Source: Marsupella aquatica (Eukaryota > Plantae > Marchantiophyta). From it: a DNA stretch of 64,000 nucleotides. The stretch's first letter is position 1; each line of letters opens with the position of its first letter. This document shows, piece by piece, positions 1-64,000 of the stretch. The stretch lies in contig OZ316891.1 in assembly GCA_973895155.1 (NCBI GenBank), positions 30,511,112 to 30,575,111 of the forward strand, read 5' to 3'. The notes below the pieces were generated by a model that did no database searches, was not told the origin of the DNA, and saw only the letters and a program-made list of their open reading frames with translations. Both the position numbers and the translations under genes were made by a program.

Positions 1-1385
1 TAAGTATGGAGGTTTCGAAATCATAGCTCAAGAGGGAGCCGGGGACAAAATGAACGTGGTCCTTCGGCTGGGCCTCACCGACTACAAGTAAGAATCAGGG
101 CTTCCATTGCAGTACCTTCAATTGGTTAGACCTTCGGAATTCAAATCAGGTAGAACGCACCTGTTTTATTCTTAAATCCTGTTTGGCTATTACACTTGAG
201 AGACGCTAAATCCTAAACCAAGTGGCACACGTGAACTTGTGAAGGACTTTCATTGGGACGAATTTGAGTCCTGAATGGGAAAAATTTGCGGCGTCGGAAA
301 CAGGTATGTTGGATCTTTCGTTTGAAGAAGAAATATCGTTGTGTGATGAAAGGTCTTCCGAATAACAGCGATTTTGGTTGACTAGATGATGCGGGCAGAT
401 GCAAGTACACAGCAGATCCCCTTGGCAATGGGGCTATAGTAGAAACCACGGATCGTAAAATTTTGATCTTGCAGCGCAGTATGGATGTGGGCGAATTTCC
501 AGGGTACATAGTGTTTCCAGGAGGGCATTCAGAGGTATTGATGTCTACTGCATTTTCAGTAACCAGTGCTCATTTGGCTACTTCACTGCAAATGCATCGA
601 TTAATCCTGCTGACTGATATTGGATTGTGGGGTATATTTTACACAGCCAGAGGAGTTGGGTATCAATTCTCACTCAGTAAGCGAAACGCCCACCACCAGA
701 ACAGAGTTGAACAATAGAATTGCACAGGAAATGTTTGATGGCATCATACGTGAAATTGTCGAAGAAACGGGAGTTCCTCCCACTACCTTAGTTTGTAACC
801 AACCCCATTCCACTGTCTATTATTTGTCACTTGTTCTGATCTGTTGAAACCATCCTCTGCTTATAACAATCAGATTTGGCAGACACCATTGCTTGATTTG
901 GTTTATTCTATGGCAGTCGAGACTCATTCGGAACCAACCGCTTTTATTTCAAATAATCTGACATTCGGAATGGCCTTCAGAGTGATCCCGTCTTCATTGG
1001 GGTATCTCGTCGAAAACAAAATGTTCGGCCGACTGCATTTTTCCACGCGAAATGCTCGCTAACATCTGCAGAGGTGATGGAGGTGTACAGGCACGCTGAG
1101 CACTCCTTTGAGTCAACCGTGCTCCTGAGCTGCTCGCCAGTGAGTGGAAATTAGGACCCTCTTACTATCTTCTGTACATACTTCATCTCGTAGATGGGTT
1201 CCTTCTTTGCCGACTTTTAAAAGCAGTCTTTGAGCTGACAAAACGTAATTTCTCAGTTGACCATTTGGCCGTAGGATGAATTGCTGGAAGCTGCTGGGAC
1301 TAACATGCCGGGTTGTCATCATGGAGGAGCGGTGCTGTACCAAATGATGCGTAAAGAATCGACCGGTTCCTCAACCAGTTATTGA
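1..1385 (+). CDS. NUDT9: Nudix hydrolase 9-like (NUDT9/NUDX9), 5'-truncated, spliced; exons approx <1-87, 245-303, 386-534, 647-790, 981-1139, 1275-1385
   Basis: GT-AG joined exons read YGGF..LRLGLTDYK/TFIGTNLSPEWEKF../PLGNGAIVETTDRKILILQRSMDVGEFPGYIVFPGGHSE/..QEMFDGIIREIVEETG (Nudix box)/FIGVSRRKQNVRP../MPGCHHGGAVLY..TGA. These motifs match plant NUDT9 as I recall it. Confidence 0.9.
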
Positions 1386-3529
1386 TTAGTGAAACATTTC
1401 CGAAGCAAGCTCGTTCTCGTCACCCGACACCAACCAATTTAGCGTGCGTCGTGCACCACGGGGATATGACATGCTTAGCTCTACACCACAGGGGTTGTTA
1501 GTGTCCTTCGCGGATGCCCCACTACCACAATTGTGTAGCATCTCGGACTGGTGTGTGTGAACATCATGCACATGAATGTGGAAGAAATTGTCTGATACAC
1601 ATGAACTTGACGCAAGGGGACTGGAGGTGAAACTACTCCTGAGATTTTTCGCATGGCAGACTTGACCTATTATTTCACTCGTTCATTGCATTCTTAAATG
1701 TCCATCGATCCTCTCCTCGCTTTCGGAGTTTCTTCCTCCTCCGCAGGTCCGCTCGACTAGTCGGCTCGGGCTGGTCGCTACGACGGACGGGGCGGTTCAA
1801 TGAGGTGCAGTGCCTGTTGCGCGGCCGATCGACGCGGAATGGCCACTTCTCTCCTCTCGTCTTTTGTGTGTCGTCCTCTCCTGGATCTCCGCGCGGGGTG
1901 GTGGGTTTTCTTTCGATCCTGCGACCTCCTACACAGGGCAAACCAGTAAAGTTATGTTCTTCTAAATCTTCTGCAGTGGAGGGGAAAGCCGTGTGGTGTT
2001 TTGCTTGTTCTGGTGTGGTGGTGGTGGTGACAAAATTGTGGAGCTTAGCATTGGGGAAGTGGTGTCTTCGGGCTTGTTCATCGGTTCCTTTACTTGAAAA
2101 AGACATGTTCAGGGTGTTCGCGTCATCATGAAGGCAGCCTCAGCTTTGAACTACGAGTTCCATTGGTGTAGTTAACGTAGGAGGAGGAGTTCGGTCGGTT
2201 GTTTGCTTCGTTGTGGGTTTCCCATTAGACAGGCATCGGGACGCTACCATAGCCGCGGTGAAGAATGTGCCCGACTTCTTTCTCCGGAGACGAGTAAGAA
2301 ATGAACGTCATGGACACGAGCGAGCAAGGTTTGGCTTTTGCAAGCTTGGAGAGTAGAGGAGAGACGGGAGTATTTGTGGTAAGCGGAATGCACAGAGGCC
2401 CTGTTTTGGTGCGTTGAGTTTGTAACAGCAACGGGGCTTTGCGTTGTGGCTATGAATTTTTGATGGTGTAAACGTCCTTCCTTCCATCCAAGTACTTATT
2501 CTTGATGTGAAATGTCCGTCCACCCCAGTCCTCCGTGAACGAGTGACGGTGTAGCTTCGTATAGGCCCTGAATCCCAGAGTCACACGGCAGGTGTACATG
2601 GTGAAGGTTCTAAATAAATTTCCACGCATCGAATTCAGATTACACTCAGCTTTTTCTGGCAACTAAGTTAAACGAAGATTATTATGAATTTCTCAAGTCG
2701 AAGGAGGTACTGTCGAACGGTCAAGATCAATTGACAAGGTTCCGCTTAAAACTTGTGTGCTGGATTATTAGTAAACGCCGTTCAGTCTGGATTGATAGAT
2801 CCACTCCGATCATACTGTAGTGGCCGGGTAGCAGCCTGAAATACTAAGGACTGATGAAATAGTAGTAGCAACTGCAACTAGAGGTGGACTGTGACCAACC
2901 AGCCAATCGGAGCCAACGACAGAACCTGCTACAGGAAACTGTCACAGAGCGCAGTACCCTCTGCAGATATCTCCACCTTCAACGAAAGACCCAACTATTC
3001 CGCAGCACTCCGCTTTACAAGTGGCCAATGTGCCATCAAAGGTAAACAAAGTACAGCAGGATGGCGGGCTCCTACATTGAAATGAGAGCATGACACTGAG
3101 GCTGACCCCGAGAATATTGGTCTCAGACAATGAACAGAAGCCGTCTTTAGGCACGCAACACGGTTCTGGCACTGCAACTCTTTCCAGTGGTTCCAAACGA
3201 AAAAAGTCGGCCGAGCAGAAACCACTCAGACTGATCAGCACCTGTAGTTGAGTCTGCAGCGTAAAATGGTGGCGAGAAACAGGAAAAGGCTTGATTTTGC
3301 TTGCCTCATCTGTGATTGACCAGCCAGAGCCAGCAAACACCGATGCTATTGTGTGTACCTCCATCCCCTTGTTTGTGTGAAGTTCACGAGACATTGACAC
3401 CAGTTCACAGAGTTGCACACTGGAAGCAACTACAGTTCCACTTCCTGCAACTTATAGCTGAAGCTTAGCTTCTAGGTGAACAGGGCAGCCGAATCTTCAC
3501 CACCACGTCTCACTAGATGGCTCGGCGCC

Positions 3530-4985
3530 AGGACGACTTCGTCGTGGGAGCCATCTTGAATGTGGGAACCTGTACTGACGGAATAGGGCACGAGATTTGA
3601 GCTGAGTTGAACATCGAAACGAATCATAATTGATAGGTCCAAACTTCTCCAACTGCAGTACATTGTGTATTGTATTTTCTTTCTTTGCTTCAAGCAGCCC
3701 AACCTAGAGCAGGACACGCAATCAGGTGGCTCCATCCCCGGCCAGGACCTTGGTCGTAGAACCCACATGCGAATGACTGTTGATTTGGAATAGAAAGGGC
3801 AAGTAGGCTGGGCTGGGCTGCTGGGCAGGGCAAGGTAGAGCAGGGCGGTGGGAAGTCTGGGCATGTCACAGCCTGACCACTTTCCCACTAAGCAGAGTCA
3901 CTAGTGGGAGGAAAGTGGTCCCTCGAGAAGATCTGGGAATTGGTAACCTTTCGTGAAGAACTGAAGTACCTCTTCAAAACTGGACAGTGAAATGATTCAT
4001 GATCCGGAGGTCCAAATCTCTCGAACCACAGTATGCGTTGCATATTTCTTTCTTCTTTAAAAACAGTCCAACCTGGAGCTCTACACCAGTGATCAGGTGG
4101 CTCAAGGACACTCTTTAAAAACAGTCCAACCTGAAGCTACACCAGTGATCAGGTGGCTCAAGGACAGTACCTCGGTCATGACAGCCACCTGGGATTGACT
4201 AATGATGATTTAGAATAGAAAAGGCAAGTGGGCTAGGCAGGGCTGGGTTGCGAGGCACATCTCGTCATAGTAGCCATCTAGAAAGTGCGAACCAATGCTG
4301 AGGAACCAATGCTGAGGACGATTTGCACGAGGGCTGAGATTGGGCTGAGCTAAGAGAAATCACGGAAACTGGACATTGAAATGATTTCTAGTTAATCACA
4401 GGTCAAGGTTTCTCCAATCACAGTACGTATTGATTTCCTTCTTTCTTTTAAAGAGCCCAACCTGGGGCAACACAGACCATCCTCACGTGGATCAGTCCCG
4501 GCCAGGGTCCTTGGTCATAGCATTCTTATTAGCACCGCCTGAGAAAGATCATAGATTGCGAAGACAAAGGGCAAGTGGGCTGAGCTAGGCTGCGCTGAAC
4601 CTGAGTTGAGTCACAGAATTCTCGTCATACGAGCCCTCTGGAGCGTGCGAGGACTCGCTCGGTGAAGAACGATGGCACGAGGGCTGAGCTGAGAGACATC
4701 ATACAGATTGGATATTGATATGATTCGGAAGCCACATGTTCAAACTTCTCCACTTGGGTGTTGCAGTGATTCGTGAGCCACTGGTTCAGAGTTCAGATTT
4801 CTCGAAGACTCGAACCACACTGTACGTATTGCAGTTTCCTCACACTCATAGGACCCACCTACAAATGATTGCCGGAGTGGAACAGAAATTGCAAGTGGGA
4901 TGGACAGGGCAGGACTGGGCTAGGCTAAAGCTAGGCTAGGCTTACCCGAGCTGGGCTGGGCTGAGCTGGGCTGGGCAGGGCTGGG
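3530..4985. repeat. About four degenerate tandem copies of a ~360 bp unit, each ending in (GGGCT)n-like pentamers
   Basis: Recurring blocks: tcgtcrt..agcc.tct (3538, 4261, 4621), cacgag..tgag (3589, 4327, 4677), gcaagtrgg..ggctggg (3797, 4222, 4569, 4890). There is also an internal ~55 bp duplication at about 4056-4166. Confidence 0.7.
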
Positions 4986-5564
4986 CACCACCTGATTGAT
5001 AGAGTGAGATAAATACTTGATGGACCTTTAAATTGAAAACTGCTACTTGAGGGAACCCATGAGATTTTGGCCACAGATTTAAGGTCCTTCAAGGGTCTGG
5101 ATCACTAATGGGGCCCACCAAATAACATATTTCGTAGTGGGGGTCTATCAAGTATATCTCTTTTGATAGAATTGACAGGCACACTCTCCAACCTTAGTAT
5201 GAATTGTAGTGATATTTGCTTGATGGACCCCAAGAACAAAAAGTATTACTTGACAAAGACCCCGAGGTTTTGGGTACATTGATTGAGATAGATCAAGGTC
5301 TATCAACGGTCTGGATCACTCAAGGTTCCCATCAAGTGAAATTTCATTTTGGGGGTCCATCCAGTGTATACCTCCAAATTTGCAACCCCGCCCATGGAGA
5401 CAAAAATGTAGGGACTATTGGGAAAAACATTGAGCCCGGTGAGGCACACAGGCACACATCTGCAATTTTGACGGGGAATTTGGTTCCCCACCCATCCTGG
5501 CTTCCATGCTCACCAAAACAGCCAGCCAAGGTTCAAACCAGCAGAAAAGCTAAAGCATTATGTG

Positions 5565-5908
5565 TGTTGAGCATAGACGACATTCGCAACGGCAAGCCCA
5601 TGAACCATCCAACGCACAGGAGTCGACACAGAGAGATATGTGGTTCACCTCCACATGAGGCTACGTCCACGGGAACACACAAGAGCTTTACTGCACTCTA
5701 GGCCGACCGGCCATACCAAGCATCCACAGCACAAGCTCTTCCTATCTCTCAACTAGCTCCGTAACAATGAGCCTAAGTTCCACCAGGGTCTGGCATCAGC
5801 CCTGGCTATATGCACAATAGCACTACCGCTAACATTAGCTAAGTCCTAACCCGAGTTAGCCTAACTGTAGTTAGCTCATGAGTCACAAGACTAGAGCAAT
5901 ATCTAACA
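5565..5908 (-). repeat. 3' LTR of copia element
   Basis: tgttgagcatag...atctaaca. By eye it differs from 11014-11357 at two positions, both transitions. Confidence 0.96.
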
Positions 5909-6115
5909 AACTCCCCCTTGACTCTTGTCTTGGGGACTAGACTAAATGCTACCATATGGAATCCTCAGCGGGAAGTTCTAGACAATCACCAAACCAGGTC
6001 TCCCCCTAAAAACCACAAGGGTTAACTAAGGGTTAACTAGAACTAAGCCGTAGCCTAACAGGAATGAGTAATCCATATACAAATAGTCACACATTGCTAA
6101 ATAACTCTACTTGCA

Positions 6116-9100
6116 CTACAACTGCAAAACCTGCAAAGTAGCACGGTGTCTTGAGAAACTCTCCAAAGGAATCACTTTGGTAAAAGCATCAGCGGGATTG
6201 AGCTTTCCATCAATCTTGACTAGCTCAAAAGTTTTATCAGACACTGCTTGCCTGATAAAATGGTACCTGATATCAATGTGCTTCACCCTGCTATCCATCA
6301 CCTGGTTAGCAGCCAAGTGAAGAGCACTCTGACTATCACAGTTTAGAGTCATTTTTCCATGCTCTAAACCCATCTCCGCAATCAACTTATCCAACTAAAT
6401 TGCTTCCTTTGCAGCTTCTGCTGCTGCAACATACTCTGCTTCTGTAGTAGACTGAGATATGCACTTCTGCAAGGTAGATTTCCAACTGATACATCCTCCT
6501 CCAAGAGTGTATACAAACCCAGTTGTAGATCTCCTTGTATCCAGACAGCCTCCATAGTCAGAATCTACATAGCCAACTAACGTTCTATTTGATCTGTTAT
6601 CAAATAGTAATCCATAGTCCTGTGTTCGCTTCACATACCTGAGAATCCATTTCACAGCTTCCCAATGTACCTTCCCTGGATTTGACATGAATCTGCTAAC
6701 CTTGCCCATCGCTAGGGCTAAGTCAGGCCTAGTACAAGTCATCAAATACATCAGACTGCCTACTGCCTTCTCATAAGGAATCTTAGCCATCAAACCTTTC
6801 TCCACAGCATCCGTAGGAGAGAAAGCCGATGATAACTTAAAATGTGAAGCTAAAGGAATACTCACTGGCTTACAGTTCTCCATGTTGAATCGTGCAAGTA
6901 CTTTCCTCGCATATTGGCCTTGACTCAAGCACAACTGTCCAGTATCAGAGTTCCTAAAAATCTCCATCCCTAAGATCCTCTTGGCCTTACCAAGATCCTT
7001 CATCCTGAATTCAACACTCAATTTCGCCTTGAGACTGTCAACCTCAGATTGATCTTTAGCCACAATCAGCATGTCATCCACATAGATCACCAGAATGATG
7101 AAACCAAATACATCATTCTTGACTGATTTCGTATACACACAAGGATCATACACCATCCTTGTAAAACCTTGAGCAAGCATGAAATCATCAAACCGCTTGT
7201 TCCACTGTCTGGGAGACTGCTTCAATCCATACAAGGATTTGAGCAATCTGCAAACTAAGTTCTCTTGGCCCTTCTTCATAAAGCCTAGTGGCTGTGTCAT
7301 GAAGATCATCTCTTCCAAGTTGCCATAGAGAAAAGCAGTAACAACATCCATCTGATCCATCACCAGATTAAAAAACACAACAAGCTGACACAAGATCCGA
7401 ATTGTGGAATACTTAGCCACCGGTGAAAAGACCTCATTGTAATCGACTCCTTTCTCCTGAGTAAACCCCTTGGCAACAAGCCTTGCCTTGTAGATCTTAT
7501 CTCCATCCTCTGAAGGACTGTCCTTCAACTTGTAAATCCACTTACTGTCCACCACTTGCTGACCTCTTGGAAGCTCCACCAGCTCCCATGTCTTGTTGTC
7601 ACTCAAAGATTGCAACTCCCTCTGCATTGCTGCATTCCACTCATGCTTCTGCTCTGAAGCACAAGCCTCACTATACGAAGAAGGCTCTCCTTCTTCCAAG
7701 ATCAAAGCCATATCATCTTCATCAGGTGCAATGTCAATATCATCTAGCTTAGATGAGTCTGCCCATTGACCATACTTAGTAGGAGCTCTAGTAGAACGAC
7801 TGGAAGTTCTTCTAGTAGATGACTCAGGCTGATCTGTTGTTGCTACTGGTTGAATTTGAGGTACCCCAACAACAATTTGCTCCTCTTGTTCCATCACAGG
7901 AACCAGCTCCAAGCTCGGAGCTTCTCCATCTTTCCTGTCATGAACTGCATCATGACTAATCTCCCCCTCAACCCGGTCCGGGATGGGAGATTTCCCCTTG
8001 TCAGTATGGGAGTCCTGAGAACTCTCCCCCTCCTTTGATGATTTGGATTCATTAAAGGACACATCTCTACTGACAATTAGCTTACAGGTTACTGGATCCC
8101 ATAACCTATAACCCTTCACACCTTTCTGATAGCCAAGGAAAATGCACTTCTTCGACTTGGACTCCAGCTTGGATCGAAGCTAGGAAGGTGTAAGCACATA
8201 AGCATCACATCCAAAAATCCTCAGATGTGAATAATCTGCTGGACGCCCGTACCTCATTTCATATGGCGTCTTGAATCCAATAGAACTGGATGGAGAAAAA
8301 TTTACCAAATAAGCTGCAGTGTTAACAGCTTCAGCCCAAAACTCATGTGGTAAGCATGATTGACTCAACATACTCCTCGAGCGGTCCAATAGTGTTCGGT
8401 TGAGTCTCTCAGAAACACCATTCTGCTGAGGAGTATAACTTGTTGTGAGATGGCGGGTAATCCCTTGCTCCTTACAATACGTTCCAAATTCCCCGGAACT
8501 GTATTCACCGCCGTTATCCGATCGAAGATATCTCACCTTATTACCAGTCTGATTCTCAACCTGGGCTTTCCACTCCTTAAAAATGGCAAAAACATCAGAC
8601 TTATTGTGTAGAAAGTATATCCACACATACCTTGAGTAATCGTCTATAAACGTGACATAGTATAACCGTCCAAAATGTGAGGGAGTAGGGGCTGGACCCC
8701 ACACATCACTATGTACATACTCAAGTACCTCCTTGCTGGTGTGAGTTCCAACTCCAAAGGGTTTCCTGTGCTGCTTCCCTAGCACACAGTGCTCACAAAA
8801 TTCTAACTTACAAGACTGCAAATTAGAAAGTAAACCTTTCTTCTGAAGAATAACCAAACCTTTTTCACTCATGTGGCCCAAACGGAAGTGCCACAGCCGG
8901 GCCGTCTCCTCATGAGATAAGGTTGCATTGGCTTCATCACTGACTACACTGCCCTCCAAAACGTATAGATTGCAATGTCTCTTTCCCTTCAATACAACTT
9001 TAGTACCAGTTGAAACCTGAAGGACACCATTAGCAAAACTCCACTGATGGCCATTTGCTTCTAAAACTCCAAGTGAAATGAGATTTTTCATCATGCTGGG

Positions 9101-9334
9101 AATATGTCTTACATTCCTCAACGTTCTCACAGCACCATCAAACATCTGAAATCTTACAGATCCAAGTCCAACAACTTGACATGGGATTCCATTTCCCATC
9201 AACACTGACCCGTTGGAAACCGTGTAAGAACAAAAAAAATCTCTCCTAGAGCAAATATGAAAAGTACATGCACTATCTAGAATCCAGTCATCACTACCTG
9301 GATTTGACACTACGTTGAGAGCATAACCTTGACA
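6116..9334 (-). pseudogene. pol: copia Pol (protease-integrase-RT-RNaseH), single frame with two premature TAG stops (8180-8182, 6395-6397)
   Basis: WILDSAC (PR); WHFRLGH..CEHC, HSDVWG, RSDNGGEY, NGVSER (INT); YKARLVAKG, QMDVVTAFL, LYGLKQ, IYVDDML (RT); YVDSDY, EAEY, CDSQSA, NPADAFTK (RH). The three listed ORFs are in the same frame across the stops. Confidence 0.93.
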
Positions 9335-10390
9335 TCACAATATGTCATCATCATCGAGTAAATCTACCTCATGCAAGCTCGATGCCGCGTTAGCAGAGGC
9401 AGTAGGGACCTTTACTCGACAATCCCTTTTCATGTGGCCAGGCTTGCCACAATTCCAACATGCAAGAGGCTTCCTCTCTTGCGATTTCCCTCTGGATTTA
9501 GATCTCCCCCGTGATGTAGATCTAAACCTGTTCTGTCCATTCGTGCGCTGCGCTGCTCTTCCCCTGTTCACATTGAGCGCAGTGCCAAAAGAAGATGTTG
9601 TCTGTGATTGACCCAGCTTCTTCTGAGCATCATCAGACAGTAATGAGCTCACCACCTCATTATACAAAATGGACTTCAGATCTCTATACAAGAGCACCTG
9701 TTTCAAGCCCTGATATGACGGCGGTAAGGAGCTTAGTAGAAGCAAGGCCTTATCCTCATCTTCAACTCCTTTTCCCAGGTTTGACAGATCCACCGCTAGA
9801 CTGTCAAATTCATCCAGGTGATCCTGCATCTTGCTCCCTTCCTTGAGCCTGAGGCTCATCAAGAGAGACTTCTTGTATAGCCGGTCTGACGCATCTTCCC
9901 GGTAATACTTCTCTCTTAGAGCCTTGAACAGTGATGCGCAATCCGCATAATCATTCAGCTGTTTGATGATGTGCGGCTTCAAATAAAGCATCACTGCATT
10001 AACAGCAATCACTTGCTCCTGTCTCCATTGCTTTTCTGAGATCTCCTCCTCTCCATCATACTGCTCTCGCGAAGAGAGCAGATGAGCTAAGCCCATGGCC
10101 CGAAGAACACCCTTCACTTGCTTCTCCCATAGCAAGTAATTAGTACGACCATCGTACTTCTCCACCTCAAACTTTACTCCTCCGAATCTAGCCATCTCCC
10201 TCTTCTTCCCAACTACCAACAGCTCTGGTAGTAGTACAGCTTCCTCCACTGCACGCCGCACCGGTGATCGTACCGGTGTTACTTGTTCCTCCTCAAATGG
10301 TAGCAGCTCCTCCTCAGACTCTCCGTCTGACCTTCGTGATCCTGAAGCTCCACCGACGCCAATTCTTCCAGTATCCTCTGAGTCACTCAT
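9335..10390 (-). CDS. gag: copia Gag (zinc knuckle)
   Basis: KFEVEKYDGRTNYLLWEKQVKGVL, LLLLSSLPPSY, and a CX2CX4HX4C knuckle CWNCGKPGHMKRDC. Ends at a TGA that is in frame with pol. Confidence 0.92.
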   Translation of the reverse strand: MSDSEDTGRIGVGGASGSRRSDGESEEELLPFEEEQVTPVRSPVRRAVEEAVLLPELLVVGKKREMARFGGVKFEVEKYDGRTNYLLWEKQVKGVLRAMGLAHLLSSREQYDGEEEISEKQWRQEQVIAVNAVMLYLKPHIIKQLNDYADCASLFKALREKYYREDASDRLYKKSLLMSLRLKEGSKMQDHLDEFDSLAVDLSNLGKGVEDEDKALLLLSSLPPSYQGLKQVLLYRDLKSILYNEVVSSLLSDDAQKKLGQSQTTSSFGTALNVNRGRAAQRTNGQNRFRSTSRGRSKSRGKSQERKPLACWNCGKPGHMKRDCRVKVPTASANAASSLHEVDLLDDDDIL

Positions 10391-11013
10391 ATGAAACAAT
10401 CACGAAAAATCATCTTTTTTCGAAACTTCTCATAAAACTCAAAACTCAACACCGCCACGTAGCCCACAAAGCTAGGAGTCCAATACTGAAAGCCGAAATC
10501 AAAATCAAAATTCGACGGAAAAGTTATTCAAATTTCGGTCGGGGTGGGTAAAACCTTGGGAAACTCCCCCGTTTTGACCACCTCGGAGAATAACGGAAAT
10601 ACCAAGTACAACCCGTCGTCGGAATTGCGATGTGATCGGTGCGCCGCGTTGCTAACTCCAGTGGCAACGTCCTCACCGAAAAAGAACCAAAAAAGTTACC
10701 GTTCGGCGGACGGAATCTTTGTCGGACGGCCAAAAAACAGCTCTCTGTTTTTCGGGAATATTCCCGCATAGTCCGACAGGTCTCACAGGGGGCCGTTCCC
10801 CCTGTTGGAGCGGTTAAAACGGAGGGTCACCGGTCCCGGGACAGTCAATAGAAGAGCCGGCCAGAAAAAGACAAAAAATGGCCCTAAAGGGGTGCAAAGT
10901 GCCCTAAATCCTAAAAATACAGGTATAACCAAAGGCGCATCCGCGTTGTATAGGCGACGCGAGGCGGGCCAGGTAGGGTATAGGGAGGGCGTATGGCCGG
11001 GCCGAGTACCACT

Positions 11014-11357
11014 TGTTGAGCATAGACGACATTCGCAACGGCAAGCCCATGAACCATCCAACGCACAGGAGTCGACACAGAGAGATACGTGGTTCACCTC
11101 CACATGAGGCTACGTCCACGGGAACACACAAGAGCTTTACTGCACTCTAGGCCGACCGGCCATACCAAGCATCCACAGCACAAGCTCTTCCTATCTCTCA
11201 ACTAGCTCCGTAACAATGAGCCTAAGTTCCACCAGGGTCTGGCATCAGCCCTGGCTATATGCACAATAGCACTACCGCTAACATTAGCTAAGTCCTAACC
11301 CGAGCTAGCCTAACTGTAGTTAGCTCATGAGTCACAAGACTAGAGCAATATCTAACA
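11014..11357 (-). repeat. 5' LTR of copia element
   Basis: Direct repeat of 5565-5908. On the minus strand it is followed by AG-TGGTACTCGGCC (PBS). Confidence 0.96.
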
Positions 11358-11634
11358 ATGTGCACTCACCAGAGCAACTGCAGAGATGTTTGAATGAAAG
11401 GAAGACTGAGGGCTGATTGTAGTCTGTGATTGATCTTGGCGGGATTTGTCCAACTAGCTTGTGAAACACAGCACTGCTGACCTTGGGAGGAAGAACTGTT
11501 GGGCTGCAAAATTGGGGACTCAAATGAACTTGTAGTCTGGTCTTGCTACATTTTGTCCCAGCTGGGCCCAATAGTGGACCAGTGGGAGTGTCCTTACAGT
11601 AATCTTACACAACAGGTCCCACCTTAGTGTCAAC

Positions 11635-11880
11635 TCCTTCTCCATAAGTGCAGGCATACTCTTGATGGGGTTCTAAACTGAAAAGTGTGGCTTGATAGGG
11701 GTACAAGTTTTGAAATTATCGGGAGGATGTCAAACCAGTCTATTTGAGAATATTCAAAATTTGTGAGTTACAAAGAAAACACTCTCCTCAATTGAACATC
11801 AATTACTCTTGCACCCCCATCACGCTACACTTTTCAGTTCTACACCCCATTAAGCAATTTGCCTTATACTGGTTGAGAGG
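11635..11880. repeat. Degenerate fold-back / MITE-like inverted repeat
   Basis: cttgatggggttctaaactgaaaagtgtggcttgataggggtacaag (~11660) is the imperfect reverse complement of cttgcacccccatcacgctacacttttcagttctacaccccattaag (~11808). Confidence 0.55.
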
Positions 11881-14800
11881 CACACCACAAACATCTACTT
11901 GAGGGTCTAAAATCAACCTTAGTTGGTGGGGTGTAAAATCAAACCTTAGCCTTCATGGGGAGTGTAAGTTTAAATTTACATGATGGGCTGCTTATTGACC
12001 CCATCAGGTGTATTTGAAATGTTAAAACCTCATCTAGACATACCTTTGGTGTGACACCCCCATCATGCAACCTTGGAACTGAGGTTTTTGCTTTTTACCT
12101 TGAGCTGAGTCGCAACCCACTTACAGTACTCTTCCATTATCAGTCCCAACTACTCACGGTTACTTTTTGGCAAGTACAGAGGATGCTTGTGCTTTCAATG
12201 TTGCAGTACCGTGGTAAGGATTTATATGGGTCCACTTTTTGCAGCAGGGTGAGTCAAAAGTTATTTCCCTTTCCTTCCACGGTTTCATAAGAGGCAATTT
12301 CAGGCTCCATTGGCAAGATTGCATGAGAAAATGAGGATCATTGGAACTCCAGAGGGTAGCCCCAAGCCCTTTGAAGGGCTCTCCAGGCTATCCCTATTCT
12401 GGTGGTGGGGGCGGGGGCGGGCGGGCTGGTGGAGGGGGGGCCAAAGACCCTAAGTTTTTCAGGTCTTGACTTGAGTCAAAACTCTTGTTAACTCTGGTAA
12501 CCCAAAGGATTTTTTAATGAAAACTTTGGTAGAATGCTTCTCTTCTTTGCAAACAAACAATCTCACGTTTTACTCTAAAGGTCAGATGCCCACGAAGTTT
12601 CTATAAACTCACCCACCAATTTGAGACCTATGAGATAAGTCCTACTGGTTTACAAAGGAGTATTTACTCGTGTACTAGGGTCTTGTGTTCAGGGGACTCC
12701 AATGGAGCATTGGACAGCCCCAAACAAAAAGTGCTGCAGAGGGGCATTCTGTTCTAATAGAAAGCCCTGGGCGTTCTAGTTGAGGTTCAAATTGTAAGTT
12801 TGGAAGGGATTAAACTAGGCTTTTGTTGAGATAGGATTTTCTAGCTGAGTCAAGAGTGAAGGCCAAAATTTCATGTTCAGACAAAACAAAACACCAGCCC
12901 CCTGGGCTTCTAATTATATAGAGCCTTCAATTAAAGTAACATTGTAATTTAAACACTTTTTATCGAACACCCTGTTTTTGACATTTTTGAACACAAGCCT
13001 GCGCCTTGAGTTCAGGCTAATAAAGACCATAGCCAAACCTTATGATCCATCCAAGCATCATTTTCAATTAATATTCACAGATCGAGTGTTTCCGGCCGGA
13101 CCGGCTCCTTTTAATTGATGGGGCTGTTGTGCATTCCCAAGTGAAAGTACGAGTCAGTTACTACAAATATAGTTGGATAGAGTTCCCTTCGAGAGGGGAA
13201 AACGACAAATCAGTAAATGGAGCACTTACCTTTCCTCAGAAAAGTTCAAATTTAGTAAACAGTAATGATTAAAAATGGCGTTTTCTAATTTAAATTGTGT
13301 ACCGATTTCATGTATCATCGATATGGTATAACAACCATAACAGTACGTATAGTAGTTGTAGATTCTGTATAATATCTTATTAGTGATCACAGTTCGATAC
13401 AAACAAAGCCGACCGTCAAAAACGGAGGAAACAAAGGGGGTAAAAAAGCCAACCGTCTCCAGAAATAAAGATGCCGATTAGACTGTGGCAGTTTGACCCA
13501 TTCAAAAGCGTCGTCCAATCGCTTTTAGTACATTACTTTCCCAGTGGCTTTTCTTGCAGTCAGGAACTGTAATCAGCTGTAATTAAGGCGCTCCATTTAC
13601 ACATACTGCAGTCAGAGAATCCGTGCAAGGAAGGTCAGGAGTCGCCTCTTACAGCCCAAACCTTAGTGACACGAACAGAATAATTATTAAGATTATCATT
13701 CTGTTAGCCTTCGAACTTTACTGCCCAGAAGCGATAGTATCGACTTCGAGGCAAGTAAATCAAATCGGATCATTACGCAATGATAACTTTTTATTCTCGC
13801 CGAAAATATCTTGACCTTCCATTCTTACATCCAACGTTGCAGAAAGTAGCTGATTCATTACCGTCGTCAGTATCTACGTATCCCTAATGTATCTACTGTA
13901 TGGCGCTACACTCTTGTTCGCCCTAAACTCAAAGTCTCAAACTATGAATTTTAGACTGGTTGACCGTAATTGGTATGTATCATACTAAATACAAATTGAC
14001 AATAATACGGGTTGCTTTTTAACTAGTGCATACATGAAAGTGAAACCCAGATGGATCATCATTGGATCACCTCGTGACTGAACGTGTTTGGTCTCTGGGT
14101 GGTCTCTTGGCCTTTTGATCGCATGTGATCTGGCCTGTTACTCCCAATCGTTTTATTGGGTTTTACTTTTCACATAAGTAAAGTGCTCCTTTCAAGAAAA
14201 GAAAAGAAAAACCAGATGGATCATCATTGGACAAAGTGCTTTCCTGAATCACATTTTGGTGGTCCATAATTTTAATATTATGAGTCATTAAAAAAAAACT
14301 GGTTTAGCCCTGCAAGGCAAATAGAGAAGGAGGAGACTTTAAACAACACAAGTTCAGATATCACATGAAAACAATGAAAATTAATCTCATAGAATTTACC
14401 CCTCCTCATTCCATGTTACAAATATCTCACATTAAAACAATGAAAATTAATCTAATAGAATTTACCCCTCCTCATTCCATGATGAATCACTCAACCACAA
14501 TGGCCAAAACTTCACTGTCACTTTGATGTAAACGTAAGTTACCTACTCCTCTAGCACATACTCAAATCTATAAAATAACTGAAATTACTAACATCAAGTT
14601 GCTATAATTATACTCAAGTTTTGGGAAATGTGATCCATAGGAGTTTTCAAAGACATTGTGGTCCATGGCCGAACCACTTGTTTGATACACAGTATTGTAA
14701 AAAACAACAAATTGTTTATTTTGTACTAAACTATATGAAACCTTTGTATACCTGGGTAAACATGTAAATGTGAATTAAGTATCTCAAGAAATAATAACAT

Positions 14801-15689
14801 TATTTGAATGTTAAGCCTAGATACACCTAGGGTTTGCTATGAAGCGCCCATGGATTTGTCCTTCCCAGAGTGGTAAGTAGTCACTCATGCCCAAATTACT
14901 CAGGGAGTCCTCCTCAAAAGTGAAACATCCATTGGCAATTACTTAGTGTATAATATTTGATCAATTTTGCACTCATAGGCAATGGAGCAAGTTATGTCAA
15001 AAGAATCTGAAACTTTGTCAAGTAAAAGAATGGACATCAGAAATTTGCACTTAAACATAGATCCATAAGTTGTCTAAATAAATGCACTATTTCCCTAAAA
15101 ACCAACATTCTACAGTTTTTAGGAATACCTGGAAAAACTTGGGACGTCCTTCTCATAAATGAAACATCCTTCTAAAGATATCAAGTGAGTATGAATGTTG
15201 GGTGTGAAGTGAAGGACGGCCCATGGAGATGGGAAAAACGACAACCCCCTCAATCCATCATGCTTAAGTTTTAACATAATTTTCTATTCTAGAATTGAAA
15301 TATTTCAAAAACACCAAATTAGACATAAATTCTTAGTAGAATTAAAGTTATAATATAGTCAGTGCAAAACTAAACATACACCGTCCGGTACAAATACAAC
15401 AATGGTACATTTATGAACGAAGTACAGTGATAACACTCAGTAGGAATTAACACTATTGGAGTGTCCACACTAATTACGGAAAGGAGGGTAATTCATGCTT
15501 GCAAAAATAGTGTGACTAACACATTCAGAAGTAGACCCTGAAATTGGCCCTCTCACATTAGTGTGAGTAACAGTAATTAAGGTGTGAACAGTGTAGCGCA
15601 TTGCCAAAGGAAAAAAAAATTGGGAGACTGCATCACAAACAGAGGAGACCCAATCAAGTGCCCCTTAAAGGGGAGAACTCAAGGGAACA

Positions 15690-16850
15690 AAAAATCGGAA
15701 AGGGGAAACTTCCCTAGGTAGTGGCACAATTGGTTTATAGACCTTGAAAATCCCCCTTCTGATTTTTTTTGGTATATAGATTCTTACAGGGGGGGAGAGG
15801 ATCCCAAAAGCACGAGACCCCAAGGTGCCATAAAGCTGAGAAAGGCAGGGAAAATCCTTTCGGAAGAGGAAATTCCTATCCCAAGTGGCACAACTGGTTT
15901 GTAGGTGTTGAAACTCCCCTTCTGTATTTTTTATTTTGTCTCTTCATTCTTATACTGAGGCAGGGCCCCAAATCCAGCACACACTGTATAACATATACCA
16001 CTTGTTACACACATCCCATCATGAGTGCAGACACAAGAGAATGATATAGAAATGGAACAAGAATGGAACTCATGTCCACGAAACCCACAATCACCCCCTA
16101 GCTGGTAGTGAGGTCCCCTAACTCTATCAAGCCATAGTTTCTACCAGGTCAATATACACCTAGTGAAATGAGAAGATCAAGAGGCCAGGTGCAAGTGAGC
16201 CTCATTGATCACCTGCCATTAATACATACGTCAAACTAGTTGGATTCACCGACACAGGCACTGACATTGAGGGCATTGTCTCAGTAATTGAGCCCAATTC
16301 AGTACCACCAATGCACCACAATCCCGTCCAATGCAATCACACTCGTATGTTAAGGCCAATGCATCTTTGCTTCAAGGCATCCACATCACTAACAGCAGGT
16401 CTGGCCACCCACACCATAGCCACCAGAGTTTGTGTGCTTCAAAGGCTCAAAATCAAAAGATGGACTTTCAAGCGGCCACAAATGGATAGCTATCTCTTGC
16501 ACACAAAACTCTAACCACTCACATTATACAAATATAAAATCCCTAAACTTAGATAGCACAATTTATTATCATACTACTCATAATGGTGTGACAAGGAGAA
16601 CACCAAGGGAAAAACCCTTTTGAAAGGGGAAACACCCATAGCAAGTGGCACAACTGGCTTAAAGGCCTTGACTCCACCCCACCCACCCCCAATTCTATAT
16701 GTTTGATTTGTTTGGCATATAAGTTGTTATAGGGAGACAGGATCTCAAAGGCAAGAGACCCCATAAAGTTGAGAGGGCCAAGGAAAACCCCTTTTGAAAA
16801 GGAAAACACACACAGTAAGTGGCACAACTGACTTGTAGGCCTTGAAAACC
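15690..16850. repeat. Four diverged copies of a ~170 bp unit (two tandem pairs)
   Basis: Core agtggcacaaytgry.t.tagg..ttga at ~15720, ~15883, ~16643 and ~16817, each preceded by a gaaa(a/g)gg.aaa motif. Confidence 0.6.
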
Positions 16851-19800
16851 CCTTACCATATTTCAGTTTTTCATAGAAACTGTAATACTGCTAAAAGTGT
16901 TGGTAGTTTACACATACTAGCCCCGAGATTACGCGTTCTTTGCAAGTGAATAGAGAGGAGGACAATAAAAATATCACCAAAATATATACCTTATCATATT
17001 CTTTGAATGATAAAAAAACCATCATGCATGTCATCATTTTAATAATCATTCATAATATATCATACTCTTTTCTATGCATATCTCTCTTTCTATGCATATA
17101 TGTTATGGTGTGGGCATAGAACCCATGTTTTAATGCAAATAGAAATCATGACAAAATTATCATTTGACATACATCATAGTCATTAGTTTTCCATTCACAT
17201 GATGAGCCATGGAGTTATGGTCTAGAGGCTTCAGTCTAGAAACCTAGGCCATCACTCTAGCTTATAGTTGGTGCTTTATAAGTAAGATGAAACAGGATAT
17301 TAAATCTGCCCCATACAGTTTGGGACATAGCCCATAGTTGAAACTTGAGCAGAACTGTTTGGTCTAAGATTGTACTTGTGGCCAGCAAACTTCTAGTGTC
17401 TGTCTACCGCTCCGCGCCCCCCCCCCCCCCACCCCCCCCTCTCCCACTTGAGCTGACCACCAGGACCACACAAAGGATTTTTTCCTTGAGCAGGACAAAG
17501 CTGCCAAAAATAGTTCAGGAGGGTGAATTTTGGGTTTAATCAAATTCAATGAATATATTGTGGTCGGGATTGTGGTGAACTATTTTAGACAAATCAAATA
17601 AAATTGAACGCATCTGGATCATCAAGTGCATGCTAAACTTGGATAGAATAACATTTTTGTTAATATGGCCATTTGGATCATCCGTCCCAAGAAACTTATG
17701 GGTTTTCTTCTCCTCTGCTATCCAGACAACGCAAATGCAATTTATGGTTCACCCTCCGGAGGGTGACACAAGTTTGTTACACTAAAGGGAGTAATAAGGG
17801 GAGCCGCCTTGTGAACCATGTGGTGAGTCATGTGCATTTTCACACCTTATGTCAATTCTCTATACCTCACCTGTGCTCTAACCAAAATGATTGCAATTGT
17901 TTAATCTTACATATGTGGAAGTGGATAATGCAATATCTCTATAGTTCATCTGTGGGGCCAAGCAAGGAAATGTCTCAAACGTCCTGTAGCTTAGCTTCGT
18001 TCCTTCCCTCTACTTCACAGTTGAGTAAAGCATATACATTTTACAAAACAATAAATAATCCTCAATTACTGTAGTTGTGTAAAAAGAGTTCTTCCTTTAG
18101 TCCTTTTTGTTTGGCTTTCTGGGCCCACTAAAGTCATCCATGTTGCACCAAGTTACCAACCAAGTTTGAACGAAAACCACCAATGAATTGCGTGGGAAGT
18201 GGTGTCCATGCGATTACTGTAGTTACCTGTAGCTGCCCACCCACAAGAAAAATATTTTAAAACAAACAATTTGAATCGTTGCTTCTCCTAAGGGCTGGTA
18301 CGTTAGGATGTAGGTATCCAACCCTAGTAGAGGTGAAGGAAAAAAACAAAAGGTTGGAATATTGCTCTTCCCAATAGCAAGCCGATACTGTTATTGTTTT
18401 TGAAATAGAATGCAATAATTGTTGGGTTGTAGAATTACATCTATCCATCTAACAACTATAATAAGAGATCCAATCTTTTCCATTTCTGTGATCTGTTTAC
18501 AAATTAAAAAATGCAGGTTGAGTCTAACCATCCTATTTATCACGTCATTTTCTTTGTGATCATTGGATTATTGGAAAAGGGTGATATGCTTGTGTGGCAG
18601 ATAACTTGTGCAGTGGGAGTGTGGGACATACACATGAGGAGTAAGCGGGCTCCTGGTCATGGGACAGGGCAGGGTCGCGGGCTGGCAGGGGACATGGGCA
18701 GGGCACCCTCACCTGACTTGCTCCCTAAGGGCTCCCTGATATTCACCCACCAACAACAGCAACATTTTGTGTAATGCACAGGAGTATACAGTAATTACTA
18801 CCTCACCACCACAACAAGTGTGCAACTTGTGGGCATGCATCAAGTATACAATGAAAGGCTGTTTATCTTGAAGATTTCAATATTATCTGTAAAACCACAC
18901 CATTAGTCATTCATGAAGATTTCAATTAGGAACAGGAATTGTCCCTCTAATGCGAGGTCTGGGTTTTTCTTTCTTGTTCTTTTTTTCTTTCTTTTTTTCT
19001 TTCTTTGTCTTTTTGGGAAAGGGAAAGGGAAACCAGCCCAGTCAAACAACCCAACCATCTTGCCATCTAGGGCAAGAGGGAAAATCCTTTCAGCCCTCGG
19101 TCCATAAATCAAAGAAAAATTGTGTCTCATTATTCCTGGTTTATAAATGGTGCAGAGAAATATTGCCTCATTTTTGGCACTTGTTTAGCAAGGTCATTCC
19201 CCATTGCAACAGTGACATACATATAGGGCAAATTACACCCAGAGGGGTCCCGAAGTGGATTGTTCCAAGGAAGCCATGCCACTATGCCAGCACTGATGCC
19301 TGACTGTGCCTTGTAAAAGGACAATGCAAAAGGTATGTTGAACCAGGGGCTGTGCTCAGAATCTAACAGCCTGGGAATCCAACATACCTTCCCTCCTACG
19401 CAGCGGCCCAATCTTGTACCCTCAAAACCTTGGAGCATGGAGAGAAGTTGAACCTTAGACCTTTTCTATCCCATAGCCAATCAATCCCCTGGCCACCTGA
19501 GCACTAGCCTTGAAATTAGGAACAATTTAATTGACTAGTGCTCATCAGCATGAAATGTTTATTTAATCACTATAATGCAGCTGTGCGACATGCAACGCAA
19601 AAGAATCTCACCTTCTTATATCCCTCAAAAGGTAGCCCACAAACACGATGGACAAAGGACATAATACAAGTAATCTGCGAAGATCCTATTTGACTCCTAG
19701 TGATGCACTCGTTGGAGAGGGTCACAAAGATCTAACCCTTCAAGTACTCAATTCACTTGGAAAGGGTCAAGGTGATGCTACTAAAAATGTAGTAGAAAGT

Positions 19801-21877
19801 GGCAACAACTAAACCAAACACTTTCAAGAATGCATGGAAGAACATGGACTCCTTCCAATTGGACATAGTTTTACCACAGATCCCACCTTGTTCTCATCCC
19901 CAATCTAAGGACAATGGGACCACTGTTGGCCGAGATAGTTAGTCAAATGAGTCTCCCCATGGTTTGACATGTAATTGAGGAACAAACAAAGATAGGTAGG
20001 TATTACGAAGTTTGGGACTACTTGTATTTTAATCTTGATTGAACATTTTACCTACACAGTTTGAAAAGGGGACAGTCAATTTGCCATCTCCTGGAATTAA
20101 CTGTCCGCTTTTGGAATTGACTGTCCCCTTTTCAAATTGGATTTGCCATTCACACACACACCTCTCCAAATCACTGAAGACTGGACTAAAGAAATACCCT
20201 GATGGAAGGTAACAAAACTGTAAGGTGTAGGGTAACCCATCCCCAAGAGGGGGTAGTGGGCTGTAGTCTCCGAGGGTGCTGAGCCCGAGGGGGTTACAAA
20301 CATTTTTCCCAAGTGGGGATGAGTTACCAGACGTGAAGGCTAAGTGAATTTTTACACAACATTTAGTTCAATTTTACACAGGAAAAGTCGGATTTGCCAT
20401 AATTGTCTGCCAATGGCACTTTATTCTGTTTCTCATTCAAATTTCAATATCCCAAGGCTAGACTGGCCCAGGGGTTCTGTGGCTTCACCCAGGGTAATGC
20501 CTTTTAGCCTTGTACACACATACAAAAGGAAAAATTCAAGAAGTATTATGATCACGCCACCTCACAAAAAATACTCACAGAAGGGTAATAAAACAGCAAA
20601 GATATGAGTAATATGACAAGCCATGTGCATGAATAAGTTGCATAGATTCCTTGTGATTCTTGAGACCATGAGGTTCCATTGACCTGGTAGCAACACCTAA
20701 TATAGGAGCGTGAGGTGCATAAACAATGCTATGCATTATGTGTGTAAAAGAAAAGAAATATGACTGTTTATGCTTGCATTGTGTGTGTTTGTACTTTACT
20801 TGTCGGCTGTGAATAAAGCTTCCAACTTCATAAAACAAAATCTAATAATGTAGCCACGTGCATATTGTACACTATTTGAATTTTGCGCACCATGCAATAT
20901 TGTACATATGTTGCTCTGAGTGACCTACCGTAAGGGGCTTTAGCTTAAAGTCACATATTGTCATGCTCCTTCTCTTAGGGGATGGGGCCTGAAAACCACA
21001 TTATAGAGATCCCCAGACCCAGTAGAAGTAGAAACTTCCTGGAATTTGGGTTATTCCACGAGAGAAACTAAGAACCCAACATTCATTCCAAAGTTGGAAA
21101 AGTCCCAAAGGTAAAACCTTGGAATTATACAAAGAATATAAACCAGACTGGTTGTCCTTTAAAAAGCAAACAAACTCTGGAAATGAATGGAGAGCTTGTT
21201 CTTACTTTATAGTTTCGCATTTTTCCCGTTTCCGATGGCTTGTTTCCCGTGTCAGATGCACAATGACATATCCTGTACACGGTTTTCTAATCGCAACTTC
21301 ATTTAATCGGCTTCAAATGATTGTACTTGTGGATCTTAGTCCAAGCTGATGAACGGTCTCCCCCAAAGTAAAACTAAGGAAGTGCGGTACATGGGTTTTA
21401 AAGGCAACAAAAAATAAAATAAGATGAAGTACTCGACAAAAACTACTTGCAAAGTGGTACAAATGAACAGAATGAAATATATAGTAAATTGTTATCCTGA
21501 TCACAAAAGCCTGCTTGAAATATTGAAGTAATAATTTGCAGACAAGTGTAAGCCTCTGACAACTGTTGCTAGCTAAAGGCCAAGATCTAGTTTAGAAGAG
21601 CCACTTTTAGAAACTTGGTTTTAATATTAGGTTTTTGAACTGACGGAAACTCAAAGCAACTTGTACAAACAAGTTGCTTGGAACGAGGTATGGAATTTGA
21701 AATCCTGAAAATTGGGCAGGTGAAATTGTCAGGAATGTTTTGGATTAATAGATAATCTTTGTCCAGCATGTAAACAAGGGTACCCAATATGATATTTGGG
21801 CACATACCTCCTTCCAAATGGGCAAAAAATATAAATAAATGTGGTAACTTGTAGGGGCAGAATGTAAAGCCTGGATG

Positions 21878-22284
21878 GGCCAAGGGTTTGTCTTGCCCAT
21901 ACACATGGACTGCATAAAGTCATCATCCAGTTTACACGGGGAAAAAAGTGACCAACTGCTTTTGGAAGGACGCCTCAAGTTGTCTTTCCAGGTGCCCCGA
22001 CCAACTGTAAATTGCTGGTTATGGCAGACTTCTGCATTTATTTGGACAACTATTGTATTTTTGTTTGATAGGCCAAGGGTTTGTCCTGCCCATACACATG
22101 GACTCCATAAAGTCATCATCCAGTTTACACCAGAAAGAAAAAGTGACCAACTGCTTTTGGAAGGACGCCTCAAGTTGTCTTTCCAGGTGCCCCAAGTTGT
22201 CTTTCCAGGTGCCCCGACCTCGGCCCCTACCAACTGTAAATTGCTGGTTATGGCAGACTTCTGCATTGATTTGGACAACTATTG
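21878..22284. repeat. Tandem duplication, ~190-210 bp x2
   Basis: ggccaagggtttgtc...ttggacaactattg starts at 21878 and again at 22071. Confidence 0.85.
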
Positions 22285-22989
22285 GATTTTTGTTAAAGCT
22301 TAAATTTTGCTATCATGTTCTCTGATATCAAATCTATTACCTAACAAAGTTTGAGATTTTTCTGAGATAAGTAGCTACATTTCCAATGAGCACTAAAGTA
22401 ACTATTTTAAACCAACTTCCAACTAATACTTGATGCCTTGTAGTTTAAGCATAAGCGGAGAATTACCAATTTTTGCAAAGGATGCCCCGAGGAGTTTGGG
22501 CATGAAGGGCTAATTGTCACTTTTGGGAAGAATGCTTCAATTTTGTGAAAGATGTCCTGAGTATTTGGGAATGGCCGTTGAGTACCACTAGTACACTAAA
22601 ATTGAGACTGGCTGCAAATGGTAAAGAGGCCTATTTACAGATCACACTTTAATAGAAATTGGAACAGGTGCTACCCGGGTCTTTAAGGATATCAGTCCAC
22701 TCAAGCTTCAGAAATACATCCGGGCTTCTTACCAAAACCTTTCAGTCCATCGGGCTTCAAAATAAACCCCTCGGTCGATCCCGGTTTGCTTTATAATTAT
22801 AATATGGGTGACATTTTTATAATAATAAATAATAACTATGCTACAGAGATAATGCAAGGGCTACGGTGGGGGCAGGAATGGAGTCCCGGGAACCCGGTTT
22901 AATCTGACGGGCACCTTGACGCCTTGTCGGGCACGTCAAATCGTCAAATGACGGCCCGAAAACATGCAATTTGACGTATATTCCTGAAG

Positions 22990-23525
22990 ATTCTCCCGAA
23001 CGAACCCCGACTTCCCCGGACCTTTTGCGAACACCTCCCGAGCACCCCGGACCTGAACCCGAACTCCCCCTGACCCGAATCCGGACTCCCGGGCCCTTCC
23101 CGGACCCTCCCCGGACCCTCCCGGGCCTTTCCCGGAACCTCGCCGGACCCTCCCCCGAACACTCCCCGGACTCTCGGGCCTTTCCCGGACCCTCCCCGGA
23201 CCCCCACCCGAACCCTCCCCGGACCCCCACCCGAACCCTGCCCGGACCCTTCCGGGGCCGGCCGGGGTAAAGGTGGCCCGGGGGACGGGATTCGGGGAAC
23301 CGGGGACGGGGGGCATTCGGGGAAGAGGATTCGGGGAACCGGGAAAGGGGGGCCGGGATTCGGGGATTTGGGGAACGGGGTTCGGGGAACGGGGTTCGGG
23401 GAACGAGGTAGGGGGTTCGGGGAAGGGGGTTCGGGTAGGGGGTTCGGGGATGCGGGAAACGGGGTTCGGGGAACGGGGTGCGGGGTTCGGGGAACGGGGT
23501 GCGGGGTTCGGGGACGGGGCTCAGG
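22990..23525. repeat. Left subterminal GC-rich repeat block: C-rich (CCCGGACC/CCCGAACC) half followed by G-rich (GGGGTTCGGGGAAC) half
   Basis: Directly visible short-motif arrays whose orientation flips near 23255-23270. Confidence 0.9.
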
Positions 23526-23739
23526 AATTGGTGGCCGGGGAAGAGTTAGAGGCGGGATTAGGGTTAGGGGAGCGAGATTAGGGTTAAGGGAGGCGCAATT
23601 AGGGTTAGGATCAAAGATTAAGAGTTTTAAGAGAGGATAAGAAGTAGATGATTTAGTATAAGTAGGAATAACTAATTCATTTCACTAATCCAAAGTCTCA
23701 TTGTGTTTCTCTCTCTTGTGGTTTAGCATTAGGGAGAGA

Positions 23740-24092
23740 TCGGAGGGATACATTGGAACTCTTGTACGCGCATGCTTTGAGCTCGGCTCGGTCTGCGATA
23801 ATTCGTACGAGAAGTTCCTTATATCGCCTTAACAACTTTGCATCATTGTTTTGTTTGAAAGTGAACTACTTGCGAGTAAAGAGATACCCATGTGCATATG
23901 CTTAGAGCTTTGGCTCGGTCTATGACATTTCATATGGGTATCACGATTTCTCGTACATATGTTCACTTCAAAGATAAACTATTGTGAAGTTATAGATATT
24001 ACATAACATAGGTTGAAGTAGGGATGTTGACAAATATAAGAATTTGGGAAACTTTCCTGCGCATGCTTTGAGCTTAGGCCCAGTCTGTGATA
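23740..24092 (+). promoter_or_regulatory. Left inner arm with three copies of a ~37 bp motif (GCGCATGCTTTGAGCT.GGCTCGGTCTGCGATA) upstream of the transposase
   Basis: Copies at 23764, 23891 and 24058. The segment is an inverted homolog of 33189-33540. A regulatory role is inferred. Confidence 0.5.
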
Positions 24093-24185
24093 ATTCAGGA
24101 AAGTAACCCATTGTACTATATTTGTTATATTCACAAAATCAAAAGAATCAACCCTTTTATTTTTTTACCATTGAGAGTCGTAACA

Positions 24186-27092
24186 ATGTCCGATGAAGAG
24201 GATTCGCATGAAACTGGATATCATTCCACTACTCCTAGGCCTGGTCCAACTCGTGTGCAAGAACACCCTTCAAAACAATCTCCAGTGTGGAGATATTTTG
24301 AACGATGTGATGCGCCTTCAACATGTCATGATGTCAATCGTATCTATCGAAGATGCAAGTATTGTTTAACATACGTTACTCATCATGCAACACGAGCAAA
24401 GGCGCATTTGATGGGAAACATCCAAAAAGGGGATGCGCCCCCTTGCATGCAACTCTATGGTGTCATCGATTTGGATGCCATCAACATTATGTACAATGTG
24501 ATAAAGGTTCCACCGACCTTAAAGTACAAACGACGAGATGGAAGTCATATCTTGCGGGATGTGAGAGGTCGTAGGCCAAGCGTTGGAAGTTCATATTCGC
24601 AAGCATCCACACGAGGGTCAAACTATGTTGACATGGATGATACACATGTAAGGGAAGGAGATAGGCCAGTAAATCTTCCTAACCCAATTATGGATGCCTA
24701 TCAAATTCCAAATAGAACAAATTTGGATAAGCTTTGGGCGAAAGCTTTCTACACCAGTGGTATTCCATTCAATGTTTCAAATAATCCTTTTTTTCGAGAA
24801 GCAGTCATAGAGACTTCAAAAGGGATTGTCAATGGTTATTCTCTACCTACGATGCGAAGTTTGCGATTGAAATTATTGGAAGACAGTAAGGAGGATCTCA
24901 CAAAGGACATGACGCAAACTTTAAAGGAGGCAAAACCTTATGGGTATTCTCTTTCTTCAGATGGATGGGAAAACGTCCGAAGAGAACCTTTGATGAATGT
25001 CATGTTGTTGACTTCTAAAGGTGACTTCTTCTTGGATAGTTGGAATGCTGCGCAAGCTGACAAGAAAGATGGGAAATATCTTGGCGACATGTGGTTGAAA
25101 TACATTGAGGATATTGGTGCAGATCATATTATTCAAATTGTAACTGATGGAGCACCCGCAAATTGCGTAGCAGGTTGTGAGGTAGTCATGAAAAAGTATC
25201 CTCATGTCACTTGGAGCTGGTGTGCTGCCCACGTGTTTAATTTGCTGCTAGAGGATATGTGTGGTCACAAGCGTGTAGTGCTAGATGATGCTGGACAGAA
25301 TCCATTCCAAAAGATTTTTAAACGGTTGAGGTGGATAGTAAAAGCAGTTTCATCATCGCAAAAGCTTTCTGCAATATTTGCAAGAAAATCTCCTGACAAA
25401 AAACTGTTGAATCCAAATGCAACTAGATTTGCGACCAATTTCCTAATGGCACAAAGAGCGTTGGAGCTAAGAGGAGCTTTACAACAGATGGTCATTGATG
25501 ATAATTGGCAGTCTTATCGTGATAGACTTCCATTGCGACCAAAATCAGCTGGACACATGACGAGGGGAAAGGCAGACGAACTTAAAATGTGGATACAGCA
25601 AGATACATTTTGGGTTGAAGTGAAGGATACAGTTAAATTCTTTACTCCGTTGGTCAAGATGTTGCGAGAATTTGATGGTGATTCTCCGCAATCAGGTTGG
25701 TTGTATTGGAGTTTGAAAAGAGGGATTGATATTTTGAAAGCAAGCATGGAGGATTGTCCATTGGTAACAGAGGTATTGAAACCAAAGATACTAAAAGTGT
25801 ATTTGGATCGAAAAAAATATCTTACCACTGATTTCATGCTAGCGGCAGCATATCTCAATCCCCAAATGTTTTTTGATGAGGACATAGATGTCGCTGGAGA
25901 TCCAGAACTCTACAGGGGTTTCAGTGAATACATTGCTAGATATTCAGAACAACAGGTGAAGGAGGGGATCAACCATGATCGCGACGTCAGAGAACTTATT
26001 TCTGCCATCCACAGTCAAGCCATTGACGCCCAAAAAAAAAATCCCAACACATCAATAGCGATGGGAGCTGCCCAATCAAGTATAGGTAATGTCAGTCCAG
26101 CAGAGTGGTGGCATGCGTATGGTGCAGATTATAAACATTTGAGAATCCTGGCGCGAAGAATCTTACACCAAAAAGTGTGCGCATCAGCTTGCGAGCGAAA
26201 CTGGAGTTCGTATGGATTTATACATTCCAAAAGTCGCAATCGATTGACAAATGATCGAGCAAAAGATTTGGTGTTTGTATTTACAAACATGAGGGTAGAG
26301 AAAGGGCTCACAAATGTTCGAAACCCGCATACGTTTATATATGAACGTTATGACCAAAGAAGAAGAACAAATGATGGACCTAGACCTATCTCCATGGAGT
26401 TGTGCAGCAATGAAGAGTACGATGCAACACGTGCGGCTCTTGGTGAAGAAGATGTCGAAGATTATGATACAATTGATGATGCTGATGAATTGCTACACGG
26501 ATTTTCACTGGATAAGGATAGTGAGTTCTTGACTCGTATTCCACCAGATACAGACATCACTGCTGCAGAGGAATGGGAGAATGAAATGGATTTGGAGATG
26601 TATCCTACAATTGATGAATCGCAAATCCAAGACGAGGAAGATGCATCACTGGACAGAAACTTTGTGATGCCTTCCCAACCAAGGTCACCTTGGTCGAACT
26701 TTGCGAATGATGTTGACACAAGCAGACCATATTTCAACGAGCAACGCACAGGCACAGCAGGGCATCCGACGAATGGAAGGACATCAACCTTTTTTCATGG
26801 ATACAACAATCATGAAGGTCAAACTTCAAACGATCCACATGCAAACTGGCAACACCATGCAGGTCCACCCTTGAATGCGTATGCAGGGCCAAGTGTCATG
26901 AATCCATATACGTCGAACAGGCCTATTGGCCTTGGTGGGTTTCGAGGAATATCATCATTTCAAGAAACATCGCACAATGTTCAGTCACACAATCGTGATC
27001 CACTCAGTTGGGGCGACAAACAAGACGAGTGGAATGCGCTTTTGTGCAAAAATCTTAACAACAATGCACGAAATTTCTCTTCACAGCCTTGA
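24186..27092 (+). CDS. hAT transposase (BED zinc finger + DUF659 + hAT C-terminal dimerisation domain), intact, ~968 aa
   Basis: BED: SPVWRYF..CKYC..HHATRAKAHL. Catalytic D in LSSDGW and D in IVTDGA, CAAH motif, TRFATNF, EWWHAYG, and E in ASACERNWS followed by RNRL. ATG 24186 follows a pyrimidine tract and AG. Long acidic/low-complexity tail. Confidence 0.95.
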   Translation: MSDEEDSHETGYHSTTPRPGPTRVQEHPSKQSPVWRYFERCDAPSTCHDVNRIYRRCKYCLTYVTHHATRAKAHLMGNIQKGDAPPCMQLYGVIDLDAINIMYNVIKVPPTLKYKRRDGSHILRDVRGRRPSVGSSYSQASTRGSNYVDMDDTHVREGDRPVNLPNPIMDAYQIPNRTNLDKLWAKAFYTSGIPFNVSNNPFFREAVIETSKGIVNGYSLPTMRSLRLKLLEDSKEDLTKDMTQTLKEAKPYGYSLSSDGWENVRREPLMNVMLLTSKGDFFLDSWNAAQADKKDGKYLGDMWLKYIEDIGADHIIQIVTDGAPANCVAGCEVVMKKYPHVTWSWCAAHVFNLLLEDMCGHKRVVLDDAGQNPFQKIFKRLRWIVKAVSSSQKLSAIFARKSPDKKLLNPNATRFATNFLMAQRALELRGALQQMVIDDNWQSYRDRLPLRPKSAGHMTRGKADELKMWIQQDTFWVEVKDTVKFFTPLVKMLREFDGDSPQSGWLYWSLKRGIDILKASMEDCPLVTEVLKPKILKVYLDRKKYLTTDFMLAAAYLNPQMFFDEDIDVAGDPELYRGFSEYIARYSEQQVKEGINHDRDVRELISAIHSQAIDAQKKNPNTSIAMGAAQSSIGNVSPAEWWHAYGADYKHLRILARRILHQKVCASACERNWSSYGFIHSKSRNRLTNDRAKDLVFVFTNMRVEKGLTNVRNPHTFIYERYDQRRRTNDGPRPISMELCSNEEYDATRAALGEEDVEDYDTIDDADELLHGFSLDKDSEFLTRIPPDTDITAAEEWENEMDLEMYPTIDESQIQDEEDASLDRNFVMPSQPRSPWSNFANDVDTSRPYFNEQRTGTAGHPTNGRTSTFFHGYNNHEGQTSNDPHANWQHHAGPPLNAYAGPSVMNPYTSNRPIGLGGFRGISSFQETSHNVQSHNRDPLSWGDKQDEWNALLCKNLNNNARNFSSQP

Positions 27093-27333
27093 AGCATCTT
27101 TTCATTAGGATAATATCAAGTGTTGCTACTCTTATATTGTCGTATCTGACATAGACAAAATTATAAACAATTATATTTTTTGTAACATGATTGTATTGTC
27201 TTGCAGTGTGTTTATTATTGTACAATGATTGAATAATTTATTTGTATTTGCATTTGAGAATGTCATAGAGACACACCAACGCAACATGTTTTCCAAATCT
27301 CCAACACTGACTATTTCAAAGTACCTTGTTGTT

Positions 27334-28654
27334 GGCCATAGCAGCCGTAGTCCATACCAGCCCCCTCCATTAATTGGTTAGTTCATTTCACTATGCGAAG
27401 ATTTAGTCCAGCAATAGAGCACCGTCATATTCAATAATAATGAGGTCGAGAGGACCTCATTATTGGACCTGAGAATGTCATTGCTTGAATAAACCTTCTC
27501 GTAATAAAATAAACTTAGTTGAACTTGAAGTTGTAATGAGGGCCCATTTTTGGGGTGGGTGAATGTCGTTGACCGTAGCAGCTGCACTACTTGAAGTTGG
27601 GCAGAGTTTATATGACTATGAGAGAAGTTGTGAAATGAACACATCGCCTACATAATCAGTAACCTTCTCATAATCATATAAACCCCGTTCAACTTGAAGT
27701 TGTAATGAGGGCCCATTGGTGGCCAAGGAGAGCAATGTCATGATGATGATCAGACACGGTCACGGGGATTCCGCAAGATCGGTCACCAAATTGATATGCA
27801 GACGCAAAATACAGTCACCAATTTCAAGTCAAAGTTCACCCGTTTATATCCTCTCCTGTCCGAATTCCAATTCGAGCTTGGACACCCTCTCGTCAGCAGG
27901 TCTCCACCCTTTCAGTTGCTCCTCACGCGAACCTCTGGATTCCTCAAACACTATGAATGATGCATTGAAATAAAATAGGTTCGAGGATTCTAGAGACTGC
28001 TATCTTGGTTTGCGTGAAGAGCAACTGCAATGGTGGAGACCAGCTGACGAGAGGATGTCCAAGCTCGAATTGGAATTCGGAAAGGAGAGGATATAAACAT
28101 GCAATTGTGCGAATTAATGTCATAGGCCGTAGCAGCCGTACTCCAGTAATTGGTCAGTTCATTTCATTATCAGAAGATTTATTCAAGCAACGGAGCACGG
28201 ACATATTCAATAATAACAAAGTTAGGAGGACCTGAAATATTGACCTGAGAGTGCCATTGCTTGAATAAACCTTCTCATAATGAAAAAAACTCTGTTCAAC
28301 TTCAAGTTCTAATCAGGGCCCATTTTTGGGGTAGGCAAATGTAGAGGCGTTGGCCTCGGTTTGCATGCGCATGAATGTCATTGGTCGTAGCAGCTACGCT
28401 ACTTGAAGTTGAACAGAGTTTATTTGAGTACGAGAGAAGTTGTGAAACCAACGGATCGATGACATACTCAGTAATTTTTTGCTCGAAGGACCTGAAAATT
28501 TGACCTGAGAGTGCATTTGCTTTCAGAACTTCTCTCGTACTCAAATAAACTCCGTTCAACTTCAAGTTGTAATGAGGGCCCATTTTTGCGGTGGGCAAAG
28601 GAGTAGGCGTTGGCCTCGGTTCGCATGTGCATGAATGTCATTGGCCGTAGCAGC
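27334..28654. ncRNA. Putative hairpin-RNA / miRNA-like cluster: five long stem-loops, four of them homologous ~260 bp units
   Basis: Stems 27380-27415/27480-27515, 27589-27629/27661-27700, 27842-27933/28007-28098, 28162-28193/28254-28285, 28401-28451/28517-28567. Shared linkers GGCCGTAGCAGC and TAATGAGGGCCCATT. Expression is not shown. Confidence 0.55.
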
Positions 28655-29159
28655 AATAGCGGAAAAAATTATGAAAGACAGGAAAAGTGAGTGGACTTAG
28701 GTATACATCCTTCTACAAAATCATTCTCAACTTGGGCGGCTAAAACCATTGCGATGTTGACTTTGTTGAACTCATTGTGCTACACGATCTCCTTTTGGAA
28801 ATGATTTCAGAGAAGGATCAGTACCTGAGTCCACTGTGCTACCGTCTCTCATCACGTCTATTTTCCTCATACTTGTCCAAAAATATGATTGTGAGCCCGA
28901 CAATATGCTTCCAAAACCTATGGCTGATTGGAGGATGGAATATTCTTACGAAAATACACATTCTCCAAAAGGCGACGCCATGCCCCCAATGAAAAATATA
29001 TGTACTCAACGAGATATGCAATGTAATGTCACTCCAAAATCTCTTTACCAATTACAAGTTGAAAATAATTGTCAAAGAGGATATGCCGCTTCTATTTTAA
29101 CAAAATGTCTCTAATAGTAACTACATGAAAATAACATCAAAATGTAGAGACTATTGGTT

Positions 29160-31118
29160 TTAGTTCCTTTTGTTGTTATTGTCAACAGCTTCTGTTTTCA
29201 CCTCTGCCTGTTGTTGACGTCGTCGATGGCGCCGAATGGATCGTTGCAAATTTTGCTCATCTATTGATGGCTGGTTGGCTGCCGCATATTGTTTCCACTC
29301 ATCGAGTCGACCACTGAATAACAACCTGTCAAATTCCCCATCTGACAAATTATATTCATTGATTGTGAAATGTTCAATGGGAGTTTCATCTATTTGCATC
29401 GCCGGTATAGTATCTTCAGTCATATCTTCAGTCATATCTTCAGTGTTTTGTTGAGTCTCCATTGATGGCATTTGCTTCAACAATCCTCGTTGCTCATACT
29501 CGCGTTCATGAAATGGTGTGCGACACCAACATTTTCGGCTTTTCTTCAACCATTTAGACAAGCAAGCATGATGCCATATATGACCGCAGGTTTCCAACAT
29601 GGAAACACATTCAGGGCCCCAAGGATATAGGCACCAAGTACACTTGTCATCCTTTTCACGAACAAATGCTGCCATAGTTTCATCCTTTTTCCACTTATCA
29701 AAAAACCTATCAATACCTTCCGCGTCAACCTCCACATCTGGAAAAAGGTTGCTGTGCCCTGTAGGATCTATGATTTGCATGTTAACAAAATTTGGCGACG
29801 ATAATTCACCTTGCCCTTTGTTTGACCTCATCCCCAAAGCACCATTGTTAAATTCTTGCACCTCTTCGTGAAGATTTGATATGATGATTGCTTGCGTTGC
29901 AAGTTCACTTTTAAGATCATTAATGATCTTGTCCTTCTCCTCAAGTCGTGCCAGTTCATTGCATTGACGCTCTTTTTTAGCAAGTTGTTTTGTCAGCTTA
30001 TTGATTTCTTCCATCTTGTCAAATAATTGACACTTGTACAACATCACTTCCGAATTGGTCGTTGGCTCGTTCTGCTTCTTCTCAAGTGATCTCATCTTTA
30101 TATCAGCTTGTTGCAATTGTGACTTGAACTTTTCGATGCTGCCACATTCACATAGCTCCACTACATACTTCATGCGGAGATTTGTCTCAATCACCTCTGC
30201 AACATCTGCCCCCAAGCTCTTGCATATGTTGTGCAGGTTGAACTTATCCTTGTTAGCATCAGTAACATTGTTGTTCTTTGCATGTGGAGTTCTACTCCCA
30301 ACACCTACAAGGATTGGTTTTTTGGTGTGCATTGACTCCACATTGGTTGGTGGTGCTGCACGGTCAGGCATGGAGACTCGAGGAAGTACAGCCATTTTCC
30401 CCTTCTCATGCGCATATCCCTCCCCAGTGTCATCTAGCTTTCTTTTGGATCCCTTGTTGGAAGTCTCCATTGAAGGGTCCTTTGCAATAGTTGTATTCCT
30501 ATTCATTGCAATCGCAACCACTGATGGATGCACCTGATGAGTCAACTTGCCAGCACTGTTTTCCCAACGGTAATCCACCTTCCACTTGAGAATGAATTCA
30601 GCAATCAGACATCGGATAAAAGGAGGGTAAACGGAACTCATTTTCGTTTGGGCTTTGTGTGGAGCAAACTCTCGATATCGTTGCTGCCAATGTGATTTAA
30701 CACCTGCATGTGTTACTTTGGACATGGTGAATTTTTCTTGCGCCCATGATCTTGTTGCCCAAAGATCCGGATCGTGAAAAACTTGTTGTGCTAATGGCCA
30801 AAAGTCTTTCTTTGGCATCAACATCTCCAATTCCTTTGCATTCATGGCCCATTCGTCATGGGGAGGATTTACATTGGGCGTTAATATACTCCATTCATCC
30901 TTCATACCCTCATCTTCCCATCTTCTTGCGTTTGGCGCCGGTGTTCCATCAACCTTGGGTTTAGCCTCATAGTGAATGCCAATGGTTGTAAGATTATCCA
31001 ACACATTATTACGAAGAGCTTCATCGTCACAATAGGATCCTTGACCATCTTGCATGGTAAGATGTTGTGTCGTGAACTCTTTGTCTTCATCATCAGAAGA
31101 CAATTCCCATCGTCCCAT
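29160..31118 (-). CDS. Transposon cargo protein: unknown N-terminal domain, basic NLS-like patch, coiled coil, C-terminal RING-H2 finger (putative E3 ubiquitin ligase), ~652 aa
   Basis: Uninterrupted 669-codon ORF with first ATG at 31118. RING-H2 pattern CTWC-x14-CGHIWHHAC-x10-CWC; heptad-rich E/K/Q segment; KGSKRKL. Confidence 0.85.
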   Translation of the reverse strand: MGRWELSSDDEDKEFTTQHLTMQDGQGSYCDDEALRNNVLDNLTTIGIHYEAKPKVDGTPAPNARRWEDEGMKDEWSILTPNVNPPHDEWAMNAKELEMLMPKKDFWPLAQQVFHDPDLWATRSWAQEKFTMSKVTHAGVKSHWQQRYREFAPHKAQTKMSSVYPPFIRCLIAEFILKWKVDYRWENSAGKLTHQVHPSVVAIAMNRNTTIAKDPSMETSNKGSKRKLDDTGEGYAHEKGKMAVLPRVSMPDRAAPPTNVESMHTKKPILVGVGSRTPHAKNNNVTDANKDKFNLHNICKSLGADVAEVIETNLRMKYVVELCECGSIEKFKSQLQQADIKMRSLEKKQNEPTTNSEVMLYKCQLFDKMEEINKLTKQLAKKERQCNELARLEEKDKIINDLKSELATQAIIISNLHEEVQEFNNGALGMRSNKGQGELSSPNFVNMQIIDPTGHSNLFPDVEVDAEGIDRFFDKWKKDETMAAFVREKDDKCTWCLYPWGPECVSMLETCGHIWHHACLSKWLKKSRKCWCRTPFHEREYEQRGLLKQMPSMETQQNTEDMTEDMTEDTIPAMQIDETPIEHFTINEYNLSDGEFDRLLFSGRLDEWKQYAAANQPSIDEQNLQRSIRRHRRRQQQAEVKTEAVDNNNKRN

Positions 31119-31305
31119 GTTTGCGATGTGTACAAAAGGTCTGCGATATTTGACAATGTACAAACACATTTAGCACAATTTTGGGCATTCACGACAAAGT
31201 TTGATAGAATATTATCAACAAAATGCAGAACATTGTAATTGACATACAATGAATAAACATATAATCGTTAAGGTGACCTTTACAAAATTGTGTAAACCCT
31301 AATCT

Positions 31306-32961
31306 CTAATCTCTAAGATATGGACTGTTGTGCAAATGCAATGTGCAATCTGGAAACGTTCGAACTATCTTCAAACTCCAATAAGCACAATCCATTCTTT
31401 TCTTGGCATCTGTGGCCATCATTTCACGGATTATGACATCCAATTTGGGGCCATGCACTTGTGCACTCCAACCCCTCCCCAAAAACCGTGAACCCTTAGA
31501 CATTCCATCCCAATTCTCTGTCAACAATGTCTCAAAAATATTCCCCAAAGCATATATATCGGTACTTTCACTAAACTCGACAGGGGTAGGTTGAACAAGC
31601 TCCGGAGCCAACTGTGGAAATTGTTTTTGGTATGTTGCTGCTTTTTCTGTTGCTGTGGGCCACATCCGATTAGCTGGTAATTTGCACTATGATTTATGCT
31701 TAGACAAGCCAAAATCACATAAACCAACATACACCTTAATAGCCACATCGTGCTCGTGATCGAAATGAAGAAGGATGTTTCCAAAGTGAAGATCACAATG
31801 AAATCGATCATGCTCATGCAAGTATTACAATGTCTCCAGCAAAGCCAAGGCGATTCCCAACCGGTTCTCCAACAAGAGTTTCTTCTCCGAAATAAACTTG
31901 AAATCAAGGTCCGTCGTGATCTGTGCCTTCCCCTTGCTCTTTGACGATATGCCGCACTTATCAATAAAGCTACCCAAGTCACCTCCATTATAGTGATCGT
32001 AAATAAGTTTTGGCGGATCCTCAATAGTCAACGCAAGAGCTCCAACGATTCCCTTATGATTCAGTCCTCCCATAAGCACTTCTTGTAATGTGTCAGTTTG
32101 TCTCTTATGCTTGTCTCCATCCTTGAACCGCTTTGCGACTAAGGTCACGTTGACGGGAATGAGAGGACAATATAATATACGATAAGTGTATACCTCTCCT
32201 TGGATTCCTTTCCCAATGCGACGTGTGTTGTGCACCTGCTCAGGTTTAAGAAAATGGATACTCCTAACCTCTGGAACTACACGCGATGGACGTGTTCCTT
32301 TTCGAGCACTTTTGATGCTGACATCCCCAAAGTGCACAATCTCGTTAGCATATTTGACATTGCTATCAGATTTTGCCATTGCCAACTCCTTACTCCACTT
32401 CACTAGCAATTCTCTCTTGTGTGTGTACATCCCGGGGTTTCCAAGCAATGTAGTGTCACCCTCTTCCACTTTGGCTGCCAAATTATCCCAAACATGCTTC
32501 TCCAAGTTGAGTGCCAAATTTTCCAGAAATCCTCCCGGTTTCTCAGTTTCATCTTCAAATGACTTCATTTGCTCTCGTGTGAAATTGTCCTCCTTTTGTA
32601 CACTTTCCCGCATACAACGGGTTATCTCACCAAGAAAGTTCTTGTATCCTTTCTCTCCGTGTCTTGTGAACTCCCTCTCGAACCCGTCCACCCCATACTG
32701 TTTCGGTTGAGTGTAGCGATAAAGTATCTCTTTCCATATCGACACTACCACATTGTGTCGAACCTGTTTTGCCTCTTCGTTTGCCCCCTTCCGTTTTCGT
32801 TTCCCGGCCACTTTGCTAGAATTCCTAGCATGTTCGAGAGTGTTTCGAGCGTTCTTCAATGCATCCAGAGCAACAAGATTCGGCTCATATCCCTCATTCA
32901 CATGTTTTGTGATCATCTCCAACACTTGCCTATACTCTAAACTAAAATTTTCGATGACCAT
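31306..32961 (-). pseudogene. Transposon cargo Ser/Thr (TKL-like) protein kinase with two in-frame nonsense codons
   Basis: One frame reads IGKGIQGEVY (G-loop), VAKRF, QEV, HKGIV, YNGGDL, LETL*YLHEHDRFHCDLHFGNILL, LCDFGLSKHKS*, LAPEL, TDIYALG. The stops TAA (31825-31827) and TAG (~31687-31689) are consistent with CAA/CAG C>T changes. Confidence 0.88.
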
Positions 32962-33188
32962 GTTTTCCCTTCACAAAAGGAATATGTGAGGGAGGAACAA
33001 GATCTTACCGGGATTTAAATAAAATCCTTCCAATAAGGATTCAACGACCAACCTGAAAATTACAAGTCGTATTGTTATTATCTTTTCCCGGTTTGTTTCT
33101 CCCATGCATTATGTATTTTTATTGCACACATGATTTTAATTACCTTTCTATATAACAACAATAAAAGAGAAAGACAACACTTGTGAAA

Positions 33189-33540
33189 TATCGCAGACCG
33201 AGTGGACGCTCAAAGCATGCGCACAAAAGTGTTCTTTTCTTTCAAAGTTGTTATATTCCTGCTTCGACATATGTGATTTGGTGTCTATAACTTAACACTC
33301 ATTTGTAATTCAAGTAAAAACATTCTCGGCGAATCGTGGTATCCATGCAAAGTATCGCAGACCGAGCCGAAACTCTAAGCATGCGTACATGGATTCCTCT
33401 ATCTCCGCAAATGTTTTACTTAATGAACAAAGGAGACTAAATTGTTAAGGTGATATTAATAAATTCTTGTACGGAGTATCGCAAACCGAACCGAGGCTCA
33501 AAGCGTGCGCGTACAAGTGTTTCTTTATATCCCTCCATTT
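33189..33540 (-). promoter_or_regulatory. Right inner arm with three copies of the same ~37 bp motif, upstream of the kinase
   Basis: TATCGCAGACCGAGCCG..CTCAAAGCATGCG at 33189, 33353 and 33477, the reverse complement of the left-arm copies with mirrored spacing. Confidence 0.5.
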
Positions 33541-33653
33541 GGCTCTAAGGTTAGGGTTTAAAACACAAAAAAAACTTAAAAAATCACAAAACAAAACACA
33601 AACAAATAAAAACAAACCAAAAATCAAAAATAAAAACCAAAACCAAACACTTA

Positions 33654-33797
33654 CCTCCTCCTCCTCCTCTTCTCCTCCTCCTCCTCCTCCTCCTCTCCTC
33701 TCCTTCTCCTCCTCCTCCTCCTCTTCTCCTCCTCCTCCTCTCCTCCTCCTCCTCCTCTCCTCTCCTCCTCCTCTTCCTCCTCTCCTCCTCTCCTCCT
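33654..33797. repeat. (CCT)n / CT-rich microsatellite
   Basis: Directly visible imperfect CCT array. Confidence 0.95.
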
Positions 33798-33919
33798 TTC
33801 TGCAAAACCGAAAATGAGGAGGGAGAGGAGGGATCTCCTCCTTTTATCCTCTCCCGAGCCCCCGACCCTTTCCCGGCCGGCCCCATCCTCCAACCCTAAA
33901 TCGCGAAACCCTAATTCTC

Positions 33920-34400
33920 TGAGCCTCAATCCCGAACCCCGAACTTCCAAACCCCGAACCAAACCCCGAACCGGACCCCGAACCCCGAACCCCGATCCCC
34001 ACCCGGACCCACCCCGGCCTCCCGGACCCGAACCCCACCCGGACCCCACCCCGAACCCCCACCGAGCGCCTCCGCCCCGGGCCCGGACCCCACCCGAACC
34101 CCCCGTACCTCCCGAACCCGAACCCCTCGGACCCGGACCCGAACCCCACCCGGACCCCCACCCGAACCCCCCGCACCTCCTCCTCCCGGACCCGAGCCGC
34201 ACCCGGACCCCACCCCGAACCCCCACCGAGCGGACCCGAACCCCACCCGGACCCCACCCCGAGCCCCCACCGAGCGCCTCCGCCCCGGACCCGGACCCGA
34301 TTAGTCACCCGGACCCCCACCCGAACCTCCTCCCGAACCTCCTCCCGAACCCGAACCCCGAACCGGACGTTTCCTTTCCCGGACTGCTTCCGAACCCGGG
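33920..34400. repeat. Right subterminal GC-rich repeat block (CCCGAACCC/CCGGACCC)
   Basis: Directly visible; the motifs are reverse complements of the G-rich block at 23270-23525. Confidence 0.9.
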
Positions 34401-36314
34401 TGCCGGGTTGTCAATTTGCCGCTCTCAAACGCCCAGTTTGACGGGCAAGGTCAAACCGGGCCCGGGAATGGAGTGCGGCATAGCACTGTACCATTGTACG
34501 TAGGTACAGGACTGTCCTGTAGTAATCATCGTAGTGGAATGCACGTACGTACCATCCTACGGTATGGTATGGTATCACTGTAGTCTGTAGTCTGTAGCCC
34601 TGTCGGAGACGTTTGCGGGCGCGTCCACTTGTCCAGTTTGATCCGTGTAAATAAAGGTGAACAGGTGACCACGTAAGTTCGTGCAGTTACTGGCGGTAAG
34701 TTTTTCGTGCAAGTTGCAATTGGCATCAATTGGGCGCGCTCTCGTCTCATCGCCCCTTCGCCCCCTGCGCCCCGCCTTCTCGCCTGTCGTCCAGTCCGGT
34801 GCGCCCCCTCCTCCACTTCGGCCTTTTTGCTCGCTCAGCACGTCGACGCTCATTCTCGTCCGACGATGATGATTTTGCTCGCGAAATCATCGAGCAAACG
34901 AGTAGAGTGGTGAGGCTGGAGTGCGCTCTGCCAGCTCGCGTTGAATGGGGATTGATTCGTCGTTTTCGACGGATTGATGACTGCGGAATCCGTGGGGGTC
35001 GCTCCAACGCCGGGAGGAATTTTTTTGGCGCCACTTCGGATGCTGCAGAGCGCAGTTTGACGGCGGATAGGCGCGTGAGGGCGAGTGTGGTTGTGAAATG
35101 GGGTGCTGATGGATGGGTGGAGGTTGGGAATTCCGTCTGTTTGGATTGTGTGTTTGGATGGGTTGATGCATTTTGGGGAGCGTGCCTGACCGGTCCAGCA
35201 GGGATGGTGGTGGGAGGGTGGAAGCTGTCTTGACTGAGTGACTGAGTGACTGACTATTTTGATGCTGTAGGATCGTTCTTGAGTGCGGATTGTCGTTCAC
35301 TTCGGCGAGGGGGGTGAGCTCGCGAGCGAGTTGATGATGCTGCAAGACGGCTGCTGTGAAGAAATGAAGATGCATTGGTGCTGATGTGGGGATTTTCATG
35401 TCCCAAGGTTGTTAGTTCATGGATTCCGTCCTATAGTAGATCACAGAAGCGGTGGCATTGCTTGACTGGAATGGCGATGAGATTCGAGCTCGGATTATAA
35501 GAGTCTGGCAGGCGTTGCTGTGAGCTGTCGGCGGTAGTCGTAGCTGTAGCTGTTAACGTCGGGATTTTTAAAATCCAGCCAGCCGACTCTTCATTGGTCG
35601 ATAGTTTTGCAGGTTGGAATGATGGATGGTGATACCTACTGTTGAGATCAGCTGTCCCTAGGAACCATTTTGCCGAAGGATCAAGCTGCACTTAGTCGGG
35701 GGTTGAACAGGTTGGTAGGGAAGAGTGTATGCAGGGCTCAAAGGAGGTTCTGCTCGTGTTACTTCCAGTAATCGTTTTCTCCTGCATTCCTTCGGAGTCG
35801 ATGTCAGCTGTCTAGCAGCGTTTACAGCGGACGGTGTTGGTGCCAAAACGTGGATGGGGACGTTTGAAAGTGCTGAAAGGCGGCTATCAAAGATGTGGAT
35901 GGGTGAGGATCGTTAACATCAACTGGAGATGGTTCGCTGCTGATGCATCTGTTTGCTTGAGGGGAGGAGCACCCGATGTTATTAGTGTGTACTGTCATCG
36001 CCATTTGGTCTCGGCTTCCAACCAGGTGAAGTGGAAATGGACATATATCATGGACTGGAAAGTTACAAAAGTTTGTCAGGGAGGAATCCGGTCACATAGT
36101 TAGGGCAGCCAGCCTCCTGGGATTGGGAGGGAGGGTGATTGGGTCGAAGGAAGAAAGGAGGGGTACATGGCGATGGTGCTGGAAGCGATGTGCGGTGGTG
36201 AGGAGACGGGGCTCTGTGGTATTTTAGGACTATGTGGTGGTGGTCAAGCAGTATGTATCAGAAGGGGGGAGACACCGTTTCCCGGATGAGCGGGAGGAAG
36301 ATTTCACGGCGGGA

Positions 36315-39300
36315 ATGGAAGGGCTGCGCGGGGTGGTGCCGTCATGCTGCCCCGGGGTCCCAGGAGTCTTGATCGGCTCAGCGCTTTCAGCAGGCAGTGG
36401 AAGGTTCCTGCACAATGCATTCGTGCTGCCGAAGGACCAAGTTGAGGTGATTAAAGACCAAAAGGAGATTTTGCTCCGTAACAACAGTGACCATGCGGTG
36501 CACATTCCTTCAGATCAGGAAGGCGGCCCTGACCACCACCACTCTAGTAACGGGAAGGATTCCGCAGGTGATTCCACAGGTGACGATGAAGATGAGGATG
36601 GAACCAAGCCACAGGGGTGCACTGGAAGCTGTCACTGCCAGTTACAGCTTCCCGGAATGGCCTGCATTCGGAGAGTTGGAGGACGTATCGTCCAGGGCAT
36701 CGTGTGGGATCCACTCCTTACCAAGCGGATCTTAGTCATGGTACATCCGCTTCACCTCAAATTTCGCATTTGTCCTCTCAACCATTCAATAAGCCATTGC
36801 AGGTGAAAAATTCCTCGATTTGTCTCTAACCATTATCTCCCCAACCTGCTTGAATATAACTGCACGCTACAGTTCGGCCCAATCGCATGCCGCGACCAAG
36901 CAACGTTTAGACCGTGCTGTTGTCGAAATGGGGAAAGATCGCTCCTTTTGTCTGTTAAAGTGAGATATACCCCTTTGTGTTGACTTTCGCTCGGAATCCC
37001 TGTCATTCAATCTACGGAGGACGGTGATTCCGGATTGATTATTGTTCCGGGCGCCGGGGTCTTCTCCCTAACTTAGCCAGCTGAACTGAGAAATCCATCT
37101 CGTCTGGCGAACGGAGCCAGCTGCAGTAGAATTGAGATTACAGGTCGGAGACGGCGTGTATGTGTAGACTGTGCACGAAGCGAGCCCAAAGTGGCCGATT
37201 TCTGCTGTCTTTCGAGGAGAATGCCTAACAACAGCTCGAAGCCCACGGGGTGAATACGCGTGTGACTGTTCTCACGTGATTAGATCTAGGAACACGTCGG
37301 GATCGTATAAGGAATTTGAATATGTAATAGTTTTCTAGCCGGAATCCGCCCCATGGTTCTGTGCGGCGGACGGAATCACACTTCTGTGGTCTTTTGAACG
37401 TGTCTGTTCCGATTCCCTCGTCTTTTCTCTCCGGCAAGTCATCACTTGTCCAGAGATCACGGCAATCACATACAGATTGATGGTGTACCTCCACAGTTGC
37501 GGTTATCCGTAACTTCTTCGTCGAAACCATCTGACTGAATTAGTGTCATGTTTATCCCAATGGCGGAGTCGTTTATCGTGCAGCCGAGGGATTCTTAGCC
37601 TTGTTTTCGTTTTTCTGGCTAAGTATGGAGTTTGTATGGCATGATTTTGTGGAGAAGTCACGTTGACCCGTCAATTTCATTCACTTACTTAAATGTCATG
37701 CACGTGCCGGCAACGCAGGTTATTCTCGCAATCATTATAACGACGATGACTGTACTGACGTGGTATTTCTCAATAAAATATACTGAAAGGTCAGTCGGTA
37801 TTGTTGCGGATGCTTTGCGGAACAACCTAGTCGAAAGAGCGGATGCTACCACCAATGCACTCCTTCGGAATGTTAATTTATCATCCACAGCGTTGGCAAG
37901 GCTCCTGAGTTCACCGCTCATTCCTGGCAATTATTCGTCATTTACGACGTTGGAAGAGCAGGTTGGTGCATTGCTGTTGCCCTCCTCACTACCGGCGTTC
38001 TTATTCAATAATGTGAAGCTGTATGAAATTCTGTGTTTCAGTTCCTTATCATAGTTGTCTGAAAGTTACGACTCTGCGTTTGATCATGTCTCAAAGCTTC
38101 CGTCCGATGAAAGCTCTGTTGACATCTTGAAGGATGTTCAATATGTCCCTGATGATCGGACACAGTTCTACATTATTTAGAAAAGATACGAAGGAGAGTG
38201 AGAACCTAGGAAATCTGTTGAAAACTGGAACAGTTCTTTAACACTACTTAGAAAGATGCCAAGCGGAATGAGAATCTAGGATATAGGATCGCTGAAGACG
38301 TCTTCTCTTTTTCTTTTGTTGCATGAATGCTTACTATGGAACTCATACGTGGGGTTTTGCGTCAGGTGAGGCCAATTCTTTTCTCGGCATACTCGGTCAT
38401 TCCTAACAAAAATCTGGTTTCCTTCTTTGGGAAAAATGGATTATGTATCGCATATACATCGGAATTTGGCGGTGCATCAATGAGTTTTGCGAATTTCACT
38501 TACCTTCATCCGGAGGTAAGCAACACCTCTGCTGTCCCCGCGGACATTCCGTGGAGAACAGGGGAAAATCTAAGGGTAACTCGCCCGTGGTATAAATGGT
38601 ATCGGCAGTCAGCAGATATTTCAACTGGATTGCCAACTGGAGCAGCGAGTTCCATATCACCGATACCATATTGGGCAGAAAATATTTTTAACAACACCTG
38701 GAGTACAGGACAAGCAGATTCGTGGGGGTTATTATCATCGCAAAGCAATGATCTTTTTATCCTCTCCTTGTCAGCCGTGAAGCAGGAGTCCGATTTAGAT
38801 GCAGTCGGTGTTGCTGGAGTCGGGTTTTCCGTTTCTGAGATAGGCAAGTTGATCGATGACATCAATGTCGAAGGAGGAGACATATATGTCACCACTGTAG
38901 ACGGAAAGCTACTGGTTCAGACGAAAGTGCCAGTCAATTACGAAATTGATAGTAAGCTGGGAACTCCATTGCTGCCCAGCGCTGCCATGTCCAACAACTC
39001 AGTGGTGGAAGGGGCTGCGAGATATTTAGCTTCAGTCCCCGGTAGAAATGCAACACAATCGTATCAAGCGAATAACGTCAAAATTGGGGGAAGAGATTAT
39101 GTGCTGAACAGCTCTCCTGTTGAGATTTCGCAGACCACCTTGGTAACAAATCCCGAGCTTGTAATTTTTTTCATTCTGCGACAACTATCGATATGGCTTA
39201 TGTGTAATACGATGACTGGGACTTTGTCTGTTCCTAGTGGGTGACGAATGTCCAGACTGACAAGGGATTATAGAGTTTGCGGGTAGTTTTTTTGGATTAA

Positions 39301-42300
39301 TTTCGGTGTAGCAGCTGTACTGGTGTGTTTGGTTTTGATGCTGAAGTCCATATCTGAACGGCTGTTGATGCTCACAGGTCTGTGTTATTCTAATACCACG
39401 TAATAGCCTCTGGGGAATGAGTGACAAAAGGAGCCACGTTGTATTCGCATTGCTATTGACGCTGTCTCTCAGCGTGGGTTTACTAGGCTGTTTCTTCATC
39501 GTCCTTCTGACAAGGGGAATCAGTTCCGAAATGCGCTTACGAGCAGCAATTATTAAACAGTTGGAGGCTACTAAGGAAGCTGAGAATAAAAGCAGTCATA
39601 AGAGCATCATGTTTGCCAGTATGAGTCATGATCTTCGGACGCCTCTCGCCGCTATCTTGGGTCTCATTGACCTTTGTCTCTGTGATGCTATGGAGTCATC
39701 TGAACTGGAGTCAAATCTCTCCCAGATGAAGTCATGTGCTACCAATCTTCTAGGTTGGTTTCCTCTTTACTTCTGGAGAGCTGAAGATGTCCTGTATTAT
39801 TCGAAGGAATCTTTACAAATTTTGCGTCTCGTTGTGTTTTGCACCAACAGTTGAGAGAACTTTGTCTGCCACTTTCGAGTGAAGAGACAGCTGGTAACGA
39901 ATTCTTGACAGGATTTGACATCTTAGTTAGTCTTCGTAGTACGGCCTTATCTCCTAAGTATTCGGCATTCCTGACATTTGATTTGTGTGGACAGATATTC
40001 TCAATTCAATTTTGGACATGAGTAAAATTGAAGCGGGGAAGCTTGAATTGGAAGAATCGGAATTCGATCTCTTGGAGGTTCTTGAAGAAGCAGTGGAAAT
40101 GTTCGCCGTGGTGGGCATGATCAAAGGACTTGACGTTGTTCTAGACCTTCCAGACGACTCTATCGAAACGTCACCAATGGTCTTGGGTGATCCTGGTCGA
40201 GTTAAGCAGCTTCTGTCTAACCTGCTAAGCAATGGAGTGAAATTCACAAATTCTGGCCATGTGGTGTTGCGGGCGTGGCGAAAACCAAATATCCAAGCTG
40301 ATGTGGGTACTGGTGAGGATAACAGGAAGGGATTTTATCGATTTTTTTGGAGCTGGTGCTCCTGGTGCTCCAGCAGGCAAGTGAGGGCCTGCAACAGGCA
40401 CATAGAAGGCGACAGTAGTCTTTCAAATTACAGTGTGGACATTGTGGACTATGAATTCGAAGTTGATGATACAGGAAAAGGTATTCCACGCAGTAGATGG
40501 AACGCAGTTTTTGAAAATTTTGTGCAGGTGGACAACTCAGTCCCGAGAACTCACGGTGGTACAGGACTTGGGCTTGGCATTGTCAGATCACTGGTGAGAT
40601 TCATATTCCAGCAGCATTTGCTTCTGTAGAGTGAATGCTTTAAGTTAGGAGGTTCGTGTCTTGCAGTGTGACGAAATCACACACGGGGCAGAAGGGAGAC
40701 ATTCCTGTTAGCCTGTCTCCTTTTTTAATCCATGGATGTTTGCCTGTTTAAACTTTCAAAACCTCTTGACATACTCATGCTAGGTGGGAGGATGTCGCTG
40801 AGGTTTGGATTATCACTATTCTGCCTCATAAGTTTGTCGAACTTTGGATTATGACTGACTTATCTCACTCGCGCACGCTCGTTAATCTAACTTTCAGGTA
40901 CGACTAATGGGTGGCGATATCAACGTTGTTGAAAAGGACGAACCGGGAGAGCCTGGCGCCCGCTTCAGATTTAACCTTCTACTTCAAGTGAATCGGGGCT
41001 CCATGGCTAACACTAATGCAGAGTCTGGGTATACGGAGGACTTTAAATCCAAATCTCTAAACAGGGAATCTGACCCTGTAAGACTCGCAGAGATTGGCAC
41101 CAGTCGACCTATCAGTGGACCAGTGGGTGGACCAGTGAGTGGCTTCAGCTCTGAAGTTCCAGCGGCATCGCAACCACTGGAAATTTCTCCATACTGTTAC
41201 AGTGCTAGACAGGTAGAAGGTGTGCATGTGCTGCTCGCCATGCAAGGGCAGGCAGGAAAGAAGGCTGCAAAGCAGTGGATGGAGCGTCACGGCTTACAGG
41301 TGTGGACAGTTAGTCATGAAGACGAGTTCTTGCCCACCTTGGAGAAAATCAAGTTTGAGGTGTTCTGCGACGAGAGCTTTTATTGCCCAGAATGTTTGGA
41401 GATATCTCCTGGAGAGCAAGGTTTTGAGACCTGGGGGCCTGATAATCCCATTCAACCATCTGAACACGAGCTCACGGCAATTCCCAGTAGTAGGAAGATG
41501 TCTGTTGAAAAGTCCGGGCCTCGACTTTTACTTGTTATCGATGTAGCTATGGTTTCTAGTTTCTTAGAAAGCCTTAGTGTCAGCTTGCAAAGTGCCCTGA
41601 CACAAGGAGACATGAATTCCCTATCAAAGGTTGTTTGGTTGGTCACACCGAACACTCCGAGCGTTATTCTCCAAACATTAAAGCAGGGCACACTGCCTTG
41701 TGATCTTATGCTGCACAAACCCCTTAATGTCTCACGATTAAGAATTATCTGGGACCATGTTATTCAAAATAGAGAGCTTGGTAATACCGGTCAGAACACC
41801 GTAAGTTATGTTGGGAGTCCGCTTGGTGACTTCCAGGGAATAGCTCCCCCTCCTAGCCCAATGAATCATGGAGCATCTCAAAGGGATCCCCCGGACGACC
41901 CTAGTGGAGAATTGTTCACTGGAAAATCTGGTGGAGATGAACGCGCAGATATACATCAAGGGATGAACAAGTTATCGACGCCCCCTGCGACTGCTGACAC
42001 ATCAACAGATTCTGCAAATACGGACACGCAACCTCTTGTTCAGACCTGGAGTAGTCCTAGTCCTGATGTTGGACCATTTCCAAGGATCAGATCTAGGGAA
42101 AGCAACATAATGGGGCCGCCCAATTCCTTGAAAGGAATGCACATTCTTGTAGCTGAAGATAATCCGGTGTTACAAAGACTCACCAAAACAACACTGGTCC
42201 GGCTTGGGGCAAGTGTGGAGTGTGTTGACAACGGCCTGGAGGCAGCTCAGTTGGTCCTAGCCAACTTACCCAGGAAGGGGTCCAGTCGATCCGCCTCATT

Positions 42301-42949
42301 TGGGAGTCTTAGGAGAGTCAGAAGTATCTCAAGGGATCAGATCGAAGAAGAAAATCCGCCTCTTACAAAGCGACCCTTCGACATGGTTCTGATGGATTGT
42401 CAGGTGAACACTCTTATCGTCGTTATCTACGGACTGTCGTGAAGCTCCTCTCTTTGCGTTGAGAATCCAACATGTCCATTTTAGTTAGAATTATTGTGGA
42501 GCATAGACTTAAAATTTAAGTTCTCGAGAAGTTTGTAAGACTATAATTTACGTCCTATCTGCTCTGTGTCCAATTACACTCCAAAGATTTGTCAGACCAC
42601 GATTTTTTGTTTGCTTTTGGACTGGATAAGGTAGGATTGAACGTGTCTTGCAATAGATCTGTGATGTGCTCCATAACTCTTACCCGTTGCGGTCTAACGC
42701 GAGTGTTCTTCGATCTGTGCTCAGATGCCCGTGCTTGATGGATATGGAGCGACCCAACAGATTCGAGAGCAGGAGAAGCTTTTAGGATGGCGCACACCTG
42801 TTATCGCCCTCACTGCGCATGCAATGTCGAAGGATGAGAGCAAGTGTATAGAAGCAGGCATGGATTTTTACCTTACCAAGCCCCTTGCCACCAAAGCCTT
42901 GCTGACTGTGGTGGCCAGGATAAATGCCAATGCAAACAAGCAGAGCTAA
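36315..42949 (+). CDS. CKI1: CKI1-like membrane hybrid histidine kinase; exons approx 36315-36802, 37584-37617(?), 37719-37961, 38366-39142, 39378-39753, 39995-40593, 40898-42403, 42725-42949
   Basis: Two TM segments flank an extracellular domain. HisKA FASMSHDLRTPLAAILG; HATPase NLLSNGVKFT, VDDTGKGI, FVQVD, GGTGLGLGIV; degenerate receiver-like domain; receiver ILVAEDN..LMDCQ/MPVLDG..ALTAHAM..YLTKP. Splice phases are consistent from 37719 onward. The 5' exons are less certain. Confidence 0.88.
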
Positions 42950-45322
42950 CCACGCGCTATCCATTCCCGCCAACACGGTGGAAGGAAATTTGAGATACTA
43001 CATCACATGTATAGAAAATGTTGGATGAATTAGTATGGGCCCAAATGCTGGGTTCAGGAAATGTTGCACGCCCTAGGTTAACCATTCAAAGTGGAAGTCA
43101 TATGATGGATGCACAGAGTATACGGGTGGGACTTGGTAAGGAAAGGCGGAATTCTGATCCACCTTGAACTAGGGTATTTTATTTCCGTGATGAAGTTTTG
43201 GAGGCCTCTGAAGTAAAAACTCCATACCTTAGGTGGTTGGTCTCAGATCCCAGCCAGAGTGAAACTGTAATCACCGCCATTTCATTCGTTTGGAATAGGC
43301 GGACGGCTTTAGATTCCATGTAATTGTTAGCAGAGAGCGAGGGATGCATGCCTTTATTGTTAAAGGCAAATTTAACTGATGTCATGAATTGGACCCCCTC
43401 GGGAGATGATTGTACTTTTTTAACTGTCCTCTCATTTGTGACAATCGCTGCTGTAAAGCATAGCTGTATTGAATCTGCTCAACACGAGTTCCCGTGCCAA
43501 GGGAGCACTGGCGGAGTCATTTGTGGTTCTAGGAACATCACTCAAACGAGTTTGTCCCCTCAAAATTTTGTATATGGGATAGTAGATTACGTCCGTCTAT
43601 CATTTCCAGATGCTGCGATGGGCTTGAGAAGTGAAAAGCTGTAACGTCCAATCGTCCGTCCTCGGTCAATCGTCCTTGTTTATTCTAAAGCCATTCTGCA
43701 CTGAGTCTCGAATTACTTACTTCTAGTGCACACTGCATGTTGTACGTCGCACTGGGTATTCTGCATGCATGCGTCCTCAGCAGTTCTTTCATTGGCTGTG
43801 GCTATCAACATAGTTTGCAGTAGATGGATAAATGTGAGAAGGGAGGTCCAACGAAATTGCGTCATGAAGCTAAATTGTGGGCCCGAAATGTCTCAAAGAT
43901 CCCCGATTGGAATGTAGGTACAGCACTGTGCGGTAAAAAGCATATTGCAAGTTGGGAATGAAACGGCACCCACCTTCTAAATTTGCCCTTTAGTTGGGGC
44001 CCCACCTCCAGCTGTGAGTAGATAAGAAAACGAAAACACAATGCATTAGTCTTGAGCTCTTTGTCAAAAGCTCACGATCGACGTACTACACAGTTGACAA
44101 CTACTTCCTTTTTTTGGTTTGTTTTAAATGCATGCTTACGATAGACGCACAACACAGGTCACAACTACTTCCTCTTTTATTGTTTGTTTCGAAAGCATAC
44201 GCTACTGACCAGTAAGAAGGCCATACGAGAACGAGTCCCAATCTTGACCAGAATGGACCCAACCAATACACATCCTTGGAGAGGGGAGAAAAGTAATACA
44301 GACCTAAACATGCCTGGAGTCACACCTACTTCCAAACTTTTACCCTCAAGAGAGTAATATAAGAACGGAATGGAACAGATAATTAATAAAACTGGTGTAG
44401 TATTGGTGCACAGTCCTTTGTCATGGCTAGGAGAATAGAGCCACATTTAATACAGGTTACAACTAGGTTAAGCCAAACCCAAGAAACTAAATATGTATGA
44501 TCCAAGTGAAAGGAATGCTTAAATACAGTATTTGGCAGCAGAGGGGAATTTATCGATTGGGACTATGATGATGCAAATTAAATAATCATATCAGTGGGGA
44601 GGAGTATGCCACTCCCTTATTAGACTGGTACAGAGTAGGTTTTAATTGCAGCCATTTCGTGAGGTCTGAAAAGGTTCAAAAGAAAAGAAAAAGAGAAACC
44701 ACTTTTGAGTAAGCCGCGTCACTAGTTTGCAGACGGGAATATCCCTGGTTTATATTTTGTATTTTTCCAATACAATTCCTACAACTTCTGAGAAAATGAC
44801 TGAACAATAAATACCATAGAATTATGGATACATGCTCCAAAGACCTGTCTGTTTAACGTGAGAACTCTTATCTCTAATTTTCCCCTTTTTGCACAACAAA
44901 ACTTAAAGTTTCCTTGCACGTGGATCATACAAAATATTGGATAATCAACGGCCACCTCATATTTTCATGGTTGAGAATGTATTTGTCCAGAGAGGTATGA
45001 ACGGATAGACGGACCATAGTGAGGGACATGGAAGGACTGGGGAGAGGACATGAACTCAAAATAAGGGTTCGGGGCAAAGACTGGTTGTAGAGTAACATGA
45101 CACATTGCCTAGGTGCCTCTTGTTCTATTTGGATCTGAGTTTCCAAATGGGATTTGAAGGGGTAAACAAATCGTACTAATTATAGATTTCAAGCTAGGAA
45201 ATCCAAGTAAACATTCGAAGGCTTAAAAGTCACATCCCTCGTATCCTTGTTCTTCGTTTTTTCCGGCCTCCAATATTTTTGAAGTTTACAAATAATTAAA
45301 TTTCCTTCATTTGGGCCATCAA

Positions 45323-45395
45323 GGGGATGTAGCTCAGATGGTAGAGCGCTCGCTTAGCATGCGAGAGGTACGGGGATCGATACCCCGCATCTCCA
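45323..45395 (+). tRNA. trnA-AGC: tRNA-Ala (anticodon AGC)
   Basis: GGGGATGTAGCTCAGATGGTAGAGCGCTCGCTTAGCATGCGAGAGGTACGGGGATCGATACCCCGCATCTCCA, a 73 nt cloverleaf; upstream CAA, downstream T8. Confidence 0.97.
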
Positions 45396-45402
45396 GTTGC
45401 CA

Positions 45403-45410
45403 TTTTTTTT
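45403..45410 (+). terminator. Pol III oligo-T terminator of tRNA-Ala
   Basis: T8 tract 8 nt after the tRNA end. Confidence 0.8.
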
Positions 45411-45757
45411 CTGCTTTGTGAGCTCCAACTTCACCTGCAGTTGAAGAGTTAATTTCCATCAGCTAACACTCTTTTTTGTCTCTGATTTCTGGAGTTGATT
45501 TCGTCGTTTTGCACTCTTCACCTGTATGATTCAGAAGTTGATGGCACCTCAAAGGATGGCTACCTGAAAGCTCCAAGTGCTGTTTTTTCTGCTCTGTGAG
45601 CTCCAACTTCACCTGCAGTTGAAGAGTTGATTTCCATCATCTAATAACACTCCTTTTGTCTCGGATTTCTGGAGTTGATTTCGTCGTTTGTCACTCTTTA
45701 CCTGTATGATTCAGAAGGTGACGGCACCTCAAGGATCGCGAGGATGGCTACCTGAAG
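45405..45757. repeat. Tandem duplication ~175 bp x2 directly downstream of the tRNA
   Basis: ttttttctgct.tgtgagctccaacttcacctgcagttgaagag...ggatggctacctgaa at 45405 and 45583. Confidence 0.85.
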
Positions 45758-47639
45758 GTTGCTAGTTTGAAAGTTGCTAGGGTGAAAGTTTGCTGGCCTT
45801 GTTCGGAGGCTCAAATTCTACACTTTGAGGACTGTCTTTGAAGAATTGCAACAGTCAGTACCTTAGTGCCCCCGATCTTTGATGCGTAAACTTGATGCTG
45901 GAGTCCCACACTCGGACGAATTTTAGGGATGGATTGCCCGAAACATCGAATTGCAGAAACACGGCTGAGGGTAGGGGACGATCGGATTGGAACTAGCTGC
46001 AAGTGCAGAAATTGCCGACTTTTTTTGGGTGGGGTATTACATTCCAGAGCTGCTACAAACTTCAGGCCCATCATATCCAGAATCACAGTGGTCTGAGCCA
46101 AAATGAAGCTCAAACAATTGAAAAGTTAGGAAAAACGGATCTGGTTTGTTCCAATTTCTATCGCAGGGTTTAGGGTTAAAGGTGGACTGAGTTTCTGTTT
46201 CCCCAGTGGCAAATCTGAAAATATGCTGATGAGTTTCTCGCTTATTAGACTACCTGCCATGGGGACAGAAGGCTTCTTCAGTGGTATTCTCTGAGCTGGT
46301 GGGTCCCAAGTACCACATGCACGCTATCGATCTCTTCACCAAGTGATTCAGGGCAAAGATAACAGAATGCCAGGCATTGCTTGTCTTTGGATCTCTAATC
46401 CGGATCCTCGACCATATTCGCTGTTGCAAGTTGCAACCTCCTCAAAGTACTAAAATGTAACGAGCATGAGTGCACTTCTCAAGATTCCCCTAGCATGTCT
46501 TCTCCACTGACACGATAATGCAAGCCCCACAAAGTATTTTCATGGAGGCCATGTCTGTGCCGTAGTACCGAAGTCCTTTTGGAACAATTGCGAGTACCGA
46601 AGTCCTTGTGGAACAATTGTGGGGCCGGCCTGTGGAGTGCAAGATCAAATGGTGATCAAGAAAGAATAATTGATCGGTAAGAAACTTACCAGGTAAGGTA
46701 ACTCAACAAATATAGTCTTTGCGATTTTAAAGTGAAGACTCACAGGATCTTGACTGGATAGATGTTTTCAGGCCCACACGCGGAAACTGCAAAAAGCTAC
46801 GAATCCATATCTCGGTGCTTTCATGTCAGCGGCATGCAAACCCACTGGGATCGACGCTCATTGGTTTGGCATTTGAGTGCACCAGCCCAATCAAATTTAG
46901 CAAAGGCTATCATCATCATGATGCCTGGTCCGTTCCCGATTGGCCGTCCACCACAGTGCGCTGTGTCGAATTCGAGCTACATGGAGCTCTTCCTCAATTA
47001 GTTTGTCGGTGAAGCTATGTGATATCTGCATCCTATGTATGTCTCGAACCTGTTGTTTCCCTTTCTTTTTCTGCTCTGAAAAACCTACAGTATATCTGTG
47101 ACCCTGACCAAACCCAACTCATGTTCCAAGAAGGTTTTTTGGGGCCTCTTCCCCTTCCTTTGCCCCCATTTAATGGGTTGCATTGCCATTGGGACCATGT
47201 CTCACGGTTTGGCATTTTTTCCTTTTAGCATTGTGATATATATTTTTGGTTTGAAACTATTGGTCAACACATTCTCGTGGGTCAAGTGGGCGCCGATGCA
47301 CATTGTGCAAAGCAGTTTTTGGTGCGGATGCCGGTGTGGTGACTGTCCGAGTTGCTGATGGTCATGCTTTGCAGGAACCACAGAATTTTGGTCTGCGACC
47401 TGGCCTGCAACGTCTTGGTCATGGGAAACCTCCAGAAATGAGCTGGTTTGAGATGCCGTAGTAGTGCTCAGCCCATGTCGTAACCCCACCTTCTGTATAT
47501 CTAGAATAGACTAAACAACAATCAAAGACAGTTTTCAACATTTTAATCAAAGTTCCTGGATTAGTACTAACTGAAAACGTATTCACTAGGAACAATGGGA
47601 AATAATGCACAGCTTGCCTACCCCAGCCCCCCCTAAAGT

Positions 47640-47955
47640 ATATCCATGTCCCACTTGCAGCTTGCACCTCTTTACAGTACATCCATGTCCCACTTGCAGA
47701 CTTAGTTATATCTACATCTCACTTGCTGAATGAGTTACTACACTAGATGTGAACCATTACCTCATCACATTATTGCACTAGATGTGGACCATTAGCTATC
47801 ACTCTATGTCCCACTTGCACACTTAGTTACATGCATGTCCCACTTGCACACTAAGTTACATGTGTCCTCCGCACATGCACACTAAGTTACATGCATGTCT
47901 CAATTGCACACTAGTTAGGACACAAGATGTGGACCATTAGCTCATCACTCTATGG
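47640..47955. repeat. Minisatellite (atgtcccacttgcaca.tagttac variants)
   Basis: At least six degenerate ~25-40 bp copies, plus a repeated agatgtgraccattagct.atcact. Confidence 0.75.
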
Positions 47956-50900
47956 CAATGGTATATCATTTTCCTCTTTTTAGGTTTTTGGAGTTTGTAT
48001 TTTGCCCTCTTCTTTTGAATTTGGTGTTTGTCCTCTCTGGACCTTGTTTGCCCTAGTTACCCGAGTCTTTGTTTAATTGGTCCTTTGTACTGGTACTAAA
48101 TTAGTCCTATGTAGTCAAACGTGGGTAGGTGACAAAGGGCCACAAGACCCTTTTTATTTTTTCATTTTTCTAGGGTTTTGCGAGGGGTTTTGGGGATTAC
48201 TTTTGCACACTTCTTTTGAGTTTGCTTCATTGCGCTTTGTTTGGCCCTTTTTTGTAAATAAACTTAGAATATCAGTGTATACTGAAATAAAAACTAAAGA
48301 GGCCAGACAAGTGACTAAATCAAGACGAGAGTGAAGAACCAATTGTATATGATGAAGGAAACAACTGCACTCACTGTTCACCTCTATTAGTGCTATGAAA
48401 GAATTAGTGAATGTGATCTCAAGCCAAAAGTAACACTAATTCACATCAGTTTTACAAAATCATGTTTTTTTGGCTTTTGTTTAACCTTTGAGTAACAAAT
48501 GTGGATATAACAACTACAGAACTGTTCAGTGCATCACCATTTTGGAAGTATTTTCTTGTTTGCCATTGTGGCAATTGTTACACTGATACGCGGAGGGGAT
48601 GCTAGGAATATTCTTTGTCTAGTTGTTGTAGATTAATCCCTAATTGTCAGATCTGCATTGATGTAAGTAACTATGACTATTAGATTCTGGCTTATGGGGA
48701 CTGTGGCCACTTCCACCAGGCCACAGACCCACTACAGATTTTGTCCTGGATCTGAAGTAGCTGGATTTTCTGTCTGGCTAATTGATCCAGATAATTTGTG
48801 CCCAAAGTGGAGAACATTTTTGAGAGAGGTGGAATCTAGTGAGTTTTTGTCACTAGCTTCGAATTTGTGTAGGGCTCGCCAGGAGCATTGATTAGGGAAA
48901 GGAAGGGATTTCTAGAGTGAATGCATGCAACTGAACTGAGCTCTGCCCAAAAAGTACAGCATTAAATTAACCCAAATAGCTTTAAGAAACAAGAAGCCAA
49001 GAGTAGACACACAAATTTCTTTACCAAAACTAGCAGGGTTCACTTTGGAGCTCTATAAGACTTTTCAGTTTGTAGCTCAGCAGAGCTTTAGCTCATTGTT
49101 TGGGGATTCTTGGGCTGTTTTGGCTCCTGGGCCTCTTGTTCTATGACAGTGTTATATATATATGGTGAGAAACACTGAAGTTGGTGTCAGTGCAAAAGGA
49201 ACTTACCATTAGGCTGATCCTAACTTGCTTTGATGTAACCTAACCCGGATTAAATTAGGTTAGGTGGGCAATTAGAGGTTAATCAGCTTTGTACATTTAT
49301 TGCCGGATTAGTGACACATGCATGATGTACTACTCAATCAACAAACTAATATGGTGCCTGAGATATGGATGGCAAAATGAATTCTATGAAACCAATCAAA
49401 TCCGATTTGGGTCTGTGCTGGTTGTTAGGTGTCTACTTGAGCTGTCAAGATAGGTGTGGGTCTGCGCAATTGATTTTGGCTGTGGAATATGATAGCATTG
49501 GTTTGGGTAAGTGCTAGGCTCAAGGTGCTAGGTGCCTACTTGAGTTGTCAAGGTACTTGTGGGTCTCCCTCAATTTCTTTTGGCTGTGGAATATTATAAC
49601 ATTTGAATACATTAGCATTAATTAAAAATATCAATTTCATTAATATGAATCTGCATTAATTAACATGAATTACAAAATAACTACATAATTATATCAAACA
49701 ACATGATGTCCAAACACATTGGATCAGTCTGAAAATGAATTGTGGGACTCCTAATCAATTTGGTATCACAAAAAAAAGAATCACTAGAATGTGTTTGGCC
49801 CGCGTTGAGACCTTTGTTATCTACACAGATTGTTAGTTAACTTCTTAGCATACCTCCATTGCCTACACTGCTCATACACATTACTTACAATGTCTATATA
49901 TATTTTTCAATCAATGACCAATGTAGATTATAGAAGTATCAAATACTTGGATACTGATCACATATATCCTCCATAATATCTAAAAATTGTTTGGAATGCA
50001 GTGAGTCTCATAGACCATCACTATATGTAAACTAATGAAAACTACCTACAAGAAACCTAATTCCTATTTACCCATTGTTATTTCACTTTTCCCAAAAAAA
50101 AAATCCTTAAACCAATTTTAAGTTTCTTGATCGATTAATTTTTCTGTTTAGTGAGTATTGTTCACTCACATTGACCAGGGCACTGGTTTCTGCTTTGACC
50201 ACAACCAACAAAACTTATGCAAAGATGTCAGACAATACAACCCCATATACCACTATTCACATGTTTTGAAGAGCGAGTAATTATAAAATTGCATTGTATC
50301 CAAAATAAATCCACCAAAATTTGCTACAGTAGTATGATAATATTTTCTTCTCCATGATTTAACAATTAATTTAACCCCCAAAAATATCTTCTTAAACAAA
50401 ATAAATTATCACTTTTGCTCAGTTCATGAAGAAAATATCTTTCCAAAACATATTTTCCCACTGTCAAGTAGGAAGTTTGAATATCAAGGAATTAAGTTCA
50501 ATGGTCACCGACAACATTATCTTGGATTTATCTCACAATTTCCAACATTTATGACTCATCTCAAGTATAAATCTATTTCATCAAGGAATGATGTACTTCC
50601 CTCAATGTGAAATGGGGACAAAAAATTATTAAACTATATTTTCATTATAATCTTGGGGAGGTCACTATATGGAGGGCCATACATCACGTACAAAGTTTTA
50701 GTGTTTGACCCCCTAAGTTATAAGTGAATTTATTCATTTTTGCAAAACCTATTCTTTCTTTAAATTTTGCCATTTTTTAACTAAAAAACCCTAAAAACTT
50801 TAAAGGAATACTTTTTATAATTAAACAAGCCTATTTGTCCTTTAAAGCCAACCAGTCAATAAAACATGCCCTATGTGTTCTTCCACAAAATTTTAGAAGT

Positions 50901-52499
50901 CTTTTGCCACACTCATTTAAATGAGCCTATACTTTGTCACACGTGATGTGCCACTTCTGTGGAAGTGATCCCCCCGAATTTATAATTTTTCTAGATTTAT
51001 AAGACTTATGGGGGTCACAATATTGTCATAGATGCACCTATCCACCTGCAAAAGGGTACTCATAAGCATTAGTTATGATGCAATAATTGAAAACAATAAA
51101 TTATCAACCTAGCCCTAAACTCTAAATTGCAAAGGTTTTTGCAAAATATGAGTCAACAAAATATAAATATGTGCACAGTTACATGAGCAGTTGAAAGTAA
51201 TTAAATAGAAGCTGACTTGTTAATCTTTAAATGCCCAACAGACTAATTGGATGGAAATAATTCTCAATGGTTAAAAAAATTAAATTTAGAATGTAGATAA
51301 ATGTAAATATACATTGATTTGATTTGTTGAATGATTGCCAGATTTTACAATTATACATAAAAAAATACAAATTAGTAAAAATGCACTTTTTTAGCATTGA
51401 TGTCTTCTAAGTAACCCTAACATTGAGGGTGTAGTTTAAGTTTGCTTTTTTTAACCTTTGATAACAATTTTTGTTCATTCCACTAGTTTAGTTTGGTATA
51501 AGCTAAAAGAGCAAATTGCTGGGCCCATGAAAAATCACCTATAAAACCCCAACTTTCAATAGGTAGGTCTTGGAAATTTATCAAATTTGGGGGCTTTTGA
51601 AATCTCCCCTGTAAATCCGAGGGGAAAAATCTTGGCAATTGATCAATATTTGCTCATTTTTCTGGAGAAAAGTTAGCTTTAAATACTAAATTGTAAAATT
51701 ATATATATACAAAAATATGAGTCCAAAATAAAAATATGTGCACAATTACAGTGGCCAGCTGAAAGTGATCAAATAGAGGTTGTCTCATCAATCTTCAAAT
51801 GCCCAATAGACTAATTGAATAAAAAGCATTATCCATGATTAAATTGAACATTATGATTTCATTTGATTCATTGGATGATTGTCAACTGTAAAAATCATTA
51901 TTTTTTTAGCAATGAAAATAATGTTTTTTGCAGTAGGTGTCTCATGGGAGACCAACAAAACGGAGGATGAGTTGAGTGGTGTTGAGAAGAAAGTGAGAAA
52001 TCTGAAGAAACACGGCATAATCAACATCCAATCATGCTGCAGCGAAGCCAGATACATTTGGCTCCATGCCAGATACATTTGGCTCCATGCCAGAAGCCAA
52101 AACGCCAAAGTCACTTTTAAAGAAACAAACTTAAATACGAAGTGATGAAATGTGTTAGGTAGATTTGCATGGAAAAAATCACTAGTCAACATGCCTTTCG
52201 TACTTTTTACATGTCCAAATAAGACTATTATTTCAAAGTTGGATATATATGAGACCAGGAAAGTTAGCATGTCACAAAGCAACTGCTTCCCTAAAGTCAT
52301 AGAGCCTCAATCTTGCCTTTTGTTCTTAATAAACTTTGTGTATAGAGGTCATGTTAATATGGCATCCACAAGGTGACAAAGAGGCTAACATATCTTTATT
52401 CTGCCAAGTATTAGAATCAATGTTCATGCCATTAGTAGAGGCAGATGGGTATTTTGATATCTTAGATTTTTATTTTGAAGCCTGTTTCAAAGCAAATAA

Positions 52500-53075
52500 A
52501 ACTGTGCATCCTAATTTTACAAAGCAAAATTGAATTGCTTGACATTTGGGAGGAAGCTGATTTAAATTGGACGGCTGCAGATAGTGAGTTAGTTATCAAA
52601 AAGCTTTCATCTGGTAAATTATTCCAAAATAGATGTTTTAACTATGATTATATAAATATCTTGCTCTTAAAAAACATTAATTGAACTAGACTTTTTGTGA
52701 GATATATACTGGGGGGTTTGACTATCTAAAATTATAAGAATCACGTGCAATCCAAAAGTATTTTTGATAGAAATGAACTAAATTTTTAAAAGTGTAGAAG
52801 GCAAAAGAAGGTATTATAAACTCATGTTTATGAAATACTCTCTAATATACACCTTTTATAAAGTAAAATAAGTTATTAATATTGAACATGGAAAATATTT
52901 TTAAGATATTTTCTTTATAAAATATGTCTATTTATATTAGGCTAGGATTGCACGTGATACCCAGAAATATAGACTTAGTTAACCCCCCAAGTATATATAT
53001 AAAATCAACCCATAATTTCTAGGAGAGTCATCACAACCCTTGCAAATTCAATTTTATTCTGTATAAAATTAGATA
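52500..53075. repeat. Degenerate AT-rich fold-back
   Basis: atatatactggggggtt...atcacgtgcaatcc (~52702-52753) is inverted relative to ggattgcacgtgat...aaccccccaagtatatat (~52945-52998). Outer ctaattttac..aaaattgaatt pairs with aattcaatttta..aaaattag. Confidence 0.55.
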
Positions 53076-54739
53076 ACCTAAGAAGTTTTTATTTATAGTC
53101 ATATTAGTGAAAGCAAAAATTTAAATTTCATCTTTTATGAAAATTATCCAATTAATAAGGCAAACTTTAAGGCATTATAAGGATTAAAGAAGAAATATTA
53201 TCCTAAAATTATCCAATCATCCTTGTGAGATTATCCAATAATCTCCTAAAAATAAGAAATGGAAAATAATTGAGGGCTTTAAGGCCTAGTTTCATGAGTG
53301 ATTTTAGTTTTAGTTTTCAAAAAACTGTCGCAAAATGGAAGTGATCACAGGCAAAAGACCTTTTGCTCTACTATGTACTAAACACATTAGCATTTTTGTC
53401 AATATTTACACTCATTTTGTGTTACAAATTTTTGGCCAATAAACAATGTTACAATTGGTCATGTAGAGCACATGATGCAGATAAAACTTAGAGCCCTAGA
53501 TAAGACTTAGAGCCCCAGATAAGACTAAGCTAGCGCCCTTCCATTAGCCCTCAAGTGTGGCTGATGGCAAAACCCCTCAAACTTCCACGCATTTGGGAGC
53601 CAATGAGAAGTTAGAAATCTTTTAGGTTTATTCTCATATCAATGTATAGGGTCGAAAGCTAGTTTGGCTTTCCATTTTGCTTTCAGGGCCCTCAAGGTGA
53701 CCTGAGGACCGGTGCTTGTAGGTTTCAACCAACATGCAAACTTTTGATCTTTGGTCGCAACAAAAATTTGTAATGGTGTGCATGGACAGTGGAATAAATG
53801 TTGATCTCCTTTACCTCATGGCGGTAGCGCCAATTTGGTTCAATTTGTGCCCACTGCAAAAAAATCCATGATGGTCTTGAATGCAAACTCAATTCAATAT
53901 ATTGCTTGCATTCTTCAATTTGTGATCAAGCACCTTTGGCTGATGTTTGTTGCTAGACTGCTAGACACATTCAAGTTGATTTGCCTATTCTTACTATTAT
54001 CACGTGAGCAATGAATACCCATTCAATCAACCAATCATAACACGACTGACAATTTGGAAACGAGGAAGCACACAACGGAGTGAAACCTGTAAATGTCAAT
54101 GCCAACCTACTTCCAGAGCAATCCCCAATAGGTTGTAAAAATTACATGAGCTATGTCATCTCATTGGAGCATGAATCTTTTCTAATAGGAGTTTGAGGGA
54201 ATTAAAGGATCAAGACTAATGATAAAAATTGGAGAGAGATTCGATCCACACTTGCCAAAGATGGGGTATATGAGCTTCTATACAGACATAGAAACAATGA
54301 AAAAAACTGGTGACATTTCAAAAAGGTCTATCATTATCAAAATCACATGGGGAGTGGACAACAAAGGTACTGCGATATGGCAGTTGAAGAAAGAAACACC
54401 AGAAATTTCTTGTGAACTTTGTCCATGAGGTAATTGAGAGTATGGAACCTTGGATGGGTACTCAAAGAATTATTAACCCGTTGCCAAATCAGGCAGTGGA
54501 CACTAGACATGTGCAAGGCAAGGGTCAAATGGAGAGTGAATAGACCCCTCAAGGGCCCATCAGCAAATTTTCAGGCAAGTACGTGGAGGTTGCTTCTCCT
54601 CCTCCTGATTGAATGGAACCCTCTAGAAAAGATGGCATGCCGTCAAACAAGTATCACTTTTAGGCATCAGACAAGAAAAGTACATCTAATGGCCATCACC
54701 TTTTGGCTTGTCTAAGTGTGCACTTTTTGAAAGCCAAAA

Positions 54740-55930
54740 ATACACTTTATGCTGCCCAAATATTCAAAAACCGAACACTAATTCACTTTTAGTGAATAAA
54801 TTTGACTGCTTCCACCAGAGTGAGCTATTGTGCTCAAGACAATGATAAAACCAAATTTGTGCAGAATACAACAAGAGTAAATCATAGACCTGATCCTGTC
54901 CTTCCTTGGTTTCCAGAGAATTCAGCTGAGGATTCTCTGGTTTTTCAATTGCCCAAATGCTTTTTCCACGTACTACCATTCATGCCTGAGAATATTTATG
55001 TATAAAAGGAGGGACAATCAACCATGGATACAAGGGATATCTTGCATCCTCAATAATGCACTCCTTCAACACAGATGTGCTGTCTTGACAGAAATATTCC
55101 AAACCATGTAGTTTTGTACATCTATATTCGACATCTCTAAAGAAGGTAGAAACTCTAAGCAATCTGGTGTCTTGTATACTACCTGGCCAACCTGCTACAA
55201 CATCCAAGAACCTGAAGTTAAGATCCACAATGGCCTGCATAGAAACGTACATTTTTTTTCTTGAAATCATAGTAATCCTGGCTATGCTCTGATGCTGGTA
55301 GTTCAACTGGGAAAATAATGTTGAGGTTAAGTCTTAGTTTTGGATTACCTCTTAGTCTAATCAGCGTTAGGGACTTCATGACGATTAGGCTCGCCTGGAC
55401 ATACCTAGCATATAGAGGAGCTAAGGTGAGCTCCCTGGTGAGACTCATGCTCATTTGTTGGAGAGCAAGCTAGGAGCTGGTGTAATGTCTGCTTGCTGGT
55501 TTTTTGTGTTCCACGTTGTCGGTTTTCTCAACAGGAAATGTGTGTCATCTATTGCACCACAACAATCGGGGAAACCCCATTGTGCCAGGAACTCCAATTT
55601 CATTTTTTCAAGCTCTGCTGTACTTGGCCATGGGATGAGATGTCTCCTTAGCTTGATTATTACTTGAATGGACTTCCAGGTTACCTTGACTACAGTTGCA
55701 TGCAAAACTCTAAACAGCTCCCAGATCTCAAAGCCATTGATCTCCTGTGGAAAGACTTCTAACCGCAATGGCCACCTGCCTCTTGACAGGGCTTTCTATA
55801 TGGCACTGTACATAATTACATAATACTGCCCAAAAATTTGTGACCATGTACCTATGAACCATCTGACATGTTGCATAAAATGTCTCAGGGCTAACACAAA
55901 AGAATTCCTTTGAATCTATCAGGATCACCT
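54740..55930 (-). pseudogene. PIF/Harbinger (DDE_Tnp_4, HARBI1/ALP1-like) transposase relic
   Basis: Frameshifted pieces FCVSPETF, KRQVAIAVRSLSTG, WPSTAELEKMKLEF..GFPDCCGAIDDTHF, MQAIVD..FLDVVAGWPGSIQDTRLL, IIEDARYPLYPWLIVP, SCCILH. Confidence 0.85.
55319..55533. mobile_element. Solo LTR (215 bp) inserted in the Harbinger transposase
   Basis: Termini TGTTGAG...CTCAACA, flanked by GGAAA (55310-55314, with 4 extra nt, and 55534-55538). Removing it restores DDTHF-PVELP on the minus strand. Confidence 0.75.
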
Positions 55931-57736
55931 GAAGGAACAAAGTCAATAAACAGATAAAACCACTAGATGGTTCTAGGTTTGATGTACCAAGGGCACTCAA
56001 TCTCTCTTTTCCTCATGAAATAGCTTCTGAAAACTTGAATGAAGGCCCACACTTGCTTCCAAATCTCATCATCATTGCAAATCTATTCTTCTCGACTCGC
56101 AATTGTACACTCCAGATAAATTTGTGAGGCTCCCAAGATGAAGCCGAGGGAGAGAGCAAAATTCAGCAGAAGAAATTGAAACCTAATCCGCAGCAGAATC
56201 TCTGATGGGACAAAAGGGGAAAGAGCACCCGCGAGAGATGACAGAAGTGAACGCAGGCAGACTGATATTGTAGAAGAAAGGAAAGAATTTATAGAAAAAT
56301 AACGGATTGATGGTCAGGGTGGTCGTTGTTCCAATTTGCCGCACACTGTCGGTGCTGCTGCCTGGGACAGGTTCTCAAGGGGGCCCATGGAAGAGATGTG
56401 ATCGAGATCCTCAAACAGTATTTCAGGGCAGGGCCCGTTTGAGGCTGACGAACAGGGCTCTTAGCTCGATAGGGAGACCTTGATGACTTTGGAGTGGTTC
56501 TCCTGGAACTCTTGCCAGCAATGGAAGTGTCTCAAGCTCACAGCTAGCATAAACTCTTTTCTACCCAAAATGAAGGTCTACTGCTAGTAGTGTCAGCTAA
56601 ATTCTGAAGAGTCGAGAGGTTCAAACATTTGAGTCGCTTGATCTAACTCTTCAAAGTGAGGGTGCTAGTATTGTCAAGATTATTAGCTAGGGAGAGAATG
56701 ATGTTAACTTTGCACATGGGAGCCGCCTCAAAGTTGCCCCACTCATGAATGTTTTCCTTCAAATTTATGTTGCTCAATGTGCAGAACTCAGCCAAGGGAT
56801 TGTAACATCCTGGCTCGTATTGTTTCTCTTTGCATGGGCTTTGGAAGGAAGAATTCCCTCCACCTGCTCACATAATGTCTCCCCTCCACATTCATGGGTC
56901 AGCCCAACATCCCTCGCAAAATCTGACCAGATAAAAATTCTGCTCAGTAAAGTTCCTTAGCAAGGGCTTTGTGGGATATTAATATCCGAAGCCCAAGGCA
57001 CCCTCATAGAGCTAGAAAGGAAGTTGGATTGGCCATTTGTTGATTGTTGCACAGACTGCACGAAATGTGCAGTTATAACGATTCAAATAAACACAGTCAT
57101 AGCTCTTGCCAATAATGCTCAAGTTCCAGATCATTGACAGGCGAACAGACACAGCAAAGTAGCCTACAATATGACAGGCAATATAAATCTATCCACAGAT
57201 TGTTTTCAACACTCATTGGATACTCAGGTGCCTGTTACGAACTACTCAGTGAAATGGTCAAAACGAGTGCCATGCCTAACCCCATCATTCCTATGCTACA
57301 AACCGGTCGTCAATCCCCTGCTTTAAGTTTAAAATCCTCCTTCAGTGGAATTCTGAGATCCTGTTAGAAATCTAGCCACAAATTAAAAAGAGCTCGTCAG
57401 ACTAAACGTGCAGTAGATATGCTATGCATGACCCCTACGCACTATGTCAGAACAGACAGGTCGAGTAGAACTGTCCTTCAGAAAGTCTTGATGCTGTAAG
57501 GAACCGCAGAGATCGTTCTTAATACATCTTAATTGGACAAACGGCCTTGGATGATACCTATTATATATCTTCATAAATAGATATACAACCTCTGAATCCA
57601 ATAGACTGCACTTACCTTTTCTAATTCAAGTCCAACTGAGCAAAGTTGTGGAAACCGCTTATCTTTTCTATACAGAAGTGTCAATTCTTCAAAGCCCCGT
57701 AGCTGCCACACCAGTCAGCAAGTGCAGACTCTCAGA

Positions 57737-60700
57737 CTATTCCTCTGGTTCCTCCCCGTGTGGCCAAGCGTGTCTCTCCCAAACTGCATAGGACTGCCCA
57801 GAAGTGGACAGGCTCCAACCCCAGCCAGGGTCCCAATTTCCATCACCAAGCTTCATACTGACCCTTCCATCAATGCTTGCTGCATAAACATTAGAGTTGG
57901 CCTCCAGTATGCGGAGGGAAGACCGACTATGCAGACTGCTTCGCCTCCGGATGGTAATCTGTCCATAACAGCCATCTCGTTAATCCTGAGGGGACAACCA
58001 TTATCCGAAAGAATTATCTTCAAGACAGCTGCAACTTGTCTTTGACTTCCATAATTGAAGGTCGAAGTTCATACCAGATCCAAAATAGCATCCCTGATGT
58101 TCTCTCCCCAGTCAAAAAAATGATCATAGAAGACCGCAGGTTGCCCAGGGTGGGTCAATATGTACGCATAGCCCTGGGCATGTCCAAAGACAGGGGTCAG
58201 TGGATCCAGCAGTCTGACAACAGCTAGTGTACGTTGACTTTGGTAATATTTGATCAGTACCGGCTGGTGTCTTCATAGCACCGACTATTTCATAAATTCA
58301 AAATCTCTAGAGCTTATGTGTGGACTCCTACCTGCATGATATGTTCGCTTGGAAATGGCCAGTGACCCTGCAAGGTACGCACGTCTACATTATTGAAAAG
58401 AGTACATCAGCGCTTCAACGAGTTTGATCCATAGAACAGATCACAGATTGCATTGCAATGAGTGATAGCCGCTCCCATTTGTAAAAATTCATTTCGATTC
58501 GACTATCTAAGTTAATCTGGCCAGTCTGTTACTCAACTCTATGGAGTCTTCTCGCCATGGGACTCCAGACTACCCAATGATTCTTTTGTAGCGGATTAAA
58601 TCCGAAAACTCGATCTTGAAAATATACTCAACTGAAAAGAAAGTGGTGACCGAATCAAGTAAGAAGTATTCACACCAACCTGCGTAGAGCCCGTGTCATG
58701 GTTTTCAATAAACGTTACTGCCCTTGAAGACCACATGCCCAGGACTCCTGATGCCTTACCACTGGGATCCCTCAACCTCCACCACTCCTTTTTTGCAACT
58801 GCCTCCTGCATAGGTAAAATTAGCAAACGACCATAACTTGAAGTTCCTTGGACTTTGACCTTGTACCTCCTAACAACCACACTTGTCCCTACACCCTAAA
58901 CCCTAAACCTAGACCCTAAACCTTAACAACACATGAATTGCCGGAGTTTCCAAAGACTTGAGGTGTCGTACCAAAACCAGAGCAATTACCAAGTACAACT
59001 CGACAAAGAGATTGTGAATCTGTCTGCTTTCCATTTGCTCATGACGATAAATACAGGTGAGAAAAGGTGATAATACCTGAAGGATTGCTTTGGTAGTAAA
59101 GTCAAATCCACACGAAAGACCACCGGTGCCATCAACCCAATCAACAATTCGTTGTCTATGAGCATCTGCATGTTTTGATCACCCGCGAAAGAAGTGTAAT
59201 CAGAATAGAGATTGCTGTTATATGCATTGTGATACCTCGTAGTAATGGCACTCTTATCCAGTAGATTTACCTTGGTTATAGTCTAGCGAATAGAGGTCGT
59301 AGCTGCAAGAATCCCAAAGTTCTCCCACCGCAAACTCTGGATCTGATTCCTCTAGGTATTCTTTAACAAATTTTGCGCTATACCTGCAAGAATGACCAAC
59401 AACTCAGCTAGCAACGTCGACATATTAAATGACATCTGTCCGGGGGTTACTTTCTCTTGCAGTCAGTGTTGCAAGAAGAGCCCAGCCACAACTAAGTTCT
59501 CAAATCCTAACATGTACTGCCGCAAAGACCAATTGTCAATGACAATTCCCTAGATCTACATGGATACAATACTCTCTACCAAAAGCCAAACTAGACTCGT
59601 CCAAGACACTTCGGGCACAGAGAACAATAGTCTTTACCCCTTCGCAAAATCAAATCTAAAAGAGTTGAACCCGATATCATCCATTGTCCACTTAAGCCAC
59701 TCCTTAAGGTCCTCCCTCACAAACTCTTGAGTGTGATCAATGTTCGGTGCACCTTCAAAGATTGCTCCAGTGCTCGGATTGCCCTGTCAGTACAAAGCAG
59801 TAGACCAGCAAGACAGCTCAGTGTTTATGATCGCCACTTAGCGCTTCAGAGACCAGTAAGAGACAAGAACCTTCCACTCTTTGTGACAATAAGCTTCTGC
59901 ATTTCACAAAGAGAATAACAAGGTAAACAACGTAGTTTTCCACTCGAATGCATCAACCTCTTACCAATCCACCAGTGTCACAAGTAACAGCATGTTCATC
60001 CCAGGGCATGGGCATGCCATCATATCGATTGTAGATACCACCAATCCCCTGGGCGCTGCCAATTCGATGATTGATCACAATGTCTGCCATGGCTTTCATG
60101 TTGTGTTGTGTTATTGTGTGAATCAGGGTTCTGAGTTCACCCTCACTCCCGTACACAGTATTAAGCGAGTACAGGTCACGAGGAAGATAACCTACCAGCG
60201 ATAAAACAATTACGACCCGCGTCGGTTAGTGCGTAACACGAAGGTTGCAAGTTGGACAGCCTTCATGAATCCCCAAGCCTTCGACACATAAACAGTATAA
60301 ACGTATCAAAATAATCTTAGCACTTTCATAAGATATGAATGTAATTGCGTTGTATACCTTCAGGAGCAAGGGAGTCGCAGAAGGGTGGTAGCCATAGACA
60401 AGTGAATCCTGCAGCCGCAATCTGTGGTATCTTTGATTGCAGTGTATGCCACCAGTTGTACTTGTGCGACTCCCAATTAAAAGTCTGCGAACGATCTCAA
60501 TCACAATTTTTGGTCACTCAATATGCATCGCGTAGTTCGGTGTCTGTGTAAACAAAATGTTGCAGTTCTACTTTGAGTCTCATGGCAACAAGTTCTTGGA
60601 GGAGTAACAGCTGAGAAAGCCTTGTACCTGTAGTAGAATCTCCTTTCCGACCCGAATGACACTCTGTTCTGAAACAGCATATGTTGTCCCATTAACCCAA

Positions 60701-61204
60701 CAGCATAACGAAATGGTGCAATTAAATATTTATAGGCCAAGTGACATAAGATCCGGTCCTACACATCACATGGAAAAGGGCTGTTCTGGATAAAATTAAC
60801 CATGAAGAGGAGGATTTCCTTGCGACACACTGGGCTTCAAAGTTTCACCTGAACGTAATTTCAGGGGGTTGGTCAGAAGCCCTTCTCTACCCGCTTCCAG
60901 CTCCTCTGCAAGACAGCTATGGTCTGGCTCGGTCAGAAGCTCCCCTGTACCTTCTTCTTCTTCGTCTTCTTCTTCTTCTTCTTCCTCTGCTGGGTGTCCC
61001 TGCATGTCCTCCAGCGTCTGCGCGAAACAGACAATGTCAAGACAATGGAGGACCAAATGAAGGCAAAGTTACTGAAGCAACTATATTATGATTAGAAATG
61101 CTTATTTCAAGGTGACAGTATTCATAGATTTTTACATCACTGCAACGCAACATGAAGACTGGAAGGGAAATCTCGAGGACTACCTCATCCTCGTTTTCAT
61201 CCAT
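57737..61204 (-). CDS. AMY2: Alpha-amylase, AMY2-like (GH13); exons approx 61204-61184, 61017-60801, 60668-60628, 60484-60358, 60191-59965, 59783-59638, 59383-59271, 59165-59077, 58805-58680, 58367-58332, 58173-58075, 57958-57737
   Basis: GT-AG joined exons give [19 protein letters not shown]../[27 protein letters not shown]/..[15 protein letters not shown]../FDFTTK../[32 protein letters not shown]. Catalytic D, E, D are intact. The start codon is uncertain. Confidence 0.9.
58894..58925. repeat. Short interstitial telomere-like (CCCTAAA)n tract in an amylase intron
   Basis: ccctaaaccctaaacctagaccctaaacc. Confidence 0.6.
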
Positions 61205-64000
61205 CGGTGGTGGTGGCTGCCCTGGAGGCAGAGAGCTGCTTTCGTTCCCAATCTCTGCAATTCAACAGGAACTCTACTCTTGAAAAGGCAACCAGTGCGG
61301 CAAACGACCCATTTTTGTGACTAAACGAGTGAAAACAAGAGATGAGCCTGGATAGAAGTCTGGAACCCTTTATAAAATCCTTGCAACAGTCTCTATCGGA
61401 TATTACTGTGGCAAGATTCAAAACAGACAACAGCAGCCTCTCTGACGCAAATTTTCCATGGACTATATTTTATTGTCTTTCACATTGAGAGGGATGCCAA
61501 CAAATATCCTCACCGAATCTCTACACCTCAACTGCTCTCAGGCAGGACTCACGTCGGATTCGGCAATCACCACCGCAAGAAGTAGTGCTCATCACCGTTG
61601 CAGCCAGCTGAATTGCTGTCGCCTAGCAATTAGGTTCGATTCAGCAAACAGGGCATAGCCGCAAAGATCTCCCTAACAGTACCTCAGAGGATTGAGTCGA
61701 TAGGCCAAGCCCCGCTCCGCCCCCAGCGACACAGTGAAGTTCAGCTCACGACCATCTCCAATCCATAGTCGCTCCAACCTCCAACCGAGCAGCAAAGATC
61801 GTGAGCCTCGTCAATCACAACGACACAAAATCCGCATAGGATCAGCGGCACAAAACTCATTAGGTCCAACCAGCCAGCCGGCAAAATTCCCAATGCCACC
61901 CTGCCGTCTTGGTGCTAGACCGCGAAAAGGAAAGGGGATTGGTGAATATTTGACCAAAATTGAATCGTCGGTCTCACTCCTGAGCCCGAGGCTTCTCTTC
62001 CCACTCAAGGAGTTAGATCTTGTCAACAAGCTTCAATTAAAGGAATGAATGAATTGCTCCGACACTGAACTTCATTGAGGGGTGACCCAAAAGGAGAGCG
62101 AGGTAGAGATAAATATGCCGGCAGAACGAACGAGGGTCACATCCTCGTCTAACTAACTCTCCTCCGCCCTCTCCCCCTCGTCCCCAGACATCGGATCGAA
62201 GAATTGGATCGAAGAATTTCAGGGATCTCACTCGAGACAGAGCAAATTGAGACAGGGCCAGTGAGAGAACAGAGTGCCCGAATGCGCGAGACAGAGTGAA
62301 TGAATGAGAGATTTGCTCGACTACAAACGACTGTACAGAACTGTAGCGTCTCCAATTAGTTTCTCTGTTTCGAATTCAACGAAACAGAGACTTGGTGGGC
62401 CCCCTTGAGCGAAACAAACCCCTCTACTTAAATTTGCCACCAACTTTAAGGGCCAACTCGCCTCTACTTAAATTTGCTACCAACTTTAAGGAGGTATTCT
62501 ATGTTGCAAGCAAACAGGAGATTTTGATAGGGAGTAGATTTTGATAGCAAGACACTAATGGTTCCAAATTTCAGGTGCTTTTTGGTGTCTTTTACATTTT
62601 TTGAGTTTTTTAAAGACTCCAGATGGCTAGCGAGCTAGCTAGCAAAAAGGGAGTCCCCAAAAGGGATGATACCAACCAGGTAGTTGATAGCAAGGCAGTT
62701 GGATGCAAATAAATAGAGGTCATGCAAGAATGTTTTTTGCTCGGGCGAGGAATACTTTTACTGTTTGCTTGCACGTTACAATTACTCAACTTTAAGGACC
62801 AACTCACATGTCTTCGGTCCTTCAGAATGTGGCCCTTTGCCCTTGCGTCCATTTCACAAAATCTTCTTTCCTGCTGGGTGTGATACGCGGGTGTGATACA
62901 CGCTATGGAGTGCACTCATCTTTGTCCTTACCTGCAAGGGACTTTCTTTAACTTTTTTATTTGTTTGAAGGAAATAATCATTTGATCAATACATTTTTTT
63001 GTTGCAAATTTTTACCCAATATACAAACATATGGAAGCATTGGTTGCAGTGAAGTGATGCTACGCTATGCAATAGCTGCTTCGTATGTGGAAATCTGAGA
63101 ATCAGTTGCACACTTTTTGTTTTCTTTGCAAGGCAAAGGTCTGGATCTGCAAGGGCCGGAAGGTTTCAGGTCTTTGCCCTTGGGTCCCCACAAGACCTAC
63201 TGCCAGGCCTGCCTCTTGTGGGGCTTAATGGCAGCAATTCTCAACATGACATGTTGGACTTTGAGGGCCACATTCTGAATGGCGAATGACATGCGAATTG
63301 GCCCTAAAGGTTAACTATGTGTAATCATTTTTGGAAGTCCGTCCTATCTCCATAATGTACTGGCCAGAAAGTCACGATCATTAACTATTTTTTGGACCAT
63401 ATCTTGTATTGGATAATGGCTGCCTGGTAGGGTTACTAGCCTATAACCTTGTGACCAGAAAGTGAGGAAAACTCGAGTGAAAGCAGCTGGGAAGCTTTTC
63501 TGAGCTTTCTTGAAGCCGGGTTCAGACTAAAACCCCTGCTCAGACCTCCATTACAGTACGTAATTATTGTCCAAAAAAAGGTTACTTCCAGGCAACAGAT
63601 TCTTGGAATAGCGAGTACCTCCAAAAATGGTTATGTATAGGATAATGGCCGCTGGTATGGGGTCCTGGAGTGAAGTTTGCTCCCAGGATCCAGAAAAGCT
63701 TCCCGGCCAGAGCTTTTCTTCACTTTCTTGTCACAAGGTTACAGCCTAGTAATTCTGTGCCCAAACCGTCATTGTCCTCCACTTACCCCTTCTTTGGAAA
63801 GGGGAGTTGCTGGGACCTCGTCCCTGTCATCCAAGTACATCACCTGCAAGATTCCATGTCAATGTTGAATGAAATAATTATAGGTTACCTGTATGTAACC
63901 ATTTATGGAGATCCTTGCTATTTCTACCATCTAGTGCCCAAAAGCTTGTGATTGGTGGCTTTTTTCCTTACCACATTTACACAATGGGACACCAGCCCAA

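Follow-up and report, generated by a model that had tools for sequence, protein, structure and literature searches.

A hAT transposon of the liverwort Marsupella aquatica carries an array of five hairpins that are candidate small-RNA precursors

Results

Structure and gene content of the hAT element

We analysed a 64-kb window (64,000 nucleotides of contig OZ316891.1, forward strand), to which all positions refer. The window contains an 11.6-kb hAT DNA transposon (22885-34466, no strand assigned), recognised by its target-site duplication, terminal inverted repeats (TIRs) and transposase domains. An identical 8-mer flanks the element on both sides (22877-22884 and 34467-34474), and beside each copy of this 8-mer lies a short imperfect TIR starting with CCCGGG; both the 8-bp duplication and the short TIRs are features by which hAT membership is judged. 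GC-rich subterminal repeats were found at both ends. The intronless transposase gene (24186-27092, plus strand) matched DUF659 (E 4.7e-30) and Dimer_Tnp_hAT (E 1.9e-10), both over the curated Pfam cut-offs, which identifies its product as a hAT transposase. Besides the transposase, the element carries a RING-finger gene and a protein kinase gene, and diverged relatives are known for all three. An initial annotation of this DNA had placed a transposon-borne array of hairpins between convergent transposase and RING genes, and the array indeed lies inside the element, between the facing 3' ends of these two genes, 240 nt downstream of the stop codon of the transposase gene and about 500 nt downstream of that of the RING gene. 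The comparison with CACTA elements drawn at that stage did not hold for the element type, which is hAT, and the kinase has to be added to its gene list as a second cargo gene.

A 14-bp motif was present in two copies upstream of the transposase gene (23768 and 24059; 23768-24072, minus strand) and in three more, in inverted orientation, upstream of the kinase gene (33209, 33373 and 33497). Six matches were counted for 0.31 expected, five of them inside the element. These five copies are mirrored at the two element ends and are candidate binding sites or a candidate shared promoter module.

The RING gene (29160-31118, minus strand) encodes a conserved N-terminal domain, a middle part predicted to be coiled-coil-like, and a RING-like finger that matched zf-RING_2 with E 6.9e-5, under the curated Pfam cut-off. 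A word-based search returned two full-length matches, one of them from the liverwort Calypogeia fissa (50%), and its relatives comprised 20 representatives with E values no higher than 1e-10. The N-terminal domain (residues 55-205) had a confident predicted fold (pLDDT 85.8) with no match among PDB structures (best Foldseek E 0.86; best VIA Z 2.9), a result that does not show the modelled fold to be new. The kinase gene (31306-32961, minus strand) has eight relatives with 46-72% identity and is interrupted in this copy by two in-frame stops (31825-31827 and 31687-31689). At 31825-31827, nearly all of the contig depth in four of four public runs had another base, so this stop is apparently peculiar to this copy or to the assembly. 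Further searches gave no loci for the RING protein in metagenome contigs (81 candidates), and none for the kinase alignment in prokaryote genomes (5 candidates) or viral contigs (116 candidates).

Several other features were recorded in the window. A Copia LTR retrotransposon (5565-11313) has 300-nt terminal repeats that are 99% identical and in-frame stops in its polyprotein. A host hybrid histidine kinase gene (38300-42442), with HisKA, HATPase_c and weak receiver matches, lies downstream of the hAT element. Repeat families of 42-74 nt, dispersed or in tandem, occur also at 3782-4917, 15684-16845, 21874-22294 and 47623-47913. The stretch 28770-29114 (plus strand), which separates the array from the RING stop, is a 114-codon stop-free frame with no Pfam match, and within it 29049-29063 is a 15-nt imperfect complement of the scaffold of the array units.

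The array consists of four homologous hairpins and an unrelated fifth

Four hairpins of the array, U1 to U4, are homologous units, and they are followed by a terminal stub of the same scaffold that forms no hairpin, as judged by sequence and folding (28636-28654). No strand was assigned to any hairpin. U1 (27334-27560) has arms at 27378-27415 and 27480-27517, with 29 of 38 positions in Watson-Crick pairs, and a perfect 12-bp terminal stem in its loop. U2 (27571-27716) has lost its loop and pairs 27586-27629 with 27661-27703 (35/43 Watson-Crick, one bulge). The arms of U3 (28125-28365), at 28156-28193 and 28254-28291, pair at 33 of 38 positions, and those of U4 (28383-28625), at 28399-28451 and 28517-28569, at 49 of 53. 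The unit starts given in the initial annotation (27334, 27571, 28125 and 28383, with the stub at 28643) were all recovered, as were the arm sequences that it quoted for the second and fourth units, the pairing of 28401-28451 with 28517-28567 (51 nt at 94%) and the three mismatches between 28162-28193 and 28254-28285, which fall at 28171, 28177 and 28191. Two points had to be amended: the units are not all about 260 bp long, U2 being about 175 nt and without a loop, and they do not all end alike, U3 ending in TAATCAGGGCCCATT instead. U1-U4 and the stub share a 62-nt right-arm and tail segment with 82-85% identity (repeat family D3), and the left arms fall into two types, U1/U3 and U2/U4.

Such a repeated scaffold could suggest that the array serves as DNA to which a protein encoded by the element binds, as with the VANC motif arrays found in VANDAL transposons, which are Mutator-like elements whose short motif arrays are bound by protein. 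The constant scaffold occurs four to five times, one cargo protein has a domain without a fold match, and a GCATGCGC core is present both at 28363 and in the subterminal motif. We nevertheless regard this explanation as highly unlikely: the five 14-bp subterminal motifs are better candidate binding sites, and binding arrays need no stems of 40-90 bp.

Between U2 and U3 we found a fifth hairpin, X (27842-28098; arms 27842-27933 and 28007-28098, 85/92 Watson-Crick), which the initial annotation had overlooked. It is unrelated in sequence to U1-U4 and a far stronger hairpin than any of them. Its MITE-like size and long inverted arms raise the question of whether the hairpins are relics of nested MITEs inserted into the hAT element, MITEs being a known source of plant hairpins (PMC10004981, PMC9641971). 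This origin is very improbable, because X has no flanking target duplication in the flanks read by eye, no unit of the array has a copy elsewhere in the 64-kb window (best BLAST E 2.5), and in other copies of the element the X arms are joined to the U scaffold.

Each hairpin is predicted to fold independently, beyond chance

Folding energies were compared with those of 40 dinucleotide shuffles on both strands. The z-scores (plus/minus strand) were -2.3/-5.4 for U1, -2.9/-5.7 for U2, -4.8/-7.5 for U3 and -7.7/-11.5 for U4; X reached about -19, and the stub did not fold (+1.1/-1.8). The minus strand, which is the sense strand of the RING gene, gave the stronger score for every U unit, a weak pointer from these models to RING-sense RNA. 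Among 246 tiles of 260 nt covering the window, the five tiles over the array ranked 1, 2, 5, 6 and 10 by minimal folding energy index (MFEI). X and U4 had MFEI values of -0.92 to -1.32 and U1-U3 of -0.66 to -0.78; against the rule of thumb of -0.85 for miRNA precursors, U1-U3 are weaker. When the whole 1.4-kb array was folded, five self-contained stem-loops of plant pre-miRNA size were predicted on either strand. Pairs within units dominated this fold on both strands (plus strand: X 104, U4 85, U3 69, U1 55 and U2 51; largest number between units, 19). The claim that each unit folds on itself was thus borne out, the stub excepted, and the hairpins of the array are real, beyond chance.

The stems measure 38-92 bp in fold-backs of 175-270 nt (n = 5). 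A filter for miRNA-duplex geometry (21-nt duplex, at most 5 unpaired bases, small asymmetry) was passed in the predicted folds by 20-87 21-mers per strand in each unit, so that all five hairpins passed on both strands.

None of the seven matches of the array to known RNA families reached the gathering score in Rfam, the best having 33.4 bits for a threshold of 120 (MIR2599). When all 21-mers from the stems were compared with the rest of the window, 20 sites had a score of 5 or better; the best of these, at 4.0, pairs the U1 left arm with 23673-23693, antisense to the transposase strand. None was better than 4. We treat these 20 sites as probable chance matches, and no convincing target was seen within the window. 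A captured gene as the origin of the stems was not found either. Comparison of 17 array peptides with Pfam gave one sub-threshold match, the X-arm peptide (one reading frame) had no PDB match and 0 of 17 candidates among longer proteins, the U-arm peptide profile had no match in PDB, and the six frames of the array did not match the element's own proteins or their relatives. In these protein-level searches, which are weak ones, no host-gene source was detected. One reading frame of the U stems gives a short peptide reminiscent of ARID-domain helices; this reading was dropped because the codon-structure test gave p 0.23.

Co-variation between arms is real and confined to a short tract

The initial annotation had stressed that both arms change together between units. 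This is real at four of the 21 stem columns common to all four U units, where double Watson-Crick changes occur, and is smaller than was implied. All four columns fall within 8 consecutive nucleotides. Pairwise counts of double changes among U1-U4 were 1, 0, 0, 2, 2 and 3, and one of the three that separate U2 from U4 passes through a C.A mismatch in U2. The best-scoring partner of the left arm was its own right arm in two of the four units (U3 and U4); the U1 left arm preferred the right arm of U3 (48 vs 44.5), and the U2 left arm that of U4 (73 vs 53).

According to PMC8794818, compensatory changes of several bases can arise by template switching, which can also keep stems intact. Clustered in one 8-nt tract, the double changes have the pattern expected of this process in the absence of selection on RNA, and one such event could have produced them all, so DNA-level switching stays compatible with them. 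Co-variation, real as it is at this handful of aligned columns, is by itself no proof of selection on RNA. The hairpins might accordingly be selectively neutral DNA palindromes, an inverted repeat that was tandemly duplicated and in which template switching keeps the arms alike and rearranges the modules. Besides the clustering of the double changes, this explanation is favoured by the 12-bp terminal stem of U1, which is perfect although each of its two strands differs from U3 at several positions, and by the lack of a distinct G.U strand bias. Arm mismatches read as G.U 14 times on the minus strand and 4 times on the plus strand (p 0.03); after homologous sites had been merged by eye the count was about 10 vs 4 (p 0.18), and eight control inverted repeats, including isolated MITE-like repeats of 39-61 nt at 11661-11854, 52725-52973, 62776-63324 and 63433-63752, leaned the same way (17 vs 11), so that the bias of the array is not above that of the controls. 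Against neutrality, some mismatches persist in two or three units and were not converted away, such as the A.C column common to U1, U2 and U3. A single trace read in run X5 had 1 change among 86 stem positions and 5 among 65 loop positions (p 0.085). The X arms show apparent mirror variants (27883-27885 vs 28055-28057), which we left out of the compensatory changes since contigs derived from either arm align to both.

Parts of the array are kept and re-ordered in diverged copies of the element

Other copies of the element were sought in contigs of public sequencing runs (X1-X7), with summed contig depth as a crude proxy; a contig from one hairpin arm can align to the other, which affects the depth over X and the U arms. 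Four runs (X1-X4; two organism labels, two studies) contained 85-91% of the words of the array and covered 30 of 30 bins of 23700-33600 by near-identical plus diverged contigs. Run X5 yielded 3 records and X7 yielded 1, most of them single reads of near-identical sequence, while X6 yielded 13; none of these three runs was counted as an independent species. Among the eight run entries listed as carrying the array, none is recorded as RNA, which speaks neither for nor against transcription. In metagenome contigs the array pattern had no loci. The array was seen at >99% identity under two organism labels and in two studies (27111-28721; 0-3 differences per 465-1604 nt), which may point to closely related species, to a labelling problem or to a recent transfer. 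A unitig of 1604 nt, with 3 differences, joins the transposase end to X. Near-identical unitigs of run X1 had depths of 183-243, and the listed diverged pieces 16-19; this is a weak hint of a young subfamily of roughly ten copies, depth not being copy number.

Contigs of run X2 with a likeness of 80% or more showed an excess depth of about 1000-2600 over 27874-27977, 28030-28081 and 28134-28237 (base 426), of 200-600 over a number of bins in spacers and flanks, and of 0-40 over U2, U4, the U1 loop and 27302-27353. The bin 27926-27977, among the best-shared, is mostly loop in this copy. This pile-up on X and the U3 left arm indicates that parts of the non-coding DNA of the array are kept across diverged copies, X being the most widely common part, and its pattern suggests that the family as a whole has X and the U3 left arm, U2 and U4 being either of recent origin or quick to change. 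The initial annotation had named absence of the array from other copies as evidence against its reading; X and the U3 left arm are present there, and U2 and U4 are not common to the diverged copies. At loose ends and joints of the contigs, the X right arm was linked with the left arm of U1 and U4 with U2; in addition, a U-type spacer came after the X loop, and a shorter X arm ran directly into a U3-type start. These junctions show, at the level of contig sequence, that the modules were re-ordered among copies of a multi-copy family.

This pattern bears on neutrality in two ways. The confinement of U2 and U4 to a near-identical subfamily in run X2 is expected of neutral palindromes; X and the U3 left arm, by contrast, are at least 80% alike in diverged copies and the neighbouring non-coding bins are not. 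On balance we find it rather unlikely that the array is neutral.

The exchange of modules among copies also fits a role in cis, in which the hairpins would be an RNA structure at the convergent 3' ends that ends or blocks read-through and so prevents silencing-triggering dsRNA from an overlap of transposase and RING transcripts, discrete small RNAs being unnecessary. The position of the array shortly past both stops and its folding on both strands are in agreement with this proposal. The AT-rich, TGTA-rich tracts after both stops, however, already resemble ordinary plant 3' ends when read by eye, and diverged copies share the sequence of the arms and not their pairing alone. Furthermore, long near-perfect RNA stems are themselves Dicer substrates. 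A purely cis-acting structure is hence, in our judgement, a minority possibility.

Discussion

We propose that the array is a transposon-borne cassette of small-RNA precursors, a reading to which we give about even chances. It rests on the position, size and independent folding of the hairpins, on the retention of their sequence across diverged copies, and on the organisation of MIR genes in bryophytes. The likeness to a miRNA or hairpin-RNA polycistron pointed out in the initial annotation therefore stands for precursor size, duplex geometry, self-pairing and the parts common to diverged copies; it is weakened for the double changes, which in their one 8-nt tract fit DNA-level switching too.

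If the array is such a cassette, U1-U4 probably arose by tandem duplication of one hairpin. The array would be transcribed by read-through from one of the flanking genes or from a promoter of its own, and a Dicer-like enzyme would process its five fold-backs to small RNAs. Short template-switch events may keep the arms matched, with selection on the duplex then preserving the outcome. Through dicing, the read-through RNA of the element itself would be cleaved, and guides able to act at other sites might be set free.

That these guides act in trans against host silencing is a doubtful extension, built on the analogy with miR820 and on the company of the kinase and RING cargo. It is likewise improbable, although worth stating, that the element carries a virus-like counter-defence package in which a kinase and a RING ligase, the latter having one domain whose fold is unmatched, are combined with an extendable and re-shuffled set of small-RNA precursors; the varying stems would then track host silencing genes, and the array would be a swappable guide cassette evolving between subfamilies.

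In the literature that we searched (titles and abstract openings, mostly outside subscription journals and supplementary miRNA tables), no hAT element with a hairpin cassette was found, nor one with transposase, RING and kinase genes together, and the transposon-encoded anti-silencing miRNA found there was rice miR820, a single hairpin. A multi-hairpin cassette whose modules differ between subfamilies and which travels with conserved kinase and RING cargo would make it possible to test directly if transposons maintain and trade sets of small RNAs that are aimed at the host or at the transposons themselves. The three-gene hAT element is itself of note even if the hairpins are neutral.

Among the systems closest to this array is miR820, a working miRNA carried by a DNA transposon, the CACTA elements of rice (PMC3459959). 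Both systems have a fold-back inside a multi-copy DNA transposon. In rice, miR820 has one precursor per element, derives from and targets OsDRM2, and was shown to yield 22- and 24-nt RNAs. The present element is a hAT with five hairpins that belong to two kinds, for which we found no RNA among the listed runs, no target in the window and no source gene at the protein level. VANDAL transposons with VANC (PMC5735166, PMC10398659) are likewise DNA transposons that contain additional cargo genes and in which non-coding motifs are repeated. They differ from the present element, a hAT with RING and kinase cargo and long stem-loops. Hairpins maintained by template switching (PMC8794818) resemble the array in that compensatory changes of several bases lie close together within a short stretch; template switching is a mechanism of mutation and not a function, and it fits functional and neutral readings alike. 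In Physcomitrium patens, 25% of miRNA hairpins are polycistronic, and bryophyte miRNA hairpins often overlap protein-coding loci, according to sections of PMC9291395. Such loci resemble the array in having several stem-loops in a row, near or overlapping protein-coding units; they are not described as transposon cargo in those sections, and the array matches no Rfam family. If functional, the array would work like miR820 or like a polycistronic MIR locus, and yet could be filed as neither.
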